Notes under the pieces: generated by a model
Database searches by the model: none
What the model was told of the DNA's origin: nothing
The model's input: only the letters and a program-made list of their open reading frames with translations
Program-made: the position numbers and the translations under genes
Shown here: positions 1 through 64,000 of the stretch, piece after piece
Position numbering within the stretch: position 1 is the stretch's first letter
How the letters are laid out: every line of letters begins with the position of its first letter
Source: a virus
Taxonomy: Duplodnaviria; Caudoviricetes
Length of the DNA: 64,000 bases
Direction: 5' to 3' (one strand)
IMG/VR virus record: IMGVR_UViG_3300033463_000093
Location: 8,099-72,098 of that record

Positions 1-178
1 ATTTCTTATAATGTCTAAACGGTACACCGTCTATCTCAAAGACTTGCTGCCCGCTTATCCTTACAACCTTTGCCATATCAGTCCTCCTTTCCTTTATTCC
101 CGCCAGCCAAAGCCAGCAGAGCTAATGTTAATACACAGCCAATTAATAGGCCGACTAAAAATACAATGATAAACTGTG

Positions 179-463
179 TCATATCCTCCCTCCTTCTTCA
201 TACTTCCAGCCCGGCAACCTATCACAGCCTGCTTGTTCACGTCCGCATTTAGTACAACGATATATGCCTATTAAAGAGCCATATGTAGTAGGACTCAATC
301 CGACATATGTCATCTGATGAACACAGTTCTCTTGGTCAACAGGATATTTTTTCACTTTATCTCCATCCATTTCCTGTTTCCATTCGCTCCACCAATGTTT
401 TTTTGTATAACGGATAAGATAAGAATTTTCTTTCTCTGCTACAAGTATAAATTTTTCTTTCAT
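179..463 (-). CDS. hypothetical phage protein with C-terminal Cys pair (CTKC)
   Basis: ORF track; part of tightly packed leftward operon. Confidence 0.6.
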   Translation of the reverse strand: MKEKFILVAEKENSYLIRYTKKHWWSEWKQEMDGDKVKKYPVDQENCVHQMTYVGLSPTTYGSLIGIYRCTKCGREQAGCDRLPGWKYEEGGRI

Positions 464-467
464 ATTA

Positions 468-680
468 CTATTCTTTTACATTTTCATCAATATAGTCTCT
501 GAGAAACGACAGTTCCTGATTAGCAGAAACAATAAGCGTTTCTAACTGCCTACGAGCAGCAATAACCCTATTGGAGTTCTGTAATGCAGCACTTGACACA
601 TATTCTCCAATCCACTTGTCAATGTCACCACAGAGTTTGTCAATATCCTGTAGTACTTCTTGTTTTGTCATATCAGTCAT
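468..680 (-). CDS. hypothetical phage protein
   Basis: ORF track; start overlaps the upstream stop. Confidence 0.6.
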   Translation of the reverse strand: MTDMTKQEVLQDIDKLCGDIDKWIGEYVSSAALQNSNRVIAARRQLETLIVSANQELSFLRDYIDENVKE

Positions 681-1188
681 CCTTAATGATTATCACTTTT
701 ACTTTATCGCCTTGTTTTAATAACCCATTATTAACAGCTTCAGTTATAAGCCTAATTTCTTCTCCGCCATCAAGACAAAACTCTGTAGGCTCATTTTCGT
801 AAGTAATAGGATATATCTTGTCATTATAGACAATAGCCTTGTTAATAGTCTGTTGTTTCTGCCACTGAGCACCCGCTTTTATTGCTGTCAACACTAATTC
901 TTCCGACCAAGCTGGTTCTTCGCGCTCATTAAGACTACCTTTATTAATGGTATCACAAGCGTCTGGCTCTATGTTTTTAAGGATACTTTTTGCCGCTTCT
1001 TCCAAGTCATTGCTTACAGGCTCTTCTGGGAGGGAGTTGATGAACTTTAAGAGCATCTGCATCCTTGTATAAACTACAGGGCTTGAAGGACTCGGTTCAA
1101 AACCTCCTTGGCATTGTTCTTCAAATAATGACATTTCTTCTGCCATTATTCTTTCAATCTCGGCTTTAATTTTATCTTTATCTGTCAT
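673..1188 (-). CDS. hypothetical phage protein
   Basis: 171 aa ORF, ATGA-type overlap with neighbour. Confidence 0.7.
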   Translation of the reverse strand: MTDKDKIKAEIERIMAEEMSLFEEQCQGGFEPSPSSPVVYTRMQMLLKFINSLPEEPVSNDLEEAAKSILKNIEPDACDTINKGSLNEREEPAWSEELVLTAIKAGAQWQKQQTINKAIVYNDKIYPITYENEPTEFCLDGGEEIRLITEAVNNGLLKQGDKVKVIIIKDD

Positions 1189-1466
1189 ACATCATCATGT
1201 CTTCTATAATCTACACATTTTTCTACAAGATTACTTCCGTGCTCAAAACATTGGCCAAAGCCTTCATAGTGTATACATTCTATGCAACCACATTGTGTCG
1301 TTAATGGTTGTTCTTTGTCTGTCATAACATTTTCGTATTTAGTTCTTACTTTATATTCTTTATCAATGTGCGCTATTGGCACTCTGTTAAACGGCTTGCA
1401 AAATTTCCATATTAATCTTTTATTAAAAGGATTCTTGAGCCATTTCTTGTATATTCTACGTTTCAT
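1185..1466 (-). CDS. hypothetical phage protein, Cys-rich C-terminus
   Basis: ORF track; CGCIECIH motif. Confidence 0.6.
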   Translation of the reverse strand: MKRRIYKKWLKNPFNKRLIWKFCKPFNRVPIAHIDKEYKVRTKYENVMTDKEQPLTTQCGCIECIHYEGFGQCFEHGSNLVEKCVDYRRHDDV

Positions 1467-1469
1467 AAC

Positions 1470-1649
1470 TCAATAGTTCTTTATATCCAAAAAATACTCA
1501 CACTTATCTACTTTCTTATCCAAGGTGTACATAGACACCAGTCCTGAGTAGAACTTTGCTCTATTACCTAACCAGAACCTGTAACAGCAAACCTTGCTGG
1601 CACACTTCTCGTTTTTGCAATGAAGCATATCTCCCTGATAATACGGCAT
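1470..1649 (-). CDS. small Cys-rich hypothetical protein
   Basis: start re-called at MPYYQGDMLHC, directly after the stop at 1651. Confidence 0.55.
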   Translation of the reverse strand: MPYYQGDMLHCKNEKCASKVCCYRFWLGNRAKFYSGLVSMYTLDKKVDKCEYFLDIKNY

Positions 1650-1650
1650 A

Positions 1651-2061
1651 CTATTCCTCCTTATGTTTGTTTTCAAACAACTCACACGCTTTATCACTTA
1701 GATTGACACAATAGTTCCTCTTAATTTTCTTCCCCCAAGTGCGTGCATCACAGAGATACATTTTGAGCCATCCAGACGGGTGACGAACACAATGTACACA
1801 GTTCCTACATCTCAGAGCTTTCTTCTTCTCTTCCTGTTCAAGCAGCCATCTTCGTTTGATTTCAGCTCTCAGTTCTTCTGTTGTAATTACTTCTTTCTCC
1901 AAGTCCACCTCTTTCACTTCAAGGGTGTCAAGAAAAGAAAGTAAACTTCCACAAACATATCTCTTCCCGAATACTTCATCCGTAAATGGTTCATAGTTTG
2001 TTTCGTGTTTTATTCTTTCTATCTCCGCTACTAAAGCGGATTTGTCAATATACTGTTTCAT
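1651..2061 (-). CDS. hypothetical phage protein with C-terminal Zn-binding Cys motif
   Basis: start re-called at MKQYIDKSAL; CRNCVHC motif. Confidence 0.65.
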   Translation of the reverse strand: MKQYIDKSALVAEIERIKHETNYEPFTDEVFGKRYVCGSLLSFLDTLEVKEVDLEKEVITTEELRAEIKRRWLLEQEEKKKALRCRNCVHCVRHPSGWLKMYLCDARTWGKKIKRNYCVNLSDKACELFENKHKEE

Positions 2062-2242
2062 AACTATTTTTGTTTTAATTATGAGGGAATCTGAAGAATC
2101 GAACTCCACATAACAAGATATAAGCACCTTCACTACAACAGAACTTTTAGAAAGAGAGTGCTTCTGCTGGTAACATCCTTATACTTCTGTTGATTCAGCT
2201 CTCGTTAGTCACCAAGAGATTCCCTACTATTTTTACTCCTCC

Positions 2243-2605
2243 TTATACTTTAATTTCCTTTTCAATGCCACAAAGTTTGATGGCGTGCTGTAGTTCATGA
2301 ACGTACATACAAGTAACCAATTCGCAAGTACCATTATCAGAGTGAATTTTTAATATAGTTCCACACCAAGATATTGAAAATTCGTCAGTATCAAAACATA
2401 GCCATCCGTCCCAATCTTCAAACCCATTCTGCTCCAATATCTCAGGAGTAAGAGGAATAGGCTCTATTTCATCGTATCTTAACGGAAACGCAGCCTCGGT
2501 GTAAACACTATTGCTATCAATATTGGTCACCGTAGTATTGTGCTGAGTTAACTTAACCATTACCCAATCCCCAATCATGATTGATCTACAATCTAACTTC
2601 TCCAT
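2243..2605 (-). CDS. hypothetical phage protein (possibly YopX-like)
   Basis: 'IMIGDWV...EPIPLTPEILEQNGF...VHELQH' pattern typical of Bacteroidetes phage accessory genes. Confidence 0.65.
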   Translation of the reverse strand: MEKLDCRSIMIGDWVMVKLTQHNTTVTNIDSNSVYTEAAFPLRYDEIEPIPLTPEILEQNGFEDWDGWLCFDTDEFSISWCGTILKIHSDNGTCELVTCMYVHELQHAIKLCGIEKEIKV

Positions 2606-2607
2606 AA

Positions 2608-4008
2608 CTATCCTCCTATTTCTTTTAGTCGCTCATATAATTCTCTCAAAAGACTTACCTTATAAATCCCTCCATTGGCAGCATTGTTCAGATTGTCAAG
2701 ATGTTCCTCACTCGGCTTCCACTGCTTCTGAGGACGGAGGGATTTGAGCCAATCAACACATCTATCTCTGTCAAGTTGTACACAAAATCCAGCGCGTAAA
2801 GCACTGTCTATAATATCAGTAGATAGTCTAATACATTTCTCATCCTCTTTATTCCGCTCATGTTGTGGTTGTACTCTGTCTTTGAGGGATTTGAGCCAGT
2901 CTTCTGCATACCAGAGATTACCCATATCATTTTCATCTTTGGCAATAGTTCTTGCTTGTTTTATCGCCCACAAAGCATCATTTAAACCAGCTTCGTCCTC
3001 TTCACTCCACTCTTGCTTTGGCTGCTCAATCTTTTTCAATTCTTTCTTTTCAAAGTCAAAGGTATATCCAGCTTCGTGCATCTTTTGGAATAAGAGGTCA
3101 CGCTGTTCTTTGGTTGCGGGTTCTAAATCCATTTCACTAACTATACCATAATCAGCAGGGTCGGTTCCTGTAAACTTATTTTTATTTATCCAAAAATCAC
3201 AATAAACCTTTATCCATCCACAAGTTTGTGACTTGAATATTAAAATGGTATTAGTTTCATTTTCATATAATACATCCCCATCCTTTGCATCTTGGATAGT
3301 CCAGAGCATTGCGTTTTCCATCTTTTTAGAAGAAAGCCATGTTCCTTTTGTAAACCAGTAATGAAAAGTTCCATCAAGCACAGTGTCTATACATGATATT
3401 TGTAGTGTTTTGCCATTTCGTACCACCCAGTCACCAATCTTAAACTTTGGTTCAACCTTATCAGCAGGTTTCTGCTCACCTTGATTTTCAAAGGATTTAA
3501 TATAATGTTCTCCCTCTTTCCAATGTTTAACGATATAGTCTAATTGGCTACCGTGTTCAGTATTACAAACGCCTTTAGTAAGTTCTTTCCAATAATTACC
3601 AAGCTCCCATACATTACGAATAATTTCTTCTAACGGAATGATTTCTTCACTTTGCTTTTCATCTTTCTTTGCTACTCTATTAAGTTGGGAAAGATTGACA
3701 AGCACACCATCCTCGTTCTTTGTTACCTTGTCACCAACTTGGATAGAGTCACGGAACTTTTTATGCTCTGCTTGCTCTTCAAGATAAGCAATAATATCCT
3801 TAACTGGCATACCGTTCCATTCTTCCTTTGTCTTGTTCCTGAAATGATAAAGAAGATGTTTACTTATCCTCTCATCATCGCTCTCTGTGAGTTCTGGAAA
3901 GATTGATTCATAATCTTCCATGTCTGATGTATATTCATTGGCTTTTGCCTCGTTATATAATTTACGGGCAGTCGCTAAAGCTTTTTCGTACTTTTCTTTG
4001 TAGTCCAT
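2608..4008 (-). CDS. mosaic hypothetical phage protein
   Basis: 466 aa ORF built from recurrent modules (EPKFKIGDWVV, LWTIQDAKDGDVL, WSEEDE, WKPSEE). Confidence 0.8.
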   Translation of the reverse strand: MDYKEKYEKALATARKLYNEAKANEYTSDMEDYESIFPELTESDDERISKHLLYHFRNKTKEEWNGMPVKDIIAYLEEQAEHKKFRDSIQVGDKVTKNEDGVLVNLSQLNRVAKKDEKQSEEIIPLEEIIRNVWELGNYWKELTKGVCNTEHGSQLDYIVKHWKEGEHYIKSFENQGEQKPADKVEPKFKIGDWVVRNGKTLQISCIDTVLDGTFHYWFTKGTWLSSKKMENAMLWTIQDAKDGDVLYENETNTILIFKSQTCGWIKVYCDFWINKNKFTGTDPADYGIVSEMDLEPATKEQRDLLFQKMHEAGYTFDFEKKELKKIEQPKQEWSEEDEAGLNDALWAIKQARTIAKDENDMGNLWYAEDWLKSLKDRVQPQHERNKEDEKCIRLSTDIIDSALRAGFCVQLDRDRCVDWLKSLRPQKQWKPSEEHLDNLNNAANGGIYKVSLLRELYERLKEIGG

Positions 4009-4009
4009 A

Positions 4010-4240
4010 TTATTCTCCTTTTAGTTGTTTAATAAGTTCCTTTGCACGATGCACTCTGTTTGCATGTAAGAAGGAATCGTCACAAATGATTTCCTCAAAC
4101 AGTTTGAGAATAGCGTTTGCTCCTCTTTTGAACATAACAGTTGCTTCAATCTTTGCCATGTGCTTACCATCAAGTGATATCAGGATATACCCCTTTTCCT
4201 TAAGGCTTTCCTTTGCAAGTTGTTCTATTGTCTTTGTCAT
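4010..4240 (-). CDS. hypothetical phage protein
   Basis: ORF track; operon packing. Confidence 0.6.
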   Translation of the reverse strand: MTKTIEQLAKESLKEKGYILISLDGKHMAKIEATVMFKRGANAILKLFEEIICDDSFLHANRVHRAKELIKQLKGE

Positions 4241-4245
4241 AATCG

Positions 4246-4536
4246 TTACTTTTTCGTTTTTATTTTCTCATCGGAGGCAAAAACGACCATTTGCCTCCGA
4301 TTTACATCTTCCTGCATAGCCTTTTTGAAGTCTTCAAACTGAAGATGTGACAAATCGGTGTGTTTGACAAGCCACTCGCAAGCCTTCTCGATGTCTACCA
4401 ACCCGTTGCGAATATGGCGGTCCGCCCATTCTGCTCCAAGCACAAAGTATCTCTTGAACGGAATCAGCTCGACACCGATCTGGTCGTTTGCAGCGAGCTG
4501 TATCTGCTCCTTCCTCGTTATAACCTTTTCAATCAT
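4246..4536 (-). CDS. hypothetical phage protein
   Basis: start re-called at MIEKVITRK, adjacent to upstream stop. Confidence 0.55.
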   Translation of the reverse strand: MIEKVITRKEQIQLAANDQIGVELIPFKRYFVLGAEWADRHIRNGLVDIEKACEWLVKHTDLSHLQFEDFKKAMQEDVNRRQMVVFASDEKIKTKK

Positions 4537-4537
4537 G

Positions 4538-4720
4538 TCATGGCAGGTTGTCGTTGGCGGAGCAGATGTCGTCGTACGCATTGCGTATTTTCCTAAACTC
4601 TTCATTGGAGAGTTCGTGAGAGTCGTGACGCCTGTACATGAGGTCGTCGAGCATGTTGCGAAGGTCCTGGATATGTTCCCTTGCCTTCCTGATGATGATT
4701 TCCTGTTGATAGTTTAACAT
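4538..4720 (-). CDS. small hypothetical protein
   Basis: ORF track. Confidence 0.55.
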   Translation of the reverse strand: MLNYQQEIIIRKAREHIQDLRNMLDDLMYRRHDSHELSNEEFRKIRNAYDDICSANDNLP

Positions 4721-4745
4721 AACTGTATTTGTATTAATTGTTAGT

Positions 4746-5327
4746 TTATCCTCTTAATGACTGTCCCTTGAACAGGACGGTTGTAGTTATCGACCTGAGT
4801 CTGTCTATAGTACGCTCGCCGTATCTGTCGGCGATCTCCTTGAGCCCAAGATTGGTTGATGCAATGAGCAGCTTCTGCTTTCGCTCACAGAGATCGACAA
4901 GCTCGCGGAAGAAGTCGTGCTTCTCTCCGAACTGGTTCGCTATGTCCTCCGTTCCCACGTCGTCGACGGAGATAATCTTATACCGGCTTATCTCCTCATA
5001 CCTTGCAGACAGCTCCGTTGCGGTCAGCGTGTTGACGATTAGGCCGTGCCAGTGCCGGAAAACGATAGGAAGGATCCTCTGCGTTATCAGGGACTTGCCC
5101 CTTCCGCAGTTGCCGTAGCACAGAATCCCACGGCTCTTGTTGTCGGCCATCCATTCCGCCACCGACTCGTATTCCGGCAGCCATTGTGTACTGTCGCCGC
5201 AGAAATGCACAAGGCCACGCATGAGCACACGCCTTGCGTCAGCCGTCTCTATGTGTACACGGGTGTCATCGGCACGGAATCCGCTGATGCGCTGGCTGTC
5301 TATTATCTCCTTTAGTTCATTCACCAT
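4746..5327 (-). CDS. DnaC/IstB-like AAA+ ATPase (helicase loader)
   Basis: Walker A GNCGRGKS, Walker B ISVDDVG, 'ASTNL', 'YGERTIDRL'; directly downstream of initiator. Confidence 0.85.
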   Translation of the reverse strand: MVNELKEIIDSQRISGFRADDTRVHIETADARRVLMRGLVHFCGDSTQWLPEYESVAEWMADNKSRGILCYGNCGRGKSLITQRILPIVFRHWHGLIVNTLTATELSARYEEISRYKIISVDDVGTEDIANQFGEKHDFFRELVDLCERKQKLLIASTNLGLKEIADRYGERTIDRLRSITTTVLFKGQSLRG

Positions 5328-6058
5328 GATTTTAAGTCGTTTTCATATTTTTCCGGATTGTTGTCTTTCAGATCAAACCCAAGAGGGAGAGTGTCACGCT
5401 TCATCTGATTGTTCTTCCATGTCCTGACGGCAGCCTTCCAGTCCTTTATCGGGTTATGGCCCTTTCCGTAGACCCAGCCAACCATCTCGTAATGGTCGAA
5501 TATCTTTTGTGCGTCCAGGTTATATCCCTTCTCGATGATATATGCCCTGATTTCCTCAACCGTAGGCTTGACGAACTTTGATGTCCTCTTTCGTTCCCCC
5601 TTGGGGGATAAAGGGGGATTATTCTTTTTAAGTTCTTCATTAAGACATGATATATAATTATCATTCTTATATGCGCGAGGTGTATCGTTTGGTGTATCGT
5701 TTGGTGTATCACTAACACACTCCAAATCCTTTGTAGACGGGCTTTTAGGTGTATCGTTTGGTGTATCGTTTGGTGTATCATTTAGTGTATCACTCACTGT
5801 AAAGACAGTAATTCCGTTAATCTTTGAGACCGTGATGTACCCTTCGTCTGACACGGCCTTTATGAACCTCTGCACCTTTGCGAGACACCACCTCCACCTG
5901 TCTGCGAGCGCACGGATGCTGACGGTAACCATTCGTGTCTTGAAGTCCGCCGACTGGTATATGTCTGTCAGCGCCTCATACTTGCTGAACACCCTTTTCT
6001 CGTTCCAGATGTCAGAAGAGAAGACCTTCCGTGGTATCTTTATAAATCCTTTGCACAT
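5321..6058 (-). CDS. phage replication initiator (lambda O / replisome-organiser type)
   Basis: N-terminal wHTH-like region, internal NDTP repeats from iterons, C-terminal 'KDWKAAVRTW' motif. Confidence 0.8.
   Translation of the reverse strand: MCKGFIKIPRKVFSSDIWNEKRVFSKYEALTDIYQSADFKTRMVTVSIRALADRWRWCLAKVQRFIKAVSDEGYITVSKINGITVFTVSDTLNDTPNDTPNDTPKSPSTKDLECVSDTPNDTPNDTPRAYKNDNYISCLNEELKKNNPPLSPKGERKRTSKFVKPTVEEIRAYIIEKGYNLDAQKIFDHYEMVGWVYGKGHNPIKDWKAAVRTWKNNQMKRDTLPLGFDLKDNNPEKYENDLKSW
5679..5794. repeat. 7 copies of 12-bp iteron GGTGTATCGTTT in two blocks (candidate replication origin)
   Basis: direct repeats at 5679-5713 (3 copies) and 5748-5794 (4 copies) inside the initiator gene. Confidence 0.75.
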
Positions 6059-6251
6059 GTTCTGTATCGCATAGCTCTTCGTATTCGCATTTTCTGTTGT
6101 TGTAGGTATCGAGTTCCTGATATAGTTCAGGGTGAGAGAAAAACTCAGAGAGTCTGTTGTTGGAGTAGTACGGGCAATGGTCGCGCACCCTGCATGCGTA
6201 CTCGTTGAAGTTTCCGTCGAGGCGTATGCCCATGCAGTAGCCGACCATCAC
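6012..6251 (-). CDS. small Cys-containing hypothetical protein
   Basis: ORF track; overlaps both neighbours in operon fashion. Confidence 0.55.
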   Translation of the reverse strand: MMVGYCMGIRLDGNFNEYACRVRDHCPYYSNNRLSEFFSHPELYQELDTYNNRKCEYEELCDTEHVQRIYKDTTEGLLF

Positions 6252-6670
6252 TTGTACGTCTGGTAGAACTCCTCGAAATACCTGTCCTCTGGAAGCGGCA
6301 GCGTTATGCCGAACTCAGTCAGCGCATCAGCCTGCACGTTGTCGAGGAACCATTTCATCTCCTCCTTGCTGAGCCTGCTCGTACCGCGTACCACGATCTC
6401 CGTGCTGCCGTTCCATTCGATGTCCTTCGTGAGGAACCTCTTGCAGTAGTAGTCGTGGACGTCCTGCCGCATCGTCCCCGTCTCCTGCTCTATGCATGTG
6501 AACCACAGCCACATCAGCGAGTTCTGGTCGATGCTGCGCGGCTCCCTCGCACGGGTTATCGTCACCGTATAGGTCCCGTTACGCAGGAGTGAAAGCACGG
6601 CGGCAGGCTCCTTGGAATAGGAGACCTGGTCGCCCTGCTTCGTTATAGAGAAAGAGTGTACCTTTGCCAT
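6248..6670 (-). CDS. ninB: NinB/Orf-like recombination mediator
   Basis: 'RSIDQNSLMWLW...TSRLSKEEMKWFLDNVQADA...GITLP' NinB pattern. Confidence 0.75.
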   Translation of the reverse strand: MAKVHSFSITKQGDQVSYSKEPAAVLSLLRNGTYTVTITRAREPRSIDQNSLMWLWFTCIEQETGTMRQDVHDYYCKRFLTKDIEWNGSTEIVVRGTSRLSKEEMKWFLDNVQADALTEFGITLPLPEDRYFEEFYQTYK

Positions 6671-6673
6671 TTG

Positions 6674-7090
6674 TTAGAATGGTAATGTCGGGTCGTTCTG
6701 CGACTCTGGAGCGTGTGTCTGTTGTGCGGCTGCCTGCTGGCTCTTCTGGGAGAACATCTCGATGTCGTACGGACGCACACGGGTGAAGACGTCCTGCTTT
6801 CCGGTGGTCTTGTTGGTGTACTTGGTGCCCTGGATGTCAAAGGTGACGGTCACGATGTCATCCTTCTTCAGTCCCTGCTCGACGAGGGTGTTGAGCTTGT
6901 CGAGGACCTTGCCTCCGAACTCAAGGAGCGGAGTGTTCTCGAAACCGCGCTCGCCCGTGTACTGGTCGTAGCGCGTGCAGTCCATGAAGAGCTTGCGCTT
7001 CTGCATCGGCTGCTTGCTTGGGTCGTTACTTGGTATAGTCTCGATTTCGCTGACGGCAATAACCTTGCCTGTAATTTGATTTTGTGCCAT
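6674..7090 (-). CDS. DUF3127-family OB-fold protein (putative SSB)
   Basis: 'ITGKVIAV...VTVTFDIQG...FTRVRPY' with 'DPTLPF' C-terminus. Confidence 0.7.
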   Translation of the reverse strand: MAQNQITGKVIAVSEIETIPSNDPSKQPMQKRKLFMDCTRYDQYTGERGFENTPLLEFGGKVLDKLNTLVEQGLKKDDIVTVTFDIQGTKYTNKTTGKQDVFTRVRPYDIEMFSQKSQQAAAQQTHAPESQNDPTLPF

Positions 7091-7125
7091 AGTGCAAATA
7101 ATTTAAAATAGTTTATTGTCAAACA

Positions 7126-7299
7126 TTACAATTCTCGATACAGATACGGTCTTGGTCTTTTCGACTGTAGGAACTTGTTGTAGACCACGACGCAGTTGTC
7201 ATAGTGGCACGGTGTGCATATTGGTTCACGAATACCAGAAAGTCTGTTCGTTGCAACGACTACATGATAGACGTTTTTGTCAGTTTTTTTCTTACTCAT
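7126..7299 (-). CDS. small hypothetical protein (57 aa, below the ORF-track cutoff)
   Basis: manual translation MSKKKTDKNVYHVVVATNRLSG...YLYREL*; overlaps the upstream stop. Confidence 0.5.
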   Translation of the reverse strand: MSKKKTDKNVYHVVVATNRLSGIREPICTPCHYDNCVVVYNKFLQSKRPRPYLYREL

Positions 7300-8201
7300 A
7301 ATATTGTTATTTTTAGTGATCCGCTTCTGTTTGTTGTCTTGACGTATTTCTCGTACACCTCTGGCATCTCTTCCTTCAGGCGCTTCGAGTCTAATGTCTC
7401 TGACTTGGTGGGCAGGACACGGGTGATCATCACCTTCTGTCCACGGAACGACTTGACGTCATTCGTTCCCATCAGTTCGTACAGGCCCTTCTTGAGCTGG
7501 TCCTCACGCTCCTTGCACTCCTTGAGCTGCTGCTCGATGCGGACCACCTCGTCCTCGACCTCTGACAGGCGTGCGGGAAGGCTCCCGTAGAGCATGTTCT
7601 GGTCGAACGGCTGGTCCGCAAGGTCTGCCTCGACGAGGCTTCTTATGACTTCCATGTCCATTATCTGCAACTCGCTAAGCTCTGCTATCGACGTGTCCTT
7701 GTTCGGCAGCCAGAGGACGTAGATGTGCTTGACCTCAAGCCCCGGGTTCTGTATCTCGAACAGCCATTTGTAGACGGAGAGCTGCAACTTGACGGACATG
7801 TAGTCGAGATCGTATGTCGTCTTTGTGTCGACAAGGCAGATCTCGTCATTCGCATTCTCCATCACGATGTCGATGGACGAGGCGTAGTTCTTCTCGTCGC
7901 TGACGAGGTACTCGTTGGCGATGGTCGTAAGTCCGTGCTCCCCTTTCAGGCGCTCGTAGGATGCGATGCGCGGATCGTCGCTCTCGGTCTGGCCGAAATG
8001 GTCGTAGAACTCGATGGCCTCGTGCAGGGAGTGTCCTTTCTCTGCTGCGCGTGCCAGTCTCTCAGGGTCGACGTCCTTGTATTTGTCTGGGAACGCACGG
8101 TTTATGAGTGTGGATGTGACGCCTCTCAGGATGACGCCGTCGAGCGTATAGGTGTGAGTCGTCGCGTCAAAAAGGACTGGTGATTTTCTAAGATATCTCA
8201 T
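7296..8201 (-). CDS. PD-(D/E)XK exonuclease (Cas4/YqaJ-like)
   Basis: 'FDATTHTYTLDG...GVTS', 'ASSIDIV...LVDTKTT', 'QLSVY'; next to SSAP. Confidence 0.8.
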   Translation of the reverse strand: MRYLRKSPVLFDATTHTYTLDGVILRGVTSTLINRAFPDKYKDVDPERLARAAEKGHSLHEAIEFYDHFGQTESDDPRIASYERLKGEHGLTTIANEYLVSDEKNYASSIDIVMENANDEICLVDTKTTYDLDYMSVKLQLSVYKWLFEIQNPGLEVKHIYVLWLPNKDTSIAELSELQIMDMEVIRSLVEADLADQPFDQNMLYGSLPARLSEVEDEVVRIEQQLKECKEREDQLKKGLYELMGTNDVKSFRGQKVMITRVLPTKSETLDSKRLKEEMPEVYEKYVKTTNRSGSLKITIL

Positions 8202-8947
8202 TTCTGCACCTCCTTATACCTTTTGTTCATCGCGTCCTTGTATGGAGCATAGTTGTGCAGTCCTGGGACCTGGCTGTGTATCTTCTGCAAGGTCTCTATG
8301 TCCTTCGCGCCGTTGATGTCAGGGAGAAGCTCGAGCAATGCGTTCTCAAGCTCTTCCTTATCGAACAGGATTCCCTGCGGGTCCTGTTGTTTTGGTGCTG
8401 CTTTTGCCTTTGTGGATTTTGCAGGCTTTGGTGTAGCAGGTGCAGGAGCTGCATCTTGAATCGGGTCTTCGGGAAGATCTTCTCCGGCGTAAATGTATAG
8501 GCCAAGCCCGAACATGGCAAGATTCTTGACAAGGCAGCGCATAATCGTTTTGTTGATATCGAACATCGTAGCAGCCTGTACGGTCTTTGTTACATACTGA
8601 TTCTTTTTGAAGTCCCATACCTGATACTGATATGCCTGCCTGCGCATCGCCTTATTAGCCCCGTCCATTACAGGCAGCCACATCTCATGCGTCTGTCCGT
8701 TGATGGTGACCGTCGTCATGCACATCAGGCCGAAATCGGCATCCTCAATGTACGGACAGTTCCTCTCGTCCCTATAGATGGAGTATTCTGCATTGGGATA
8801 AAGCTTCTTTACCTCGGCCCATGCCCAAGGCCAACTCAAATAAGTGAGCTCTTTGTTACCTCCCGTTGGCTTCTTTTCCGTGTGTCCATTTACATTTATT
8901 GCACTCAGCTGGGCGAACACACTTTTAATCGTAGATTCTTTACTCAT
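8198..8947 (-). CDS. DUF1071 / Sak3-like single-strand annealing protein
   Basis: 'LTYLSWPWAW', 'MWLPVMDGANK', 'MRCLVKNLAMFGLGLYIYAGEDLP'. Confidence 0.85.
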   Translation of the reverse strand: MSKESTIKSVFAQLSAINVNGHTEKKPTGGNKELTYLSWPWAWAEVKKLYPNAEYSIYRDERNCPYIEDADFGLMCMTTVTINGQTHEMWLPVMDGANKAMRRQAYQYQVWDFKKNQYVTKTVQAATMFDINKTIMRCLVKNLAMFGLGLYIYAGEDLPEDPIQDAAPAPATPKPAKSTKAKAAPKQQDPQGILFDKEELENALLELLPDINGAKDIETLQKIHSQVPGLHNYAPYKDAMNKRYKEVQK

Positions 8948-8967
8948 AATGTAAAAATTTTTAATTA

Positions 8968-9273
8968 TCACTTCCCTTTAAGGAATATAGATCCGTGCTT
9001 TTGCTCGAAGTCGCGGATTGACTGGCTTGTCCTGCCGTGTTCTGCCACATACTCGAGCCATTCTTTCTTACGGATGCGTCCGTCGCCCTTGCCAGCATTC
9101 TCAAGGTGCGGGTCCATTCTCCACGAGTTGCAGTATTCCGACGGATGCGTCGGCTTCCTGATGAGTGTGCAGAGACGCTCCTTCTCACTCTTGAACTCCT
9201 TGAACATACAGGAGGCGCAGCACACCACGATGCTGACTCCGAATCCGTTCTTAACTGTCTGTTTTTCTGTCAT
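8968..9273 (-). CDS. Cys-rich hypothetical protein
   Basis: ORF track; CCASC motif. Confidence 0.65.
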   Translation of the reverse strand: MTEKQTVKNGFGVSIVVCCASCMFKEFKSEKERLCTLIRKPTHPSEYCNSWRMDPHLENAGKGDGRIRKKEWLEYVAEHGRTSQSIRDFEQKHGSIFLKGK

Positions 9274-9279
9274 AATTTT

Positions 9280-9465
9280 TTATTCTTGCTTTTTAGTCCA
9301 TCCGTTGCACTTGTAGACGAATTTCTCCGCCTGTATCTTTGTCGGGAAATCGGCTATGAACTCGTCAATCCTCGCGCCGTCCGTACCACGTTTCCCGACC
9401 TTCCACACGCCGTAGGATGCGCGGTGCCTACCGTAGTAGTACTGTCCCTCTCTCAGTTCCGGCAT
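9280..9465 (-). CDS. small hypothetical protein
   Basis: ORF track. Confidence 0.6.
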   Translation of the reverse strand: MPELREGQYYYGRHRASYGVWKVGKRGTDGARIDEFIADFPTKIQAEKFVYKCNGWTKKQE

Positions 9466-9701
9466 GGCCTTACCTCTTTAGGGAACCTCTCGTCAAAGCG
9501 TGCCGCAATCTCGATGACTGCGGAGTACCACAGCTCGATCTCGTCGTCGAGGGACTTGACTGCCTCCTCCTCAGAGGGCTGCGGGTCTCCGTAGATGGTC
9601 TTGCCACGGAATGAGCCCCGTGCCTGGAATTTCGTGGGCTTGTCCTTGTGCCACGCCACGGGGTAGACGTCGAACAACGCCTGTTCATCTTTCTTTGTCA
9701 T
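9453..9701 (-). CDS. hypothetical protein
   Basis: ORF track; overlaps neighbours. Confidence 0.6.
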   Translation of the reverse strand: MTKKDEQALFDVYPVAWHKDKPTKFQARGSFRGKTIYGDPQPSEEEAVKSLDDEIELWYSAVIEIAARFDERFPKEVRPCRN

Positions 9702-9873
9702 GATTCTTCAAGTTTTTAGAGTTTGTACGTTCGATTTTCTTCCTTATTAGCCTGAGCCTCCTCGCATAGTTGTACTCACGGAGAGACGGGCTGCCGTTCT
9801 GTATGACGGAGACGCACCTGTCTATGAGGACGAGCATGCTGGCGTAGTCCGACTTGGAGATAGAGATTTGCAT
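9685..9873 (-). CDS. small hypothetical protein
   Basis: ORF track. Confidence 0.6.
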   Translation of the reverse strand: MQISISKSDYASMLVLIDRCVSVIQNGSPSLREYNYARRLRLIRKKIERTNSKNLKNHDKER

Positions 9874-10020
9874 GGCCTATCCGTAATAGAACTCTGGATA
9901 ATCTTCCATGTGTGTCACATGTTCGCGCCGCATGGCGTCTGCGAACCTTTTGCTTTGTGCCCTGTCAGGGCCGTTGTGATTGTTGAATTTTGTCATAATT
10001 TTTTAGAGTTAAAGAAAAAT

Positions 10021-10138
10021 TGTGCAGGAAGGGAGACTCGAACTCCCGTATCAGGACTTCAATTATGGCGAAGGAAATAAATGAATCTTATCAACTGACG
10101 TATGTCGCCTGACACGTTCTGCCTTTCGGACTTCCTGC
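10021..10138 (-). ncRNA. tRNA-like element with intact acceptor stem and T-arm and an expanded anticodon loop
   Basis: GCAGGAA/TTCCTGC acceptor; GGGAG-TTCGAGT-CTCCC T-arm; TGTCAGG/CCTGATA stem enclosing ~50 nt. Confidence 0.5.
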
Positions 10139-10380
10139 GGTTGCCCGTCTTTCCGGGCTGTCTTCAGGTAAGCTCCTGTTGTTTCGGTATAACATTGTTC
10201 CTGGGGACTTTCACCCCGCCCTATCCTTTTCGGGCTTATAATCGTTAGTCACTTGGCAGCCGTACGGCCACCTATATCTATTCTCGGTTGTAAATACTTT
10301 TTACTTGGTATATAAATTCTGTGTCAATAAGTCAAAGAACGATCCGCCTCTTGCGTACGGCTGGCGGAGCCGTTGTCTTT

Positions 10381-10485
10381 TCAGTCAGTCCTGATCCACT
10401 CGGACAGGACTATCGCCGCCATCATGAGCGCCACGAACAACATCGTTACGATGAAGGACATTACCGTTTCCTTGGTCTCGTTCAT
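10381..10485 (-). CDS. 34-aa hydrophobic membrane peptide
   Basis: manual translation MNETKETVMSFIVTMLFVALMMAAIVLSEWIRTD*. Confidence 0.5.
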   Translation of the reverse strand: MNETKETVMSFIVTMLFVALMMAAIVLSEWIRTD

Positions 10486-10486
10486 G

Positions 10487-10765
10487 TCATTTGCTGTTTA
10501 TGTATGCGAGATAGTTTTCTTTCAGCGTGTCCTCCTCGAAGGACCACCTTGTGCCAGGCCCCTCTCCGCTGCTGATGCCTCCGATGTAAGGTGCGATGCT
10601 GCGAAGCGTGTCCTTGGACAGCCCGAGACGTTCAGCCGCCTGTGCCGTCTTGAGGAGGCGTGACTTGCGTGGCGCCAGTTTCTCCATGCGCTTGAAGAAC
10701 CTGTCGTCTGAGAGCAGCAGGTCAACCACGGCCTCTGCCGTACGATGTATTTCGTATTCAGTCAT
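10487..10765 (-). CDS. HTH DNA-binding protein (excisionase-like)
   Basis: 'LLKTAQAAERLGLSKDTLR' MerR/Xis-type HTH; downstream of Cro-like gene. Confidence 0.65.
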   Translation of the reverse strand: MTEYEIHRTAEAVVDLLLSDDRFFKRMEKLAPRKSRLLKTAQAAERLGLSKDTLRSIAPYIGGISSGEGPGTRWSFEEDTLKENYLAYINSK

Positions 10766-10775
10766 AGTGCGGGGA

Positions 10776-10967
10776 TTACCAGATAACCTTCTTTGTCTCA
10801 ATGCCGCCATAGTTCTGTATGGCCAGGCGTCGGATTTTCTGTGCAGTGTCAGAGTTAGTAGAGTAGTTCAGTGCATTGTAGACCGATGCACGGCTCACGT
10901 TCATCTCGGCGCATATTGCACCGATAAATTCCTTTTTTACGGTAATAATATTTCTTTTTATTGGCAT
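10776..10967 (-). CDS. Cro-like HTH regulator
   Basis: 63 aa, 'ICAEMNVSRASVYNALNY' HTH; divergent from repressor. Confidence 0.75.
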   Translation of the reverse strand: MPIKRNIITVKKEFIGAICAEMNVSRASVYNALNYSTNSDTAQKIRRLAIQNYGGIETKKVIW

Positions 10968-11015
10968 AATAATAAATTTTTTATTGAAATTCTTGTAATA
11001 TTCAAAATTTGTTTG

Positions 11016-11023
11016 TACTTTTG
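11016..11023 (+). promoter_or_regulatory. Bacteroidetes -7 promoter box (rightward, repressor)
   Basis: TACTTTTG matches TAnnTTTG. Confidence 0.55.
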
Positions 11024-11078
11024 CAGCCTGGATTTAAATTTAGACGAGTCTTAGACATATAATTTATTAATTTCTTTG

Positions 11079-11086
11079 CAAAGATA
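11079..11086 (-). promoter_or_regulatory. Bacteroidetes -7 promoter box (leftward, lytic)
   Basis: TATCTTTG on minus strand. Confidence 0.6.
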
Positions 11087-11154
11087 AGAAAAATCTTTTT
11101 AATAACAAAAGTAATTGGCATAAAATTAACATCTTTTATAAAGATAATTCTGTT

Positions 11155-12114
11155 ATGGATAAGAAAGAACGCTTTAATAAGGCGTACGGCTTCTTAAAAT
11201 ACGAAGGAGTCATAAAGAAACAGGAGGACGTGGCCAGGGCGATGGGCGCCTCTCCCTCAAACGTATCGAGCGCCCTGAAGGGAAGGGAGGCCGTGCTCAC
11301 GGACAACTTCCTGATGCGCTTTGCGAATGCCTTCAAGCAGATATCACTGACATGGCTCCTGAACGAGGAAGGGCCGATGTTGACTGTCGTGCCTGAGTTC
11401 AAGGACGAGAACATGCCGCAGGTGCTTGAGGGCAACGCTGACAAGGACGTCGTCGCAGAGCAGAGCAAGATGACCGAGAGGATCAGGAGTCTCATACACG
11501 AGAAAGGACACCTCCCCAAGACGTTCGCGCTTGAGGCGAACATAGAGGTCTCTCTGTTCCTTCGCAAGATGAAGGGAGACATCGTATGGTCTGTTGCCGA
11601 CGTACACAAGATATGTGATGCGTTCCGTGTCAGGAAGAGCTGGCTCGTCGACGGTGACGGACAGAAGTACCGACTGCCGCAGGAGGTGCTGGAGACCATA
11701 CCCGCACGGTCTAACAACGCGCGCGTAGGCGTACCTTATTTTAACGTGGACTTCGAAATGGGCTACGACGTCATGATAAACGACCAGACGACGAACCCCG
11801 AGTACATGATAAACTTTTTCCCATACAACAAGGCCGACTGCTGGTGCAACGCACGGGGCGACTCCATGCACCCGACGATATCCAGCGGTGACCTCATCGC
11901 CATCAAGGAGGTGCGCGACCCGATGTCCTGCCTCATCAGCGGTGAGATATACGCCATCGTCACGACGAACGACATGCGTACCATCAAGCGTGTGCGAGAC
12001 AACGGGGAGACGGTCACCCTTATCCCAGATAACAAGGACTATCCGGAGCAGACCATATCAAAGTCGTTGATACTGAAGGTTTACAGGGTGCTCGGGAGCA
12101 TGAAGACTTTCTGA
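11155..12114 (+). CDS. cI: CI/LexA-like repressor with S24 autopeptidase domain
   Basis: N-terminal HTH (KQEDVARAMGASPSNVSSAL), second HTH-like block, S24 'ARGDSMHPTISSGD' and 'RTIKRV'. Confidence 0.9.
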   Translation: MDKKERFNKAYGFLKYEGVIKKQEDVARAMGASPSNVSSALKGREAVLTDNFLMRFANAFKQISLTWLLNEEGPMLTVVPEFKDENMPQVLEGNADKDVVAEQSKMTERIRSLIHEKGHLPKTFALEANIEVSLFLRKMKGDIVWSVADVHKICDAFRVRKSWLVDGDGQKYRLPQEVLETIPARSNNARVGVPYFNVDFEMGYDVMINDQTTNPEYMINFFPYNKADCWCNARGDSMHPTISSGDLIAIKEVRDPMSCLISGEIYAIVTTNDMRTIKRVRDNGETVTLIPDNKDYPEQTISKSLILKVYRVLGSMKTF

Positions 12115-12182
12115 CAGAATAATACAATAGTAATACGCATGCGACGAAAACAGCAGGTAACCGACTGAGAACCAGCTTCCGC

Positions 12183-12205
12183 TTCAATTCCCCTATCGAC
12201 TACAA
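12183..12205 (+). other. candidate attP core resembling the 3' end of a tRNA
   Basis: TTCAATTCCCCTATCGACTACAA resembles T-loop + 3' acceptor strand; lies between cI and int; flanked by GTAATAC repeats. Confidence 0.45.
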
Positions 12206-12394
12206 GGTGGTGCGGAAGCACCACTTTTGTTTTGCCCGTAAACAAAGGGTTTCTCGCCTGAAACGTCGATATACAAAGGATTCCACGGAATACAACCCTC
12301 AGATTTTAGTTGCGAAAAGTGTCGTTTAGTATGGCCAAGTTGCATCAAAAGTAATACAAATAGTAATACACTCTCACAAAAAATGTAATACACT

Positions 12395-13570
12395 ATGTTA
12401 GTACCAAAGATAACATTCGTGTTCGACCGCCGTGGAAAGGCGGACAGGACGCACAAGGGGAGCATCGAGCTCAGGATAACGTGGCAGAGGAAGCAGAAGT
12501 TCATCTCCACGGGCATCACCGTCTTCCCCAATCAGTGGAAGGGCGGCAACCCGTACGTCTCCGGTTACGAGACGTCAGGCGAGGACAACAGGATGCTCTC
12601 CGCCCTCTGGAGCCGTGCCCACAAGATCGTGTCGGAGCAGGTGGAGAGCGGCGAGATAGACCTCGATGCCATTCCGAGGATGCTCAAGCCCGGCGAGGGC
12701 GCTGGCATCACATTGCTACAGTATATCACCAGGCGCCTTGAAAGGCAGAACGTGCAGGAGTCGACATACCGACAGAAGGTGACGTTCTACAACAAGCTGC
12801 ATGAGTACGGCAGGATAAGGCTCTTCTCCGATGTCTCAGAGAAGGCCGTCCGTGATTTCGACGAGTGGCTGCACGCCTACGAGTGGACCGAGAGCGACAA
12901 GTTCGGCAACGAGGTCAGGAAGAAATACTCGCAGGCCACCATCGGCTCGTTCCACAAGAACCTCAAGGCGTTCATAGCGGATGCCGTCGTCGACGGATAC
13001 CTCAAGGAGAACGTGTATGTCGCAAGACGCATCAAGGTGGACAAGGGTACGACGAGGATAGACCAGTACCTGACGGCAGAGGAGATATCCCGCCTGCTTG
13101 CCGCAGACATGCCGACAAAGTCGCTCGCAGAGGCGCGAGACCTGTTCGCCGTACAGATTCTGACGGGCATGGCGTACATAGACCTTATGGAATATGACTT
13201 TGCCAGACTAAAAGACATGGAAGTCGGTTCGGTGTGCCACGGAAGGCGGCGGAAGACTGGTACGGAGTTCGTGTTCGTGTTTACCGAGAAGGCGAGGGAC
13301 ATCCTTGAGAGGTACGACTACCTTCTTCCGAAGGTCAGCAACCAGAAGTACAACACGAAGCTGAAGCTTGTGGCCGACGCGGCAGGCATAGACAGGCCGA
13401 TCACGAGCCACGACGGACGCAGGAGCTGCGGTTATGTGCTGCTGAATGCAGGCGTTCCCATCGAGGTGGTCAGCAGGGTTCTCGGACACTCGAGCATCAG
13501 CCAGACGGAACAGGCGTACGCAAGGATACTTGACGAGACGGTGGTAAAGGAAATTGGTAAGGTCATTTAG
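12395..13570 (+). CDS. int: tyrosine integrase (Bacteroidetes type, arm-binding N-terminus)
   Basis: catalytic HxxR (HDGRRS), LGHS, Tyr in 'EQAYARI'; N-terminal arm domain. Confidence 0.92.
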   Translation: MLVPKITFVFDRRGKADRTHKGSIELRITWQRKQKFISTGITVFPNQWKGGNPYVSGYETSGEDNRMLSALWSRAHKIVSEQVESGEIDLDAIPRMLKPGEGAGITLLQYITRRLERQNVQESTYRQKVTFYNKLHEYGRIRLFSDVSEKAVRDFDEWLHAYEWTESDKFGNEVRKKYSQATIGSFHKNLKAFIADAVVDGYLKENVYVARRIKVDKGTTRIDQYLTAEEISRLLAADMPTKSLAEARDLFAVQILTGMAYIDLMEYDFARLKDMEVGSVCHGRRRKTGTEFVFVFTEKARDILERYDYLLPKVSNQKYNTKLKLVADAAGIDRPITSHDGRRSCGYVLLNAGVPIEVVSRVLGHSSISQTEQAYARILDETVVKEIGKVI

Positions 13571-13598
13571 CCTTACCAATCCTTACCGGCGCCTTACC
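13553..13598. repeat. 10-bp inverted repeat with 8-bp spacer plus two extra CCTTACC repeats
   Basis: ATTGGTAAGG-TCATTTAG-CCTTACCAAT; CCTTACC at 13571, 13581, 13592. Confidence 0.6.
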
Positions 13599-13908
13599 GA
13601 TGGGGCTGTTCCGCCCCACCCTCTTCACATTCCCTGAGCTTTTCCTTGAGCCATTCTATGTGGGCGCTGAGGCGCCTGCACTCGCGCCTTTTCTCGACAA
13701 GCTTCTCGTAATAGGCGTCTCTCGACACCTGTGCCTTTGCAAGCCTGTCGCCCTGAGCCTCTATCTTCTGCTCAAGCGACCTGGCATAGGCTGCGAGGCG
13801 GTCGTTCTGTTCGAGCAGCCATCTGTAGTGCTCGATGATGTGCTTCATCCGCTGCTCGTAGGGCAGGTCGTCCTGCGGCCTGCGCCTGGATCCTGTTTCA
13901 ATGTTCAT
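13594..13908 (-). CDS. coiled-coil hypothetical protein
   Basis: start re-called at MNIETGS, just after the recombinase stop. Confidence 0.6.
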   Translation of the reverse strand: MNIETGSRRRPQDDLPYEQRMKHIIEHYRWLLEQNDRLAAYARSLEQKIEAQGDRLAKAQVSRDAYYEKLVEKRRECRRLSAHIEWLKEKLRECEEGGAEQPHR

Positions 13909-13916
13909 ATTTTGTC

Positions 13917-14873
13917 TTATTGGTTTTCCTCTGTCTTCGGCTGGAAGTACGAGAACGCTGCCGGCGACACCTGCCGCTCTGCGCAGATGTACCGCTTGGT
14001 CGTCTCGATGTTCTTGCCGTGCCCCATCATCAGGGCGATGTCCTCGATGGGGACGTATGCGAGGTACAGGTTGGTGGCGAAGCTGCGCCTGCCCGTGTGG
14101 GCTGAGACGAACTGCCATTTCGGTCCCGTCACCTCCTCGTCCTCCCTGTTTATCGTCACGTTCCTGTTGATCCTGCACGCCTTGCAGATGCGCCTGACGT
14201 AGTCGTTGAACACGTCAGGGCAGCACTCGCGCCTGTATCGGTCCGCGAGGAAGTTGCGCAGCGACATCCCCTCGTCGACAGGAACGTTCACGACGATCTT
14301 CGGCGTCTTCTTCGGGATGTAGGATATCATCTGCGTGTCGATGTTGCAGTTGTCGATGGTGAAGCGTATGGCGTCGCAGTAGCGTGCGCCCGTGAGGCAC
14401 ATCACGACGAAGTTGCGTCGCACGAACCTCTCTATCTCTCCCACCACCGTGTAGTTCATGATGCGCTGTATCTCCTCGCGCGTCAGGTAGACGTGTTGTG
14501 ACACGCTGCCCTTGATGGTCAGCTTGCGCATGTATTCCTCTGACGGGACCTTGCGCCTGTTGTCGTTGATGACGGCCTTCAGCTCTGCGCATATCGTCTT
14601 GACGGAGGAGGACTTCATGTTGCTGTCCTGCATGGAGAAGACGAAGTCGTCGAGGGTGTCGTCGGTGAGGTCTTCCCATACGGGGACGTGGCCGACGATC
14701 TCCTTGAGCCGGTCAAGCGTCTTCGTGCGCCCGGGCCAGTCATGGATGAACTTGCCTACGAAGGTGTGCCAGAAAAACTGTGGCGCATCCTCGTAGCCGT
14801 CGAAGTATCCAGCCCTGATGGCAGCCTGGTACTTCAGGTTCTTTTCGTAGGATAATCCTTTGATTTCTATCAT
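13917..14873 (-). CDS. second tyrosine recombinase (phage integrase family, no arm domain evident)
   Basis: 'LTGARYCD', 'AHTGRRSFATNLY', 'MMGH', 'TTKRYI'. Confidence 0.88.
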   Translation of the reverse strand: MIEIKGLSYEKNLKYQAAIRAGYFDGYEDAPQFFWHTFVGKFIHDWPGRTKTLDRLKEIVGHVPVWEDLTDDTLDDFVFSMQDSNMKSSSVKTICAELKAVINDNRRKVPSEEYMRKLTIKGSVSQHVYLTREEIQRIMNYTVVGEIERFVRRNFVVMCLTGARYCDAIRFTIDNCNIDTQMISYIPKKTPKIVVNVPVDEGMSLRNFLADRYRRECCPDVFNDYVRRICKACRINRNVTINREDEEVTGPKWQFVSAHTGRRSFATNLYLAYVPIEDIALMMGHGKNIETTKRYICAERQVSPAAFSYFQPKTEENQ

Positions 14874-14881
14874 ATCCGGTG

Positions 14882-14889
14882 CAAATTTA
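14882..14889 (-). promoter_or_regulatory. -7 promoter box of second recombinase (near-leaderless)
   Basis: TAAATTTG ends 9 nt upstream of the ATG at 14873. Confidence 0.6.
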
Positions 14890-14924
14890 ATAATATTATT
14901 TTAAATACATGAAAATTCGGTTGT

Positions 14925-14960
14925 AAAAAGTGAGGCGGAGGGGACTTCACACCCCTCCCG
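14925..14960 (-). terminator. probable intrinsic terminator of the leftward accessory array
   Basis: GGAGGGG/CCCCTCC stem followed by a T-run on the minus strand. Confidence 0.45.
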
Positions 14961-15002
14961 TGGCCGATTCGGACGGCACAGCCCCCAGTGGTGAGACACC
15001 GT

Positions 15003-15308
15003 TCATCCCGTCTCGACGTACGGGGTCATGTCGCATGCGGACACGATGTCCTGCCATACGCCTGTGATGTCGTCGTCCCATTCCCCGTCGCCGTGCTGCT
15101 GTATGAGCCCGCACTCGGAGGTCATCGGGAACGAGTACACGACGAACGGGTGCATCGCCCCGTCGTCATCCTCGAACAGGTGCTTCGAGAACGAGAGCGA
15201 GTAGGATATACCGTCGCAGCTCTCGCACTTCATCCTCCACACCGATTCGTCGTCAGGGAGCCTGATGATCCTGTCCCTGAACTCTTCAAAAGTGAGATAA
15301 TGTTTCAT
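15003..15308 (-). CDS. hypothetical protein
   Basis: ORF track. Confidence 0.65.
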   Translation of the reverse strand: MKHYLTFEEFRDRIIRLPDDESVWRMKCESCDGISYSLSFSKHLFEDDDGAMHPFVVYSFPMTSECGLIQQHGDGEWDDDITGVWQDIVSACDMTPYVETG

Positions 15309-15332
15309 AATGTTGTCTGTAAACGTGGCAAA

Positions 15333-15791
15333 TCAGTGCCACTCTGTGTAGCATGCGTCCATGTTGTCCGCCATTGATTCGATGATTTCCTCGATCTCGT
15401 CCTGCGAGAGGTCTTCCTCCTTGCGGCCTTCGCCCTCGTCCTCAAGATAGGAGTCGATGTCTTGCTTGTAGATGCGGTAGCGCCGGAAGTGCTCCATGTC
15501 GGGCACTCCCATTATCTTCATTGCACACTCGTTGCTGCATGCGTATCCGCAGCAGTCGAGATACCATCCCTCCTCCATGATGGCTCCGCAGTTGGAGCAT
15601 ATACGGCACGAATCCACGTCGAGCCATGATATGAGGATTTCCTCACGGGACTTTCTGGATCCTTCCTCGATAGCCTTTTCGACGGCAGGGAAGACGGTTC
15701 CGAAGGCTTCGTCTCCGACAAGCTGTCTGACCTTTTCCTTGATTTCGTCATAGCAATGAGCAGAAACCATTTTGTTAAGTTTTTTTTCCAT
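15333..15791 (-). CDS. Zn-finger-containing hypothetical protein
   Basis: CRICSNCG...CCGYACSNEC. Confidence 0.7.
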   Translation of the reverse strand: MEKKLNKMVSAHCYDEIKEKVRQLVGDEAFGTVFPAVEKAIEEGSRKSREEILISWLDVDSCRICSNCGAIMEEGWYLDCCGYACSNECAMKIMGVPDMEHFRRYRIYKQDIDSYLEDEGEGRKEEDLSQDEIEEIIESMADNMDACYTEWH

Positions 15792-15856
15792 ATTCGTTTA
15801 TTTTTTGGGGTTAATGGTATCATCTTCCTGATGTCAGGAAAATGATAAAGAGACTT

Positions 15857-16486
15857 CTACCAGCTCATGATGACGAACATCCTGTCTTTGTCGTCGGTCC
15901 ACTTGTCCAGCATCTCCGCGCACTCGGTGATGATTTTCTTCACCTGATATGTGTAGTATGCCTTGTCGTAGTCCGTTCCTCCGAAGAAGAAACCGCCCTG
16001 CGTCGGAAGTTTTGCATACGAAAAGCCTTCGTCGCGCTGCGACAGCACATCGGTGGCCGTATGGATGAGCGTGATCAGGTCTGACTTGTAGACCTCGCAC
16101 ATCTCGTTCTCAAGCCTGTCGCTGAAATAGTTGTAGACGCTGTTCACCTTTCTGAAGTACCCTGCGAGCGGCTTCGAGAACCACTCCCAGTTTATGCTTT
16201 CGTACCATCTCCTTGCCTCCTCGATTGTCTTGGCCTTCTCAAGCGGCTCGAGCTCGAACTCGCAGTCGAAATACTCGCCAAGCAGTTCATGGCGAAGACT
16301 CATGATCTGGTACTCAGCATTCTTGTCGTCCATCTCGGCAAGCCTGCCCTCGATGAACTCTTTCGTTACCTTTGCGAAGTCCCTGTCCTGTTTTTCGTTC
16401 ACAGACTCATAGTACTTCTCAACACTCTCGTTCTTTCTCATCTTCCGTGGATGATGAATCAACTTGAAATAAATATCCAATCCCAT
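15857..16486 (-). CDS. conserved phage hypothetical protein
   Basis: 'MGLDIY...GYFRKVNSVYNYF...LPTQGGFFFGGTDYD...MSW' pattern. Confidence 0.75.
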   Translation of the reverse strand: MGLDIYFKLIHHPRKMRKNESVEKYYESVNEKQDRDFAKVTKEFIEGRLAEMDDKNAEYQIMSLRHELLGEYFDCEFELEPLEKAKTIEEARRWYESINWEWFSKPLAGYFRKVNSVYNYFSDRLENEMCEVYKSDLITLIHTATDVLSQRDEGFSYAKLPTQGGFFFGGTDYDKAYYTYQVKKIITECAEMLDKWTDDKDRMFVIMSW

Positions 16487-16563
16487 AATTGTAAAGTTTT
16501 TTAATCGGTCATTTTAAAGAAATAGTTACAAGCCCCCTCATCGTTAAAAAGGTGGTGAAGAGA

Positions 16564-16968
16564 CTAAATGTTAAATGTTTCGCGTAGCCAGTTGTCAAGT
16601 TCGTAAGCGTCGATATGGAATTTCTTCCATGCCTCCCACGACTTTTTGCATCCGTCATAAGCGTCAATACATTCGGATACTTTTTCGAAGCCGAACTCAG
16701 CCTGAAAGTCGTCGATGTTCTTGCAGTTGTCATAATCAATGGCTTCGGACAGGAACATTTCAAACGCCTCTATGAGCTCTTTTCTTACCATCGGCTTGTG
16801 CGTCCTCGTGTTACCCCAGAAATCGAACGTGTAAACGGCCTCGTTTGCTGATACCGTAACTTTAAAGTGCTTCTTTTTGAATCCGTGACTCCACTTAGGG
16901 CAGTCTTCACCTACAAAACGCGCTTTTACGCATATAGGTGTGTCGCTGTAGTTGATGATTGTTGCCAT
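16564..16968 (-). CDS. hypothetical protein
   Basis: ORF track; ends in TAGTCT element. Confidence 0.7.
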   Translation of the reverse strand: MATIINYSDTPICVKARFVGEDCPKWSHGFKKKHFKVTVSANEAVYTFDFWGNTRTHKPMVRKELIEAFEMFLSEAIDYDNCKNIDDFQAEFGFEKVSECIDAYDGCKKSWEAWKKFHIDAYELDNWLRETFNI

Positions 16969-17025
16969 AATATATCTGTTTGGTTAAATAATTGTAAGCC
17001 CGTCGTTTCCGATGGGCTTTGGAGA

Positions 17026-17865
17026 CTAAACGAACCACAGGTTTTTGTCGGAACGCTCGACATAGAAGAGATGCGTGTACGTCTTTCCCGTCACATAGGC
17101 GTTCCATGCCTTGATGACAAGTTTCTGAACGACGAATCCTGGCAGTCTCTTGAGGAGGCTCCTCTTGCTCTCGTTGAGCTTCTGCTGAAGGAGCGTGATG
17201 ACGCTGTGCGACGGATTCTTGAGACCCTCGATCTCGTTGAAGAACGACATGACGGTGTCTTCCGGATGCTTCTTCTCAAGGATGAGGTAGGACGAGATGC
17301 CGCCGATGTCTGAGCCCTTGAGCAGCTTCCATCTTCCCTTTGCAGCAATCTTCGACGATGTCTTCCCGATGTTGTTCCAGAAGTCCTTTTTCGAGTTGAA
17401 CTCGTCTTCGATCTCTGCATTCGACGTTCTGTCTGAGCCGGCCATCTCATTCATGACAGTGTAGTTGTTCTTCAGCTTTAAGAACCTGCGTATCGAAGCC
17501 GAGACGAGCGCAGCGTTTGGCACGTCCTGTACATAGAGGATGTCTGCCGCAGTCCTGTTCTTTCCGTTGTCCATGATGATGTAGGACTCGTTTGGCATGT
17601 TGCGGCACACGATGCACGGCATGGGCACGTTCGACCTTACGCAAGCGGTTAGGCGGTGCTGTCCGTTGAGCAGGATGCCGTTCGTGCCGAAGCAGATGGC
17701 GTCGTTGCTGAGAACGAACAGATGGTTCTTCAGCAGCCTCTGATAGAGACTGACTGTTTTCTCGTCAAGTTTCCTGTTCGAGATGTTGTGGGTTAGAAAC
17801 TCCTGTGCCATTGATGGCGTTACAAGCATTACCTGCGTGCTGATTCTTTCAAATTCTTTTTCCAT
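17026..17865 (-). CDS. ParB/Srx-like N-terminal domain protein
   Basis: 'VTPSMAQEFL..N..NRKL' and 'LLNGQHRLTA' motif. Confidence 0.7.
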   Translation of the reverse strand: MEKEFERISTQVMLVTPSMAQEFLTHNISNRKLDEKTVSLYQRLLKNHLFVLSNDAICFGTNGILLNGQHRLTACVRSNVPMPCIVCRNMPNESYIIMDNGKNRTAADILYVQDVPNAALVSASIRRFLKLKNNYTVMNEMAGSDRTSNAEIEDEFNSKKDFWNNIGKTSSKIAAKGRWKLLKGSDIGGISSYLILEKKHPEDTVMSFFNEIEGLKNPSHSVITLLQQKLNESKRSLLKRLPGFVVQKLVIKAWNAYVTGKTYTHLFYVERSDKNLWFV

Positions 17866-17919
17866 ACTCTTATAATTTTAGGGGGTTAAACGTAGAGGGC
17901 GGATGTCCGCCCTAAAAGA

Positions 17920-18522
17920 CTAAGGCTTCAGATGCGCAAACCAGGGAAGGGCGCCCGACCCCCAGGACATGAAGTCAATCCGGTTGTCTCCTGCGATTTT
18001 CTCACAGTCGAGTTCCGTGTCGATTTTGACGTAGTTCGACAGTTCCTCTTCCGAATACGGGACAAACTTCCGAACTCCGTCCACCTCTTTCCACTCTCCA
18101 CTCAGATTGTCATCGTTTGTGATGTCATCGAAAGCCTTTCCGTTGAAGAGATACATGGCGTTTTCGTCGTCGCAGCTGACAGCGCACAAGCCCACCTTGC
18201 GGGCCTCGTCAAAGCACTCGCGTAGACGCTTGATGACAACCCGTTGCTCAAGGCTGAGCCGGAAGATGGAGTCGAGAACGACCGTTTTCACGAGCGTGTT
18301 CTTCTTCAGTTTCTCTACCTGCTCGTCGGTCAGATTCTTGTAGACGTGACAGAACCTGTGTTCCGGATAGATCTGCGCAATACCATACATTACAAGGTTG
18401 TCTGCGTCAGGACCGAGGATGTGCCCAAGCAGATTATGCTTGTTGTCGTAGCACTCGAACAGCTCGTTGTCGTTGAGCCATTCGTCTAAATCCTTTTGTG
18501 TTCTGAATTGTAATACTTTCAT
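17920..18522 (-). CDS. hypothetical protein
   Basis: start re-called at MKVLQFRTQ, downstream of array leader element. Confidence 0.7.
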   Translation of the reverse strand: MKVLQFRTQKDLDEWLNDNELFECYDNKHNLLGHILGPDADNLVMYGIAQIYPEHRFCHVYKNLTDEQVEKLKKNTLVKTVVLDSIFRLSLEQRVVIKRLRECFDEARKVGLCAVSCDDENAMYLFNGKAFDDITNDDNLSGEWKEVDGVRKFVPYSEEELSNYVKIDTELDCEKIAGDNRIDFMSWGSGALPWFAHLKP

Positions 18523-18578
18523 ACTCTGTAAAATAAATTGGTGAATAATTGTGCCGTGTCCTTTGCACGGCTTTGAGA

Positions 18579-18725
18579 CTAATGTTTTCTGTTTACAAGC
18601 CACGGCCACCTGATATAGGCGAGGTAATACACCGCAGCGAAGACAATGATGACGGGGAGAGTCCACACCCCGCAGAAGACGGAGACGAAGAATACCGCCC
18701 AGAGATTCTTGGACAGCTCACTCAT
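18579..18725 (-). CDS. 48-aa membrane peptide
   Basis: manual translation MSELSKNLWAVFFVSVFCGVWTLPVIIVFAAVYYLAYIRWPWLVNRKH*; ATGA overlap; ends in TAGTCT. Confidence 0.65.
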   Translation of the reverse strand: MSELSKNLWAVFFVSVFCGVWTLPVIIVFAAVYYLAYIRWPWLVNRKH

Positions 18726-19039
18726 GACACGAAACGTTGGAAATTCTCTTTGCGGAAGCTGCGGAACTGCTGCTTCACCGTGTCATAGTAAGTCACCAGC
18801 TCTGGGTTCGGCTCACGATTCGTCGTGTCCTTGATGAGAGGCAGGATAATCTCGTCCTGTAACGTTCCGAAAGCCTGACGAACCGTGCCGTCCTTCTTGA
18901 CGAAGTAGAACTCGACGATGCGGCTCTTCATCTGCTTTACACACTCGGCAATCTGCTGTGCCGTAATCTCGCACTCGGCCATAGGTCGGCCAGTGATCTC
19001 GTTGATGCGCTTGGCATCGCTCATTACTTGTGCTGACAT
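18722..19039 (-). CDS. SH3-fold / WYL-like protein (DUF2693 type)
   Basis: 'VEFYFVKKDGTVRQAFGTL...TYYDTVKQQFRSFR'. Confidence 0.75.
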   Translation of the reverse strand: MSAQVMSDAKRINEITGRPMAECEITAQQIAECVKQMKSRIVEFYFVKKDGTVRQAFGTLQDEIILPLIKDTTNREPNPELVTYYDTVKQQFRSFRKENFQRFVS

Positions 19040-19514
19040 ACGCTTAAAATGTAAACATTTTGTTTTTTATTTTAACTAATACATGATACATGTCTTCGAG
19101 AAGTTCTCCGTCACTTAGTCCGGACTCTTCAGGGCACTCAAAGTCTGTCAACACCCTGCAAATTTCATCATACAATTCTTTATTATCCATATCTTTTTAA
19201 TTTGGTTAGACAATAGAACTCCCATGGCTGGGAGTTAAAGACTACATGACATAATTGGACAGATAACTTTCCTTGAGATTGTACTTTTCGCACAACTCAA
19301 CCAATAGCAGGAACTTTCCTTTTTTGGTCGAGAAGGCCAGAACGTCTTCTGTATTCGGAAATGGCGTTGTCCCTGTTAGTTATCATTTTGTCATACTCGC
19401 GAGAAGATTCGCGATACATTTGATGAATAGAATACTTTGGAATTGAAAACCATGACATACTTTTTCCTTTCTTTTAGGGGTTAATAATTGTGCCCTCACA
19501 TAGAGGGCGGAAGA

Positions 19515-19937
19515 CTAACGGTAGACGATTACCATAGACGGAGCAGGCGCAGCGTTCTTCTGACTACCGAACTTCAGACGTCCACGGACAAAACGGATTT
19601 CAGCCTTGCCGTACACATAGTCATGGAACCATGCCGTGTCTGTCCTTGCAAAAACAAGGGCTACGACGGTGGTATTAGATTTCTGCGATTCCTCATAGCA
19701 TTTCCTTATCCATGCTCCGACCTTGCGACCATAAGGGGGATTGCAGAATACGACATTACCGCTCCAGTCCTGCACGAGTCCGTCATCATCGGGCGTGTAG
19801 AATTTGCTACACTTCGCGTTTGACGGCAAAGCGCAGGGGTCGAGGGTGAAATGAAACTCCTCGTTTAGTTTGTCGTAGAAATCCTGTGGCGTCGACCATA
19901 CCTCGTCTTTTGACGAGAACATCAAATCTGTATTCAT
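19515..19937 (-). CDS. phage DNA N6-adenine methyltransferase
   Basis: 'WSTPQDFY...FTLDPCA', catalytic NPPY, 'ARTDTAWF'; start re-called at MNTDLMF. Confidence 0.9.
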   Translation of the reverse strand: MNTDLMFSSKDEVWSTPQDFYDKLNEEFHFTLDPCALPSNAKCSKFYTPDDDGLVQDWSGNVVFCNPPYGRKVGAWIRKCYEESQKSNTTVVALVFARTDTAWFHDYVYGKAEIRFVRGRLKFGSQKNAAPAPSMVIVYR

Positions 19938-20019
19938 ACTCCTGAAAATTTTGGTTAGACAATAGAAAGGGCGGGCAGTATCGCTCTGCCTCACCCCAAC
20001 CAACTAAAACTACGAAACA

Positions 20020-20562
20020 TCATTTGATAGCACTGACGATGGTTCTGATGTCGTTGAGCATCAGGGACGGGAGCTGCTTCTCGACAGGAATGTCAAGGTA
20101 CTCAATAGCCTCGGGGAACTCCTCCTCAACCTTCTTGACGGTGCGCAGCTGCATGAGGGCGTTGAACACCTTGTCGCGGAAATCATTCCTTTCCTTTATT
20201 AAATTGTTCTGTTCGTTTCTGACACTTTCGACAGACTCGAAATCCTTTGCATCGACCTTGATGTAGTTGCAGGAATAAGGAACGGGAATGCTTGTCGTGG
20301 CGGGAATGTAGCCGTACACATGCTGATGTCCATCGCTGTCAGTGGTAAGTTTCTGCACAACAGCGTTGTTGTTTGAACCGAGATAGTCGCCATACTCTTT
20401 GGCGCACGCAAGGACAGGCGCAGGAACGTACTTGATGACGAGCTTCGTCACTTTGTCGGTCAACTCCTGGTTTTTTCTCTCGATCTTACTTGAAAAAGCC
20501 TTCTCTGCCATAACGTCGGCTGCATCATAAGCCATCGTCTTTGTAATTCTAATACTTGCCAT
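20020..20562 (-). CDS. hypothetical protein, possibly Nmad5-like
   Basis: 'IRITKTMA...TVKKVEEEFPEA' resemblance; next to MTase. Confidence 0.6.
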   Translation of the reverse strand: MASIRITKTMAYDAADVMAEKAFSSKIERKNQELTDKVTKLVIKYVPAPVLACAKEYGDYLGSNNNAVVQKLTTDSDGHQHVYGYIPATTSIPVPYSCNYIKVDAKDFESVESVRNEQNNLIKERNDFRDKVFNALMQLRTVKKVEEEFPEAIEYLDIPVEKQLPSLMLNDIRTIVSAIK

Positions 20563-20619
20563 ATTCTTAAAATTTTTGGGGTTAATAATTGCGGCAGCCG
20601 TGCAAGACTGCCTTAGAGA

Positions 20620-21552
20620 CTAAGCATCAGGATTTTCCTTCTTAAACTTTTTCAGCTCACGGGGAGATGGTTTGAGCGCAATGCATTCGTTTGATTCGTT
20701 ACCGCAGTAGTCGTAGAACGAAATGCCAGTGTCTGTGAGAAGAAGGTCATTGATAGAAGGACAGCTTCCTCCTTGACTTGGACATATATCGTAGCCCATA
20801 TAGGCTACGTCGGCATTGTTCAGGGCGTAGACGTTGCCACCATTAGAACGATCCCATATAAACGAGAGACCAGACTCTTTTGCCTTGTCAAAAGCATTCT
20901 TGAGCGCAAGGAGAAGATAAGACTGCTCTTTCGTAGGTCTGAGACGCAGTTCTGTACCTCGCTCTAAAAGTACCTCTCCGTCCTCGTCGATGACCTCGTA
21001 CTCGTTGTTGTCATACGCAATCTTTCTGCTTGACCAAAACTCGTCGGGAAGGCTGCCTTCGTCAAGGCTCCAGCTGTAGTCTTTGTTTAAGATTGCAACA
21101 ATCTGAAGCGGAATGCTGATGGCTTGGCCGTTCTCGAATATCCAAGCCTCAAGATAGACGTTGGACGTACCCTTTTCTTCGTCGGGATCGCATACGTGAC
21201 AGTTGCATCCACAAAGACGCTTCCTGTCCGCAAGTTTGAGCATATCCAACGTAGAATAATTGTTCTTGTGCATCTGAAGGTTGTTTTCAAAATCAGAGAT
21301 TGTAAGATAAAGATTATAGTCTTCTTGAATGACATAATCCTTTCCATAGGCATCCGTTAGACGCGATACAACACTCTGATCCTTCAAGTTGACTACTACT
21401 CCTTCCACTTTTACGTGAACAAGTTTTCCGTCGGAATGAAGATAACCGCAAGTTTCGCATGTGTAGAACGAATACTTCACATTGGGCACTTTTGCCTCGT
21501 CGGCAGAAACTCTCTTGTAAACACTCTTAATTTTGCTTGATTTTTTTACCAT
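20620..21552 (-). CDS. hypothetical protein
   Basis: 310 aa ORF between two array elements. Confidence 0.75.
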   Translation of the reverse strand: MVKKSSKIKSVYKRVSADEAKVPNVKYSFYTCETCGYLHSDGKLVHVKVEGVVVNLKDQSVVSRLTDAYGKDYVIQEDYNLYLTISDFENNLQMHKNNYSTLDMLKLADRKRLCGCNCHVCDPDEEKGTSNVYLEAWIFENGQAISIPLQIVAILNKDYSWSLDEGSLPDEFWSSRKIAYDNNEYEVIDEDGEVLLERGTELRLRPTKEQSYLLLALKNAFDKAKESGLSFIWDRSNGGNVYALNNADVAYMGYDICPSQGGSCPSINDLLLTDTGISFYDYCGNESNECIALKPSPRELKKFKKENPDA

Positions 21553-21613
21553 AATTCTTTTATTTTAAAGGGTTAAACATAAATCGTGCCGTGTCCTTTG
21601 CACGGCTTTAAGA

Positions 21614-21760
21614 CTACTTGGTGTCGTCAATCCATTCCGGCTTGAGCCAGGCGACGAGCACCCAGAAAACTACGGCTGCTATTGCAGCCCAAATCATAAG
21701 AGGGCCCGCGAAGAGCAGGCAGAGAAGAATGAGCCACGCCCATTTTGCAAGTTCTGTCAT
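21614..21760 (-). CDS. 48-aa membrane peptide
   Basis: manual translation MTELAKWAWLILLCLLFAGPLMIWAAIAAVVFWVLVAWLKPEWIDDTK*; ends in TAGTCT. Confidence 0.65.
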   Translation of the reverse strand: MTELAKWAWLILLCLLFAGPLMIWAAIAAVVFWVLVAWLKPEWIDDTK

Positions 21761-21821
21761 AAATCAAACGTTATTTGGGGGTTTGGTTAGTTGAAGGAAG
21801 GCCACACGAGGTGGCCGTTCC

Positions 21822-23033
21822 CTAAGAGACTTTCTTCAGGGAGACGCTGTCGAAGGACAGGTCTCCGACGGCGGCGTCGTCATCATCGTCGTCGTTGTTG
21901 AGTCCGTTCCAATACGTCTCGTTGTACAGGGCGTCCTTGACCTCATAGTAGATGTCGGAAATCTGGTTCTCACACTCCCTGGCGGAGAAGCAGATGCACG
22001 CCATGAACTCGTCCTTGTAGGACGCCATGATGCGGTCCAAGGACAGCGTGGGGTCGATGCCGAGCAGCGTCTCCATGGTGCAGACGTCCTGGTCGTAGTA
22101 GCCTCCGTCGAAGTAGTAGTCCCAGTCGTCTTCATCCCAGTCCGATTGAGACCCTTGTGCCGTCTGGATATACGATGACTTTTGTCCTGTCTGGACGGAC
22201 GGCTCTTTGTTTTCTCCGGAATACCATTTGGATCCTCCGAACCAGTGATAGCCATAGCGACCGTAGCCGTAGTCCCAGTCGCCATAGCCACCCTCGAAAG
22301 GGTACACGTCAGTGCACGTCTCCACGATGTGCTCCACGAAGTTAAGGCAGTTCTCGAGCTCGGACAAAACCGTGATCTCCTGGTCGCTGTGCGCCTCGTA
22401 GTAGCCGCACGACAGGTTCAGGCACGAGATGCCGACACCACGATCGACGAGCTCGCCGACGTCCGTGACAGTGCCGTGGTCCTTCTTGTAGCCGTAAGCC
22501 TCGTAGCCGATGGCGTTGATGAAGTCCTCGGAGCATACGCTGCCGCAGAACATGGCGGTGATGAGGTCGCTGCTGCCCTTCCTGTCAGGCTGGACGATGA
22601 ACCGGCAGTCCTTGAAGAACTCAAGGTCCACCTCTCCAGAGCCCTTGCAGCCTATCTCCTCGCCTACGAAGAACGCCACTTTCATCACGTCGAACTTCCT
22701 GAGAAGCTCAAGACAGATGAAGATGCCGTTCTTGTCGTCGGCTCCGAGACCCTGCTGCTCGTGCATCTTCGGGGAGTAGCCTATGACGTCTCCGCCAATC
22801 TCCACGACCGTGAAGTCCTTGGAGTGTGCGTCCTGCACCTGGTCCATGTGTGCTGCCAGGCACGGGTACGTCTTCGACTGTCCCTTCGTGATGAGGAGGT
22901 TTCCGTATGCGTCAGTGACGATCTCTTCTGCCCCGCACTCTGCCGCCACCTTGCGCAGGTAGCGACGCATCTTCTTCTCGCTACCGCTCCTTGAATGGAT
23001 GCGGTAGAGCTGGAATAATAATTCTTTGTTCAT
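21822..23033 (-). CDS. M28/M20-family Zn metallopeptidase-like protein with acidic tail
   Basis: 'AAHMDQV', 'GADDKNG', 'VGEEIG', 'QPDR', 'GYYEAHS'. Confidence 0.85.
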   Translation of the reverse strand: MNKELLFQLYRIHSRSGSEKKMRRYLRKVAAECGAEEIVTDAYGNLLITKGQSKTYPCLAAHMDQVQDAHSKDFTVVEIGGDVIGYSPKMHEQQGLGADDKNGIFICLELLRKFDVMKVAFFVGEEIGCKGSGEVDLEFFKDCRFIVQPDRKGSSDLITAMFCGSVCSEDFINAIGYEAYGYKKDHGTVTDVGELVDRGVGISCLNLSCGYYEAHSDQEITVLSELENCLNFVEHIVETCTDVYPFEGGYGDWDYGYGRYGYHWFGGSKWYSGENKEPSVQTGQKSSYIQTAQGSQSDWDEDDWDYYFDGGYYDQDVCTMETLLGIDPTLSLDRIMASYKDEFMACICFSARECENQISDIYYEVKDALYNETYWNGLNNDDDDDDAAVGDLSFDSVSLKKVS

Positions 23034-23095
23034 ATTCGTAAAAATTTAGTTGGTTAGAAAATGTGCGGCACGCCATGCAAGGCATGCCAAAAAGA

Positions 23096-24922
23096 CTAAG
23101 CGGCTTTCGCGATGAACTCCCAGTGTACCGGCTCGCCGTCGTACAGGACCTTGTCAATGACATGAAGCCCGTTGTACTCTGTGGCCATCCTGTACTCGAC
23201 AAGATTGTTGAACGATTCGATAGAGATGGAGGATTTGAGGAACCTCTCGAAATAACGATTCCACTCATAAACGGTGATGACGTCATCGGCGTCCTCGAAC
23301 CACTCTCCGTCATAGGCCGACAATACATGGCCGTTGTCCCGGTGCCACTTTTCTTCGGCCTCGTCGAGGCAGTCCCCGCAGCAGTAGGTCTCTCCTGTAA
23401 GGTCTGAGTAGAATCCCTCTCCGTCGACGAAGAACTCTTCGCAGCGGTCGCAGCAGCAGAGGCCGTTTCCTTCCGGATCTTCCGCATTATATCCAGCGTA
23501 GAAATACTCGCCGTTGACCTCAATGCAGTCTTCCTCGAAACACGTCTCCCAATGGTAGCAGCCTCGTCCGTCATAGACACGGGCGTCCGCAACCTGGTGG
23601 TGGTAGAAATAGTCGTCGCGTGTCTCCACATAGTAGGCGTCATCCTCGTAGATGTATTCTTGGTTGTACTCGGACCAGACGTCGCTGCTGTGGTCGTTGA
23701 AGTTGAGCTCGCTGTCCGTGACGTCAAGGTCGATGTCGCCACATCCATAGTTGTCGGCACGCTGAGCGTCGTAGTCGAAGCTCTTGAACGAGTCCTGATA
23801 GGACAGCGTGTCTCCGTTCTTAAGATGGCAGTCGATCCAGAACATCTTGTCCTCGAGGGAGTTTCCCTCGCAGTCCACGAACATTTTCTTTGCTCCGCAG
23901 CTCGCTCCAACGGCCTTGTGTCCGTCGATGTGCCCGCCCTGTATGAGGGCGGAGACAAGCTGACGCTGCAAGGACGGGTCGCAGGACTTGGAATACTGGC
24001 GCTCTGCCAGCCTCCAGATCCTGTCGCTGCCCACCTCGTGCACCTCGGTAAAGACGATGCAGCGTGCGTAGATCAGGCCGTTCTTGTCAGCCAGGTACGC
24101 AGCCTTCGCCTTCACAGCGTCACGATAGAACGTCCACTGGTCGTCTCCGACCATGCAGGAGCCGAAGCTGCCGGAATCCTCGTCGTAGCCGGCACAGCTG
24201 TGTCGGTCGTAGATGGCCTCGAAGTTGTCGTCGACATGGAGCTCGTATTCCGTGTCTCCGATGCATCTCCTGGCATGGTCTATCCATTCGGCCACGAACT
24301 CCTCGGACATCCACCGGTTTATCTGCTCGGGGAGATTTTCCGTGATGACGTTGCATGACAGGATGTGGTTGAACATCTTGCCCGCCTTCATCTTGAAAAC
24401 ACGACCCTTCTCGATGTTGCGGTAGCGGATGGCGTTGAGCGTGCCGTCCTCGCAGAGACCTTCCATAGAGTCGGTCTCGAAGGAGTTGGAATGGAAGTAA
24501 CGTCCGTTGAGCTTCAGATAATGGATGGAACCGGGAATCCTCAGCTCTTCATCCTCGAGCAGGCTGTAGACGTAAGTCTTCAGCGTCGGCAGCGTCTTGC
24601 ACGTCAGAGGCGAGAATTTTTCTGAGTAACGATAATGATTGTAACTCATCTGCTCGTTGAGTCTGATGAGAATGCGACCCATAAGTCTCTCGCCGGTAAA
24701 ATTACAATTAGTGTTGCATGACTCCCTGCGCCGCCTGTAGTGTCTCTTCATCTCGGCCAATCCCTGAATGAAAATGTACCTGATGTGAGCCTTGAGGAAT
24801 CTCCTGTCCTTGTACAGGGCGAGGAGAATCTTGTTCTTGCGCGACTTGACTCCATTGCCGTGTTCGACAATACCGAATAGTTCCTTGAACTCTTCGTAGT
24901 CCTTAAAACTGTAGTAAAGCAT
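23096..24922 (-). CDS. large phage protein with GSCM and ARCIVF motifs and Cys/Tyr/Asp-rich C-terminus
   Basis: start re-called at MLYYSFKDY; CxxC pairs in C-terminal part. Confidence 0.8.
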   Translation of the reverse strand: MLYYSFKDYEEFKELFGIVEHGNGVKSRKNKILLALYKDRRFLKAHIRYIFIQGLAEMKRHYRRRRESCNTNCNFTGERLMGRILIRLNEQMSYNHYRYSEKFSPLTCKTLPTLKTYVYSLLEDEELRIPGSIHYLKLNGRYFHSNSFETDSMEGLCEDGTLNAIRYRNIEKGRVFKMKAGKMFNHILSCNVITENLPEQINRWMSEEFVAEWIDHARRCIGDTEYELHVDDNFEAIYDRHSCAGYDEDSGSFGSCMVGDDQWTFYRDAVKAKAAYLADKNGLIYARCIVFTEVHEVGSDRIWRLAERQYSKSCDPSLQRQLVSALIQGGHIDGHKAVGASCGAKKMFVDCEGNSLEDKMFWIDCHLKNGDTLSYQDSFKSFDYDAQRADNYGCGDIDLDVTDSELNFNDHSSDVWSEYNQEYIYEDDAYYVETRDDYFYHHQVADARVYDGRGCYHWETCFEEDCIEVNGEYFYAGYNAEDPEGNGLCCCDRCEEFFVDGEGFYSDLTGETYCCGDCLDEAEEKWHRDNGHVLSAYDGEWFEDADDVITVYEWNRYFERFLKSSISIESFNNLVEYRMATEYNGLHVIDKVLYDGEPVHWEFIAKAA

Positions 24923-24984
24923 ATAAATCCTTTCTTTTAGTTGGTGAATAATGTTGTCGTGGCTGCACACGCAGCCGTAGAGAC

Positions 24985-25272
24985 TCATCTGGCGTCCGTC
25001 TGGAGAAGACGGAGATCGTAGAGATCGTAGAGATTGTAGAGATTGTCGTCCTCCGTTACGCTGCACGAGAAATGGTACATACTCTCAGTTATGCGCAGGT
25101 CTTTGAACACCTCCTCGTCAGAGTCGGGATCGTCATCCCTCGCCGTACTGAGCGCAAGCTCGCGCTTCTTCTCATAGAACTTTGCAGCGTCCTCCATGTC
25201 GAGGAAGCTGTCGGAAGTCACATACACATCTCCATGAAACACATGGACATAAACTACATTGTACACTTTCAT
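24985..25272 (-). CDS. hypothetical protein
   Basis: ORF track. Confidence 0.65.
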   Translation of the reverse strand: MKVYNVVYVHVFHGDVYVTSDSFLDMEDAAKFYEKKRELALSTARDDDPDSDEEVFKDLRITESMYHFSCSVTEDDNLYNLYDLYDLRLLQTDAR

Positions 25273-25311
25273 AATTGTAAGAGTTGGTTATTAGCGGAGC
25301 CGTTCGGCTCC

Positions 25312-25449
25312 TCAGAGACTCCTGTACACATTGTACGATACATAAACACATACCGCCGTCACGATCAAGGCAGACACGCATGACGCATAGAGCCATGCAA
25401 ACACAGACATCGCCACCTCTGGCACTGCCGAGAAAATAATCTTCTTCAT
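25312..25449 (-). CDS. 45-aa membrane peptide
   Basis: manual translation MKKIIFSAVPEVAMSVFAWLYASCVSALIVTAVCVYVSYNVYRSL*. Confidence 0.55.
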   Translation of the reverse strand: MKKIIFSAVPEVAMSVFAWLYASCVSALIVTAVCVYVSYNVYRSL

Positions 25450-25522
25450 ATCGTTCAATATTGGTTAAAAAGTCAGCACAGGCAGGTGAACGAACGAAAA
25501 ACCCCACCCATGCCGTAAGAGA

Positions 25523-25708
25523 CTAAGCGAACCTGCTCTCGTAGTTCGACACGTTCAGCTTCATGCGACGTGCGAACGCCTGAGCCCATCCACGATAGAC
25601 ATAGAGATTGGACACTCTGCGCCAGCGGCCGTCCGAATCGGTCAGCCTGGCCACGCACCATCCACCCTTGTCGTGGACAATCTTGTAGATACCTTTTCCG
25701 TAAATCAT
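25523..25708 (-). CDS. small hypothetical protein
   Basis: ORF track; ends in TAGTCT. Confidence 0.65.
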   Translation of the reverse strand: MIYGKGIYKIVHDKGGWCVARLTDSDGRWRRVSNLYVYRGWAQAFARRMKLNVSNYESRFA

Positions 25709-25755
25709 AACAATTCAGGTTGGTTAAACATAGCGGGAGCTTCTGCTCCCTGAGA

Positions 25756-26022
25756 CTAATACTCGATGAGGACGTCTCTCGTCCGCTCGTTGATGAACTT
25801 GCAGTGGGAGATGTCACGGAAGTCGATGCCGATTTCCCGGAAAAACTCCTCGTAGCGGCTTGTCAGCCACGGGCTCTCCTTGAGCATGCGCAGGGCGGTG
25901 AAAAACGTGGTGACTTTCTCGACGGTCATCCTCACAGTCTTGTGAAGGCCGTTCTTCAACGTGACGATACACTTGAAAATTGCGGTCGTCTTCAGTTCCG
26001 GATTGATAATTCTTTTTCTCAT
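25756..26022 (-). CDS. hypothetical protein
   Basis: start re-called at MRKRIINPEL. Confidence 0.65.
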   Translation of the reverse strand: MRKRIINPELKTTAIFKCIVTLKNGLHKTVRMTVEKVTTFFTALRMLKESPWLTSRYEEFFREIGIDFRDISHCKFINERTRDVLIEY

Positions 26023-26077
26023 AATCGTACTTTTTAGTTGGTGAAACAATCGTACTCCCCAGACGGGGAGCTGGAGA

Positions 26078-26293
26078 CTATCCCTCTGCCATCGTACGCT
26101 CGATGCGCTCTATCTCCTCGGTGTAGTCGCGCAGGAACTTCCTGCCTCTGTCGGAATCGTTCAGCCAGATGCCGAGCCATACGAAATACACCATACCAGC
26201 CGTGTTTATCCACAGGCTACCCTCGCTGAAGACGGCCACGACGGGCACCACTGCGAGGAACGCACACAAGTGCAGCAAAATTCTCTTTCTCAT
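26078..26293 (-). CDS. small two-TM membrane protein
   Basis: two hydrophobic stretches; ends in TAGTCT. Confidence 0.65.
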   Translation of the reverse strand: MRKRILLHLCAFLAVVPVVAVFSEGSLWINTAGMVYFVWLGIWLNDSDRGRKFLRDYTEEIERIERTMAEG

Positions 26294-27121
26294 AATCGTA
26301 CTTTTTTCAAGTTGGTTAAAATTCGTAGACGGGAGCAGGTCTCCCTGACATCCCGCCCGTAGTCTCTCCCACTTCGTTCTTTATCGTACTCGCTTCTCCT
26401 GGGACTCTCCGTTTCCGGACATCTTTGCCCCAACCGTGGGATGTGGCAGTTTTGTGAATCGTACTGCCAAACCATTCTTTATCGTTCGGGTCTTGCACCC
26501 TAAATATCTTTCGTTGCAGCCGTTCTCCGTACTTGCGTACTCGTTCGGCCCGACCATCCTAAAGTGATTAAATGTGTTGTCGTACTCGTCGACGGGAACC
26601 ACCACGACAGAATCGCTCATCTGCCGTACTGCACAGGGCAGTCGTTCTCGGCCAGTAGCCAGCCGTTATTATCGTACTCGCTCACGCGAGGAATAATAGA
26701 CTAAAAGAATATGATTTATTCATGATAAGCCCTCGCCGTGCATTCAGCGGGTGGGAATATCCTCTCACGTCACCGGCTAATAAGACTCAGTCGTTCTCTT
26801 GCTCTCGCTCAACGCCTATCCGTTCACCTGACCCACATCTGCATCTTGACTTGCGACCGCTATCTCTCTCTCAGCGCTCCGTTCCGTATCGTACTTGGCT
26901 ACGCATCCTGCGCTGGTCGCCCGTGGCTTCGGTTCGCCGTTCACGGAACACGTCCGTCACGGCTCAGCCTGCGTATCGGCTGCGGCTCCTCCTACTCCGT
27001 ACAGAGTACGTCATCGGTCTCCGCATACGCTCTAACCGCTTGAATGCTGTTCGTCCGGGCTTGCAACCGGCATCCCGAAGGATGGCCACATTACAGGGAG
27101 TCACACTCCCTGTGCTCTGTG

Positions 27122-27232
27122 TCAGATTTGGGAAATCACGTCCGCTATCATCAGCGCCAGCGACACCGCAGCGCTCAGCGCTCCCACGACGATCCCGATC
27201 CTCGCAAGGATGACTATCTTCTTCTCGCTCAT
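27122..27232 (-). CDS. 36-aa membrane peptide
   Basis: manual translation MSEKKIVILARIGIVVGALSAAVSLALMIADVISQI*. Confidence 0.45.
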   Translation of the reverse strand: MSEKKIVILARIGIVVGALSAAVSLALMIADVISQI

Positions 27233-27237
27233 ATCGT

Positions 27238-27528
27238 TCAGTATTCTATCGTGTTGTTCATCAGCCCGTTCCAGAATCCCATGAGGTCCTTCACGCTGCT
27301 GTCGTTCGTGGTCAGGCAGATGTCGCTCGCCATGTTGTTCTTCTTGATGTATTCCGTATTGAGCTCCACCATTTTGCTGACAATCGTGTCAGCGTATTTC
27401 CGTTCGAGGGATTCGGGGATGCTCACGGGAAATTGCTCGTAACAGATTCCAGGGTACGGGATTTCCCTGCGGTAGCGCAACAATATCCAGATTGTTCGCT
27501 CGTTCCGTTTGTTCGTTCGTTTACTCAT
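27238..27528 (-). CDS. hypothetical protein
   Basis: ORF track; GAACGATATG start context shared with neighbour. Confidence 0.6.
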   Translation of the reverse strand: MSKRTNKRNERTIWILLRYRREIPYPGICYEQFPVSIPESLERKYADTIVSKMVELNTEYIKKNNMASDICLTTNDSSVKDLMGFWNGLMNNTIEY

Positions 27529-27716
27529 ATCGTTCGTTCGTTCATATCGTTCGGGCTGTTCGTTCGGCTCGCCCGTTTCTCCGTCACGTCTGCATTTATA
27601 GAGGCTTGTGACTCTCAGGGGATCAGATCCCTGGCTGCATTACCGGAAAATAAACACAAACAAGGAGAGGGACAGGTTTTTCCTGTCCTCTCCTTATTAG
27701 GTCGGTGTGTGCTATC

Positions 27717-28106
27717 TTACTTTCCCGTAAGCATTGCCAATAAGGCCTGTTTTTGCTCTAAGGTCAAGTTAGCGAACTCTTTGTTCAAGTTGTTGTTAGC
27801 TACTTTCTCCTTGTTCAGCCGATAGCGTATATAAGTTGCAATGGCGGTTTTGTCATCGGTGGTGGGCACTAAATACCATTTTACACCATCAGATTCAAAG
27901 GTTTTCACCTTGTCCATATTTTCCGGACGGCTGTCGGTTACTTTGTATTTGCCGTTTTCGGTACGCTCACATACCGCTTTGATAAAGTTTTCACCCGTCA
28001 CCAACTCAATAACTGAGTTCACACTTTTGAGAAAACTTTCTTTCGTTGTCTCTCTTACTACTCTACCGCTCTTTTCGTTGTTAGCAGTCTTTGTTACTTT
28101 TGCCAT
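27717..28106 (-). CDS. first gene of leftward accessory/early operon, hypothetical
   Basis: start re-called at MAKVTKT; promoter box upstream. Confidence 0.7.
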   Translation of the reverse strand: MAKVTKTANNEKSGRVVRETTKESFLKSVNSVIELVTGENFIKAVCERTENGKYKVTDSRPENMDKVKTFESDGVKWYLVPTTDDKTAIATYIRYRLNKEKVANNNLNKEFANLTLEQKQALLAMLTGK

Positions 28107-28173
28107 AATTGAAAAATTTTTTGTGTCCCCTCTTGTGGGTGGTAGGACTTGCACCCTTATTGATTTCTTTATG

Positions 28174-28181
28174 CAAAGTTA
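28174..28181 (-). promoter_or_regulatory. -7 promoter box for leftward accessory array
   Basis: TAACTTTG on minus strand. Confidence 0.6.
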
Positions 28182-28281
28182 CGAAAATATTTCGATATTT
28201 GCAATACTTTTGATATATTTATGTCGATATAATTTTCCGGTTTGTACAAAAATATTTATCAAACGTCGACGAAAAGAGTAT

Positions 28282-28517
28282 GAAAAAGTTTTTACAATTA
28301 GAATATTCTAATTGTAGAATTTTCTAAATAGGAGGGGAAGCGGCGTGCCGGAAAAATTTTGAAAAATGTTTACAATATAGGGTCTGTGTGGGCACACAGA
28401 ACCTATATTATAATATATAATATAGGTGGGCATGTGAAAAATATTTTACAATAAATTTGCTGAAACTGCCTACATACTGGGGTTTTAGAGAATTTCGAAA
28501 TGAAAAATCTTTACAAG
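28282..28517. repeat. four spaced direct repeats GAAAAA(N2-3)TTTACAA
   Basis: copies at 28282, 28361, 28436, 28502; palindrome TTAGAATATTCTAA at 28298-28311. Confidence 0.55.
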
Positions 28518-28776
28518 AAATCTTGTAAAGAAATTTCATAATACGGGGTACACCCCCTTGGGCTGGCACACTTTTTGCGCGCGGTCGCCTCTCGAAAATT
28601 TTTTCCCCCGTTTTTCAACTATAATTAACAGTTATTAACACGATTTTCTACCATGAGTATTATCATACACTCCCTATGTATAATAATTATATGTATAATA
28701 TATATCGTACATATTAAAAATATTTAATTATACTATGTTTTTATAGAAATAGTGTGTGATATTACTGATATTTTCG

Positions 28777-28784
28777 TATCTTTG
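28777..28784 (+). promoter_or_regulatory. -7 promoter box for rightward operon
   Basis: TATCTTTG. Confidence 0.6.
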
Positions 28785-28957
28785 CAGGTGTTTTGGTATA
28801 ACGCGATATAAATAGGAACATGCATGCATAAATAAGGGTTTGGGGTTTTGCGGGTTTTTGCTCATGAAAATCTCTGGAAACCTCTGTGTTTATCGGCATT
28901 TCGGGTTCCGGGTTATCGGTCACTCCTTAAAAACCGATCGCTCATATCGCTCACTAA

Positions 28958-30520
28958 TTGTTCCTTTTTGAGTTTTTTGTGAAGGACAGCGGTGTAATAG
29001 ACCAGGTGTTCGGCAGTATTGTCAAGGAGTCGATGGCTGAGTGCTACGACTTTGCCCATCTGCGTGGCCGTTGGGGCTACAGGAGCGGTGACATATACCA
29101 GCAGAACCTGTTGCTGATGAACAAGAACGTGCGTGCGCTGGCCCGTGCCTGTCCCGTTCTGTACGGTGAGGGTGAGTACTGGCTCTTCGACGGCAGGATC
29201 TACGTCCCCGTGAGGGAGGAGCTTGTCATAGAGGCGTTCTACAGGATGGTGGAGTACCTTGAGATCATGCCTGCCGTGCAGAACAAGGCTCTGGCGAAGG
29301 TCTTCACGGACAACATCAGGTACTACAACCCGATGGTGCAGTCGAGGAACCTGATAGCCTTCGAGAACGGTGTTTTGGACATCAGTCCGATCCTGAGGGG
29401 CAGCAAGCCCGTCTTCCATACGGAGTTCTCCCCGAACTTCCATGTGACGTACTACCACCCGTACAGGTACGACGAGCAGGCGAAGTGCACGAAGTGGCTG
29501 AACTTCCTGCACGAGGTCCTTCCCGACAAGAACTCGAGGGTCATACTCCAGATGTTCCTCGGCCTCGGTCTCATAGACTCCAGCGAGGTGTACCTGCCCT
29601 ATGAGGGGAAGGATGCCTCGAGGGTCGAGCTGTGCCTCCTGCTCATAGGCAGCGGCGGCAACGGCAAGAGCGTCATCTACAGGACGGCCAGGGGCGTGTA
29701 CGGCTCCGAGAGGATCTCCGACGTCCCGTACGTCGAGCTGACGATGACGGGCGACGAGGGCATGAGGGCGAGGCTCCCGCTCAGGCACAAGATCTTCAAC
29801 TGGTCCACGGAGGAGGACTCGCGGAACTTCTGTAGGAGGAACACGAGCACCTTCAAGAGGATCGTCTCGGGCGAGCCGGTGATGGACCGCAGGCTCGGCG
29901 GGAACATCACGAAGAACGACAACCTCCCGTACCTCGTGTTCCACCTCAACGAGCTTCCGTACCCGGACGACCAGAGCCTCGGGTTCATCAGGAGGTTGCA
30001 GTTCATAAGCTTCGACGTCACCGTTCCCAAGGAGAGGAGGAACCCGCACCTCGCGCAGGACCTGATAACGAACTACCCCGGCATCTTCAACTGGATCGTC
30101 AGGGGCGCCTGCGACGTGGTGAGGCGGCGCTTCGTGTTCCCTCCCAGCGAGGGGCACCGCAGGCAGCTGCTGCTGACGCAGCTGAGGAGCAACCCCGTCG
30201 TGGCGTGGGTGAACGCCTACGGGCTCAGGTGGGAGATGCGCGCCAAGAACGAGACGTCGGTGTGGATACAGTCGTCGGACATCATGGCGAGCATAGAGGC
30301 GTTCTGCCAGGACAACGAGATGGACGCCCCGTCGGGTCAGAAGGTCGGCGCCACGCTGAACAGGCTCGGCTTCTCCAACAGGCGCAGGTCCGCCGGCAAG
30401 GAGTATCAGGTCTTCGGGTGCACGCCCGACCATATCAGCAGGCCCTTCGTGATCTCCAAGGAGCGCATAGGGCTTGAGTACGTCGAGGAGAAGGGAACGT
30501 TCATCAGGGAGGACGATTAG
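28958..30520 (+). CDS. D5/P4-type SF3 helicase (primase-helicase family; no primase domain seen; start uncertain, possibly 29033)
   Basis: D5_N 'NLIAFENGVLD', Walker A GSGGNGKS, 'GFIRRL..ISF'. Confidence 0.85.
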   Translation: MFLFEFFVKDSGVIDQVFGSIVKESMAECYDFAHLRGRWGYRSGDIYQQNLLLMNKNVRALARACPVLYGEGEYWLFDGRIYVPVREELVIEAFYRMVEYLEIMPAVQNKALAKVFTDNIRYYNPMVQSRNLIAFENGVLDISPILRGSKPVFHTEFSPNFHVTYYHPYRYDEQAKCTKWLNFLHEVLPDKNSRVILQMFLGLGLIDSSEVYLPYEGKDASRVELCLLLIGSGGNGKSVIYRTARGVYGSERISDVPYVELTMTGDEGMRARLPLRHKIFNWSTEEDSRNFCRRNTSTFKRIVSGEPVMDRRLGGNITKNDNLPYLVFHLNELPYPDDQSLGFIRRLQFISFDVTVPKERRNPHLAQDLITNYPGIFNWIVRGACDVVRRRFVFPPSEGHRRQLLLTQLRSNPVVAWVNAYGLRWEMRAKNETSVWIQSSDIMASIEAFCQDNEMDAPSGQKVGATLNRLGFSNRRRSAGKEYQVFGCTPDHISRPFVISKERIGLEYVEEKGTFIREDD

Positions 30521-30521
30521 C

Positions 30522-30824
30522 ATGGCAAGGAAGAAGAGAAAGATCGTGATGGGGCTTACGCGCCGTGAGGAGGCCGACGTGATCGACTTCATTGACAGGA
30601 CCTTCGGCGGTAAGGACGAACGCTTCCGCGCGGAGCAGTGGATGGCCGCCGGCTACTATATCGTGCTGGCGGCGATGAAGATGCTGGTCAGGCAGGGGGT
30701 GACGCTGCCCGACGCATACAAGGTCGCCTGTGACGGCTTCGGGGACCTCTTCGAGTACGTCATGGCCGACTTCGGCGAGTTCAGGGACCTTTATGTGAGC
30801 TGTCTTAACGGTGATGCGTCATGA
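30522..30824 (+). CDS. hypothetical protein
   Basis: start re-called at MARKKRK. Confidence 0.65.
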   Translation: MARKKRKIVMGLTRREEADVIDFIDRTFGGKDERFRAEQWMAAGYYIVLAAMKMLVRQGVTLPDAYKVACDGFGDLFEYVMADFGEFRDLYVSCLNGDAS

Positions 30825-30849
30825 GGAAGGGTGGTAAATTCGGCAGGCT

Positions 30850-31422
30850 ATGATACTCGGGAGTCACAATTCATGGTCGTACCTCCCCGTGAAAAGGTGG
30901 TGGATGAGGCCGCTGGCGTTCATGGCGCGCTGCCAGTCCGTCGACATCAAAAGGCAGTACGAGCTCGGCGTCAGGTGCTTCGACCTGCGGGTGCGCTTTG
31001 AATACGGACAGTTCCTGGTCGCACACGGCATAATAGAATACGACATCGACAGGGAGGCTCTGAGGAAAGACTTGGAGTGGATAGACGCCAGAAAGGACTG
31101 TATGGTTAGGGTGCTGCACGAGGTGAGGACAAAGAAGCAGTATGAAACCACATCGAAGATCTTCTTTGAGAGCTTCTGTTATGTTATTCAGTCGGACTAC
31201 AGGAACATCCGGTTCTGGAACGGCAGGAACCTCTACAACGAGGAGAAGGACTACGACTTCGGATGGGAGCCGTCCAACGACGGGAAGTACGCCTCCGTCT
31301 GCCCGCCGTGGCTCGTCGACGACTGGTGGCCGTGGCTGTATGCTCGGCTGCACAACAGGAGGAACCTCGAAAAGGGGACCGACAAGGAGGTTTTATTGAT
31401 AGATTTTGTAGACATAAAATGA
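30850..31422 (+). CDS. PI-PLC X-domain-like phosphodiesterase
   Basis: 'GSHNS', 'CQSVDIKRQYELGVRCFDLRV', 'LVAHG'. Confidence 0.8.
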   Translation: MILGSHNSWSYLPVKRWWMRPLAFMARCQSVDIKRQYELGVRCFDLRVRFEYGQFLVAHGIIEYDIDREALRKDLEWIDARKDCMVRVLHEVRTKKQYETTSKIFFESFCYVIQSDYRNIRFWNGRNLYNEEKDYDFGWEPSNDGKYASVCPPWLVDDWWPWLYARLHNRRNLEKGTDKEVLLIDFVDIK

Positions 31423-31979
31423 GAACAGTTATGGAAGAGAAGAAGACATTGAGTTTCGGGAAGAGATACCGGGTTGGTAACTTCCAGGTGATAAAGATCA
31501 ACAAGGTGCTGCGCCGTCAGGAGGTGGCTGAGCTGCGCAACCAGCTCGGCATACCCATGGAGGAGCGTAAGAAGCTACAGCGGGCGCAGCTGCCGTTCAT
31601 CAAGGTTGAGGCCGTCAGCGGCGTCTGGGCCGTGGAGTTTTCCTGCGCCACGTCGATGTACCGCTTCATAGACATCCTGCTCGCCCGTGCCATAGAGGCC
31701 GAGGAGAACGGGGAGAGGCTCGACATCAACAGCGTCGCGGACTTCGCGCACATCTTCAGCATGATGTTCACCGACACGACGATACTCGGCGACGGCCAGT
31801 ACCTCGCCGACAAGGGGAAGGCGCTGAGGGGTCTCCTTGACCGCCAGAATGCCGAGGATGTGAGTCAGGAGGATGATGACAAGGAGCTTGACCAGATGGA
31901 GGCCGACGAGGAGGCAAAGGCCAATATCATCGACATGGCAGGACAGATAGGAAAGGAGGCCGGCGATGAAGGTAAGTGA
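31419..31979 (+). CDS. hypothetical protein
   Basis: start re-called at MRTVMEE (ATGA overlap). Confidence 0.7.
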   Translation: MRTVMEEKKTLSFGKRYRVGNFQVIKINKVLRRQEVAELRNQLGIPMEERKKLQRAQLPFIKVEAVSGVWAVEFSCATSMYRFIDILLARAIEAEENGERLDINSVADFAHIFSMMFTDTTILGDGQYLADKGKALRGLLDRQNAEDVSQEDDDKELDQMEADEEAKANIIDMAGQIGKEAGDEGK

Positions 31980-32178
31980 CAGGATCTTGAACATCATCGA
32001 GGACCATGCGTGCATCACGCAGTTCCTCGACCAGGTGTGCTGTGCGCTCGAGAACGGCGACACGGACATGCCGAACTTCGTACCTGTGCTCCATGACACG
32101 CTCGTCACGGACCAGCTCAGCATAATCGCAAGGAACCTTACGGAAAGGAGGAAGAGGGATGAAGGTGATAGGGGTTGA
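31966..32178 (+). CDS. small hypothetical protein
   Basis: ORF track; overlaps both neighbours. Confidence 0.6.
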   Translation: MKVSDRILNIIEDHACITQFLDQVCCALENGDTDMPNFVPVLHDTLVTDQLSIIARNLTERRKRDEGDRG

Positions 32179-32638
32179 TCCGGGCGAGTCCGGCGGCATT
32201 GCCGTCATTGACCACGCCCACAAGGTGATAGAGGTATCGAACATGCCCGACACGCCCATGGACATCCTCGAGTTCCTGAGGAAGTACGATCCGTCGGAGA
32301 CCATAGTCTACCTTGAGGATGTCGGAAAGGGCATGCCGGGCCAGAGCTCGTCTGCCACGGCGAAGTTCGCCCGCCACAACGGACACCTCGAGATGGCGTT
32401 GCTGGCGCTCGGCATGAGGACGGTGAAGGCCACCCCTCAGAAGTGGCAGAAGATGTACCAGCTCGGCAAGAGCGGAGAGTACGGGAAGACCGAATGGAAG
32501 AACCGTCTCAAGGCGAAGGCGCAGGAGCTGTTCCCCGACCTCGGCAAGAAGGTCACGCTGAAGACCTGTGACGCCCTTTTGATAGCATTGTATGGTATTA
32601 GAAATGAGTTCAGACTGGACAATGATGGAGTTCTTTGA
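32159..32638 (+). CDS. ruvC: RuvC-like Holliday junction resolvase
   Basis: 'IGVDPG..GGIA', 'VYLEDV', 'TPQKWQK', 'DALLIA'. Confidence 0.85.
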   Translation: MKVIGVDPGESGGIAVIDHAHKVIEVSNMPDTPMDILEFLRKYDPSETIVYLEDVGKGMPGQSSSATAKFARHNGHLEMALLALGMRTVKATPQKWQKMYQLGKSGEYGKTEWKNRLKAKAQELFPDLGKKVTLKTCDALLIALYGIRNEFRLDNDGVL

Positions 32639-32819
32639 CCATAGACAGCTGAAGGGTATGTGGCACAGCGAGGGCCTTGTCCCGGACAATGCCGTCCTTG
32701 TCACCTATCCTGACGGCGACCAGTATCTGTATGTGTTCTATGAGGAGAAGAGGACGACGTTCTACACGTTCTGCCAGGCATCGTGCATATTGTCGTCAGG
32801 CAGCAACAGGGACAAGTGA
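32622..32819 (+). CDS. small hypothetical protein
   Basis: start re-called at MMEFFD. Confidence 0.5.
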   Translation: MMEFFDHRQLKGMWHSEGLVPDNAVLVTYPDGDQYLYVFYEEKRTTFYTFCQASCILSSGSNRDK

Positions 32820-32836
32820 TTGTTAAATACAGGATT

Positions 32837-33058
32837 ATGGTTGAATTAAAGGAATTTATCCGTGTGACGTCCATATATGACGGGATGCCTGCCCTCATAC
32901 GCTCCGCGTGCATAGAGAGCGTCGAGGACAACGCCGAGCAGCGTAACGGCGACATGATAAAGCTGCCGTGCAGGACGATATACTACTCGGGACACAGCCT
33001 CGACGTCATCGAGGGCTTCGAGGAGATAGTGGACATGATCTACAGGGCGGAGATGTAA
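32837..33058 (+). CDS. small hypothetical protein
   Basis: start re-called at MVELKEF. Confidence 0.6.
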   Translation: MVELKEFIRVTSIYDGMPALIRSACIESVEDNAEQRNGDMIKLPCRTIYYSGHSLDVIEGFEEIVDMIYRAEM

Positions 33059-33252
33059 TGGCTAAAAAGAAGGATACCGTTGAGATGCACCGCTGCGGGG
33101 AGTGTGCCAATATCACTCCCGTGACGCGCTTCCATACGCTGAACATATACGGCGAGCCGACGCTCGGCACATGTCCATACTGGACTCTGAGCAAGTGTAC
33201 GCTGCTGTCGTGGATGAGCCCCTGCATTCACTTCAGGCCGAAGGGCGGTTGA
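33058..33252 (+). CDS. small Zn-binding protein
   Basis: HRCGEC...TCPY...C; TAATG coupling. Confidence 0.65.
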   Translation: MAKKKDTVEMHRCGECANITPVTRFHTLNIYGEPTLGTCPYWTLSKCTLLSWMSPCIHFRPKGG

Positions 33253-33255
33253 CGG

Positions 33256-33468
33256 CTATGCCGAGCAGTACACCTCAACCCTGTACTCGATGTTGCAGAC
33301 CGAGTACAGGCCATCCGTGAAGACCTGCCGGCATGCGCTCCTCCTTTCGGAATCCGACATGTCTATGGCATGCAGCCACGAGTCCACGACGTCGAGGTCC
33401 GTCAGCGTCACGCCCCGCATTGCGAGGATGCTCACCGCGTTGTCGGCAGGTTCAAGGCTTGTCGTCAT
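33256..33468 (-). CDS. hypothetical protein
   Basis: ORF track; last gene of leftward module. Confidence 0.5.
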   Translation of the reverse strand: MTTSLEPADNAVSILAMRGVTLTDLDVVDSWLHAIDMSDSERRSACRQVFTDGLYSVCNIEYRVEVYCSA

Positions 33469-33850
33469 TGCACGGTCTCCCCAGCAGCTCCACGGCCTTG
33501 CGCATCAGGAAGCCTATCGTCCATGCGAAGTCCTCCGTGTAGGGCCTGACGTAATAATGTTCGCAGATGGCCGACGCGGCATGGTACAGCTCGTGCGTCA
33601 CCGTGTCCCAGAACTGTTCCCCCGATGTCGCGTTGCCGATGAAGACGAGGCTCATCCTGATATCGTCCCTCGATACACACATTCCTGTGTTTTCCCGGAA
33701 CAGCAGTATGTCGACGGCCGTGTCGAGGCTTCCTCCCCGCATGCCGAACGACATCATTGCCGCCCTCATCTCGTATTCGTCGAGCCTGCGCAGGTCCGAG
33801 CACAGGATGACGCCCCAGTCGTCATCGACGTTTATGTAATCCTTCCTCAT
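33452..33850 (-). CDS. HExxH (zincin-like) protein
   Basis: 'VTHELYHA'. Confidence 0.65.
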   Translation of the reverse strand: MRKDYINVDDDWGVILCSDLRRLDEYEMRAAMMSFGMRGGSLDTAVDILLFRENTGMCVSRDDIRMSLVFIGNATSGEQFWDTVTHELYHAASAICEHYYVRPYTEDFAWTIGFLMRKAVELLGRPCNDDKP

Positions 33851-33853
33851 GGC

Positions 33854-34252
33854 CTATATGAACCGTTCCCAGTAGACGGGTATCCCTGCGTTGCACATCT
33901 TTGCCACGAAGCACGCGAGGACGTTCGACGGGTCGCCGTCCGGATCCATAAGCGTCTCCTCGACGTATGTGGACCGCTGCTTGTCCGTGGTCATCGTCTT
34001 CGGGTAGTCTGCCACGCTCATCATGAACAGATACCATGCCGTGTATATGTACCTGTCAGGTATGCTGACGCCGTTTGCACGGAGTATCTCCGCCACGTCG
34101 TCCACCGACCGCTGCGCCACGGGCTTCATCGTCCCTGTGGCGGAGTCCTTCGTCTCCATGTTCCCGATGGCCCATTTCGCCAGCTTACGGCTGAATTGGC
34201 CGTGATAGAGGTCCTGGTACATGGCCTCCTCTTCTGAAATATACTGTCTCAT
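33854..34252 (-). CDS. conserved gut-phage hypothetical protein
   Basis: 'YHGQFSRKLAKWAI...DPDG' pattern. Confidence 0.7.
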   Translation of the reverse strand: MRQYISEEEAMYQDLYHGQFSRKLAKWAIGNMETKDSATGTMKPVAQRSVDDVAEILRANGVSIPDRYIYTAWYLFMMSVADYPKTMTTDKQRSTYVEETLMDPDGDPSNVLACFVAKMCNAGIPVYWERFI

Positions 34253-34323
34253 TCTTTTGAAAGTTTATGGTTGATTACTTGAACCCGGGGGCATCCCATG
34301 ACGGGACACCCCCTTGTCGTTGA

Positions 34324-34557
34324 TTAGATGAACCTGCCGCGTGAGTCGCGTGAACGGCGGTAGTGCTCCTCGCCCATGTCGTCCTCGGAGTCTTCCCATC
34401 CGTGCCTGTAGCCCTCACGGTAGCCTTGTTCGTAGCCACCTCTCATGCCGATGCCTTCGTGTGTGCGGTATCCTCCACGGTAGCCGTGGCGCATGTTCCC
34501 GCGCATCTCTGAGCGCATCTGCTCCTTGTCGCTGTCGTTGATGATGATTACTGGCAT
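34324..34557 (-). CDS. Arg/Gly/Tyr-rich small protein
   Basis: RGGY repeats, C-terminal RSRDSRGRFI. Confidence 0.7.
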   Translation of the reverse strand: MPVIIINDSDKEQMRSEMRGNMRHGYRGGYRTHEGIGMRGGYEQGYREGYRHGWEDSEDDMGEEHYRRSRDSRGRFI

Positions 34558-34577
34558 AGTCTTAACATTTTAGGGAC

Positions 34578-35120
34578 TCAGTTCTTGGACGCCGGCTCGA
34601 AGAAGTCGTTGAGCCTCGAGAGGATCTGGTCGAGTTTCTTGTCCTGTGCGTCCTGACGCTCCTCCAGCTTCTGTATGACCCTGGCCTGCGCCTTGTTCTC
34701 CGCATACTGCGGGTTGAGCGTCTCGACCATTTTCTCGTACACGGGGAGTGCCTCCTCGTGGTACGGGGTCATCTCGACATGCTTCCTTGATTCCTGCATC
34801 CTTGCGTCGATGGCCTGCAATGTGGCCTCCCTGCTGATGCTGACAAACGTGTTGCCGTTGTTGTATGTCGAACTCTCCGCGCTGACGGGGAGGTTGTTGA
34901 ACGGCACGTCGCTGCCGTCGATGGAGACGACCACGTCCACGATATTGTTCTGCCCGTTCATGGCGGCCAGTCCGTTGAGGATGTTGGGCGTCTGTGTCTG
35001 ATACGGCATCTTCGGCTCGCTCTTCGACTTCACGACACCAATCTGCAAAACAGGCTTCTTGCCTTCGTACCTGTTGAGTACATAAAACGGCGAACCAGCG
35101 CCAATACTGTTGAAATCCAT
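34578..35120 (-). CDS. conserved gut-phage hypothetical protein
   Basis: ORF track; coiled-coil C-terminus. Confidence 0.75.
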   Translation of the reverse strand: MDFNSIGAGSPFYVLNRYEGKKPVLQIGVVKSKSEPKMPYQTQTPNILNGLAAMNGQNNIVDVVVSIDGSDVPFNNLPVSAESSTYNNGNTFVSISREATLQAIDARMQESRKHVEMTPYHEEALPVYEKMVETLNPQYAENKAQARVIQKLEERQDAQDKKLDQILSRLNDFFEPASKN

Positions 35121-35153
35121 TGTTTGAACCTTTTTAATGTTGATACTCCCTGA

Positions 35154-36110
35154 TTAGGTTGCCGCACTCCCGGTTGTCGTGGTGGGTGTCAGCGCCGAAG
35201 CGATACGGTCTACCACGAGGTCGGCAACGCCTGTCGCCCACAGTGTCGGTACGGCCGTCATGCTGTTGTTGGGCAGCGTGATGGTGGCAGGCTGGCTGCG
35301 CTTGATGGCCTCCACCTCGTTGGAGATGGCGTTGAGCTGTGCGATGACTGGCGCGACGCTCTGCTGTGCGACGGCTGCGGTGTACTTCTGCGACTCCAGC
35401 TCTGCGACCTTGGCGGTGAGGGCTGTGATCTCGCGGTCCTTGCGGCTCGACTCCATAGCGTCGATCTTGTTGTCAAGGGCGAGGAAGTTCTTGTTCATCG
35501 TGTCGCTCAGGCTGTAGGTCTGCTGACAGAGTGCGAGCTGGTCGGCTGCGCTCTTTGCGGCGATCGACTGCTGTACTCCGTTGATTCCCTGTGACAGGGT
35601 GTTCGTCTGCTGACACATTGCCAGTTGGTTCTGGCAGCAGCACTGCTGGAACTGTGATGCGAGGCTTGCGTTGCCCGACTGGATGGCGTTTACCACCTGC
35701 AGGGCGTTCATGCCCTGGTTCGCGGCGATCGTCGCAAGCGAGTTCTGTACGTTCTGTACGGCTGCGTTTACGAGGTTGAAGTCCTGTCCGAGGGTTGTCG
35801 CAAGGCTCTGGATGGCCGTGCGTGACGCCTCGCCCTGGTTGGTTACTGCCTGCATGATGAGGTCGCGGCCCGAGTCGTTTGCGAGCTGGTTGCTCAGGAA
35901 TGCTGCGCCACCGCCGTTGTTGCCGCCGAATCCGTTTCCCCATCCGCCGTTACCCCATCCGAACATGGAGGCGATGATGGCGAGTCCGAAGAGGTCTGCG
36001 ATACCGTTCATGCCGTTGTTGCCGAACAGTCCGTTACCGCCGCCCACGGGAATGCTGAAGGGGATGCCGCTTCCTGCATTGCCGTCTGGAATTTGATAAA
36101 TTTCTGCCAT
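35154..36110 (-). CDS. Gly/Asn-rich, Gln-rich coiled-coil protein with CCC motif
   Basis: 'FGWGNGGWGNGFGG' TM-like block, 'QQCCCQNQ'. Confidence 0.8.
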   Translation of the reverse strand: MAEIYQIPDGNAGSGIPFSIPVGGGNGLFGNNGMNGIADLFGLAIIASMFGWGNGGWGNGFGGNNGGGAAFLSNQLANDSGRDLIMQAVTNQGEASRTAIQSLATTLGQDFNLVNAAVQNVQNSLATIAANQGMNALQVVNAIQSGNASLASQFQQCCCQNQLAMCQQTNTLSQGINGVQQSIAAKSAADQLALCQQTYSLSDTMNKNFLALDNKIDAMESSRKDREITALTAKVAELESQKYTAAVAQQSVAPVIAQLNAISNEVEAIKRSQPATITLPNNSMTAVPTLWATGVADLVVDRIASALTPTTTTGSAAT

Positions 36111-36171
36111 AGTAGTTGAAATTTGGATTGTTAATAATTAAAGTTTACTCTGTCGCTGCGCATTGACAGGG

Positions 36172-36179
36172 CAAATTTA
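36172..36179 (-). promoter_or_regulatory. -7 promoter box of the unknown module
   Basis: TAAATTTG on minus strand. Confidence 0.55.
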
Positions 36180-36225
36180 GCAACCGTATGGCTATTGTGC
36201 AAGGATTACGGCGGATAGACGCTGC

Positions 36226-36459
36226 TCAAAACGTGCAGTCAAGTATCATCTTCCCGATGATCTTATACACTTTACGCTCGCAGATACCGTACTTTTCGGA
36301 AAGGTGGGCGATGATGTATGTCGTCTTATGACCCATCTCCTTCATCATGTCAAACTCCTCTACCATTTGGAGATGCTGATAATAATCCATACAAATGCCG
36401 CGTTCGTGCAGCATTTTCATCAAAATTTCCCCAATTTTTATTAATTCTTTCACTTTCAT
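36226..36459 (-). CDS. small HTH (Mor-like) regulator
   Basis: 'IAHLSEKYGICERKVYKII' HTH. Confidence 0.7.
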   Translation of the reverse strand: MKVKELIKIGEILMKMLHERGICMDYYQHLQMVEEFDMMKEMGHKTTYIIAHLSEKYGICERKVYKIIGKMILDCTF

Positions 36460-36508
36460 AAGTGCAAAATGTTGGTTGATTAATATTATTTTGTTACTTT
36501 TGCACCCG

Positions 36509-36618
36509 TCTCACCACATCGCGGAATAAAAGAAACCCCACAGACATGGAAGTTGGGTATAGTCCCCCGCCCCATGCCTGTGGGATTTTTCGTAAGAAAT
36601 GTGGTGAGATACTTTTTT
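36509..36618 (+). ncRNA. candidate ~100-nt hairpin RNA
   Basis: TACTTTTG box at 36495; TCTCACCACAT/ATGTGGTGAGA outer stem, CCCACAG.CATGG/CCATG.CTGTGGG inner stem, T-run after. Confidence 0.4.
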
Positions 36619-36638
36619 ATGAAAGCGGGGGACCTTTT

Positions 36639-37190
36639 CTATTCCCCTGCCTTGTACGCCTTCTTGTACTTGCACTCGTTGCACCTGGAGCGCAGGCAGT
36701 ACTCGCATGACATAGGATAGTCGACAGGTAGGTAGTAGTGGATCGTCTGGTTCTCGTCCTTCACCTCGTCCTGCTTCATCCGCGTGACGTCCACGATGAG
36801 CTTGTTGGTGTCGAGCCATTCCTTGCTGCCCACCGCCATGCCGGACTTTGCCGTCTGTAGGTCGTAGAGCATCTGCTCCTTCGACATGGCAGCACCGAGG
36901 ACGTCCTCACGCTCCTTGTTCGTGGTGTTCTTGATGGCATCCTTCTGACGTTGTGACAGCACGCTCCTCGTCTCGTCGATGCGGTTCTTGACGTGCTCGT
37001 TGTCAAGGAGCTTCTGAACCTCCTCCTTCAGCGCACGCTTCACCCATGTGGAGCCCTTGTGGAAGGCGACGATGAATGCGTCGGACGGCTCCCATCCGAC
37101 CGCCACGAGGTCTGCGAACGCAAGCCCCTCTGCCGATAGCTTCAGTGCCTTGCATATCTTCTCTGTCTTCTGTGATACCTCAAGCTCCAT
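36639..37190 (-). CDS. putative terminase small subunit
   Basis: position after portal; helical N-terminus; C-terminal Cys cluster. Confidence 0.5.
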   Translation of the reverse strand: MELEVSQKTEKICKALKLSAEGLAFADLVAVGWEPSDAFIVAFHKGSTWVKRALKEEVQKLLDNEHVKNRIDETRSVLSQRQKDAIKNTTNKEREDVLGAAMSKEQMLYDLQTAKSGMAVGSKEWLDTNKLIVDVTRMKQDEVKDENQTIHYYLPVDYPMSCEYCLRSRCNECKYKKAYKAGE

Positions 37191-37193
37191 GTC

Positions 37194-38852
37194 TTAGTGT
37201 GTTTGGTTCCACTGCTGCCAGTTGTTCTCGCCGGGCCTGTTCCCCCACTTGTCGGTCTCGCGCCTCTTGTTGCCCTGACCGGTGTTGACGTCCTGGCCTC
37301 CTGCTGACGATGCCTTTATCTCGCGTATCTTCTCGTCCGTCTGTACCTTGATCTTGTCGAGCTCAGCCTGCTGGTCGAGCTTGCGCTTCTCGAGGTCCTC
37401 GTGTATGATGCGCTCTATCTCGTCGTTGCGAGAGTACTTCACGATGCGCTCCGATGCCGTCTGGTGCGAGAGGAACCCGTTCTGTACGGCCGTTGCGAGG
37501 TTCGTGGTGAGCTCCTGGTCATTCTGGTGGATGTACGGCTCTATCCATGCGTTGACGGGAAGGGCAAGCAGCGATGCCTGGCAGTTCTTCTCGAAGCCGT
37601 ATCCGTACTTGACGAAGTAGACGCAGTCGTTGATGAACGGCTGGAGCTTCTGTGCGTCGTGGATGGCCTGCTCGATGGCGGGAGAGAACAGCAGCTTGAC
37701 GGCCACGCCCGGCAGGTCTCCTGACTTCAGCTCAGGCGGCTTCACGCCGAAGGACTGCTCGTAGATCATGTCGTACAGGAGCTTCAGCTGCGTGTTGAAC
37801 GCTGCGGACACCTCTGCCTTCTGGAGGAATCCGGCATCGCCCTTCTCGTCCTGAATCTCGATGTACTTCACGGCTCCCGTTATCTCGTCCGGCTTGAACT
37901 CCACGCCGTCGCCCTTTGACCACATGATCGGGAAAGCGTAGGCCCGGTTGTTCTCGCAGAAGTAGGAGAACGCCTCCTCGTATGTCTCGATGGTCTCCTG
38001 TGACGGTAGGAAGCATGCGCCTCCCTCCTCGCGGTGGTACGCCACGGGCACACGGTCGAAGCCGTGCTCCTTCTGGTAGTATATCTCGTATCCGCTGATG
38101 CCGAAGAATTCCTTGATCTTCTCGAGTACCTTCTGGGTCCTCGTCTGTGCCACGGAACGGCGCGCGCGGTACAGGTATTTCTCGTCCCATATCTCGACAT
38201 ACTCCGACGAGTAGCGCCCGTTATCGTCATAGTCTGCGTACTTTCGTGCGAAGAGCTCCATCTTGCCCGTTATGCTGTCTCGGTGCGGGTATAGGGTGTC
38301 ACCTTTCATATATGACATGACGCGCGCCCGCGCATGACCCTCCTCGTCGAAGTAAAACGCTATGGCGGCGTCGCCGACAATCTTGTATTCCGTGAAGTCG
38401 TAGAAGTTGTACTCCATGTCCATGTCGAGCCATCCCTGACGGAATGTGACGAAGTCGGTCTGCTTCTCCTCCTCGGTCCTCTCGCTGCCCACCTTTCCCG
38501 ACAGCTCGAACTGCATGTCGTTGCCGGTGATGTGCACGCGCTGCTTGGTCGCTATGACGTGCTGGAACGCGAATGCCGTGCGTATGATCGGCTGGACGTA
38601 TATCCTTCCTGTCTCCGGGTTCTTCTTCACCACGTCTGGATAGAGCTGCGGATCGTTGATAGCATGTCCTGAGGGGTAGTACATCCGCAGGAAGTCGGCC
38701 TGCGTGATGATGCGCATCATGGGGTTGTCGATAGGCTCGTAGACCTTCTGACCCCTTCTTACCACACGGTGTGCCTTGTAGCCGTTTGGCATTATCTCGT
38801 AGAACGGCTCCCGTGTAAGGATTTCCTTGTAGTTCGGTTTGATGTTATCCAT
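37194..38852 (-). CDS. portal protein (SPP1 gp6-like)
   Basis: 552 aa next to TerL; 'VPVAYHR', 'LPGVAVKLLFSPAIEQA', 'GFLSHQTA'. Confidence 0.85.
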   Translation of the reverse strand: MDNIKPNYKEILTREPFYEIMPNGYKAHRVVRRGQKVYEPIDNPMMRIITQADFLRMYYPSGHAINDPQLYPDVVKKNPETGRIYVQPIIRTAFAFQHVIATKQRVHITGNDMQFELSGKVGSERTEEEKQTDFVTFRQGWLDMDMEYNFYDFTEYKIVGDAAIAFYFDEEGHARARVMSYMKGDTLYPHRDSITGKMELFARKYADYDDNGRYSSEYVEIWDEKYLYRARRSVAQTRTQKVLEKIKEFFGISGYEIYYQKEHGFDRVPVAYHREEGGACFLPSQETIETYEEAFSYFCENNRAYAFPIMWSKGDGVEFKPDEITGAVKYIEIQDEKGDAGFLQKAEVSAAFNTQLKLLYDMIYEQSFGVKPPELKSGDLPGVAVKLLFSPAIEQAIHDAQKLQPFINDCVYFVKYGYGFEKNCQASLLALPVNAWIEPYIHQNDQELTTNLATAVQNGFLSHQTASERIVKYSRNDEIERIIHEDLEKRKLDQQAELDKIKVQTDEKIREIKASSAGGQDVNTGQGNKRRETDKWGNRPGENNWQQWNQTH

Positions 38853-38869
38853 ATCTGTTTACCTTAAAT

Positions 38870-40498
38870 TTATATACACCATGTGCCTTTTGCCTTCTTG
38901 TGTTTCCTCTTCGTGTTCAGCTCAAAGATGAACCTGAAGAGCAGGGACTCGAAGAAGTCAGGCGAGTGCCCGATGATCTTCTTCATGTCGTCCTTAGAGA
39001 TGAGCTGGAAGGCTTTCCCCGTAGACTCCTTCGTGCGCCGTATGCACTTGCGTTCGCGCATGAGTATGTCCTTGAGCCTCGTCTTCCCGTATCCGTGCCC
39101 GTCGAACGTGCGGTCGAGGAGATGACGGTCTATGGACATCTCCCCGTCGCGCAGGGCCTTGTACAGCATGACCGCGCACTGCGCCTTGAGGTCCTTGTAC
39201 AGCTTCTTGTATCCGTCCTGCTCCTTCTCCGACGGTGCTATCGGAGCAGCCTGGTTGATGAATTTCACCGCGTCGGGCAGGTGTCCCTCGAGTATCTGCC
39301 CCACGCCCTGAAAGTCGTATGTCAGGTTCTCCTCTGCCACACCCCACTCCACGAGCTTCGCCTTGAGGACGTTCTCGAGTGTCTTGGAGTCGTAGCGGCA
39401 GACGTACACGTCGACGATGTGCTTCCCCTGCCAGAGCCACATGACGCAGTTGTCGCCTCCCTGTAGCGCTATGTCCGCAGTGGCGTACAGCGTGTCGTCG
39501 TCGGTGTTCTGGTATGCGTTGTCGTAGAAGTTCAGCATGTCGTCCATCTTGATGAGGTCGTCGCCAGCGGAGCGGAACTTCCAGTTTCCGTCGAGGTCCC
39601 TGCTCTGCTGTTCCTCGTCCTGGTTCATCAGGTTGGCGAGGTACTCCGGGTTGGACTTCATCAGCTTCTTGTTGTCCTCGAGCTTTCCCTCCACGAACGC
39701 CACGGACTTGATTGACAGCTCCGCAGGCGTGCCGAACTCCTCGAAGGCCGGCTTCCAGTGCTTGAGGATGTCGTCCCTGCACAGGTCGTAGACCTCATCG
39801 CGGCTGTCGCCCCACACGATCTCGTTGACTTCGTTGCCTGGCATGTAGCAGTATTTTATCATGCCGTCCCTCTCCGGTATGGGATAGCCCTCCTCGTCGA
39901 GCCATCCTCCGTCGTCGAGGAACTTCGCCACCCACGAGTCTGGATCGGGGTTGCAGGTCCCGATGAAGCGCGTGCGTATGCCGTAGGCGTTACGGTTGTC
40001 CGTCAGGAGGTACTTGAACTTCTTGTACGGACAGTGCGTTATCTCGTCGAGACCTATGTATGCGTACTGCTTTCCCTGGAACCTCTTCTTGAACGACTCG
40101 TATTCGCCCTCATAGTACGAGAACTTCAGCTTTGCGCCGCTGTAGAAGTTCCATGTCATGTCGATGAGCGACTTGTTGTACTCGCCGTATTGCGAATAGA
40201 CCTCGTACGACACCTCCACGAGGTCTGCGAGGTCTGGTTTCTCGTTACGGAGTATGAGGCTCCTGAAATTCCTGTTCTGTACGTCCTCGAGTGTCTCCAT
40301 CAGCAGGGAGTAGCTCTTCGCGCCGCCCCTCTTTCCTCCGTATATCAGAAGCTGCGCCGGAGAAGAGAGTGCATTCTCCTGGCTTCCCGCCTGCGCATAG
40401 ATTGTGTTGGCGGCGTTGGCGTCACGCAGCGACTGTACGAACTCCTGTGTGTATACAGGCTCGCCATTCGGCAATTTTAGCCCTGAAAACACTCTCAT
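38870..40498 (-). CDS. terL: terminase large subunit
   Basis: Walker A GGKRGGAKS, Walker B GLDEI, 'GTCNP', nuclease 'ADIALQGGD', 'HSPDFFES'. Confidence 0.92.
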   Translation of the reverse strand: MRVFSGLKLPNGEPVYTQEFVQSLRDANAANTIYAQAGSQENALSSPAQLLIYGGKRGGAKSYSLLMETLEDVQNRNFRSLILRNEKPDLADLVEVSYEVYSQYGEYNKSLIDMTWNFYSGAKLKFSYYEGEYESFKKRFQGKQYAYIGLDEITHCPYKKFKYLLTDNRNAYGIRTRFIGTCNPDPDSWVAKFLDDGGWLDEEGYPIPERDGMIKYCYMPGNEVNEIVWGDSRDEVYDLCRDDILKHWKPAFEEFGTPAELSIKSVAFVEGKLEDNKKLMKSNPEYLANLMNQDEEQQSRDLDGNWKFRSAGDDLIKMDDMLNFYDNAYQNTDDDTLYATADIALQGGDNCVMWLWQGKHIVDVYVCRYDSKTLENVLKAKLVEWGVAEENLTYDFQGVGQILEGHLPDAVKFINQAAPIAPSEKEQDGYKKLYKDLKAQCAVMLYKALRDGEMSIDRHLLDRTFDGHGYGKTRLKDILMRERKCIRRTKESTGKAFQLISKDDMKKIIGHSPDFFESLLFRFIFELNTKRKHKKAKGTWCI

Positions 40499-40523
40499 TT
40501 TGTATAATTATACAATTTCTTTG

Positions 40524-40573
40524 CAAAAATACGCAAAAAAATTTGGAAGTTGCAAAAAAATTGCATATTTTTG
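40524..40573. promoter_or_regulatory. divergent late promoters (-7 boxes)
   Basis: TATTTTTG on minus (40524-40531) and on plus (40566-40573). Confidence 0.5.
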
Positions 40574-40699
40574 CACAAAATTGGTATATTTATTCAAAAA
40601 TCGTACCCGTGAGGGCCTGAAAATGTGTCAATTATGGTCAGTAGATTTGTTTTAGATTTATAATCCATTTCTTTGCAAAACCCGAGGCGTCGGGTATCC

Positions 40700-40774
40700 G
40701 GGGTTATAGCTCAGTCTGGTTAGAGCATCTGCTTTGCAAGCAGAGGGTCGTGGGTTCAAATCCCTCTAATTCCA
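40700..40774 (+). tRNA. tRNA-Ala (TGC), CCA not encoded
   Basis: GGGGTTA/TAATTCC acceptor with G3:U70, D-arm TAGCTCAGTCTGGTTAGAGC, anticodon arm TCTGC-TTTGCAA-GCAGA, TTCAAAT T-loop. Confidence 0.9.
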
Positions 40775-40825
40775 CGAAAGCAGGAAGGACCTGCAATCAG
40801 GATAACGTTATAAAAATTTTTAAGC

Positions 40826-41512
40826 ATGGAAAGAGAAGAACTCTTACAGCAGGTTAATGAGAGCATTGAGGCTGACGGAAAGCAGCTGTCACCCTCGCTC
40901 AGTGAGGAATCCATCAATGGTGAGCTCGACGATGCATTGGAGGACATCTCCGACGACGAGGAGAACAACAAGAAGGTCGTATCGCGACTGGCAAAGCGTC
41001 TTCTCCGTATGGACGGTAACATCCACAGCAACGTATCGAAGCAGGTAAGCGACTACAAGAAGGCTCACCCCGGTGCGCAGAAGAAGCCCAAGGAGGGCGA
41101 AGGCAAAGGTAACGAGGACGGCAAGTCAGAGTACCAGAAGCTGCTCGAGCGCATTGAGGCGATGGAGACCGCACAGAAGCAGAAGACCGAGGCAGAGGCG
41201 AAGAACGCCATCGTCGCCGAGGTTAGCAAAGGCTTCAAGGCCAAGTTCAAGGAGGCCGGCATAGAGGTTAACGGTTATATCTTCCGTCAGACTCTCCGGG
41301 ATCTCGAGATCCCCGACACTGAGGAAAAGGTGGACACCGCGTCCCTCGTGAAGGCGCTGGAGAAGGAGTACCACAAGAACCTGAAAGAAGCAGGTCTTGA
41401 CAAGAAGGACACCTCCAAGCCGCGCTTCGGCAGCCGTGAGGGAGGCAAAGGCGAAAGTGCCGCCGACCGCTACTGGGCTCGCAAGGGCAGGAAGGAAGGT
41501 TGGAAAAAATAG
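40826..41512 (+). CDS. capsid scaffolding protein
   Basis: charged coiled-coil protein upstream of capsid genes. Confidence 0.7.
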   Translation: MEREELLQQVNESIEADGKQLSPSLSEESINGELDDALEDISDDEENNKKVVSRLAKRLLRMDGNIHSNVSKQVSDYKKAHPGAQKKPKEGEGKGNEDGKSEYQKLLERIEAMETAQKQKTEAEAKNAIVAEVSKGFKAKFKEAGIEVNGYIFRQTLRDLEIPDTEEKVDTASLVKALEKEYHKNLKEAGLDKKDTSKPRFGSREGGKGESAADRYWARKGRKEGWKK

Positions 41513-41579
41513 TACCTCATAAGGTATGAAGATAGTGAGTAAGGATAACATTTTTTATTAACGAAAAAAAAGCATTACT

Positions 41580-42005
41580 ATGGGAAGAATGGGTAACACA
41601 TTCGGCAGCCAGACGGTAAGCGCAGGTCACGCCCGCAAGGTGTGGAGAGAGGTCAAGGACCAGTTCCCCGCAGGCGGTGTCGTGTCCAACCTGAGCGACT
41701 GGCTCTCCGGCGGGGTCGGCAAGATTCCCGCAGGTACGTTCTGCAAATGGTATGACGACGGCGCTAACGGCAAGAAGGTGGTGTGCTACACTGCCGCACA
41801 GATCAAGGCAGCCAGCGGCAACCCCGCAAGCCTCGGCATCAACGGCGCTACCCTCTATGACATCGACATCGAGGCAGGCGAGACCGTAGGAACGGCAACC
41901 GTCGTTTATGCTGGCGAGTACTATGACTTCATGATCAAGGACGCTGATGTCCGCACCATCGTGAAGGGCCTCGCTGCACTGAGTGAGATCAAGTTCGTGT
42001 CATAG
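41580..42005 (+). CDS. head decoration/cement protein
   Basis: small beta-rich protein between scaffold and MCP. Confidence 0.6.
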   Translation: MGRMGNTFGSQTVSAGHARKVWREVKDQFPAGGVVSNLSDWLSGGVGKIPAGTFCKWYDDGANGKKVVCYTAAQIKAASGNPASLGINGATLYDIDIEAGETVGTATVVYAGEYYDFMIKDADVRTIVKGLAALSEIKFVS

Positions 42006-42045
42006 GCACGGGCAAGTGTTTAACAAATTAAGACAGGAAACAGTT

Positions 42046-43293
42046 ATGAATACTAATCCAGTAGGAATGTTTTCGGTGTTTGACAACGGTCTCGGCGGCC
42101 TTGACTGGCAGTCGTGGGTGGACCGCTACGAGGAGAAGTACGACGCCTTCGAGGTGGACGGCTTCGAGTTCGCCCCCACCACGTTGAACTACACCTTTGC
42201 GCAGCTCATTGCGAGCACCGGCGCAACGGCTCTGCCCACATGGGTGGATCCTGAGTCTCCTGGCTATGAGGCAGCCCTTAGAGAGCTGAGCGGCAGGACT
42301 GGCAACATCCCGACCGCAAAGCGCTTCTACCGCTTCAACCGCACCATCATCAACGAGCAGCTCCAGCTGATCCAGCGCTACGGCAACGTGGCCATGACCC
42401 CCGAGATGGAAGACATCTTCATGGGTCTGAACGATGAGGGTACGGACGGCCTCATCCAGATGTTCAACAACGCCCTGACACACATCCGCAACCAGGTTGT
42501 GTCCACGGGCCAGTTCGCCCTCACAAGCGTGAACAACCCGCGCGGCTTGCAGGGTATCACCATCGACTTCGGCATCGCACAGGACCACTTCGACGTCCTG
42601 ACAGGCAATGACGTATGGTGGACAAGCGATACTCACGCAAGAGAAGGCTCTTCTTCCGATCCTCTCGGCTACATGAAGAACCGTGTGCGCTGGATCCGCA
42701 AGGTCAAGCACTACGCAGGCCCCATCAAGCTCGAGATCTCTCAGGACGATTGGGACGACCTGCTCCTCCACTCGAAGGTACAGTCACGCCTCGGCATCTA
42801 CTTCTATCCTACGACCACCGACGGTGCAACCCGCATTGCCGCCATCCAGGACAAGAGCGAGGATGCCCTCAAGGCAGCCATCAAGGCCATCATCAAGGTC
42901 GACGAGATCGTGGTCAAGGACACCTATGCATTTGTGGACGCTCCCGGAACGGACGCCAACGGCGATCCCGACATCATCACCACCCGCATCGACAACTTCA
43001 AGGCAGGCAACATCGCCTTCATCCCGACGGGCAAGATCGGTGACATCCAGGGCGTGCAGCCGCTTTCCATCGGCTACGAGCCTGACAAGGTGGCATACTA
43101 CAACGGCGGTCGTCTGCTCCTGACCCAGCGTGCAAACCCGAAGACACACTCAGTGTACATCGAGGGTGAGTTCGCACAGATCTGCGTGCCGAGCGTCCCG
43201 CAGTGGATGTTCATCAGCACCGTCGTAGGTGACGGCTCTTCTTCCAGCTCTTCTTCAGGCTCTTCTTCGAGCGAATCGAGTTCAAGTGAGTAA
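42046..43293 (+). CDS. major capsid protein with poly-Ser C-terminal tail
   Basis: start re-called at MNTNPVG; gpE-like features ('TIDFGI', 'SDPL..MK'); ends GSSSSSSSGSSSSESSSSE. Confidence 0.88.
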   Translation: MNTNPVGMFSVFDNGLGGLDWQSWVDRYEEKYDAFEVDGFEFAPTTLNYTFAQLIASTGATALPTWVDPESPGYEAALRELSGRTGNIPTAKRFYRFNRTIINEQLQLIQRYGNVAMTPEMEDIFMGLNDEGTDGLIQMFNNALTHIRNQVVSTGQFALTSVNNPRGLQGITIDFGIAQDHFDVLTGNDVWWTSDTHAREGSSSDPLGYMKNRVRWIRKVKHYAGPIKLEISQDDWDDLLLHSKVQSRLGIYFYPTTTDGATRIAAIQDKSEDALKAAIKAIIKVDEIVVKDTYAFVDAPGTDANGDPDIITTRIDNFKAGNIAFIPTGKIGDIQGVQPLSIGYEPDKVAYYNGGRLLLTQRANPKTHSVYIEGEFAQICVPSVPQWMFISTVVGDGSSSSSSSGSSSSESSSSE

Positions 43294-43303
43294 AGGATAG
43301 CGT

Positions 43304-43744
43304 ATGGACTTCTCAAGACAAGTGAACTACAAGTCGGACTTCGACGTGCTCCTGCACGTTGTTGACGCGGACGGCAATGCTGTCGGCTTCCCGACATTCG
43401 ATTTCGTTCTGGCGTTCACCTCGAGCGGCCAGAATAAGTTCGAGGCTGGTCAGGCCAACGGCTTCAAGCGCGGTGTGAGCGATGCAGACGGTGACATCCG
43501 TGTCGTCTTCAATGACCATCACCTGTTGCCCGGCACCCTCAACCTTGAAGTTCGCGCCGACGTTGAGAACGACATCTATCCTGACGGAAAGAAGCTGTAT
43601 GTGTTTGAAGTGCCCACGAACATCACCCTGACCAGTGGCGCCGGGGAGGTGAGCACGGGCATCTCTATTGACGTTAACCTGCCGTTTGCCGTGGGGTCTG
43701 CCAGCAGCAGCTCCAGCTCGGAGGGCGGCAGCAGCTCTGAATAA
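43304..43744 (+). CDS. virion accessory beta-sandwich protein with Ser-rich tail
   Basis: 'NYKSDFD...VVFNDHHL..G.L...IYPDG' resembles N-termini of Bacteroidetes phage fibres; ends SASSSSSSEGGSSSE. Confidence 0.65.
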   Translation: MDFSRQVNYKSDFDVLLHVVDADGNAVGFPTFDFVLAFTSSGQNKFEAGQANGFKRGVSDADGDIRVVFNDHHLLPGTLNLEVRADVENDIYPDGKKLYVFEVPTNITLTSGAGEVSTGISIDVNLPFAVGSASSSSSSEGGSSSE

Positions 43745-43765
43745 ACCAAAAGGAATCATCTTCGC

Positions 43766-44200
43766 ATGAATACGAGTAACGATACCGCAAATGTTCGCAC
43801 GGTCGGGGACTGGCTCTTCGGCTGTGTGAACTTTGCCGTTCCCGACGAAGCCGTCGTGAACATCGCCATGGACAGGAACTTCTCCGTCGACACCGCAGCA
43901 AGTGACGTCGACAGGGACAGCCTGAGGCTCATGAAGGCAGACCTTTTCAAGTGGATCGTGCTTGGCGCAGGTAAGGTGAACAACACCTCCGACACCGACA
44001 ACGGCTGGAGTCACAGCGAGGGCGGCTATACGCTGTCCGAGTATGACAAGCAGCTGCTGATGGGCGAGGCCAACGCCATCTACGAGGAGCTTGAGCCCGA
44101 GAGCGTGTTCGGCAAGAAGAAGATCAGGATGCGGTCGGCAGGCATCATGCCCGCCTACCGTGACCTTGACGGAACGCCGTTACCAAGGAAGCCGCTATGA
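43766..44200 (+). CDS. head-tail adaptor (DUF6706-like)
   Basis: position after MCP; 'DNGWSHSEGG' motif. Confidence 0.65.
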   Translation: MNTSNDTANVRTVGDWLFGCVNFAVPDEAVVNIAMDRNFSVDTAASDVDRDSLRLMKADLFKWIVLGAGKVNNTSDTDNGWSHSEGGYTLSEYDKQLLMGEANAIYEELEPESVFGKKKIRMRSAGIMPAYRDLDGTPLPRKPL

Positions 44201-44574
44201 GAAAAACGAGAGTCGACAACCCGCGCTATCCGCACTACATACGGATCACCCGTAAGGTGGTGGCAGACTGGCTTGACGAGAGCAAGACGGAAGATGCGTT
44301 CACGGTGTACGCAGGCCCCGGCAGGAGCTATACGGACACCACGACGACGGGTGACGCGAAAGTGGACTCCAACAAGCGCAAGTGCTCCATCCCGGTGCGT
44401 TTCGACGTATGGGGCGGCAATGTCGACGGAATGCAGCTTGTGCCGATGAGCGGAGACATGGTATACGTCATCAAGGGGAACATCCACGAGGAGTGGGAGG
44501 TCAGTGACTTCGAGCCGGACAACGACCGCTCCGTGGTGTACGGCGAGCATAACAGGAACTTCAATGAGCAGTAG
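44197..44574 (+). CDS. head-closure protein
   Basis: synteny; 'NPRYPHYIRI'. Confidence 0.6.
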   Translation: MRKTRVDNPRYPHYIRITRKVVADWLDESKTEDAFTVYAGPGRSYTDTTTTGDAKVDSNKRKCSIPVRFDVWGGNVDGMQLVPMSGDMVYVIKGNIHEEWEVSDFEPDNDRSVVYGEHNRNFNEQ

Positions 44575-44576
44575 TC

Positions 44577-45119
44577 ATGAGCAGCAACGGAAAGATAGCC
44601 ATTAAAAAGGTCTTTGACAATGTTCGCAAACGGGCGGAGGAAAAGGCTGAGGGAAAGCTTGCAGGCGGCCTTATGCCACTGCTTGAGATGGCCTATTCCG
44701 AGCTGAAGGGCTACAGGCCGTTGACAGGTAACCTGAACAACTCACTCGGTGTTGCGCTTTACAAGGACGGCAAGTGTATTGAGGCTCACGGAAGCATCGA
44801 GATCACAGGCAGGCGTCCTGTCAGGACAACACTGAAGGAAGGAGACCTGTTCTGGGAACCTGTGACATGGAACGGAAACCACCTCGACGGACCGATACCG
44901 AAGACCGACTGGGTCGGAGACAAGAATATCTGGGCCGACGAGGAAGTCCTGAAGTGGCTTGAACGCTACGCTCCGACGAAAAAGGGATTCTCTTATCGTA
45001 TCGTCAGTATCGTTGACTACGCAAAGTATCTTGAGACCAAGGACAACGTGAACGTGCTCAGCAGTCTTGCTGACCGTCTGCGCTCCATGGGAGGAAAGGT
45101 CGGCGACTTTAATCTCTGA
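44577..45119 (+). CDS. neck/tail-completion protein (HK97 gp10-like)
   Basis: 'YRPLTGNLNNS', 'VDYAKYLE'. Confidence 0.65.
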   Translation: MSSNGKIAIKKVFDNVRKRAEEKAEGKLAGGLMPLLEMAYSELKGYRPLTGNLNNSLGVALYKDGKCIEAHGSIEITGRRPVRTTLKEGDLFWEPVTWNGNHLDGPIPKTDWVGDKNIWADEEVLKWLERYAPTKKGFSYRIVSIVDYAKYLETKDNVNVLSSLADRLRSMGGKVGDFNL

Positions 45120-45124
45120 AAGAA

Positions 45125-45541
45125 ATGATCACACCGGAAGATATAAGGAAGACGATGGGGTTGCAGGCAAAGAAGGTCTGCGGCAAGATCTATCCGCAGG
45201 ACAGGCCGAGCGCCGTCACGGAGAAGCTGACGGAGTTCATCGTGGTCTCCCTCCCCTACTCCGAGGTCAACAGGACGCTTGGCGAAAACGACGACTGGTG
45301 GCTTGACGTCACCGTCGTGTACGAAATCTTCGTCGCTGACATCAAGACGGCAGCGGATCCGAACCGGCTTGACGATGACGCCATGAGGCGTCTGCGTGAG
45401 GCTCTCCTTGGAACCTTCCCCGTTGTTGACGGCGAAAAGAGGTTCAAGATCGTGCGTCCACGCACTGTCATACCGGCATCCAGTGACGGCAACGGTTATC
45501 ACTATACGCGCATTCAGGCAAAGATGACGACATTGGTTTAA
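45125..45541 (+). CDS. tail terminator protein
   Basis: synteny; 'YPQDRPSA...FIVVSLP'. Confidence 0.6.
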   Translation: MITPEDIRKTMGLQAKKVCGKIYPQDRPSAVTEKLTEFIVVSLPYSEVNRTLGENDDWWLDVTVVYEIFVADIKTAADPNRLDDDAMRRLREALLGTFPVVDGEKRFKIVRPRTVIPASSDGNGYHYTRIQAKMTTLV

Positions 45542-45584
45542 GAATACAAGTAATTTAGTTTAACAGTTAAAAATAACAACGACT

Positions 45585-46148
45585 ATGGCAACAAAGACAA
45601 AATCTGAATTGAAGGACGTTTTCAATGGCCCTTCGTCCTTGCTGTACCAGAGTGCAGCCCTCGGCAATCCGATGGTGCTGGACCCCGACTATGACGTTCC
45701 CGTCAAGGTCGACAGCATCGAGTTCGAGCAGGGTGAGCCTGACATCGAGCACTACAAGGTCATCGGCCTCGCCGGCGACTGGGTATCCTCCTCGGAGGCA
45801 GGTGACATCACCATCAGCTTCCGCGTCCCCACCAAGAGCACGGACATCCTGAAGCTCGCCTACGGCAACGACGCAGTGACCTCAAAGTCGCTGACCTACG
45901 GCAGCGGCTCGTTCACGGGCGACGGCGTTGTGCTGACCAACAAGAAGATCGTCGGCACCTGGGCCATCCTGAACGACACGGGCAACCAGCTCCTGATCCT
46001 GAACAACACCGCGCTGTACGCCAGCATGGTGATGGACTCTGACGCCAAGGGCGTGGTGGCCATCGACTTCAACGGAACCATCGAGTCGGACGGCTCCAAC
46101 CCCGACATCCTGTTCCTCAAGAAACAAGGCTCCAGCAGCAGCGAGTAA
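45585..46148 (+). CDS. major tail (tube) protein with Ser-rich C-terminus
   Basis: synteny, size 187 aa; ends KKQGSSSSE. Confidence 0.8.
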   Translation: MATKTKSELKDVFNGPSSLLYQSAALGNPMVLDPDYDVPVKVDSIEFEQGEPDIEHYKVIGLAGDWVSSSEAGDITISFRVPTKSTDILKLAYGNDAVTSKSLTYGSGSFTGDGVVLTNKKIVGTWAILNDTGNQLLILNNTALYASMVMDSDAKGVVAIDFNGTIESDGSNPDILFLKKQGSSSSE

Positions 46149-46177
46149 CACTTGCTGCGTGAGTGACTGAAAACCCG

Positions 46178-46210
46178 AGGGGCGGCGGTGACGAGAGAGC
46201 CGCTGCCCCT
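46178..46210 (+). terminator. GC hairpin after major tail gene (weak terminator/attenuator)
   Basis: AGGGGCGGCGG...CCGCTGCCCCT stem. Confidence 0.4.
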
Positions 46211-46235
46211 TATTCATTAACAAACGACAGAGATT

Positions 46236-47576
46236 ATGGACGACTACAGGATTTGGGTAACGTACCACAAGGACGAGCAGGTCTCGCAGTATGGCCTGCA
46301 CGACGATGACACGCACAGGATCTTTGCCGCCAACCGCGACATAGAGGGGAAGAACATCAACGAGATGAACCCGGTCTACAGCGAGATGGTGACGATGTGG
46401 TATGCGTGGAAGAACAACGTCAGGAGCCCGTACGTCGGCTTCAACCACTACCGCAGGCAGTTCAACGTGAGCAGGCTGCCGGGCAAGGGCGAGTGCCAGG
46501 TGTACAGGATCATCGACTTCGGCGGCATCAGCGTGTACGACCAGTATGCACGCTGCCATAATGTCAAGGACATGGATGCTGTCCTCTCGCTGCTCGACAA
46601 AAAGTACGGCAAGGACAACGCATATACGAAATACATCAGGAACAGCAATACCCTGATAGCGAACTGCTGCTTCCTGATGAAATGGGCTGACTTCACGAAG
46701 CTCTGCAAGTTCTTCTTCGCCATCCTCGACGACTTCTCCGCCATGTGCGGATGCCAGACGCTCGACGACTGGAGGAAGAAGGCGCAGGCCGACTTCGGCA
46801 ACAACAGGCCCGATTACCAGACGAGGGTGCTATCGTTCCTTGCGGAAAGGCTTATCTCCGCGTGGATCAGCGTGAACCTCTCTCCATATATCGACGGCAG
46901 GAACGTGGCTGTCGTGAACTACAACACCACGAAGCTGACGGAGGCAGCCATCATGTCGCTGTTCAAGCACACGCCTGGTTGTCATGTCTACGTCTTCGAC
47001 AACAGCGATGCGGAGCCATTCAAGACGAAGCTCCCTAATGTCGAGGTCATCGACAACACCAAGGGCAAGCTGGTGGACTTCGATGCAGAGCTTGCGAAAT
47101 ATCCAGACAAATGGGAGCGTGACAAGGTCAAGAGCAACTACGGCAGCGCCAAGCACTCGATGAGCATACAGAAGCTGATGGAGCTTATCCCAGGCGGATT
47201 CGTGCTCATGGACTCGGACGTCCTGTTCAAGCAGGACATCGGAAAGTTCTGGGACTACAACGTCGCATGCCTCGGCACAGAGGACTTGAAACACGGAGTA
47301 CCCCTGCTCTTGCCGTTCCTATGCTGGCTGAACTGCGTGAAGCTCAACGAAAACGGCATCGGCTACTTCAACGGAGAGAAGATGTGGGCGCTGAGCGAAA
47401 AGGAGCCTAACCAGCACTACGACACAGGCGCATGGCTTCTCGAGGAGGTGCGCAGGAAAAGTCTTCCTGTGGAGTATGTGAACATCTGGGACTATGTCAT
47501 CCATCTGGGTCACGGCTCATGGAAGGACAAGGACACCGACAAATGGCTTGAGGAGAACGCTGTCCTGTGGAAGTGA
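46236..47576 (+). CDS. bifunctional glycosyltransferase: DUF4422 domain + GT2-like domain
   Basis: 'NPVYSEMVTMWYAWKN...YVGFNHYRRQF'...'SFLAERL' (DUF4422); 'VVNYNT...VFDNSD...LMDSDVL' (GT-A DxD). Confidence 0.85.
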   Translation: MDDYRIWVTYHKDEQVSQYGLHDDDTHRIFAANRDIEGKNINEMNPVYSEMVTMWYAWKNNVRSPYVGFNHYRRQFNVSRLPGKGECQVYRIIDFGGISVYDQYARCHNVKDMDAVLSLLDKKYGKDNAYTKYIRNSNTLIANCCFLMKWADFTKLCKFFFAILDDFSAMCGCQTLDDWRKKAQADFGNNRPDYQTRVLSFLAERLISAWISVNLSPYIDGRNVAVVNYNTTKLTEAAIMSLFKHTPGCHVYVFDNSDAEPFKTKLPNVEVIDNTKGKLVDFDAELAKYPDKWERDKVKSNYGSAKHSMSIQKLMELIPGGFVLMDSDVLFKQDIGKFWDYNVACLGTEDLKHGVPLLLPFLCWLNCVKLNENGIGYFNGEKMWALSEKEPNQHYDTGAWLLEEVRRKSLPVEYVNIWDYVIHLGHGSWKDKDTDKWLEENAVLWK

Positions 47577-48454
47577 GACCGATAGACTACGTCGTGCCGA
47601 TGGTGTTCCATGGCGACCCGTTGTGGCAGGAGGATTTCCGCAAGGTGCACCTCCGCTATGACGAGCGGAACAAGTACGACTTTGTGCGTTTCCGCAGCTG
47701 GGACACCGAGGAGCTGCTGATACGGTGCGTACGGAGGTTCATGCCCTTCGTGCGTACCATATATATCCTTCTCGCGCGTGAGAGCCAGAGGAAGCCGTGG
47801 ATGGACGTAAACGGCATCAGGGTGGTCTACCACAGGGAGTTCATCCCCGAGAAGTTCCTTCCGACGTTCAACAGCTGCGCCATCGAGATGTTCCTCCACA
47901 GGATCCCCGGCCTTAGCGAGCGTTTCATCTACGGCAACGACGACATGTTCCCGCTTGCGCCACTGACGGAAAAGGACTTCTTCGAGGGCTATATCCCTTG
48001 TCTGAGGCATGGCGAGAAGCCTTTCCCTGACAACCCGAACATCTTCCATCTCTCTTGCAGGAACGGTCTCAACTTCGTCGCCTATGAGTTCGGGAAGAAG
48101 TACACCGACACATGGGTCAAGGGCGGCCACAGCCTCACACCGATGCTGAAAGGCACATGGGAGTACCTGTGGAAGAGGGGCGGCGAGATTGAGGCGAGCA
48201 TCAGCGCAGTCCGGGAGCCATGCAACTTCAACCAATGGCTATGCCCGTGGTGGCATTATCTGGCGGGCAACTATATCGACAGGGTCCCGTCGAGGACATA
48301 CGTCAGCACAAGGAACAGCATCGAAGAAGTGGTGAAGGCCATGTCAACTTCAAAGGGAATCGTATGTGTCAACGACAATGAATGCGCCGACAACTACATG
48401 GAATACGGCAACGCCGTCAAGGCTTGCATAGAAAAGATACTTGAAAAGAGATAA
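47567..48454 (+). CDS. Stealth-family hexose-1-phosphate transferase
   Basis: CR1 'IDYVVPMV', CR2 'LPTFNSCAIEMFLHRIPGLSERFIYGNDDMF'. Confidence 0.88.
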   Translation: MEVRPIDYVVPMVFHGDPLWQEDFRKVHLRYDERNKYDFVRFRSWDTEELLIRCVRRFMPFVRTIYILLARESQRKPWMDVNGIRVVYHREFIPEKFLPTFNSCAIEMFLHRIPGLSERFIYGNDDMFPLAPLTEKDFFEGYIPCLRHGEKPFPDNPNIFHLSCRNGLNFVAYEFGKKYTDTWVKGGHSLTPMLKGTWEYLWKRGGEIEASISAVREPCNFNQWLCPWWHYLAGNYIDRVPSRTYVSTRNSIEEVVKAMSTSKGIVCVNDNECADNYMEYGNAVKACIEKILEKR

Positions 48455-48917
48455 TATGGCAGAGATAGAACAACCTACGATAGACGTCCAGAAGATGCTC
48501 GACGACCTTATCAGTCGTGAACCTGACGTGATAAAGGTGTGTGGCAAGAATCGTAAGATACACTGGCTCCATAACGGAACGGTGAGAAAGTTCTCGCACA
48601 TCATGATCAAGGATAAGAATCCGTGGAGACGAAACGTGAAGGTCTGTGCGTGCGTGTTTCTCAACAGGAAGTACGGGTTTATGACATGGCTGCTTCTGTG
48701 GTCATGGCATTGGATATACTGGAGATGGCTCTACTATATAAGGGACATCGACCAGGTAGAAGTGGCAAAGGTGCTTGACTGCGCCAAAAAAAAAATTCAG
48801 TTGGATCCATTAGCGATGGCTACCATATTGGCGACCGGGATGATGGACACGATGATGACGATGGCTCGACACGAGTATGGCCCAGCCGAACGAGGTGGGG
48901 ATCGGCCTACTCCCTGA
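48441..48917 (+). CDS. tail assembly chaperone
   Basis: upstream of tape measure; A10 slippery run at 48786-48795. Confidence 0.7.
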   Translation: MKRDNMAEIEQPTIDVQKMLDDLISREPDVIKVCGKNRKIHWLHNGTVRKFSHIMIKDKNPWRRNVKVCACVFLNRKYGFMTWLLLWSWHWIYWRWLYYIRDIDQVEVAKVLDCAKKKIQLDPLAMATILATGMMDTMMTMARHEYGPAERGGDRPTP

Positions 48918-48925
48918 GCGAGAAG

Positions 48926-49189
48926 ATGCCGTGGCTCCTTGAGAGAAAGTTCGGAATCAGGGCTTTTGACTATTGGTGGGGCTACACATCCTGCGAGATA
49001 GAGCTGATGGTCATGGACCAGCCGGTCATCAGTTACGGCAAGAGCAAGAACAAGCGCTCCATGATGGCTTCAAGAAAAGAGGTTGACGAGCTTGAACAGC
49101 TACAGCAGAAATGGGAGAAGAAACGTAATGGCAGGACTTTCGTTGGACAGAAAGTTGACCTTGGGGAGTTCCTGAATCAGAAAATATAA
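48926..49189 (+). CDS. tail assembly chaperone, frameshift-extension part
   Basis: lies in the -1 frame of the previous ORF, open back to the A10 run. Confidence 0.65.
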   Translation: MPWLLERKFGIRAFDYWWGYTSCEIELMVMDQPVISYGKSKNKRSMMASRKEVDELEQLQQKWEKKRNGRTFVGQKVDLGEFLNQKI

Positions 49190-49219
49190 CACGAATATTC
49201 ATTTTTAAGACATAAAGGT

Positions 49220-52200
49220 ATGGCAGCAGCAGATAAACTTTGGTTAGAGCTTGGCGTCAGGGATGAGATATCAGATGTTTTGAAAAACCTTATGATAGGT
49301 GCTGAAAAACTTGCAGACGCACTGTCTGATGACTCAGCCGAGTTAAAAAATATATATAGAAACATCATGGACGTTGCCAACGTCTACGATAAGATATATA
49401 TAGCACAGAAACGGATCAGTAGCCTCAAGGGCGTATCTCTCAGTGCGGAAGAGAAGAAGGGTCTGCGCGACATGACAAAGGACCTTGAAAAGATCAGAAA
49501 GCAGTTCGAACAAATCCTTAATGACCCTAACAGGCTTATGGAAAGCGGTGAGGCTCATTTTGACAAGATGAGGACGAACGTTGACCTCATGGTTAAAAGC
49601 ACTCTTCGTTATGTCGACAATATTGAAGCCAAAGAGGCCGCAGAGGCCAAGAATGCCGCCAATGAAGAGCGTCGTATAGACAGTCTGAAAGATAAGCTTT
49701 ATGAACTTCAGCGTTACAGGAAGCAGCTGTCTGATGCCATTGCGAATGCAGCGCCAGGAACAAACCTTGCAGACGCCACAAGCCTTATAAACGGACTTTC
49801 GTCAAGAATATCGGCAGTTCGTAGTGCTGAGCGTAACGGGAAAGGACTGCCAGCAAGTGCATCTGGTGCAGACTACGAGGAGTTTATCAAAAGGGTTACG
49901 GGAGAAGTGAGGAGTCTCACCTCTGCGACAAATGATTATGACAAGACGTTGAAAGAGAACGAACGTCTCCAAAGGTCGATCAACAAGATATACCTTGATA
50001 CGCAAAGCGAAAAGAATATTGCGGGAATAAGAAGACAGACAAACGAATACACTGCCCTTGGGAAGAAACTTGGAGAGCTGGCAAAGCTCATGGCTGAGTT
50101 GAAAAAAGAGGAATCTGGAATAAAGAAAGGACTTATTACAGAGCCTACATATACAAGCGATAAAATTTCTGAACGCCTGAATGAAATAGACAGGACTTAC
50201 AAAGAGGATCTTGCAATAGTCCGGCAAATGGAGAAGGATGACGCTGACGCCAAGAACAAGAAGGCGGCAGCAGCAAGAAGGGCGTCAGATGCGATTCAGG
50301 CCCTTTCTCACATGAACAGCAATCTCATCTCGTCGTACAACCGTGTTGCAGAGGCGGGGTCAAGAGCAAACAACATAACCATACAACTTCAACACCAACT
50401 GGCTGGCTATGCCGGCCTATACGGAATAGAGCGTATCTTAAAGTCCGTCATAACGATAGGTGGCCAGTTTGAGTTCCAACACGTTGCCCTACAGAACATC
50501 CTTGGTGACATGCAGCAGGCCAATACGCTGTTCAGGCAGTTACAGGATATGGCCGTAGAATCTCCAAAGACATTCATGGAGCTGACTGGTTATACAAAAC
50601 AGCTTTCCGCATATCAGATTCCATACGAGGAGCTGTACGACACTACCAAGAGACTTGCAGACATATCCACCGGTCTCGGCGTTGACATGAGCCGCCTTAT
50701 CCTCGCTTACGGTCAGGTGAGAAGCGCCGCCGTCCTCAGAGGACAGGAACTCCGTCAGTTTACGGAGGCGGGCATTCCGCTTGTACAAAAACTTGCAGAG
50801 AAGTTTACGCAGCTGAACGGGAAAGTTGTTACCACAGGAGAGGTTTTTAGCCTTATATCAAAACGTGCCGTACCATTCAAGATGGTTAAGGAAATCCTGT
50901 GGGATATGACAAACGAGGGAGGTCAGTTTGCAGATATGCAGAGCAAGCTTGCAGATACGCTTTACGGTAAATACCAGAAGCTTCAGGATACCTGGCAGAT
51001 AATGCTCGGAAGGATTGCCGACGGCAACGGCATGATGGGAAAGTTCCTGAAAGGCTCTATAGAAGGCGTTGTACAACTTGTCAATGTGTTGAACACTGTA
51101 GCCCCGCTTATCCTTGCTCCGTTTATCGGAAAAGGTATCGACAGTGCAAAGAAGGGAGCCAAGGGGCTTATTGGTAATATTACCGGTGAGACAGCAGTCC
51201 GCAATATGGAGATCGCCAAGCTCAAGCAAGCCAATGCATTAGAGAAGGAGCGTATTTTGAACGGAAGACAGCTGACTCAAATCGAGCAGGATATCGTCAG
51301 ACAGAAGAATGTGCTGACGAGTAATGAGTTGCGCCTCCTTCTCCTTGAGGATCAGATAACAGAGCGCCAGCTTGCCCAGATGGCAAATTCAGGTAAGATA
51401 AACAAGTTCGCAGCAGCACGTCTTCTACTTGAGCAAGGCTATACAAAGGAACAGATACGTCAAATCCAGCTTGGAAAATATGAGATACTGAAAGGCGACT
51501 CTTTCATAAAGAAATCTGCAAAAGGTGTATGGAACTTCATGGGTGGCTGGATAGGAGCCGGCATGCTTGCTCTTGGTGCTTACGCCTCACTTGCCCAACG
51601 TGTGGACGAACAGGTTGAAAGGGCAAGACAGACGTCTGAAGCTGCGTCAAACGATATGCTTTCCGATTTCAGGCAGGTTAATGACCTGTATAATGAGGTT
51701 AGCAAAAAAGGTCCTGGCTCAACGGACGAGATGACCTCTTCAATACAGCGCATGACGTTTGCCCTGAAGCAAAGCGGAAGCTACACCAAAGAGCTTAACG
51801 AGATGCTTGAGGGGACTGACGACATAAGGGAGAAGTACACGCTTTTGTATCAAGAACTTCAGAAGGTGTCAGACGAGTACCTTCGTATGAAGGAAAACGT
51901 ACAGGCGTATCTTGAGGCGGCAAACAGGGTCGGAGAAGGAAACTGGTTTACCAAGTTCTTCAACGACAACATGAACGAAGACATCAAGAACTGGGGTGAC
52001 GCAAACATTGCAAAAAATGTTGCAAAAAAAGGCGTAGACAGATACAGTGCGGCCGTTAAGCTCCAGCTTGAATTGTTTTACAAAAATATAGGCAAATGGA
52101 ACGAGAAGGAGATGGCCGATCTCGACTGGCAGAGTCTTTTCGACAAGCTATCAGACCAGGAAAGGACGTTTTTCAAAAACTTCTTGGATGCAGGACGCAA

Positions 52201-55200
52201 GAGCGACTTTGACACGGCGGTGTATGAGTCTGTCAAGAAATACACTTCTGCAATAGATAAGCTGAAAGAGCAGGAAGAAGAGGTCGATTCCCAGATGCAG
52301 GAATACGCCGACACCATCGAGGTTGCTCTTGGAGAGACCTTGTCGAAACGCGGGCTTGACTTGAAGGATATGCCAAAATGGGAGGACGAAGACCTTAAAA
52401 AGTTCCGTGACGCCATAAACGATGTGGTGAACAGCTACGACCTTGACTCTGAAACAAAACAGCGTTTCAAGGACAAGCTCTACGGCAAGCTGCTTGACGA
52501 AAATCTCATAATAAGGATAAAGGCTCTCCCTGAATACAAGGAGGAGGAGTTGTCGGAATGGCAGCGTGGCGTTAATGAGTATTTCGAGAGCAACAAAATC
52601 AACATCGTAGTTGATGCGCAAAGCTCTCTTGAAAGCGTGGAAAAAGAGCTTCAAAACAAGCACGAGGAGTTCCAGAACCAAATGGATCGTTCAGGAAAGA
52701 TTCTTGTGTCCTTCGGTTTTGACCTCAGTAACCTTCCTAATGACATAGAGGAAGGCATAGGTATGCTCCGCCCGGAATATCAGGGTCTGGTTCGTCATGC
52801 TTTCGCTGAATTTATCGAAGGAAAAACCGGGACCGAAAAAACCACGCAGGCCGGCAAGGATCTTGGAATAAGCGTTGTCAAGAAGAATAAAGGGTCGAGT
52901 TCAGGAGGCTCAAAAAAGGACAAGAAACTTGACGAGATCAAGGAGGCGTATGAGCTTTACAAGAAATTCTTCTCCGAGCTCGAAAATGCCAGAAGCATCT
53001 ATGGGTCTGACGCAATGGGTTGGCTTAAAGAAAACGGTTTTTCGGAGGTCTTCGGATGGAAGGGGATTACTGACCTGACCAACTACGGACAGACTGTCAG
53101 GGAGCTCACAAAAGATTTCAAAGCCAACACCGATGAGCGCAAAAAGTTTGTCAACTCTATTGATGCAGACATTGTAACGCAGAAACGAAAAGAAGAGACC
53201 GAAGCGACCATGGAGTATGTCGAGGAGCTACAGAAGATGATGAACATCATGTCTGAGAGCTATAACACATACAAGAAGTGGTACGAGCTGACTGGTGACG
53301 AGAACCTTGCAGCGCGTATTGCTGGTGTAGCCGAGAACACCACCTACTCCACCTATCTCCGTGATCAGATGCAGAAGCAGCTCACCAAGACAAAGTACGC
53401 CGTATCTCCCGAAGATGTCTTTGGAATGAAGGAGGCGGAAGTTAAGAAACTCTTTGGTGAGAAGAGTGCCATCGCAAGCTATTGGAAGGCATGGCAGGAT
53501 AACGAGAAGGTCTTGAAAAAGGAAGAGCTTGACCGTTACGAGGAGGCCATTAAGAGCTCCAAGAGCTATGAAGACAAAATTGACGATATCAATCGTAAGC
53601 TGAAAGAACAAATCGCTTCGGTTGAAAAACTGGCAAGAAGCGACGAGGAACGTATCCGACTCACAGAACATCTGACAGAAAATGCAGAGAAAGATATCAG
53701 CAAGATTAAATGGGAACAGTTTAAGGATCAGTACAACTGGGGAGAAGTCTTTGGTGACCTTGGTAACGTGCCGCTAAGACAGCTTAAAAAACTTGTCAGC
53801 GCAATGAGGGAGTTGTCCAAAACGACAAGCCTGAGTGCAACCGAAGCAAAGGCTTTCCAAGAAGGAATGAGTAAGGTTGTGAACCAACAAGCCATCCTTG
53901 ATCCTTTGACGGGCATTAATTCTGCTTTGAGCAACTACACGGCGGCAAGGAAGGAGATAGCAAGACTCGAAGGGTTGCGTGAAGGTGTCAGACGTGGTTA
54001 TTCACAATACACAAGCCAGTTTAAGGATGAAGATGCTCTTGACAAAGCTATAGAAAATGTAAGGAAGACAATGAATACGGCGCTTTCTGATTTGCAAAAG
54101 GCAATCAAAGCGCTTGCGAACAACATAAATACGCTTGGAACGGCACTCAAGAACATCGGTAATTCCGTTGGCGGGCCGTTAGGTGATGTTTTCAATGGGA
54201 TTGGCAGCATCTTCGGAGGTCTTGGAAATAGTATTTCCGCAATATCTAATATTGACCTTAATGCACAAGGAATATCTGCTATTGCAAGTAAGGCAGGCGC
54301 TGTCGCAACTGTTGTTTCTGCAATGATAGACATGAACAAGCAGTTGTCGAAACTTCTCCCAGACTCCTATGATCAATACCAAAAATATGCAGAGAAAGCG
54401 CGCGAGGTAAATAAGCTTAGGGAAGCCGTGGATGACTATACGGTATCTGTAGCTAATGCAAAAGTTGCTGAAAGCCAATGGTTCGCCGGGAACAGTTTGT
54501 CTAAATTGCAGGCGGAAGGTGAGAAGGCGAAAGACACCCTGAAGTCATACTACAAAGAGCTTTATGAGGCTCAGGAGGCGTACCAAGAAAAAGGTGCTGG
54601 AATCAGTAAGGCTATACTTCCGGCAACTATAGCAGCTGCCGTAGTAGCAGGTTTATTTACTTTTGGAGCAGGCTCTGCTCTTGTTGTAAGTATCGGAACT
54701 GCTCTTGCGTCTGCTCTTGGAAGTGCAGCTCTTGGAGCGGCTGTTACTGCGGCTATTGCTGCTGGCGTTGGTTCTGCGATAGGCCAGATAATACAATCTG
54801 CGGTCTCTGGTATCACATACAAAGACGGTCAGGTCGATGCTCGAAGTAACATGAAGATACAGACCCAGCATTCAAGCTTCTGGAGAGGAGAGAAGACACA
54901 AAATCTTGAGGAATGGGCAAGAGAACAACTTCATGCAGAATTGTTCGACGACGAAGGACTTGTCAATCTTGAAGCGGCAGAACAAATTCTTGAAAAATAC
55001 GGAAACAAGCTTGTCGGCGATACAGAAGAAACTCTGAAAAGGCTTGTTGCTTTACGAAAAGAGTATGATGAGTTTATAAGAAATATTGAGGAGTATGTAG
55101 GAGAGATCGGAACGTCGCTTTCTGACAACATGACAAACGCTATGTGGGATTGGCTAACAAGCGGCAAAGATGCTCTTGACAGCTTTAAAGAGTATGCTAA

Positions 55201-55759
55201 CGACACATGGAAGAGTATAGCTCAGGATATTGTTAAGACTTTCATGAAAGTGACTGTGCTTGACAAATATTCAGACACCATGAAGGAGCTATTCAAAGCA
55301 TGGAGTCTCGGAGGGATGTCTGATAGCGATCTCGTCTCGGCTGTAAGTGCGATAGCAGGAGCAATAACGACGGATTTCCAGAACGCACTCCCTGTTGCAC
55401 AACAGCTTATCGAGATGGTAAACAGAGCGTTTGGAAGCCAAGGGTTTGATATTACCGGAAGCGATAGCGGCTCTTCCACAGGTTCCTCTATTAAGAGCAT
55501 AACAGAAGGAACGGCGGATTTGTTGGCTGGTTATATTAATGCCATCAGGGCAGACGTTGGTATGAATCGTATCATGATAGCACAGTACTATCCGCAGTTT
55601 ATGAATGCCATGACCCAGGGAAACATAATAGCAGACGCACAACTTGCTCAGCTGAGGATGGTAGTACAGAACACCGGAAGGAATGCAGGCTTGGTAGAGC
55701 AGATATACGATCTGTTACATCGTGTGGCCCCAGACGGCACCAAATGGAATGTCAGATAG
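49220..55759 (+). CDS. tape measure protein
   Basis: 2179 aa helical protein; 'LILAYGQV.....L.GQELRQFTEAGIP' motif. Confidence 0.95.
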   Translation: MAAADKLWLELGVRDEISDVLKNLMIGAEKLADALSDDSAELKNIYRNIMDVANVYDKIYIAQKRISSLKGVSLSAEEKKGLRDMTKDLEKIRKQFEQILNDPNRLMESGEAHFDKMRTNVDLMVKSTLRYVDNIEAKEAAEAKNAANEERRIDSLKDKLYELQRYRKQLSDAIANAAPGTNLADATSLINGLSSRISAVRSAERNGKGLPASASGADYEEFIKRVTGEVRSLTSATNDYDKTLKENERLQRSINKIYLDTQSEKNIAGIRRQTNEYTALGKKLGELAKLMAELKKEESGIKKGLITEPTYTSDKISERLNEIDRTYKEDLAIVRQMEKDDADAKNKKAAAARRASDAIQALSHMNSNLISSYNRVAEAGSRANNITIQLQHQLAGYAGLYGIERILKSVITIGGQFEFQHVALQNILGDMQQANTLFRQLQDMAVESPKTFMELTGYTKQLSAYQIPYEELYDTTKRLADISTGLGVDMSRLILAYGQVRSAAVLRGQELRQFTEAGIPLVQKLAEKFTQLNGKVVTTGEVFSLISKRAVPFKMVKEILWDMTNEGGQFADMQSKLADTLYGKYQKLQDTWQIMLGRIADGNGMMGKFLKGSIEGVVQLVNVLNTVAPLILAPFIGKGIDSAKKGAKGLIGNITGETAVRNMEIAKLKQANALEKERILNGRQLTQIEQDIVRQKNVLTSNELRLLLLEDQITERQLAQMANSGKINKFAAARLLLEQGYTKEQIRQIQLGKYEILKGDSFIKKSAKGVWNFMGGWIGAGMLALGAYASLAQRVDEQVERARQTSEAASNDMLSDFRQVNDLYNEVSKKGPGSTDEMTSSIQRMTFALKQSGSYTKELNEMLEGTDDIREKYTLLYQELQKVSDEYLRMKENVQAYLEAANRVGEGNWFTKFFNDNMNEDIKNWGDANIAKNVAKKGVDRYSAAVKLQLELFYKNIGKWNEKEMADLDWQSLFDKLSDQERTFFKNFLDAGRKSDFDTAVYESVKKYTSAIDKLKEQEEEVDSQMQEYADTIEVALGETLSKRGLDLKDMPKWEDEDLKKFRDAINDVVNSYDLDSETKQRFKDKLYGKLLDENLIIRIKALPEYKEEELSEWQRGVNEYFESNKINIVVDAQSSLESVEKELQNKHEEFQNQMDRSGKILVSFGFDLSNLPNDIEEGIGMLRPEYQGLVRHAFAEFIEGKTGTEKTTQAGKDLGISVVKKNKGSSSGGSKKDKKLDEIKEAYELYKKFFSELENARSIYGSDAMGWLKENGFSEVFGWKGITDLTNYGQTVRELTKDFKANTDERKKFVNSIDADIVTQKRKEETEATMEYVEELQKMMNIMSESYNTYKKWYELTGDENLAARIAGVAENTTYSTYLRDQMQKQLTKTKYAVSPEDVFGMKEAEVKKLFGEKSAIASYWKAWQDNEKVLKKEELDRYEEAIKSSKSYEDKIDDINRKLKEQIASVEKLARSDEERIRLTEHLTENAEKDISKIKWEQFKDQYNWGEVFGDLGNVPLRQLKKLVSAMRELSKTTSLSATEAKAFQEGMSKVVNQQAILDPLTGINSALSNYTAARKEIARLEGLREGVRRGYSQYTSQFKDEDALDKAIENVRKTMNTALSDLQKAIKALANNINTLGTALKNIGNSVGGPLGDVFNGIGSIFGGLGNSISAISNIDLNAQGISAIASKAGAVATVVSAMIDMNKQLSKLLPDSYDQYQKYAEKAREVNKLREAVDDYTVSVANAKVAESQWFAGNSLSKLQAEGEKAKDTLKSYYKELYEAQEAYQEKGAGISKAILPATIAAAVVAGLFTFGAGSALVVSIGTALASALGSAALGAAVTAAIAAGVGSAIGQIIQSAVSGITYKDGQVDARSNMKIQTQHSSFWRGEKTQNLEEWAREQLHAELFDDEGLVNLEAAEQILEKYGNKLVGDTEETLKRLVALRKEYDEFIRNIEEYVGEIGTSLSDNMTNAMWDWLTSGKDALDSFKEYANDTWKSIAQDIVKTFMKVTVLDKYSDTMKELFKAWSLGGMSDSDLVSAVSAIAGAITTDFQNALPVAQQLIEMVNRAFGSQGFDITGSDSGSSTGSSIKSITEGTADLLAGYINAIRADVGMNRIMIAQYYPQFMNAMTQGNIIADAQLAQLRMVVQNTGRNAGLVEQIYDLLHRVAPDGTKWNVR

Positions 55760-55762
55760 AAA

Positions 55763-55792
55763 AGAGCAGGGAAACAACCCTGCTCTATTTTT
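55763..55792. terminator. bidirectional intrinsic terminator
   Basis: AGAGCAGGG-AAACAA-CCCTGCTCT flanked by A and T runs between convergent genes. Confidence 0.75.
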
Positions 55793-56279
55793 TGTATTTC
55801 AAACAAACACACATTTTATAGTCTTTTATCTCTCCAGAAGGAAACCTCACGGGAAGTATTAATTCACATACGCTTCTTCCATGACTTTTTATGCTGCTGT
55901 CAAAAAATAATGGAGTAGATTCTGTAAAATATTCTCTCTCTGCAATTTGCTTTGTTGCCACTGATCCAGCATGAACCACTTCTTCAGGCTTTGGGTTTCC
56001 ATAAGTAAAAGCGTTATCTGTATAGAACGAGATGTTGCCGTCACTTATCCTTGCATTCTCCCACTCTATTGTAATACGTTCTGACGTCTTATTCCTCACG
56101 GTTACTTTTAGAAATTTATATCTGATAGGACTCCATTCAAAATCAAGACGCACACACTCGTCCTCAAAAAACGGACCACCTGTACTCACGTTGCCTAATG
56201 AGCAATATAGCTCATACTCTTTTGGCTGTGCAGCCATTGGCAGCAGAACCATAATTATAAAAAAAAGGAGTTTCTTCAT
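55785..56279 (-). CDS. exported protein, moron-like insertion
   Basis: signal peptide MKKLLFFIIMVLLPMAA; antisense to tail operon; AT-rich; own TAACTTTG box at 56379-56386. Confidence 0.75.
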   Translation of the reverse strand: MKKLLFFIIMVLLPMAAQPKEYELYCSLGNVSTGGPFFEDECVRLDFEWSPIRYKFLKVTVRNKTSERITIEWENARISDGNISFYTDNAFTYGNPKPEEVVHAGSVATKQIAEREYFTESTPLFFDSSIKSHGRSVCELILPVRFPSGEIKDYKMCVCLKYKK

Positions 56280-56507
56280 ATTCTTCGTCTTGGATTAAAA
56301 AAGGGGCGGTCAAATCCGCTGAGAAATACCGCCCCCACATTATTCACAACTAAAAGTAGGATTACTACTTTAGTCTCGCAAAGTTACGAAATTGGACCGA
56401 TTTTAGCAAGTTTTATGCAGAATATTTTTCATTTTTGCATAATTATTCATAAATTTTGTATGAATATACAATTTTTATTCGTATCTTTGTGCCAAAATAG
56501 TTTGAAC

Positions 56508-57020
56508 ATGAACGAGCATTTCTATCTACAGAAGATGGGCAGCGGGCAGGCTGTATGGGACAGCGTCAGCAAATGGGGCGTCTATTGCAGGGAGATCCCG
56601 TTCAAGCTGCTTGACAAGGTGAAGGCTCCTGCGAAGCGCACCTGGAACGACGAGCACGGCGATGACGAGTACATCGACGAGACTAACGGCCTGTACGTTG
56701 AAGGGTACACGATGAAGCTCGAGCTTGGCTGCAAGGCACAGGACACCGTAGTGAGCAACGTGGTGGTACGCACGGCGAAGGAGAACGTCAGGGACAACGT
56801 AAGGGCCTTCCTGAAATATCTCCGTGAGAGCGGCATGATGAACATTTACTTCACATACACGAAGACAGGCAGGCGTTATGTCCGTCTGGATTCCGTCGGA
56901 GACAATGCCACATGGAAGCAGGGAGACGAGGGCTGGTGGTTCCTGATCTTCGAGGTGACCCTGAAGGTGAACGACCCTGTTACGGACGTGACGCTGACAC
57001 CGTCTTCCACGTCAAGTTAA
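56508..57020 (+). CDS. distal tail (Dit-like) protein
   Basis: start re-called at MNEHFYLQ; TATCTTTG promoter box at 56482; synteny after TMP. Confidence 0.7.
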   Translation: MNEHFYLQKMGSGQAVWDSVSKWGVYCREIPFKLLDKVKAPAKRTWNDEHGDDEYIDETNGLYVEGYTMKLELGCKAQDTVVSNVVVRTAKENVRDNVRAFLKYLRESGMMNIYFTYTKTGRRYVRLDSVGDNATWKQGDEGWWFLIFEVTLKVNDPVTDVTLTPSSTSS

Positions 57021-57040
57021 GGATATAAAAGCGTTAAGAG

Positions 57041-60000
57041 ATGAGCGAGTGGACGATATATAACCAAGGAGGTTCGGTGACGAGGTGCAAGGTTAAGGAC
57101 CTTGAGTACCACGGCGAGTGGATGGAGGACGTGTATGTCAGCGTGAAGGTGACGAGTGCAGAGCCCGTGGAGTTTGCCGTCGGCGACTACCTCATGTACC
57201 GTGGCGAGATGTTTGAGATCAACTACGACCCGAACGTCATCAAGAAGGCACGCAGCGGCAGCTATGGCGAGGGATTCACCTACGACAACGTGAGGCTGTA
57301 CTCCTCGCAGGCGAAGCTGAAGGACGTGAGCTTCAAGGACTATGTGCTGAACTGGAACTCTCAGGCGAACACGGAGATGTATTCCTCGCAGGGCATCTTC
57401 CAGTTCTTCTGCGCCTCGATAGAGGATCTCGCAGACCGCATACAGGCGAACCTCGACCGCTACTCCCCGAACACATGGAATGTCTACACTCCCGATGCGG
57501 GAGACCCGAACCACGGAAGGAACGCACAGCGCCATGACGGCTCCTCATGGGGGACGTACTACACATATCCCCCGATGAGCGAGGGGAAGACCGACGTGTA
57601 CCTGAGCGTGGAGAACCTGTCGTGCTGGGATGCGCTGAAGCTGGCCTACACGAGCTTCGACCTCTCGTTCTACGTCAACGGCCACGACATCGTCATCGGC
57701 GGCAAGGCCATCGCCGCGGACTACGAGTTCGAGTACGGCAAGGGTCACGGCCTGTATGAGCTGGAGCGTACGACGGACGACTCCGAGAAGGTCGTCACGA
57801 AGCTCTATGCCTACGGCTCTGAGAAGAACCTGCCGACGAACTACTACGCCTCTCTGCACAAGAAGGCATACGTCACGGGTCAGAAGTTCGTCTGGCACAT
57901 CATAGATGGTCAGCCCATCTACAGCTTCCTTACCGACAAGACGAAAGCCGCAATGGCCGGCATGATCACCGAGGACAAGGACGTGACCATCAGCGACGGC
58001 AACGGCAACAGCATCAACGGCTGGTTCGACTACCGCTACGGCGTGACGGGATTGCAGCCTGACGGCACAGGATGGGAGATAGACTATGACAGCGAGCAGT
58101 ATCTGAGGCTGAACATCGACGACAACGATCCGGGCGCACAGGCTTTCTTCGACGCCTACACCAACGGCGACCCGCTCTATGTCAGCGGCGTGAACAAGAA
58201 CGCATGGCCGTCGGAGTGGATTGACGATGAGTCGTCGAGCTACCCGAACTACCCCACCCTGCTACAGATCAACAAGCTGATGCTTCCGGGCTTCCCCGAC
58301 ATGTCGCTCTTCGCATGGGTGGCTGCACACGGCGCCACGAACATCAACTACCTGACGCACAAGGCCACATGGCACGGCTATACCGCCTATTTCTCCGACG
58401 TGATAACAGACCCGTGGATCATGTCCGCAAAAGCCGATGCCGTTGGTGTCCGCGAGGGCTCGGTGACCTTCGATGCTGAGGATAACGAGATCTACCCGAC
58501 CATCGAGGGGACAGGCTTCGACGAGGTGGCATGGGCAGAGCAGATAGAGGACAACGGCTACCTGACGGGCGACAACACCGACAAGAGCGAGTTCAGCCTG
58601 ATGCCCGCCGTGGTGAACGACAGTGACGGCGGCATAGAGTGGAACTACAGCGGCGAGGGCGAGAGCGTGAGCATCTCCATGAAGGACGGCTACTGCACGG
58701 GCAGGGAATTCAACGTGAAGAGCGCAAAGAAGAACGACGACGGCCTGTGGGTTCTGACGCTCGAGAGACAGCAGGATTCCTCTCTCGGAGGCATCTACTT
58801 CCCCTATCAGCACGGAGACACGAACATGTACCAGATATGGGGACGCGGCAACCATCAGGGTCAGGCTCCCGGCGACCACTTCGTCGTCCTTGGCATCCCC
58901 ATGCCGCAGGGTATCGTGGAGGCCGCATCCGTCAAGCTGCTTGAGGAAGCCCTGAAGCACCTCGCCAGCGTCGACCATCAGAAGTTCACGTTCCTCCCGA
59001 GGATTGACGAGATAGAGATGGCGCGTCAGCACGACTACGCCACCGAGCACCATACGACATCTGTGCATGACACCATCAAGGCGGGCATGCAGATGCAGAT
59101 AGACGACGATGACCTTGACATACACTACACTCCGTTCATCGACAACATCACCATCAAGGAGAACGGCAACAACGGCATCCCGACCTATGACGTGGTGCTG
59201 CGCGACGAGAAGGAGATGACGCTTCAGGAGAAGATCCAGAGTCAGGTGGAGGGCGGCAAGGATGCCGTCCTGAACCTCGTTGGCGGCAACCTCGGCGGTC
59301 TCGGTGCGAACGAGTTCCTGTCGAAGAGGAACGACGACACGGCACGCGGCTTCATCCGCATGATGAAGGGCTTGCAGGTTGGAGAGCGCTTCACTCCCGG
59401 TCTTCTCGGCGAGGGCGGCGTGTTCCGCAAGGAGGCTGACGGCACGACATACATAGAGGCCGACAAGATATATATCCGCATGAAGGCTTACTTCGACTCC
59501 GTGGAGTTCAGGAAGTTCACCCACTCTGGCGGCAACCGCATCGCCTCTCCCGCAGGCGGCAAGTGCGCAAGGGTTACCTACCTCTCCGTGTATGACGGCG
59601 GCCTCGTGCCTGTTGACGAGAACGGAACGTACACCTACAAGGACGCACAGGGTATCGAGCATACCGTGACGGGTCTCGGTGTCATGTGGATACGCTGCTA
59701 CTTCCGTGCTGAGGAGGATGGCGTAGAGGTCAAGAACGAATGGGAGGTCGGCGACCAGGCATACTGCAAGGTCACCAACGAGGACACGCTGAACCAGCAC
59801 GGCTACTGGCGTCTCGTGGTGCGCACGAACGTGGCCAACGACAACGGCAGGCTGAGTGAGAACGGCGAGTACTGGATAGACCTGTCGAACTGCGTGCAGG
59901 ACAAGCTCACGCCTACGGGCAGGGCATACGCAGGCTACAGTGCCGACAGCGACCTGCCGAAGGCTCAGGACGACATCGTGCAGCTCGGAAACGTCAACGA

Positions 60001-63000
60001 TTCGGAGAGGCGCGGAGCCATCATCGAATACACCACGGGAGGAGACAGTCCGTCCTATCAGATATTCCAAGAGCTCGGCAAGCCCGCCGCTTCCGGTTCT
60101 TCGACGGAGGTGCTCCGTGCGGCGCAGTTCACCTTTACGAACAAGAACTACATATCCCTCGGCTACAGCACACAGAACGGCCGTGCCTACATGAACGTGT
60201 ACGGCGACTTCTACTTCGGTGACCCGTCGAACAATCCGTCATCGTATGTCAGGTACAACCAGCAGACGAAGGTTCTCGACGTGAAGGCAAGGGTGATCTT
60301 CCGCAATCCGTCGAGTTCGTCAGAGGACATGACGCTTGAGGAGTTTGCCAATGTGGTTGTCGCAGACATAGAGGACTTGCAGAGTCAGATAGACGGCGAG
60401 ATAGACACATGGTTCTACGAAGGTCAGCCTACGCTACAGAACGAGCCTGCCGTCAACTGGACTACCGATGGCCTCAAGGAGCAGCATGTCGGCGACCTGT
60501 ACTACGATGTAGGCAGCGGTGCTACCGCAGGCTTTGCATACCGCTTTGTCAGGAGTCAGTCAGAGCCTTACACCTACTCATGGCAGTACATCGACGATAC
60601 GGCCATCACGGAGGCGCTGCGCCAAGCCGCAAAGGCACAGGATACCGCAGACCACAAGCGCAGGGTGTTTGTCAGGCAGCCGGCTCCCATCAGCCCGAAG
60701 ACCTATGTGGAGTATGACGAGGGCGACCTCTGGGTGAATGCCGTCTATCCTGCCAACTATGTCGGTCCGACCGACGAGTCTCAGCACAGATACAACAACG
60801 ATGAGCTTGTGTGTATCACTGCAAAGCCGATAAGGAACGCACAGGGTGAGGTTACGGACGGCACCTTCAGCATCAACGACTGGCAGCTCGCAACAAAGTA
60901 CACCGATGACAGTGCCTTTGAGGACTTTGTGACCAACACCTATGCCTCAGACAAGACCAATCTTCAGCAGCAGATCGACGGCAAGGCAGAGACGTGGTAT
61001 CAGGATGCTGACCCGTCTCTCTCATGGACTACCGACGATGACAAGCGCAAGCATATCGGAGACCTGTGGTGCGACACCTCTGCCAACGGTGGAAACAACA
61101 CATATATATGGAAGGATTACGGTGCTGGCGCACAGACTCGCTATGCATGGTCTGCGCAGCCCGTTCCGACAGAGGTCTTTGACCAGATAGACGGAAAGTC
61201 TGCCGTCTACACGAACACCTTTGCCGTACACCCTGTGAACTACATGGCAAACGACCTGTGGATACTCCCTGCTGACATGACTGTCAACGGCGTCCTCTAC
61301 AAGCGCGGTGAGGTGCTGACGGCAAAGGTAGACTATTCAGGACTCACATGGCAGACGGATTGGGAGAAAAAGGTGTGCTATACCGACGACAGCTCGCTTA
61401 ACACCTTCCTTAACGACACCTACGCATCTGACGTAGCCAACTTGCAGTCCCAGATAGACGGAAAGGCGGAGACATGGTATCAGGACACCAACCCGGCCGC
61501 AGCGTGGACGACTCCTGAGCTGAGGGCAGCCCACGTCGGTGACCTCTGGCATAACAGCGCAAGCGTCTCTGTCGCAGGCGTACAGGCAGGAATGGACGTG
61601 ATGTGGAACGGCTCTGGATGGATTGCCTCTACCGTTCCGCAGGAGGTCTATGACATGGTGGACGGCAAGTCAAGCATCTACGTTACAAAGCCCACAACCT
61701 ATGAGGCCAACGACATCTGGATCATCGAGAGCAACATATCGTCTTCAGACCTTCCCAATGGCTGTGAGGCCGGTGACATCGTCGTTGCGTGCAACATGCC
61801 GTCTGGCGTGGTAAAGCGCAATAACAGCTATGTGAAGACCGACTGGCAGAAGAAGGACAGGTACACCGACGACTCGCAGTTCAACGGATATATCAACGCC
61901 GTACTGAACGGCACGGGATCGAGCGGGAACGCTGCCATCGTGGCTGCTGCACAGAAGGCCATCAACGGCGCACTTGACGGTGTGACCGTCCCTGTCGGCG
62001 GTCTGCTGCTCACGTCTATGATAGCCCTCCGCAAGTACAAGGGTACAGGCAGCACTGACGACCTTGCAAACTATAACACATGGTCTGGCATCAGCGGAAT
62101 GTACGACGACACCCCGGAGGCACAGGGTGGCGCAAAGGGTCATGGCATCGCAGCATGGTACGGCGGTCCTATGGTAGACATAGAGGTTGACACGACGGCT
62201 ACGAGCTATGCACGCTCCCTGTTCCGCTTCGACGGATCAGGCTATGTGGCAAGCGGCAACATCTCATGGGACAAGGACGGTACTCCGTCCATCAAGGGCA
62301 ACGTCGTGGACACCACCACCCTGAAGATTAACGGCACGACTGTAGACCTTAACGACTATCTCCCGAAGGCAGCTGGCAGCGGTAACGCTCTTACTGGTGA
62401 CCTGTATGCGCATTCGATAGTCCCGAGCGTTACCAACTCATACGTCCTCGGAAGTCAAGCCTTGTGGTGGAACAAGCTGTTCGTCAACAGAATCTATTTG
62501 TACAAGCCAAATCCCAACAACGACACGGGAGCGGTCTACATCGAGTACAACACCACGTCTGGCAGCGAGGGCGTACATCTTGTAGGAGCTGGTTTCTATT
62601 CCGACAGCTACATCAGTGCCTTGGGCAACAGTGGTACAAGCGGTGGCGGCGGCGGTGCTACGGCACTCTCGCAGCTTGTGGACGTGAGTCTGAGCAATCC
62701 GTCGGCTGGCCAGTTCCTTGTGTATCGAAACGCCCATTGGACGAACGAGAGCATTTCAAGCCTTAGCCTTACATCGTTGTCAGCGGGTTCTGCTACCATC
62801 AGCAGCACGTTGAACGCCTATTCTGTGGTGGCTGGAAGTTCTGTTTCGTCACCGACGTATTCTGCCACGGCTGGCGGCTATTCGGTGAGCGGCAAGGATA
62901 ACACTTACGTTTTATTGGCAGGTGGCGGCACGAAGCTGCTGAGTGAAATCGGCGGCGGCAGCGTGAGCGGCATCAAGATTGGTACGGGCACGACGGAGTA

Positions 63001-64000
63001 CACGCCTGATGCGAACGGCATTGTGACATTGCCTGCGTACCCAAGCGGATATATCACAAGCATCTCGGTAAACGGTGGAACGCCTATTACACCAACAAGC
63101 GGAGTGGTGGGCATCAGCGGCCTCGCTGCGACGGTGAAGGTAGGCAGCACATCGTATGCTGCTTCTTCGGCAGGAGTCGTGGAGCTTCCTGCCTATCCGA
63201 GCGACACGAAGAACACGGCAGGTTCAACAGCTTTGAACGCTACAAAGCTATTTATAATTGGTGCAAACTCGCAAGCCGCAAATCCGCAGACGTATTCAAA
63301 CACCAACTGCTATATCGGAACTGACAACTGTTTGTATAGTGGAGGTTCAAAGGTTTTGACGGGCATCACAAGTTCGGACGTAACAACGGCACTTGGTTAT
63401 ACTCCACCAGCCACATCGGACTTGAACAACTATCTTCCAACAAGTGGTGGCACACTTTCCAATTCAGCATACGGCAGTCAGCTTACGATAAAGAGAAACA
63501 ATGGTAATAAAAATGCTGTTATAAAGTTTGAAAATGTCACAAACGGATTTTTGGGTTATTTGGGAATAACTGGTGGTTCTGACTCGTTGGGTGCTGGTGT
63601 TCCAGTTTTTAATAATGGTACAAACAACTACACTATTCTCCATTCTGGTAACGTCGGAACGATGGGTTATCTGCCGTTAGGTGGCGGCAACATGAGCGGC
63701 AACATTACCTTTAACAATGATAAAGGTATCTTAGTTAAGGACACCAACGGTAACGATATAAGTGTCGTCTATATCACCACAGGTAACAGATTGTATTTCG
63801 GTTATGGTCTTGTTACAAAGGCATACCAGACAAGGCTTTATGGAACGCCGATATTATTCTACACTTATAATGGGACTAATGTTATTGAAGGTATGCGTGT
63901 CGTATCAAGCGGCAGAGTTGGAATAGGTGGTGTCGGTTCTCCGTCTGAAGCACTTGAAGTAAATGGAAATATCAAGGCAAGCGGTGGTCTAAGTCTTGGA
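57041..64000 (+). CDS. giant tail-tip/baseplate-hub + fibre protein, >2320 aa, 3'-truncated by window (absent from ORF track)
   Basis: ATG at 57041 (MSEWTIYNQGG...); same frame reads open in spot checks at 59942 (ADSDLPKAQDDIVQLGN) and 63962 (NGNIKASGGLSLG); three QIDG.ETW repeats near 60385, 60971, 61452. Confidence 0.88.
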   Translation, partial: MSEWTIYNQGGSVTRCKVKDLEYHGEWMEDVYVSVKVTSAEPVEFAVGDYLMYRGEMFEINYDPNVIKKARSGSYGEGFTYDNVRLYSSQAKLKDVSFKDYVLNWNSQANTEMYSSQGIFQFFCASIEDLADRIQANLDRYSPNTWNVYTPDAGDPNHGRNAQRHDGSSWGTYYTYPPMSEGKTDVYLSVENLSCWDALKLAYTSFDLSFYVNGHDIVIGGKAIAADYEFEYGKGHGLYELERTTDDSEKVVTKLYAYGSEKNLPTNYYASLHKKAYVTGQKFVWHIIDGQPIYSFLTDKTKAAMAGMITEDKDVTISDGNGNSINGWFDYRYGVTGLQPDGTGWEIDYDSEQYLRLNIDDNDPGAQAFFDAYTNGDPLYVSGVNKNAWPSEWIDDESSSYPNYPTLLQINKLMLPGFPDMSLFAWVAAHGATNINYLTHKATWHGYTAYFSDVITDPWIMSAKADAVGVREGSVTFDAEDNEIYPTIEGTGFDEVAWAEQIEDNGYLTGDNTDKSEFSLMPAVVNDSDGGIEWNYSGEGESVSISMKDGYCTGREFNVKSAKKNDDGLWVLTLERQQDSSLGGIYFPYQHGDTNMYQIWGRGNHQGQAPGDHFVVLGIPMPQGIVEAASVKLLEEALKHLASVDHQKFTFLPRIDEIEMARQHDYATEHHTTSVHDTIKAGMQMQIDDDDLDIHYTPFIDNITIKENGNNGIPTYDVVLRDEKEMTLQEKIQSQVEGGKDAVLNLVGGNLGGLGANEFLSKRNDDTARGFIRMMKGLQVGERFTPGLLGEGGVFRKEADGTTYIEADKIYIRMKAYFDSVEFRKFTHSGGNRIASPAGGKCARVTYLSVYDGGLVPVDENGTYTYKDAQGIEHTVTGLGVMWIRCYFRAEEDGVEVKNEWEVGDQAYCKVTNEDTLNQHGYWRLVVRTNVANDNGRLSENGEYWIDLSNCVQDKLTPTGRAYAGYSADSDLPKAQDDIVQLGNVNDSERRGAIIEYTTGGDSPSYQIFQELGKPAASGSSTEVLRAAQFTFTNKNYISLGYSTQNGRAYMNVYGDFYFGDPSNNPSSYVRYNQQTKVLDVKARVIFRNPSSSSEDMTLEEFANVVVADIEDLQSQIDGEIDTWFYEGQPTLQNEPAVNWTTDGLKEQHVGDLYYDVGSGATAGFAYRFVRSQSEPYTYSWQYIDDTAITEALRQAAKAQDTADHKRRVFVRQPAPISPKTYVEYDEGDLWVNAVYPANYVGPTDESQHRYNNDELVCITAKPIRNAQGEVTDGTFSINDWQLATKYTDDSAFEDFVTNTYASDKTNLQQQIDGKAETWYQDADPSLSWTTDDDKRKHIGDLWCDTSANGGNNTYIWKDYGAGAQTRYAWSAQPVPTEVFDQIDGKSAVYTNTFAVHPVNYMANDLWILPADMTVNGVLYKRGEVLTAKVDYSGLTWQTDWEKKVCYTDDSSLNTFLNDTYASDVANLQSQIDGKAETWYQDTNPAAAWTTPELRAAHVGDLWHNSASVSVAGVQAGMDVMWNGSGWIASTVPQEVYDMVDGKSSIYVTKPTTYEANDIWIIESNISSSDLPNGCEAGDIVVACNMPSGVVKRNNSYVKTDWQKKDRYTDDSQFNGYINAVLNGTGSSGNAAIVAAAQKAINGALDGVTVPVGGLLLTSMIALRKYKGTGSTDDLANYNTWSGISGMYDDTPEAQGGAKGHGIAAWYGGPMVDIEVDTTATSYARSLFRFDGSGYVASGNISWDKDGTPSIKGNVVDTTTLKINGTTVDLNDYLPKAAGSGNALTGDLYAHSIVPSVTNSYVLGSQALWWNKLFVNRIYLYKPNPNNDTGAVYIEYNTTSGSEGVHLVGAGFYSDSYISALGNSGTSGGGGGATALSQLVDVSLSNPSAGQFLVYRNAHWTNESISSLSLTSLSAGSATISSTLNAYSVVAGSSVSSPTYSATAGGYSVSGKDNTYVLLAGGGTKLLSEIGGGSVSGIKIGTGTTEYTPDANGIVTLPAYPSGYITSISVNGGTPITPTSGVVGISGLAATVKVGSTSYAASSAGVVELPAYPSDTKNTAGSTALNATKLFIIGANSQAANPQTYSNTNCYIGTDNCLYSGGSKVLTGITSSDVTTALGYTPPATSDLNNYLPTSGGTLSNSAYGSQLTIKRNNGNKNAVIKFENVTNGFLGYLGITGGSDSLGAGVPVFNNGTNNYTILHSGNVGTMGYLPLGGGNMSGNITFNNDKGILVKDTNGNDISVVYITTGNRLYFGYGLVTKAYQTRLYGTPILFYTYNGTNVIEGMRVVSSGRVGIGGVGSPSEALEVNGNIKASGGLSLG

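Follow-up and report, generated by a model that had tools for sequence, protein, structure and literature searches.

What are the repeated units that separate the genes of an accessory array in this temperate, siphovirus-like phage of the Prevotella/Bacteroidales type: sites for the recombination of gene cassettes, signals for their expression, or both? An earlier note had proposed either integron-like exchange by a neighboring tyrosine recombinase or an mRNA-processing or translation signal. Here, the window is the whole stretch of DNA analyzed, 64,000 nucleotides long.

Anatomy and distribution of the linkers

Sixteen co-oriented gene boundaries, between 15.8 and 26.1 kb of the window and read on the minus strand, shared one type of linker (Table 1). 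Its elements were, in order, (T)AGTCTY, 0–3 nt, a G + C hairpin of 5–13 bp with a sequence varying between copies, ~8 nt, TAACC or TCACC, an A-rich leader of 12–20 nt and the ATG of the next gene. The distance from AGTCTY to TAACC ranged from 21 to 45 nt. The array consisted of ~11 kb of accessory genes, with such a stop-hairpin-leader linker at nearly every gene boundary. One extra boundary (20020 to 19937) had the hairpin and TAACC, without AGTCTY. The head unit lacked AGTCTY because no ORF terminates there.

All 17 RAGACT coordinates of the earlier note were located, and the AGTCTY, hairpin and TAACC leader it had described at 16 boundaries were present on the minus-strand reading. Our stop-context count agreed with a TAG stop within TAGTCT in 12 copies, and at 21831 and 25320 the core indeed lay in the final codons ahead of the stop. 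Of the two copies flagged as atypical, that at 16565 was degenerate and that at 25524 was a long variant, resembled by linkers in the relatives L124 (8340), L123 (9912), L135 (9921) and L163 (about 5525). The core and hairpin of linkers 8 and 12 were identical in 29 of 30 positions, despite the divergence of the two peptide genes preceding them, and this identity stopped directly 3' of the hairpin.

With respect to the cargo, the 279-aa protein downstream of linker 13 had been described as ParB-like; it matched no ParB family and corresponded to phrog_5931. The gene ending at linker 11 had a frameshift at an A-run, splitting its ORF.

Table 1 Features of the linker array and its surroundings (window coordinates).
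Feature	Position	Strand	Details
Host-type promoter	28146..28215	-	only complete one upstream of the array; -33 TTG, -7 TAACTTTG
Candidate second twister, type P1	27581..27646	-	49.5 bits, E 1e-8, under the gathering score of 67.2
Twister-P5 self-cleaving ribozyme	27055..27121	-	upstream of the array
Head unit	26291..26352	-	hairpin, TTAACC, leader ahead of first cassette; ATG at 26293; read off the sequence itself
Linker 1	26020..26081	-	TAGTCTC, hairpin GCTCCCC/GGGGAGT, TCACC, leader; ATG at 26022
Linker 2	25706..25759	-	TAGTCTC, hairpin, TAACC; ATG at 25708
Linker 3	25447..25526	-	long variant, extended imperfect hairpin
Linker 4	25270..25322	-	core within last codons (AGT CTC TGA), hairpin, TAACC; ATG at 25272
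Linker 5	24920..24987	-	TGAGTCTC, hairpin, TCACC; ATG at 24922, start of 608-aa gene
Linker 6	23031..23099	-	boundary of 608-aa gene and peptidase gene
Linker 7	21758..21833	-	core ahead of stop (AAA GTC TCT TAG), hairpin, TAACC; ATG at 21760
Linker 8	21550..21617	-	3' of 48-aa membrane peptide, copy 1; hairpin GCCGTG-CAAAGGA-CACGGC
Linker 9	20560..20623	-	TAGTCTC, hairpin, ATTATTAACC; ATG at 20562
AGTCTY-less linker	19935..20022	-	TGA, hairpin, TCTAACC; ATG at 19937, Dam-type methyltransferase gene
Linker 10	19456..19518	-	TAGTCTT, hairpin GCCCTC/GAGGGC, ATTATTAACC; ATG at 19458
Linker 11	19188..19245	-	TAGTCTT, hairpin, TCTAACC; ATG at 19190
Linker 12	18520..18582	-	3' of 48-aa peptide, copy 2
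Linker 13	17863..17923	-	TAGTCTT, hairpin, TTTAACC; ATG at 17865, 279-aa protein
Linker 14	16966..17029	-	TAGTCTC, hairpin, TTTAACC; ATG at 16968
Linker 15	16484..16567	-	degenerate; TAGTCTC present, hairpin weak, TAACC absent
Linker 16	15789..15857	-	TAGAAGTCTC, 13-bp A/T-rich hairpin, TTAACC; ATG at 15791
Array end	14874..15002	-	strong hairpins, T-run (terminator-like), ACAACC box
Tyrosine recombinase	13917..14873	-	318 aa
Small ORF	13594..13909	-	~105 aa; 8 nt 3' of recombinase stop
Arm-type integrase	12395..13570	+	391 aa; convergent with recombinase
Phage recombination pair	7296..8971	-	RecE-like exonuclease 7296-8201; Sak-type single-strand annealing protein 8198-8971

A motif common at gene ends throughout the genome would have been trivial, as the earlier note had pointed out. 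RAGACT by itself was not enriched in the whole window (62 copies, ~80 expected). On the minus (sense) strand, 21 of the 32 AGTCTY copies in the window fell within the 11-kb stretch, which makes up 17% of it. In the 72-kb genome, the strict composite AGTCTY-N12-40-TAACC matched 11 times on the array strand, each time within the array, and the reversed control pattern had no match.

The linker family comprised 128 unique copies across 15 related Bacteroidales phages, one of which resides as a prophage in the isolate Prevotella sp. E2-28. Within five whole phage records the linker was confined to this one array, and three bacterial host-type genomes gave only background levels. In the 15 phages, 94 of 117 stop codons overlapped the core and 89 of the 117 were TAG. 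More distant relatives kept the hairpin, TAACC and leader, without AGTCTY.

Hairpin selection and expression signals

As judged from the sequences, selection acts on the sense-strand hairpin. The mean folding z-score of the linker hairpins was -3.5 relative to shuffles, the sense fold exceeded the antisense fold in stability in 56 cases and fell short of it in 29 (p = 3.6e-4), and G.U pairs made up 54 of 650. The orthologous hairpin of linker 6, from nine phages, had compensatory changes and conserved U.G pairs: 96% of the cells were paired, four pairs were altered on both sides, and none of 500 shuffles reached the observed value. A lax U-tract rule was passed by only 4 of the 16 hairpins, whereas the terminators at both ends of the array unit do have T-runs.

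Bacteroidia initiate translation without Shine-Dalgarno sites. The linker leaders had A at -14 to -11, -6 and -3 relative to the start, positions that are translation-start determinants in Bacteroidia (PMC6847099). The strongly conserved TAACC sits upstream of these known determinants.

We have moderate confidence that the linker is an RNA-level intercistronic element of an accessory-gene operon, which doubles as a short-homology recombination site. AGTCTY provides or adjoins the stop of the gene before it, the hairpin would fold in the sense RNA, and TAACC with the A-rich stretch would form the standard leader of the next gene. Since no U run directly follows the stem, the most likely role of the hairpin is to shield or delimit the 3' end of the preceding cistron, or to serve as a site of endonuclease cleavage, rather than to terminate transcription.

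From 28181 to 14889, the sense strand had no TAnnTTTG (-7) box. The only recognizable upstream promoter is followed by a 129-aa gene and then by a strong T-run terminator (about 27650-27695), which separates it from the array and counts against an operon read from that promoter. Three phages had twister ribozymes between genes at equivalent points of the operon head; in L124 and L135, as here, a twister preceded the array. Next to the array end came a 14-bp palindrome and, 8 nt ahead of the recombinase ATG, a host-type -7 box, TAAATTTG, and this promoter block was conserved at the nucleotide level in relatives.

Each cassette could instead be its own transcription unit, as with the promoter-early stem-loops (PeSLs) of T4-type phages, the hairpin serving as terminator or attenuator and the TAACC region as promoter for a phage or alternative sigma factor. 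Promoter/terminator units do border swappable ORFs in T4-type phages (PMC2839356), and the conservation of TAACC exceeds what translation signals explain. In distant relatives the hairpins are terminator-like, with an A-tract upstream and TTCTATT or runs of 6–8 T following, and there is a T-run in the last linker ahead of the recombinase. However, the Bacteroidetes -7 box occurs in no linker, yet is found at the recombinase and the operon head. The expected -33 position falls within the variable hairpin, only about 20–25 nt separate the hairpin from the conserved leader A(-14), and the spacing between AGTCTY and TAACC is inconstant. Together with the U-rich tail being limited to four hairpins, and no sigma factor or RNA polymerase among ~35 ORFs scanned, this makes separate transcription units unlikely.

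Cassette exchange and the neighboring recombinase

Related phages differed by whole single-gene units, some of them at different positions, and in gene order. In phage pairs with 80–98% identity, the junctions of cassette gain, loss or swap fell inside linkers. For six indels in pairs of 93–98% identity both junctions were within linkers, with overlaps of 12–62 nt. In the AGTCTY clade, one cassette swap had both junctions in CTATTAACCAAT, and in the L163/L183 pair the boundaries of a swapped ORF were the ATG and the twister. Two shared blocks began at the TAACC box and one exactly at AGTCTC, and one ORF deletion was precise from leader to AGTCTC. Thus, content and order do change inside the linkers, as the earlier note had anticipated, but not all exactly at the core: most crossovers were at the TAACC box and included the TAACCA hexamer, others being at AGTCTY, the ATG, an ORF end or a twister ribozyme, so that there is no single crossover site.

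On the reading of an RNA-level element doubling as a recombination site, the TAACC box, AGTCTY and start context would act as short-homology crossover points, by which single genes may be lost, gained, exchanged or relocated, both among related phages and inside one of them, because identical short blocks recur 15–25 times in one orientation. The enzymes making the crossovers are probably the Sak annealing protein and the exonuclease that the phage itself encodes, and the exchange would be an evolutionary side effect of the expression element. Several junction overlaps of only 12–14 nt count against this, being shorter than the minimal efficient pairing segments of RecA (31–34 bp) and Red-beta (23–27 bp) (PMC3945230).

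The 318-aa recombinase had been called an orphan, a description contradicted by its own conserved promoter, a conserved small downstream ORF (102 aa in L185, 83 aa in L188) and a recurring gene order. Arm-type integrases of 407–413 aa were at the equivalent place in L182, L183, L185 and the Prevotella sp. E2-28 prophage, and the order array, recombinase, small ORF, convergent arm-type integrase was found in at least four relatives (L182, L183/L184, L185, L188). Wherever the sequence of a relative extended far enough downstream (at least 14 phages), the distal array end was occupied by a homologue of the recombinase (38–63% identity). No homologue was present within 10 kb in seven relatives poor in the element. 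As an integron integrase the protein was rejected, its bit scores (27–42) being far under the Xer-family cut-offs (220–335) and the integron-integrase model giving no match.

This perfect co-occurrence counts against the reading preferred above and for an integron-like system, in which the recombinase would excise and insert cassettes site-specifically at the TAACC box or a folded hairpin strand; with a separate arm-type integrase at the prophage edge, the enzyme also seems spare. The hairpin is strand-specific, like attC sites, most crossovers share one hexamer with some very short overlaps, and recombinase-associated arrays with repeated intergenic sequences are outlined for Bacteroidales (rAID-1, bioRxiv 10.1101/471110). 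Against this, the co-occurrence tracks phylogeny and amounts to about one or two events, the crossover sites are multiple, the conserved flanks show neither the pairing nor the covariation of attC R''/R' boxes, and TAACC has no surrounding inverted-repeat core. The recombinase is of the wrong family, promoter-distal and co-oriented with the array. Phage lysogeny modules, moreover, commonly adjoin accessory-gene regions. Hence the gain, loss and shuffling of cassettes stand, while their integron-like version is improbable.

Cleavage of the linkers by a particular double-strand RNase of the host, comparable to RNase III cutting between the T7 early genes, is a very remote prospect: the hairpins are selected in sense RNA, the T7 sites likewise lie between cistrons of one long transcript, and self-cleaving ribozymes in the same operon suggest that transcript cutting is part of its design, but stems of 5–13 bp make the likeness to T7 weak, RNase III substrates normally needing roughly two helical turns, and conserved letters outside the stem point to a single-strand-specific factor. 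Apart from this likeness, the earlier proposal of an RNA-level signal in a polycistronic transcript fits better than the integron-like one, given the hairpin compensation, the leader, the promoter-free array and the ribozymes.

Comparison with known systems

The RNase III sites of T7 early mRNA and the REP-type stabilizers of E. coli are, like the linkers, hairpins between cistrons of polycistronic mRNA, and they define or protect RNA ends. Those of T7 are longer duplexes of irregular shape. In REP elements the stem itself is conserved, and these elements occupy intergenic positions around the whole chromosome, whereas the linkers have variable stems and conserved flanks.

Integron arrays (IntI, attC, attI) share with the linker array the co-oriented, apparently promoterless single-gene cassettes, each followed by a hairpin of conserved structure, variable sequence and conserved flanks, and the adjoining tyrosine recombinase. 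They differ in the complementarity of the R''/R' boxes, the fixed crossover point, and the family, position and orientation of the recombinase. The linker array yielded no attI-like site accompanied by a cassette promoter.

The rAID-1 arrays, as far as outlined by Ross et al. (bioRxiv 10.1101/471110), are also from Bacteroidales and similar by layout, with a conserved XerD-like tyrosine recombinase adjoining a long array of small unrelated genes and repetitive intergenic sequences. They are described as chromosomal or on mobile elements, with immunity genes and the recombinase upstream; the linker array is on a phage, with the recombinase distal.

The PeSLs of T4-type phages (Arbiol et al. 2010, PMC2839356; Comeau et al. 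2014, PMC4122927) and the linkers are both conserved composite units that span the stop-to-start gap, concentrate in a hyperplastic region of orphan or accessory genes, have a stem-loop containing G-T pairs, and bound indels or replacements between close relatives, with recombination between neighboring units as the proposed mechanism. PeSLs carry a consensus sigma-70 promoter and a proven terminator, whereas the linkers have no host-type promoter and mostly no U-tract, other conserved letters (AGTCTY, TAACC), a host lineage without Shine-Dalgarno use, and a temperate, siphovirus-like phage. If the linkers are RNA-level intercistronic elements doubling as recombination sites, they would represent a Bacteroidales counterpart of the T4 PeSLs.

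Linker anatomy and confinement to the array

The array, an 11-kb minus-strand block of accessory genes, carried a full stop-to-start linker at 16 of its 21 gene boundaries between 26.1 and 15.8 kb. Each linker began with the stop codon overlapping (T)AGTCTY, followed by 0–3 nt, a G + C hairpin of 5–13 bp with variable sequence, ~8 nt (typically RCTATTRTY), TAACC or TCACC, and a 12–20 nt A-rich leader ending in GAAT(T)ATG. The motif coordinates in the earlier note were all correct when checked against the sequence. One further array boundary had all linker parts except AGTCTY, and upstream of the first cassette only the hairpin, TAACC and leader were found.

Linkers were searched with regular expressions and reversed-pattern controls, their variable stems not being alignable by MAFFT. 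The strict composite pattern occurred 11 times in the 72-kb genome, all in the array, and the reversed control gave 0 occurrences. On the sense strand, 21 of the 32 AGTCTY copies in the window fell within the array, which makes up 17% of it. This confinement of the composite bears on a concern raised in the earlier note, that the motif might be equally frequent at gene ends genome-wide. Bacterial genomes scanned for the composite gave background level only.

From 15 related phages (designated by L-numbers) we assembled 128 unique linkers of the AGTCTY type; the 608-aa array proteins of these phages were 45–60% identical to that of the window. In 79 linkers the stop codon, a TAG within the core, started at position −1; in 15 it started at −2. 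TAG was the stop at 89 of 117 linkers, and the stop of 12 of the 46 long ORFs outside the array in the window phage. In each of five whole phage records the composite was restricted to one co-oriented array of 8–12 kb. The linker is well defined and family-wide.

Two more distant clades (35–40% identity) retained the hairpin, (T)CTATTAACCAA, the A-rich leader and AGAATTATG. They lacked AGTCTY, and their stops were TAA or TGA at a variable distance. Still more distant relatives had few units, with true T-runs 3' of the hairpin, and their 608-aa and peptidase genes abutted directly (TGAttATG). The distribution among the distant clades shows the hairpin and TAACC leader to be the deep module, AGTCTY being the addition of one clade. 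Public data contain over 1,300 homologues of the anchor gene. Scanning viral contigs with a loose pattern (TAGTCTY-gap-ATTATTAACC) mostly picked up isolated chance matches, and L073 alone proved to be a true relative.

The virus record spans 72,098 bp, of which the window covers 64 kb (Table). Relatives traced by way of the 608-aa protein came from Bacteroidales assemblies (Prevotella, Bacteroidaceae, Bacteroides, Muribaculaceae, Rikenellaceae); one of them is part of an isolate's genome, the complete one from Prevotella sp. E2-28. Together with the repressor and integrase genes, these relatives indicate that the phage is temperate, with a Prevotella-like host. No match to the array was found by megablast in the GenBank phage collection, and exact-protein look-ups for nearer relatives of the phage returned nothing. 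Candidate relatives traced by way of the 279-aa phrog_5931 protein were high-GC, unrelated and without the elements.

Features of the window phage and of two related phages (L124, L135)
Feature	Position	Strand	Remark
RecE-like exonuclease and Sak-type annealing protein	7296-8971		
CI-type repressor	11155-12114		
Arm-type integrase	12395-13570		
Twister-P5 (Rfam RF02684)	27055-27121	(-)	46.9 bits; gathering score 37.6
Twister-P1-like match	27581-27646	(-)	49.5 bits, below gathering
Terminase and portal genes	37-40.5 kb		
Twister-P5, L124	6190-6255		upstream of array; 46.3 bits
Twister-P5, L135	7953-8018		upstream of array; 48.3 bits

The array cargo was mixed, with a Dam-type methyltransferase, an M42-like peptidase, an Nmad5-domain protein, the phrog_5931 protein (a family without assigned function), small membrane peptides and many proteins without any family match. 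The 105-aa gene (19039-18722) had 76% identity to a gene in L124, and genes of its size at the equivalent position in L182, L183, L185 and L188 carried a WYL_2 domain. At 19242-19458 (−), a 53-aa ORF overlaps an open frame of 45 codons, and shifting by one base at an A-run (~19330) would fuse the two into a gene of roughly 70–75 aa with its stop at the TAG within AGTCTT. The split is due either to a slippery run or to an error in sequencing. On the array strand, the non-coding leader (26300-27050 and 27400-27600) is rich in AGTACGA(T) and GAACGA(T) words, and ...ACGAT(T/A)ATG replaces the usual AGAATTATG start context in the first two cassettes and some head genes. AGTACGAT is present also at the array heads of L123 and L124.

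Hairpins, leaders and transcription signals

Linker hairpins were far more stable than shuffled sequences (mean z −3.5; 83 of 94 below −2). The sense fold was the more stable in 56 hairpins and the antisense fold in 29 (p = 3.6e-4), and G.U made up 8% of the pairs. For the orthologous hairpin 3' of the 608-aa gene we used a hand-checked alignment from nine phages, in which 96% of the cells were paired. Four pairs had changed on both sides, two were conserved U.G, and the observed value was reached by 0 of 500 shuffles. Sense-strand stability and compensatory changes show that the hairpin structure is selected on one strand, which fits either RNA or one DNA strand.

Among 94 leaders, 59–73 had A at positions −14 to −11, 67 had it at −6 and 69 at −3. 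These coincide exactly with the positive determinants of translation initiation measured in a Bacteroidia species that ignores Shine-Dalgarno sequences, so that the leaders match a Bacteroidia translation initiation region, with A at −14 to −11, −6 and −3 and no Shine-Dalgarno site (PMC6847099).

The host-type −7 box TAnnTTTG was found on the array strand only at 28254, at 28181 (with a −33 TTG) and at 14889 (recombinase gene); none lay inside the array or in any of its linkers. By-eye checks of the linkers gave no consistent fit to sigma-54 (GG-N10-GC), ECF-type or sigma-70 promoters (for the last, a scan also gave shuffled background), to pairing of TAACC with the 16S rRNA 3' end, or to a palindrome around TAACC. 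Rfam at a loose threshold recognized no known RNA family at the linkers.

By a lax rule, a U-rich tail followed 4 of the 16 hairpins, the tails typically starting RC-TATT, and the total of U-tailed hairpins in the array region was at the level of shuffled sequences. The linkers do not have the structure of intrinsic terminators, a G + C hairpin directly followed by a U-run. Clear T-runs were found on the hairpins at both ends of the unit, at ~27.65 kb and ~14.95 kb. From this distribution, the internal hairpins look like terminators with a disabled U-tract. The hairpin at 27650-27695 (−), 3' of a 129-aa gene, has a strong 12-bp stem and a long T-rich tail. It lies between the sole recognizable promoter (28181) and the array, so that transcription of the array itself calls for an explanation.

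Both twister ribozyme matches in the window were intergenic, at the head of the array-strand operon (Table). Given these positions, cutting of the transcript between cistrons appears to be part of the operon's design.

Cassette exchange and the distal recombinase

Gene content was mosaic across the phages, with few collinear anchors: the 71-aa, 88-aa, 608-aa, peptidase, 105-aa and recombinase genes. Between the anchors the cassettes differed, and several gene families occupied different relative positions in different phages. Two groups of 93–98% identical phages from the distant clades had ~12 distinct clean indels, six of them with both junctions within linkers and 12–62 nt common to the two ends. 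Every shared stretch read at nucleotide level contained a TAACC or AAACC box.

Similar changes were found in the AGTCTY clade. Between L163 and L183 (93–96% identical), one cassette was swapped with both junctions within CTATTAACCAAT, and one small ORF was swapped between its own ATG and a twister ribozyme (ribozyme boundary by eye). Between L183 and L188 (80–90% identical), the latter being the prophage of Prevotella sp. E2-28, two shared blocks started at the TAACC box and one exactly at AGTCTC, and a 48-aa peptide ORF was deleted precisely from leader end to AGTCTC. The pair L124/L169 had a junction a few codons upstream of the stop. The window's two diverged 48-aa peptide genes shared 29 of 30 positions in core and hairpin, the identity ending right after the hairpin. 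Junctions in these pairs at TAACC, AGTCTC, ATG and twister show that cassettes are exchanged at linkers, mostly at the TAACC box, and that every conserved block is usable as a crossover point. The earlier note had proposed to test whether gene content changes exactly at the core. Exchange does occur at linkers, but mostly at the TAACC box and only in some cases at AGTCTY.

The deleted membrane-peptide ORF (L188 13114-13274 vs L183 13122-13282) left its AGTCTC core and hairpin in the E2-28 prophage, fused directly to the preceding leader. The hairpin loop there is AAAAGGA vs CAAAGGA in other phages, and the stem has compensatory changes. A CAAAGGA-loop hairpin lies 3' of the peptide gene in L164 and, in two copies, in the window. 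In L123 it trails a 54-aa ORF, and in L124 it lies directly 3' of the peptidase gene, without a peptide ORF.

The 318-aa protein at the distal array end is a generic tyrosine recombinase, matching Pfam PF00589 and scoring far below the Xer cut-offs (best NCBIfam score 42 bits vs a cut-off of 220). It did not match the integron-integrase model TIGR02249, and no close solved structure was found. A homologue was present at the distal array end of every element-rich relative with enough downstream sequence, and seven element-poor relatives had none nearby. This split tracks phylogeny, so the number of independent events behind it is about one or two. Among 301 Bacteroidales genomes searched, the recombinase turned up only in the one already known.

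A 407–413-aa arm-type integrase lies just outside the recombinase, in convergent orientation, in L182, L183/L184, L185 and the isolate prophage, as in the window. This arrangement indicates that the recombinase is a conserved gene distinct from the prophage-edge integrase. The opposite reading, taken from provirus G306, was dropped because four relatives have the arm-type integrase outside. The recombinase gene has a conserved promoter block (ATAATATTATTAAATTTGCACCGGATATG, which includes a 14-bp palindrome) and a small downstream ORF. The perfect palindrome TAATAATATTATTA, at 14880-14915 (−), shares bases with the −7 box and looks like an operator. Its nucleotide sequence is conserved in L124, L164, L182, L183 and L185, whose recombinases are only 57–63% identical.

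The short gap that separates the recombinase operon from the integrase gene convergent with it holds three direct CCTTACC repeats (13571-13600), candidates for integrase arm sites or for a portion of attP. GGGAGTTCGAGTCTCCC, at 10023-10138 (−), resembles a tRNA T-arm and may also be related to attP; ARAGORN and Rfam called no tRNA there. In the distant clade, L146 (15121-17621) and L152 (14929-17428) encode a reverse transcriptase (PF00078) and a 333–336-aa neighbour near the distal array end, a pair that may be a diversity-generating retroelement.

Punctuation, cassettes and known systems

The linker is most likely a punctuation signal between cistrons that would act at the RNA level and double as a cassette-exchange site. 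Exchange would proceed by recombination over short homologies in repeated expression signals, the mechanism proposed for the promoter-early stem-loop cassettes (PeSLs) of T4-type phages (PMC2839356, PMC4122927).

Alternatively, the recombinase itself could act at the linker to remove and integrate cassettes of one gene each, perhaps with a folded single strand as its substrate, a mechanism that we consider unlikely. It is kept alive, at low probability, by overlaps of 12–14 nt, shorter than measured minimal pairing segments (PMC3945230), and by the constant presence of the recombinase with the arrays. Several differences from integrons stand against it. The recombinase falls outside the IntI family. 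The R''/R' boxes of attC are complementary, whereas pairing between the AGTCTY and TAACC flanks equalled the independence expectation at all 10 positions tested, in line with the earlier note's remark that these are not canonical attC sites, and there is no inverted-repeat core. Integrons have a single fixed crossover; here crossovers fell at the TAACC box, AGTCTC, ATG, ORF end and twister. Integrase and attI are promoter-proximal and divergent in integrons, but the recombinase here is distal and co-oriented, with its own promoter. Because of the multiple crossovers, the unpaired flanks, the missing inverted-repeat core, the recombinase family and the phage's own Sak/exonuclease pair, we favour short-homology recombination. 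Of the integron-like exchange envisaged in the earlier note, exchange at the linkers stands, without the integron traits of an IntI-type enzyme, attC pairing, a fixed crossover and integrase placement.

That the recombinase works together with its small partner ORF and the TAACC-box linkers as an integron-like cassette system borne by Bacteroidales phages is doubtful. If true, such a system would add to integrons, and possibly rAID-1, a third platform for hairpin-guided cassettes, carried on temperate phages. The general layout resembles that of rAID-1 (an XerD-family recombinase and a gene array with repetitive intergenic sequences), but here the recombinase is downstream of the array and the cargo does not consist of immunity genes.

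Read as punctuation and exchange site, the linker would show how one rumen/gut Bacteroidales phage family keeps an 11-kb accessory region both expressible and exchangeable. Each array gene would be supplied with its own stop, RNA hairpin and translation leader, the last fitting a host indifferent to Shine-Dalgarno sequences. Leader and hairpin could be used as intercistronic spacers in Bacteroides/Prevotella engineering, and an isolate lysogen exists for this phage family in Prevotella sp. E2-28.

Taken literally, the PeSL model would put a promoter in every unit. For the host sigma factor it does not hold: the PeSL unit has a host-type early promoter, whereas the linkers lack the TAnnTTTG box. 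With some other factor it would be an unlikely but conceivable reading. T7-type RNase III sites, to which the earlier note had likened the linkers, are irregular duplexes of about 20 bp, and the 5–13-bp stems speak against them. The PeSL stem-loop acts as terminator or attenuator; in the linkers the stem-loop is under selection, but few have a U-rich tail. Like PeSLs, the linkers span stop to start, cluster in a variable region of accessory and orphan genes, and bound indels and replacements between close relatives. The PeSL idea, known from T4-like coliphages, is thereby carried over to phages of an unrelated group with hosts in another phylum.
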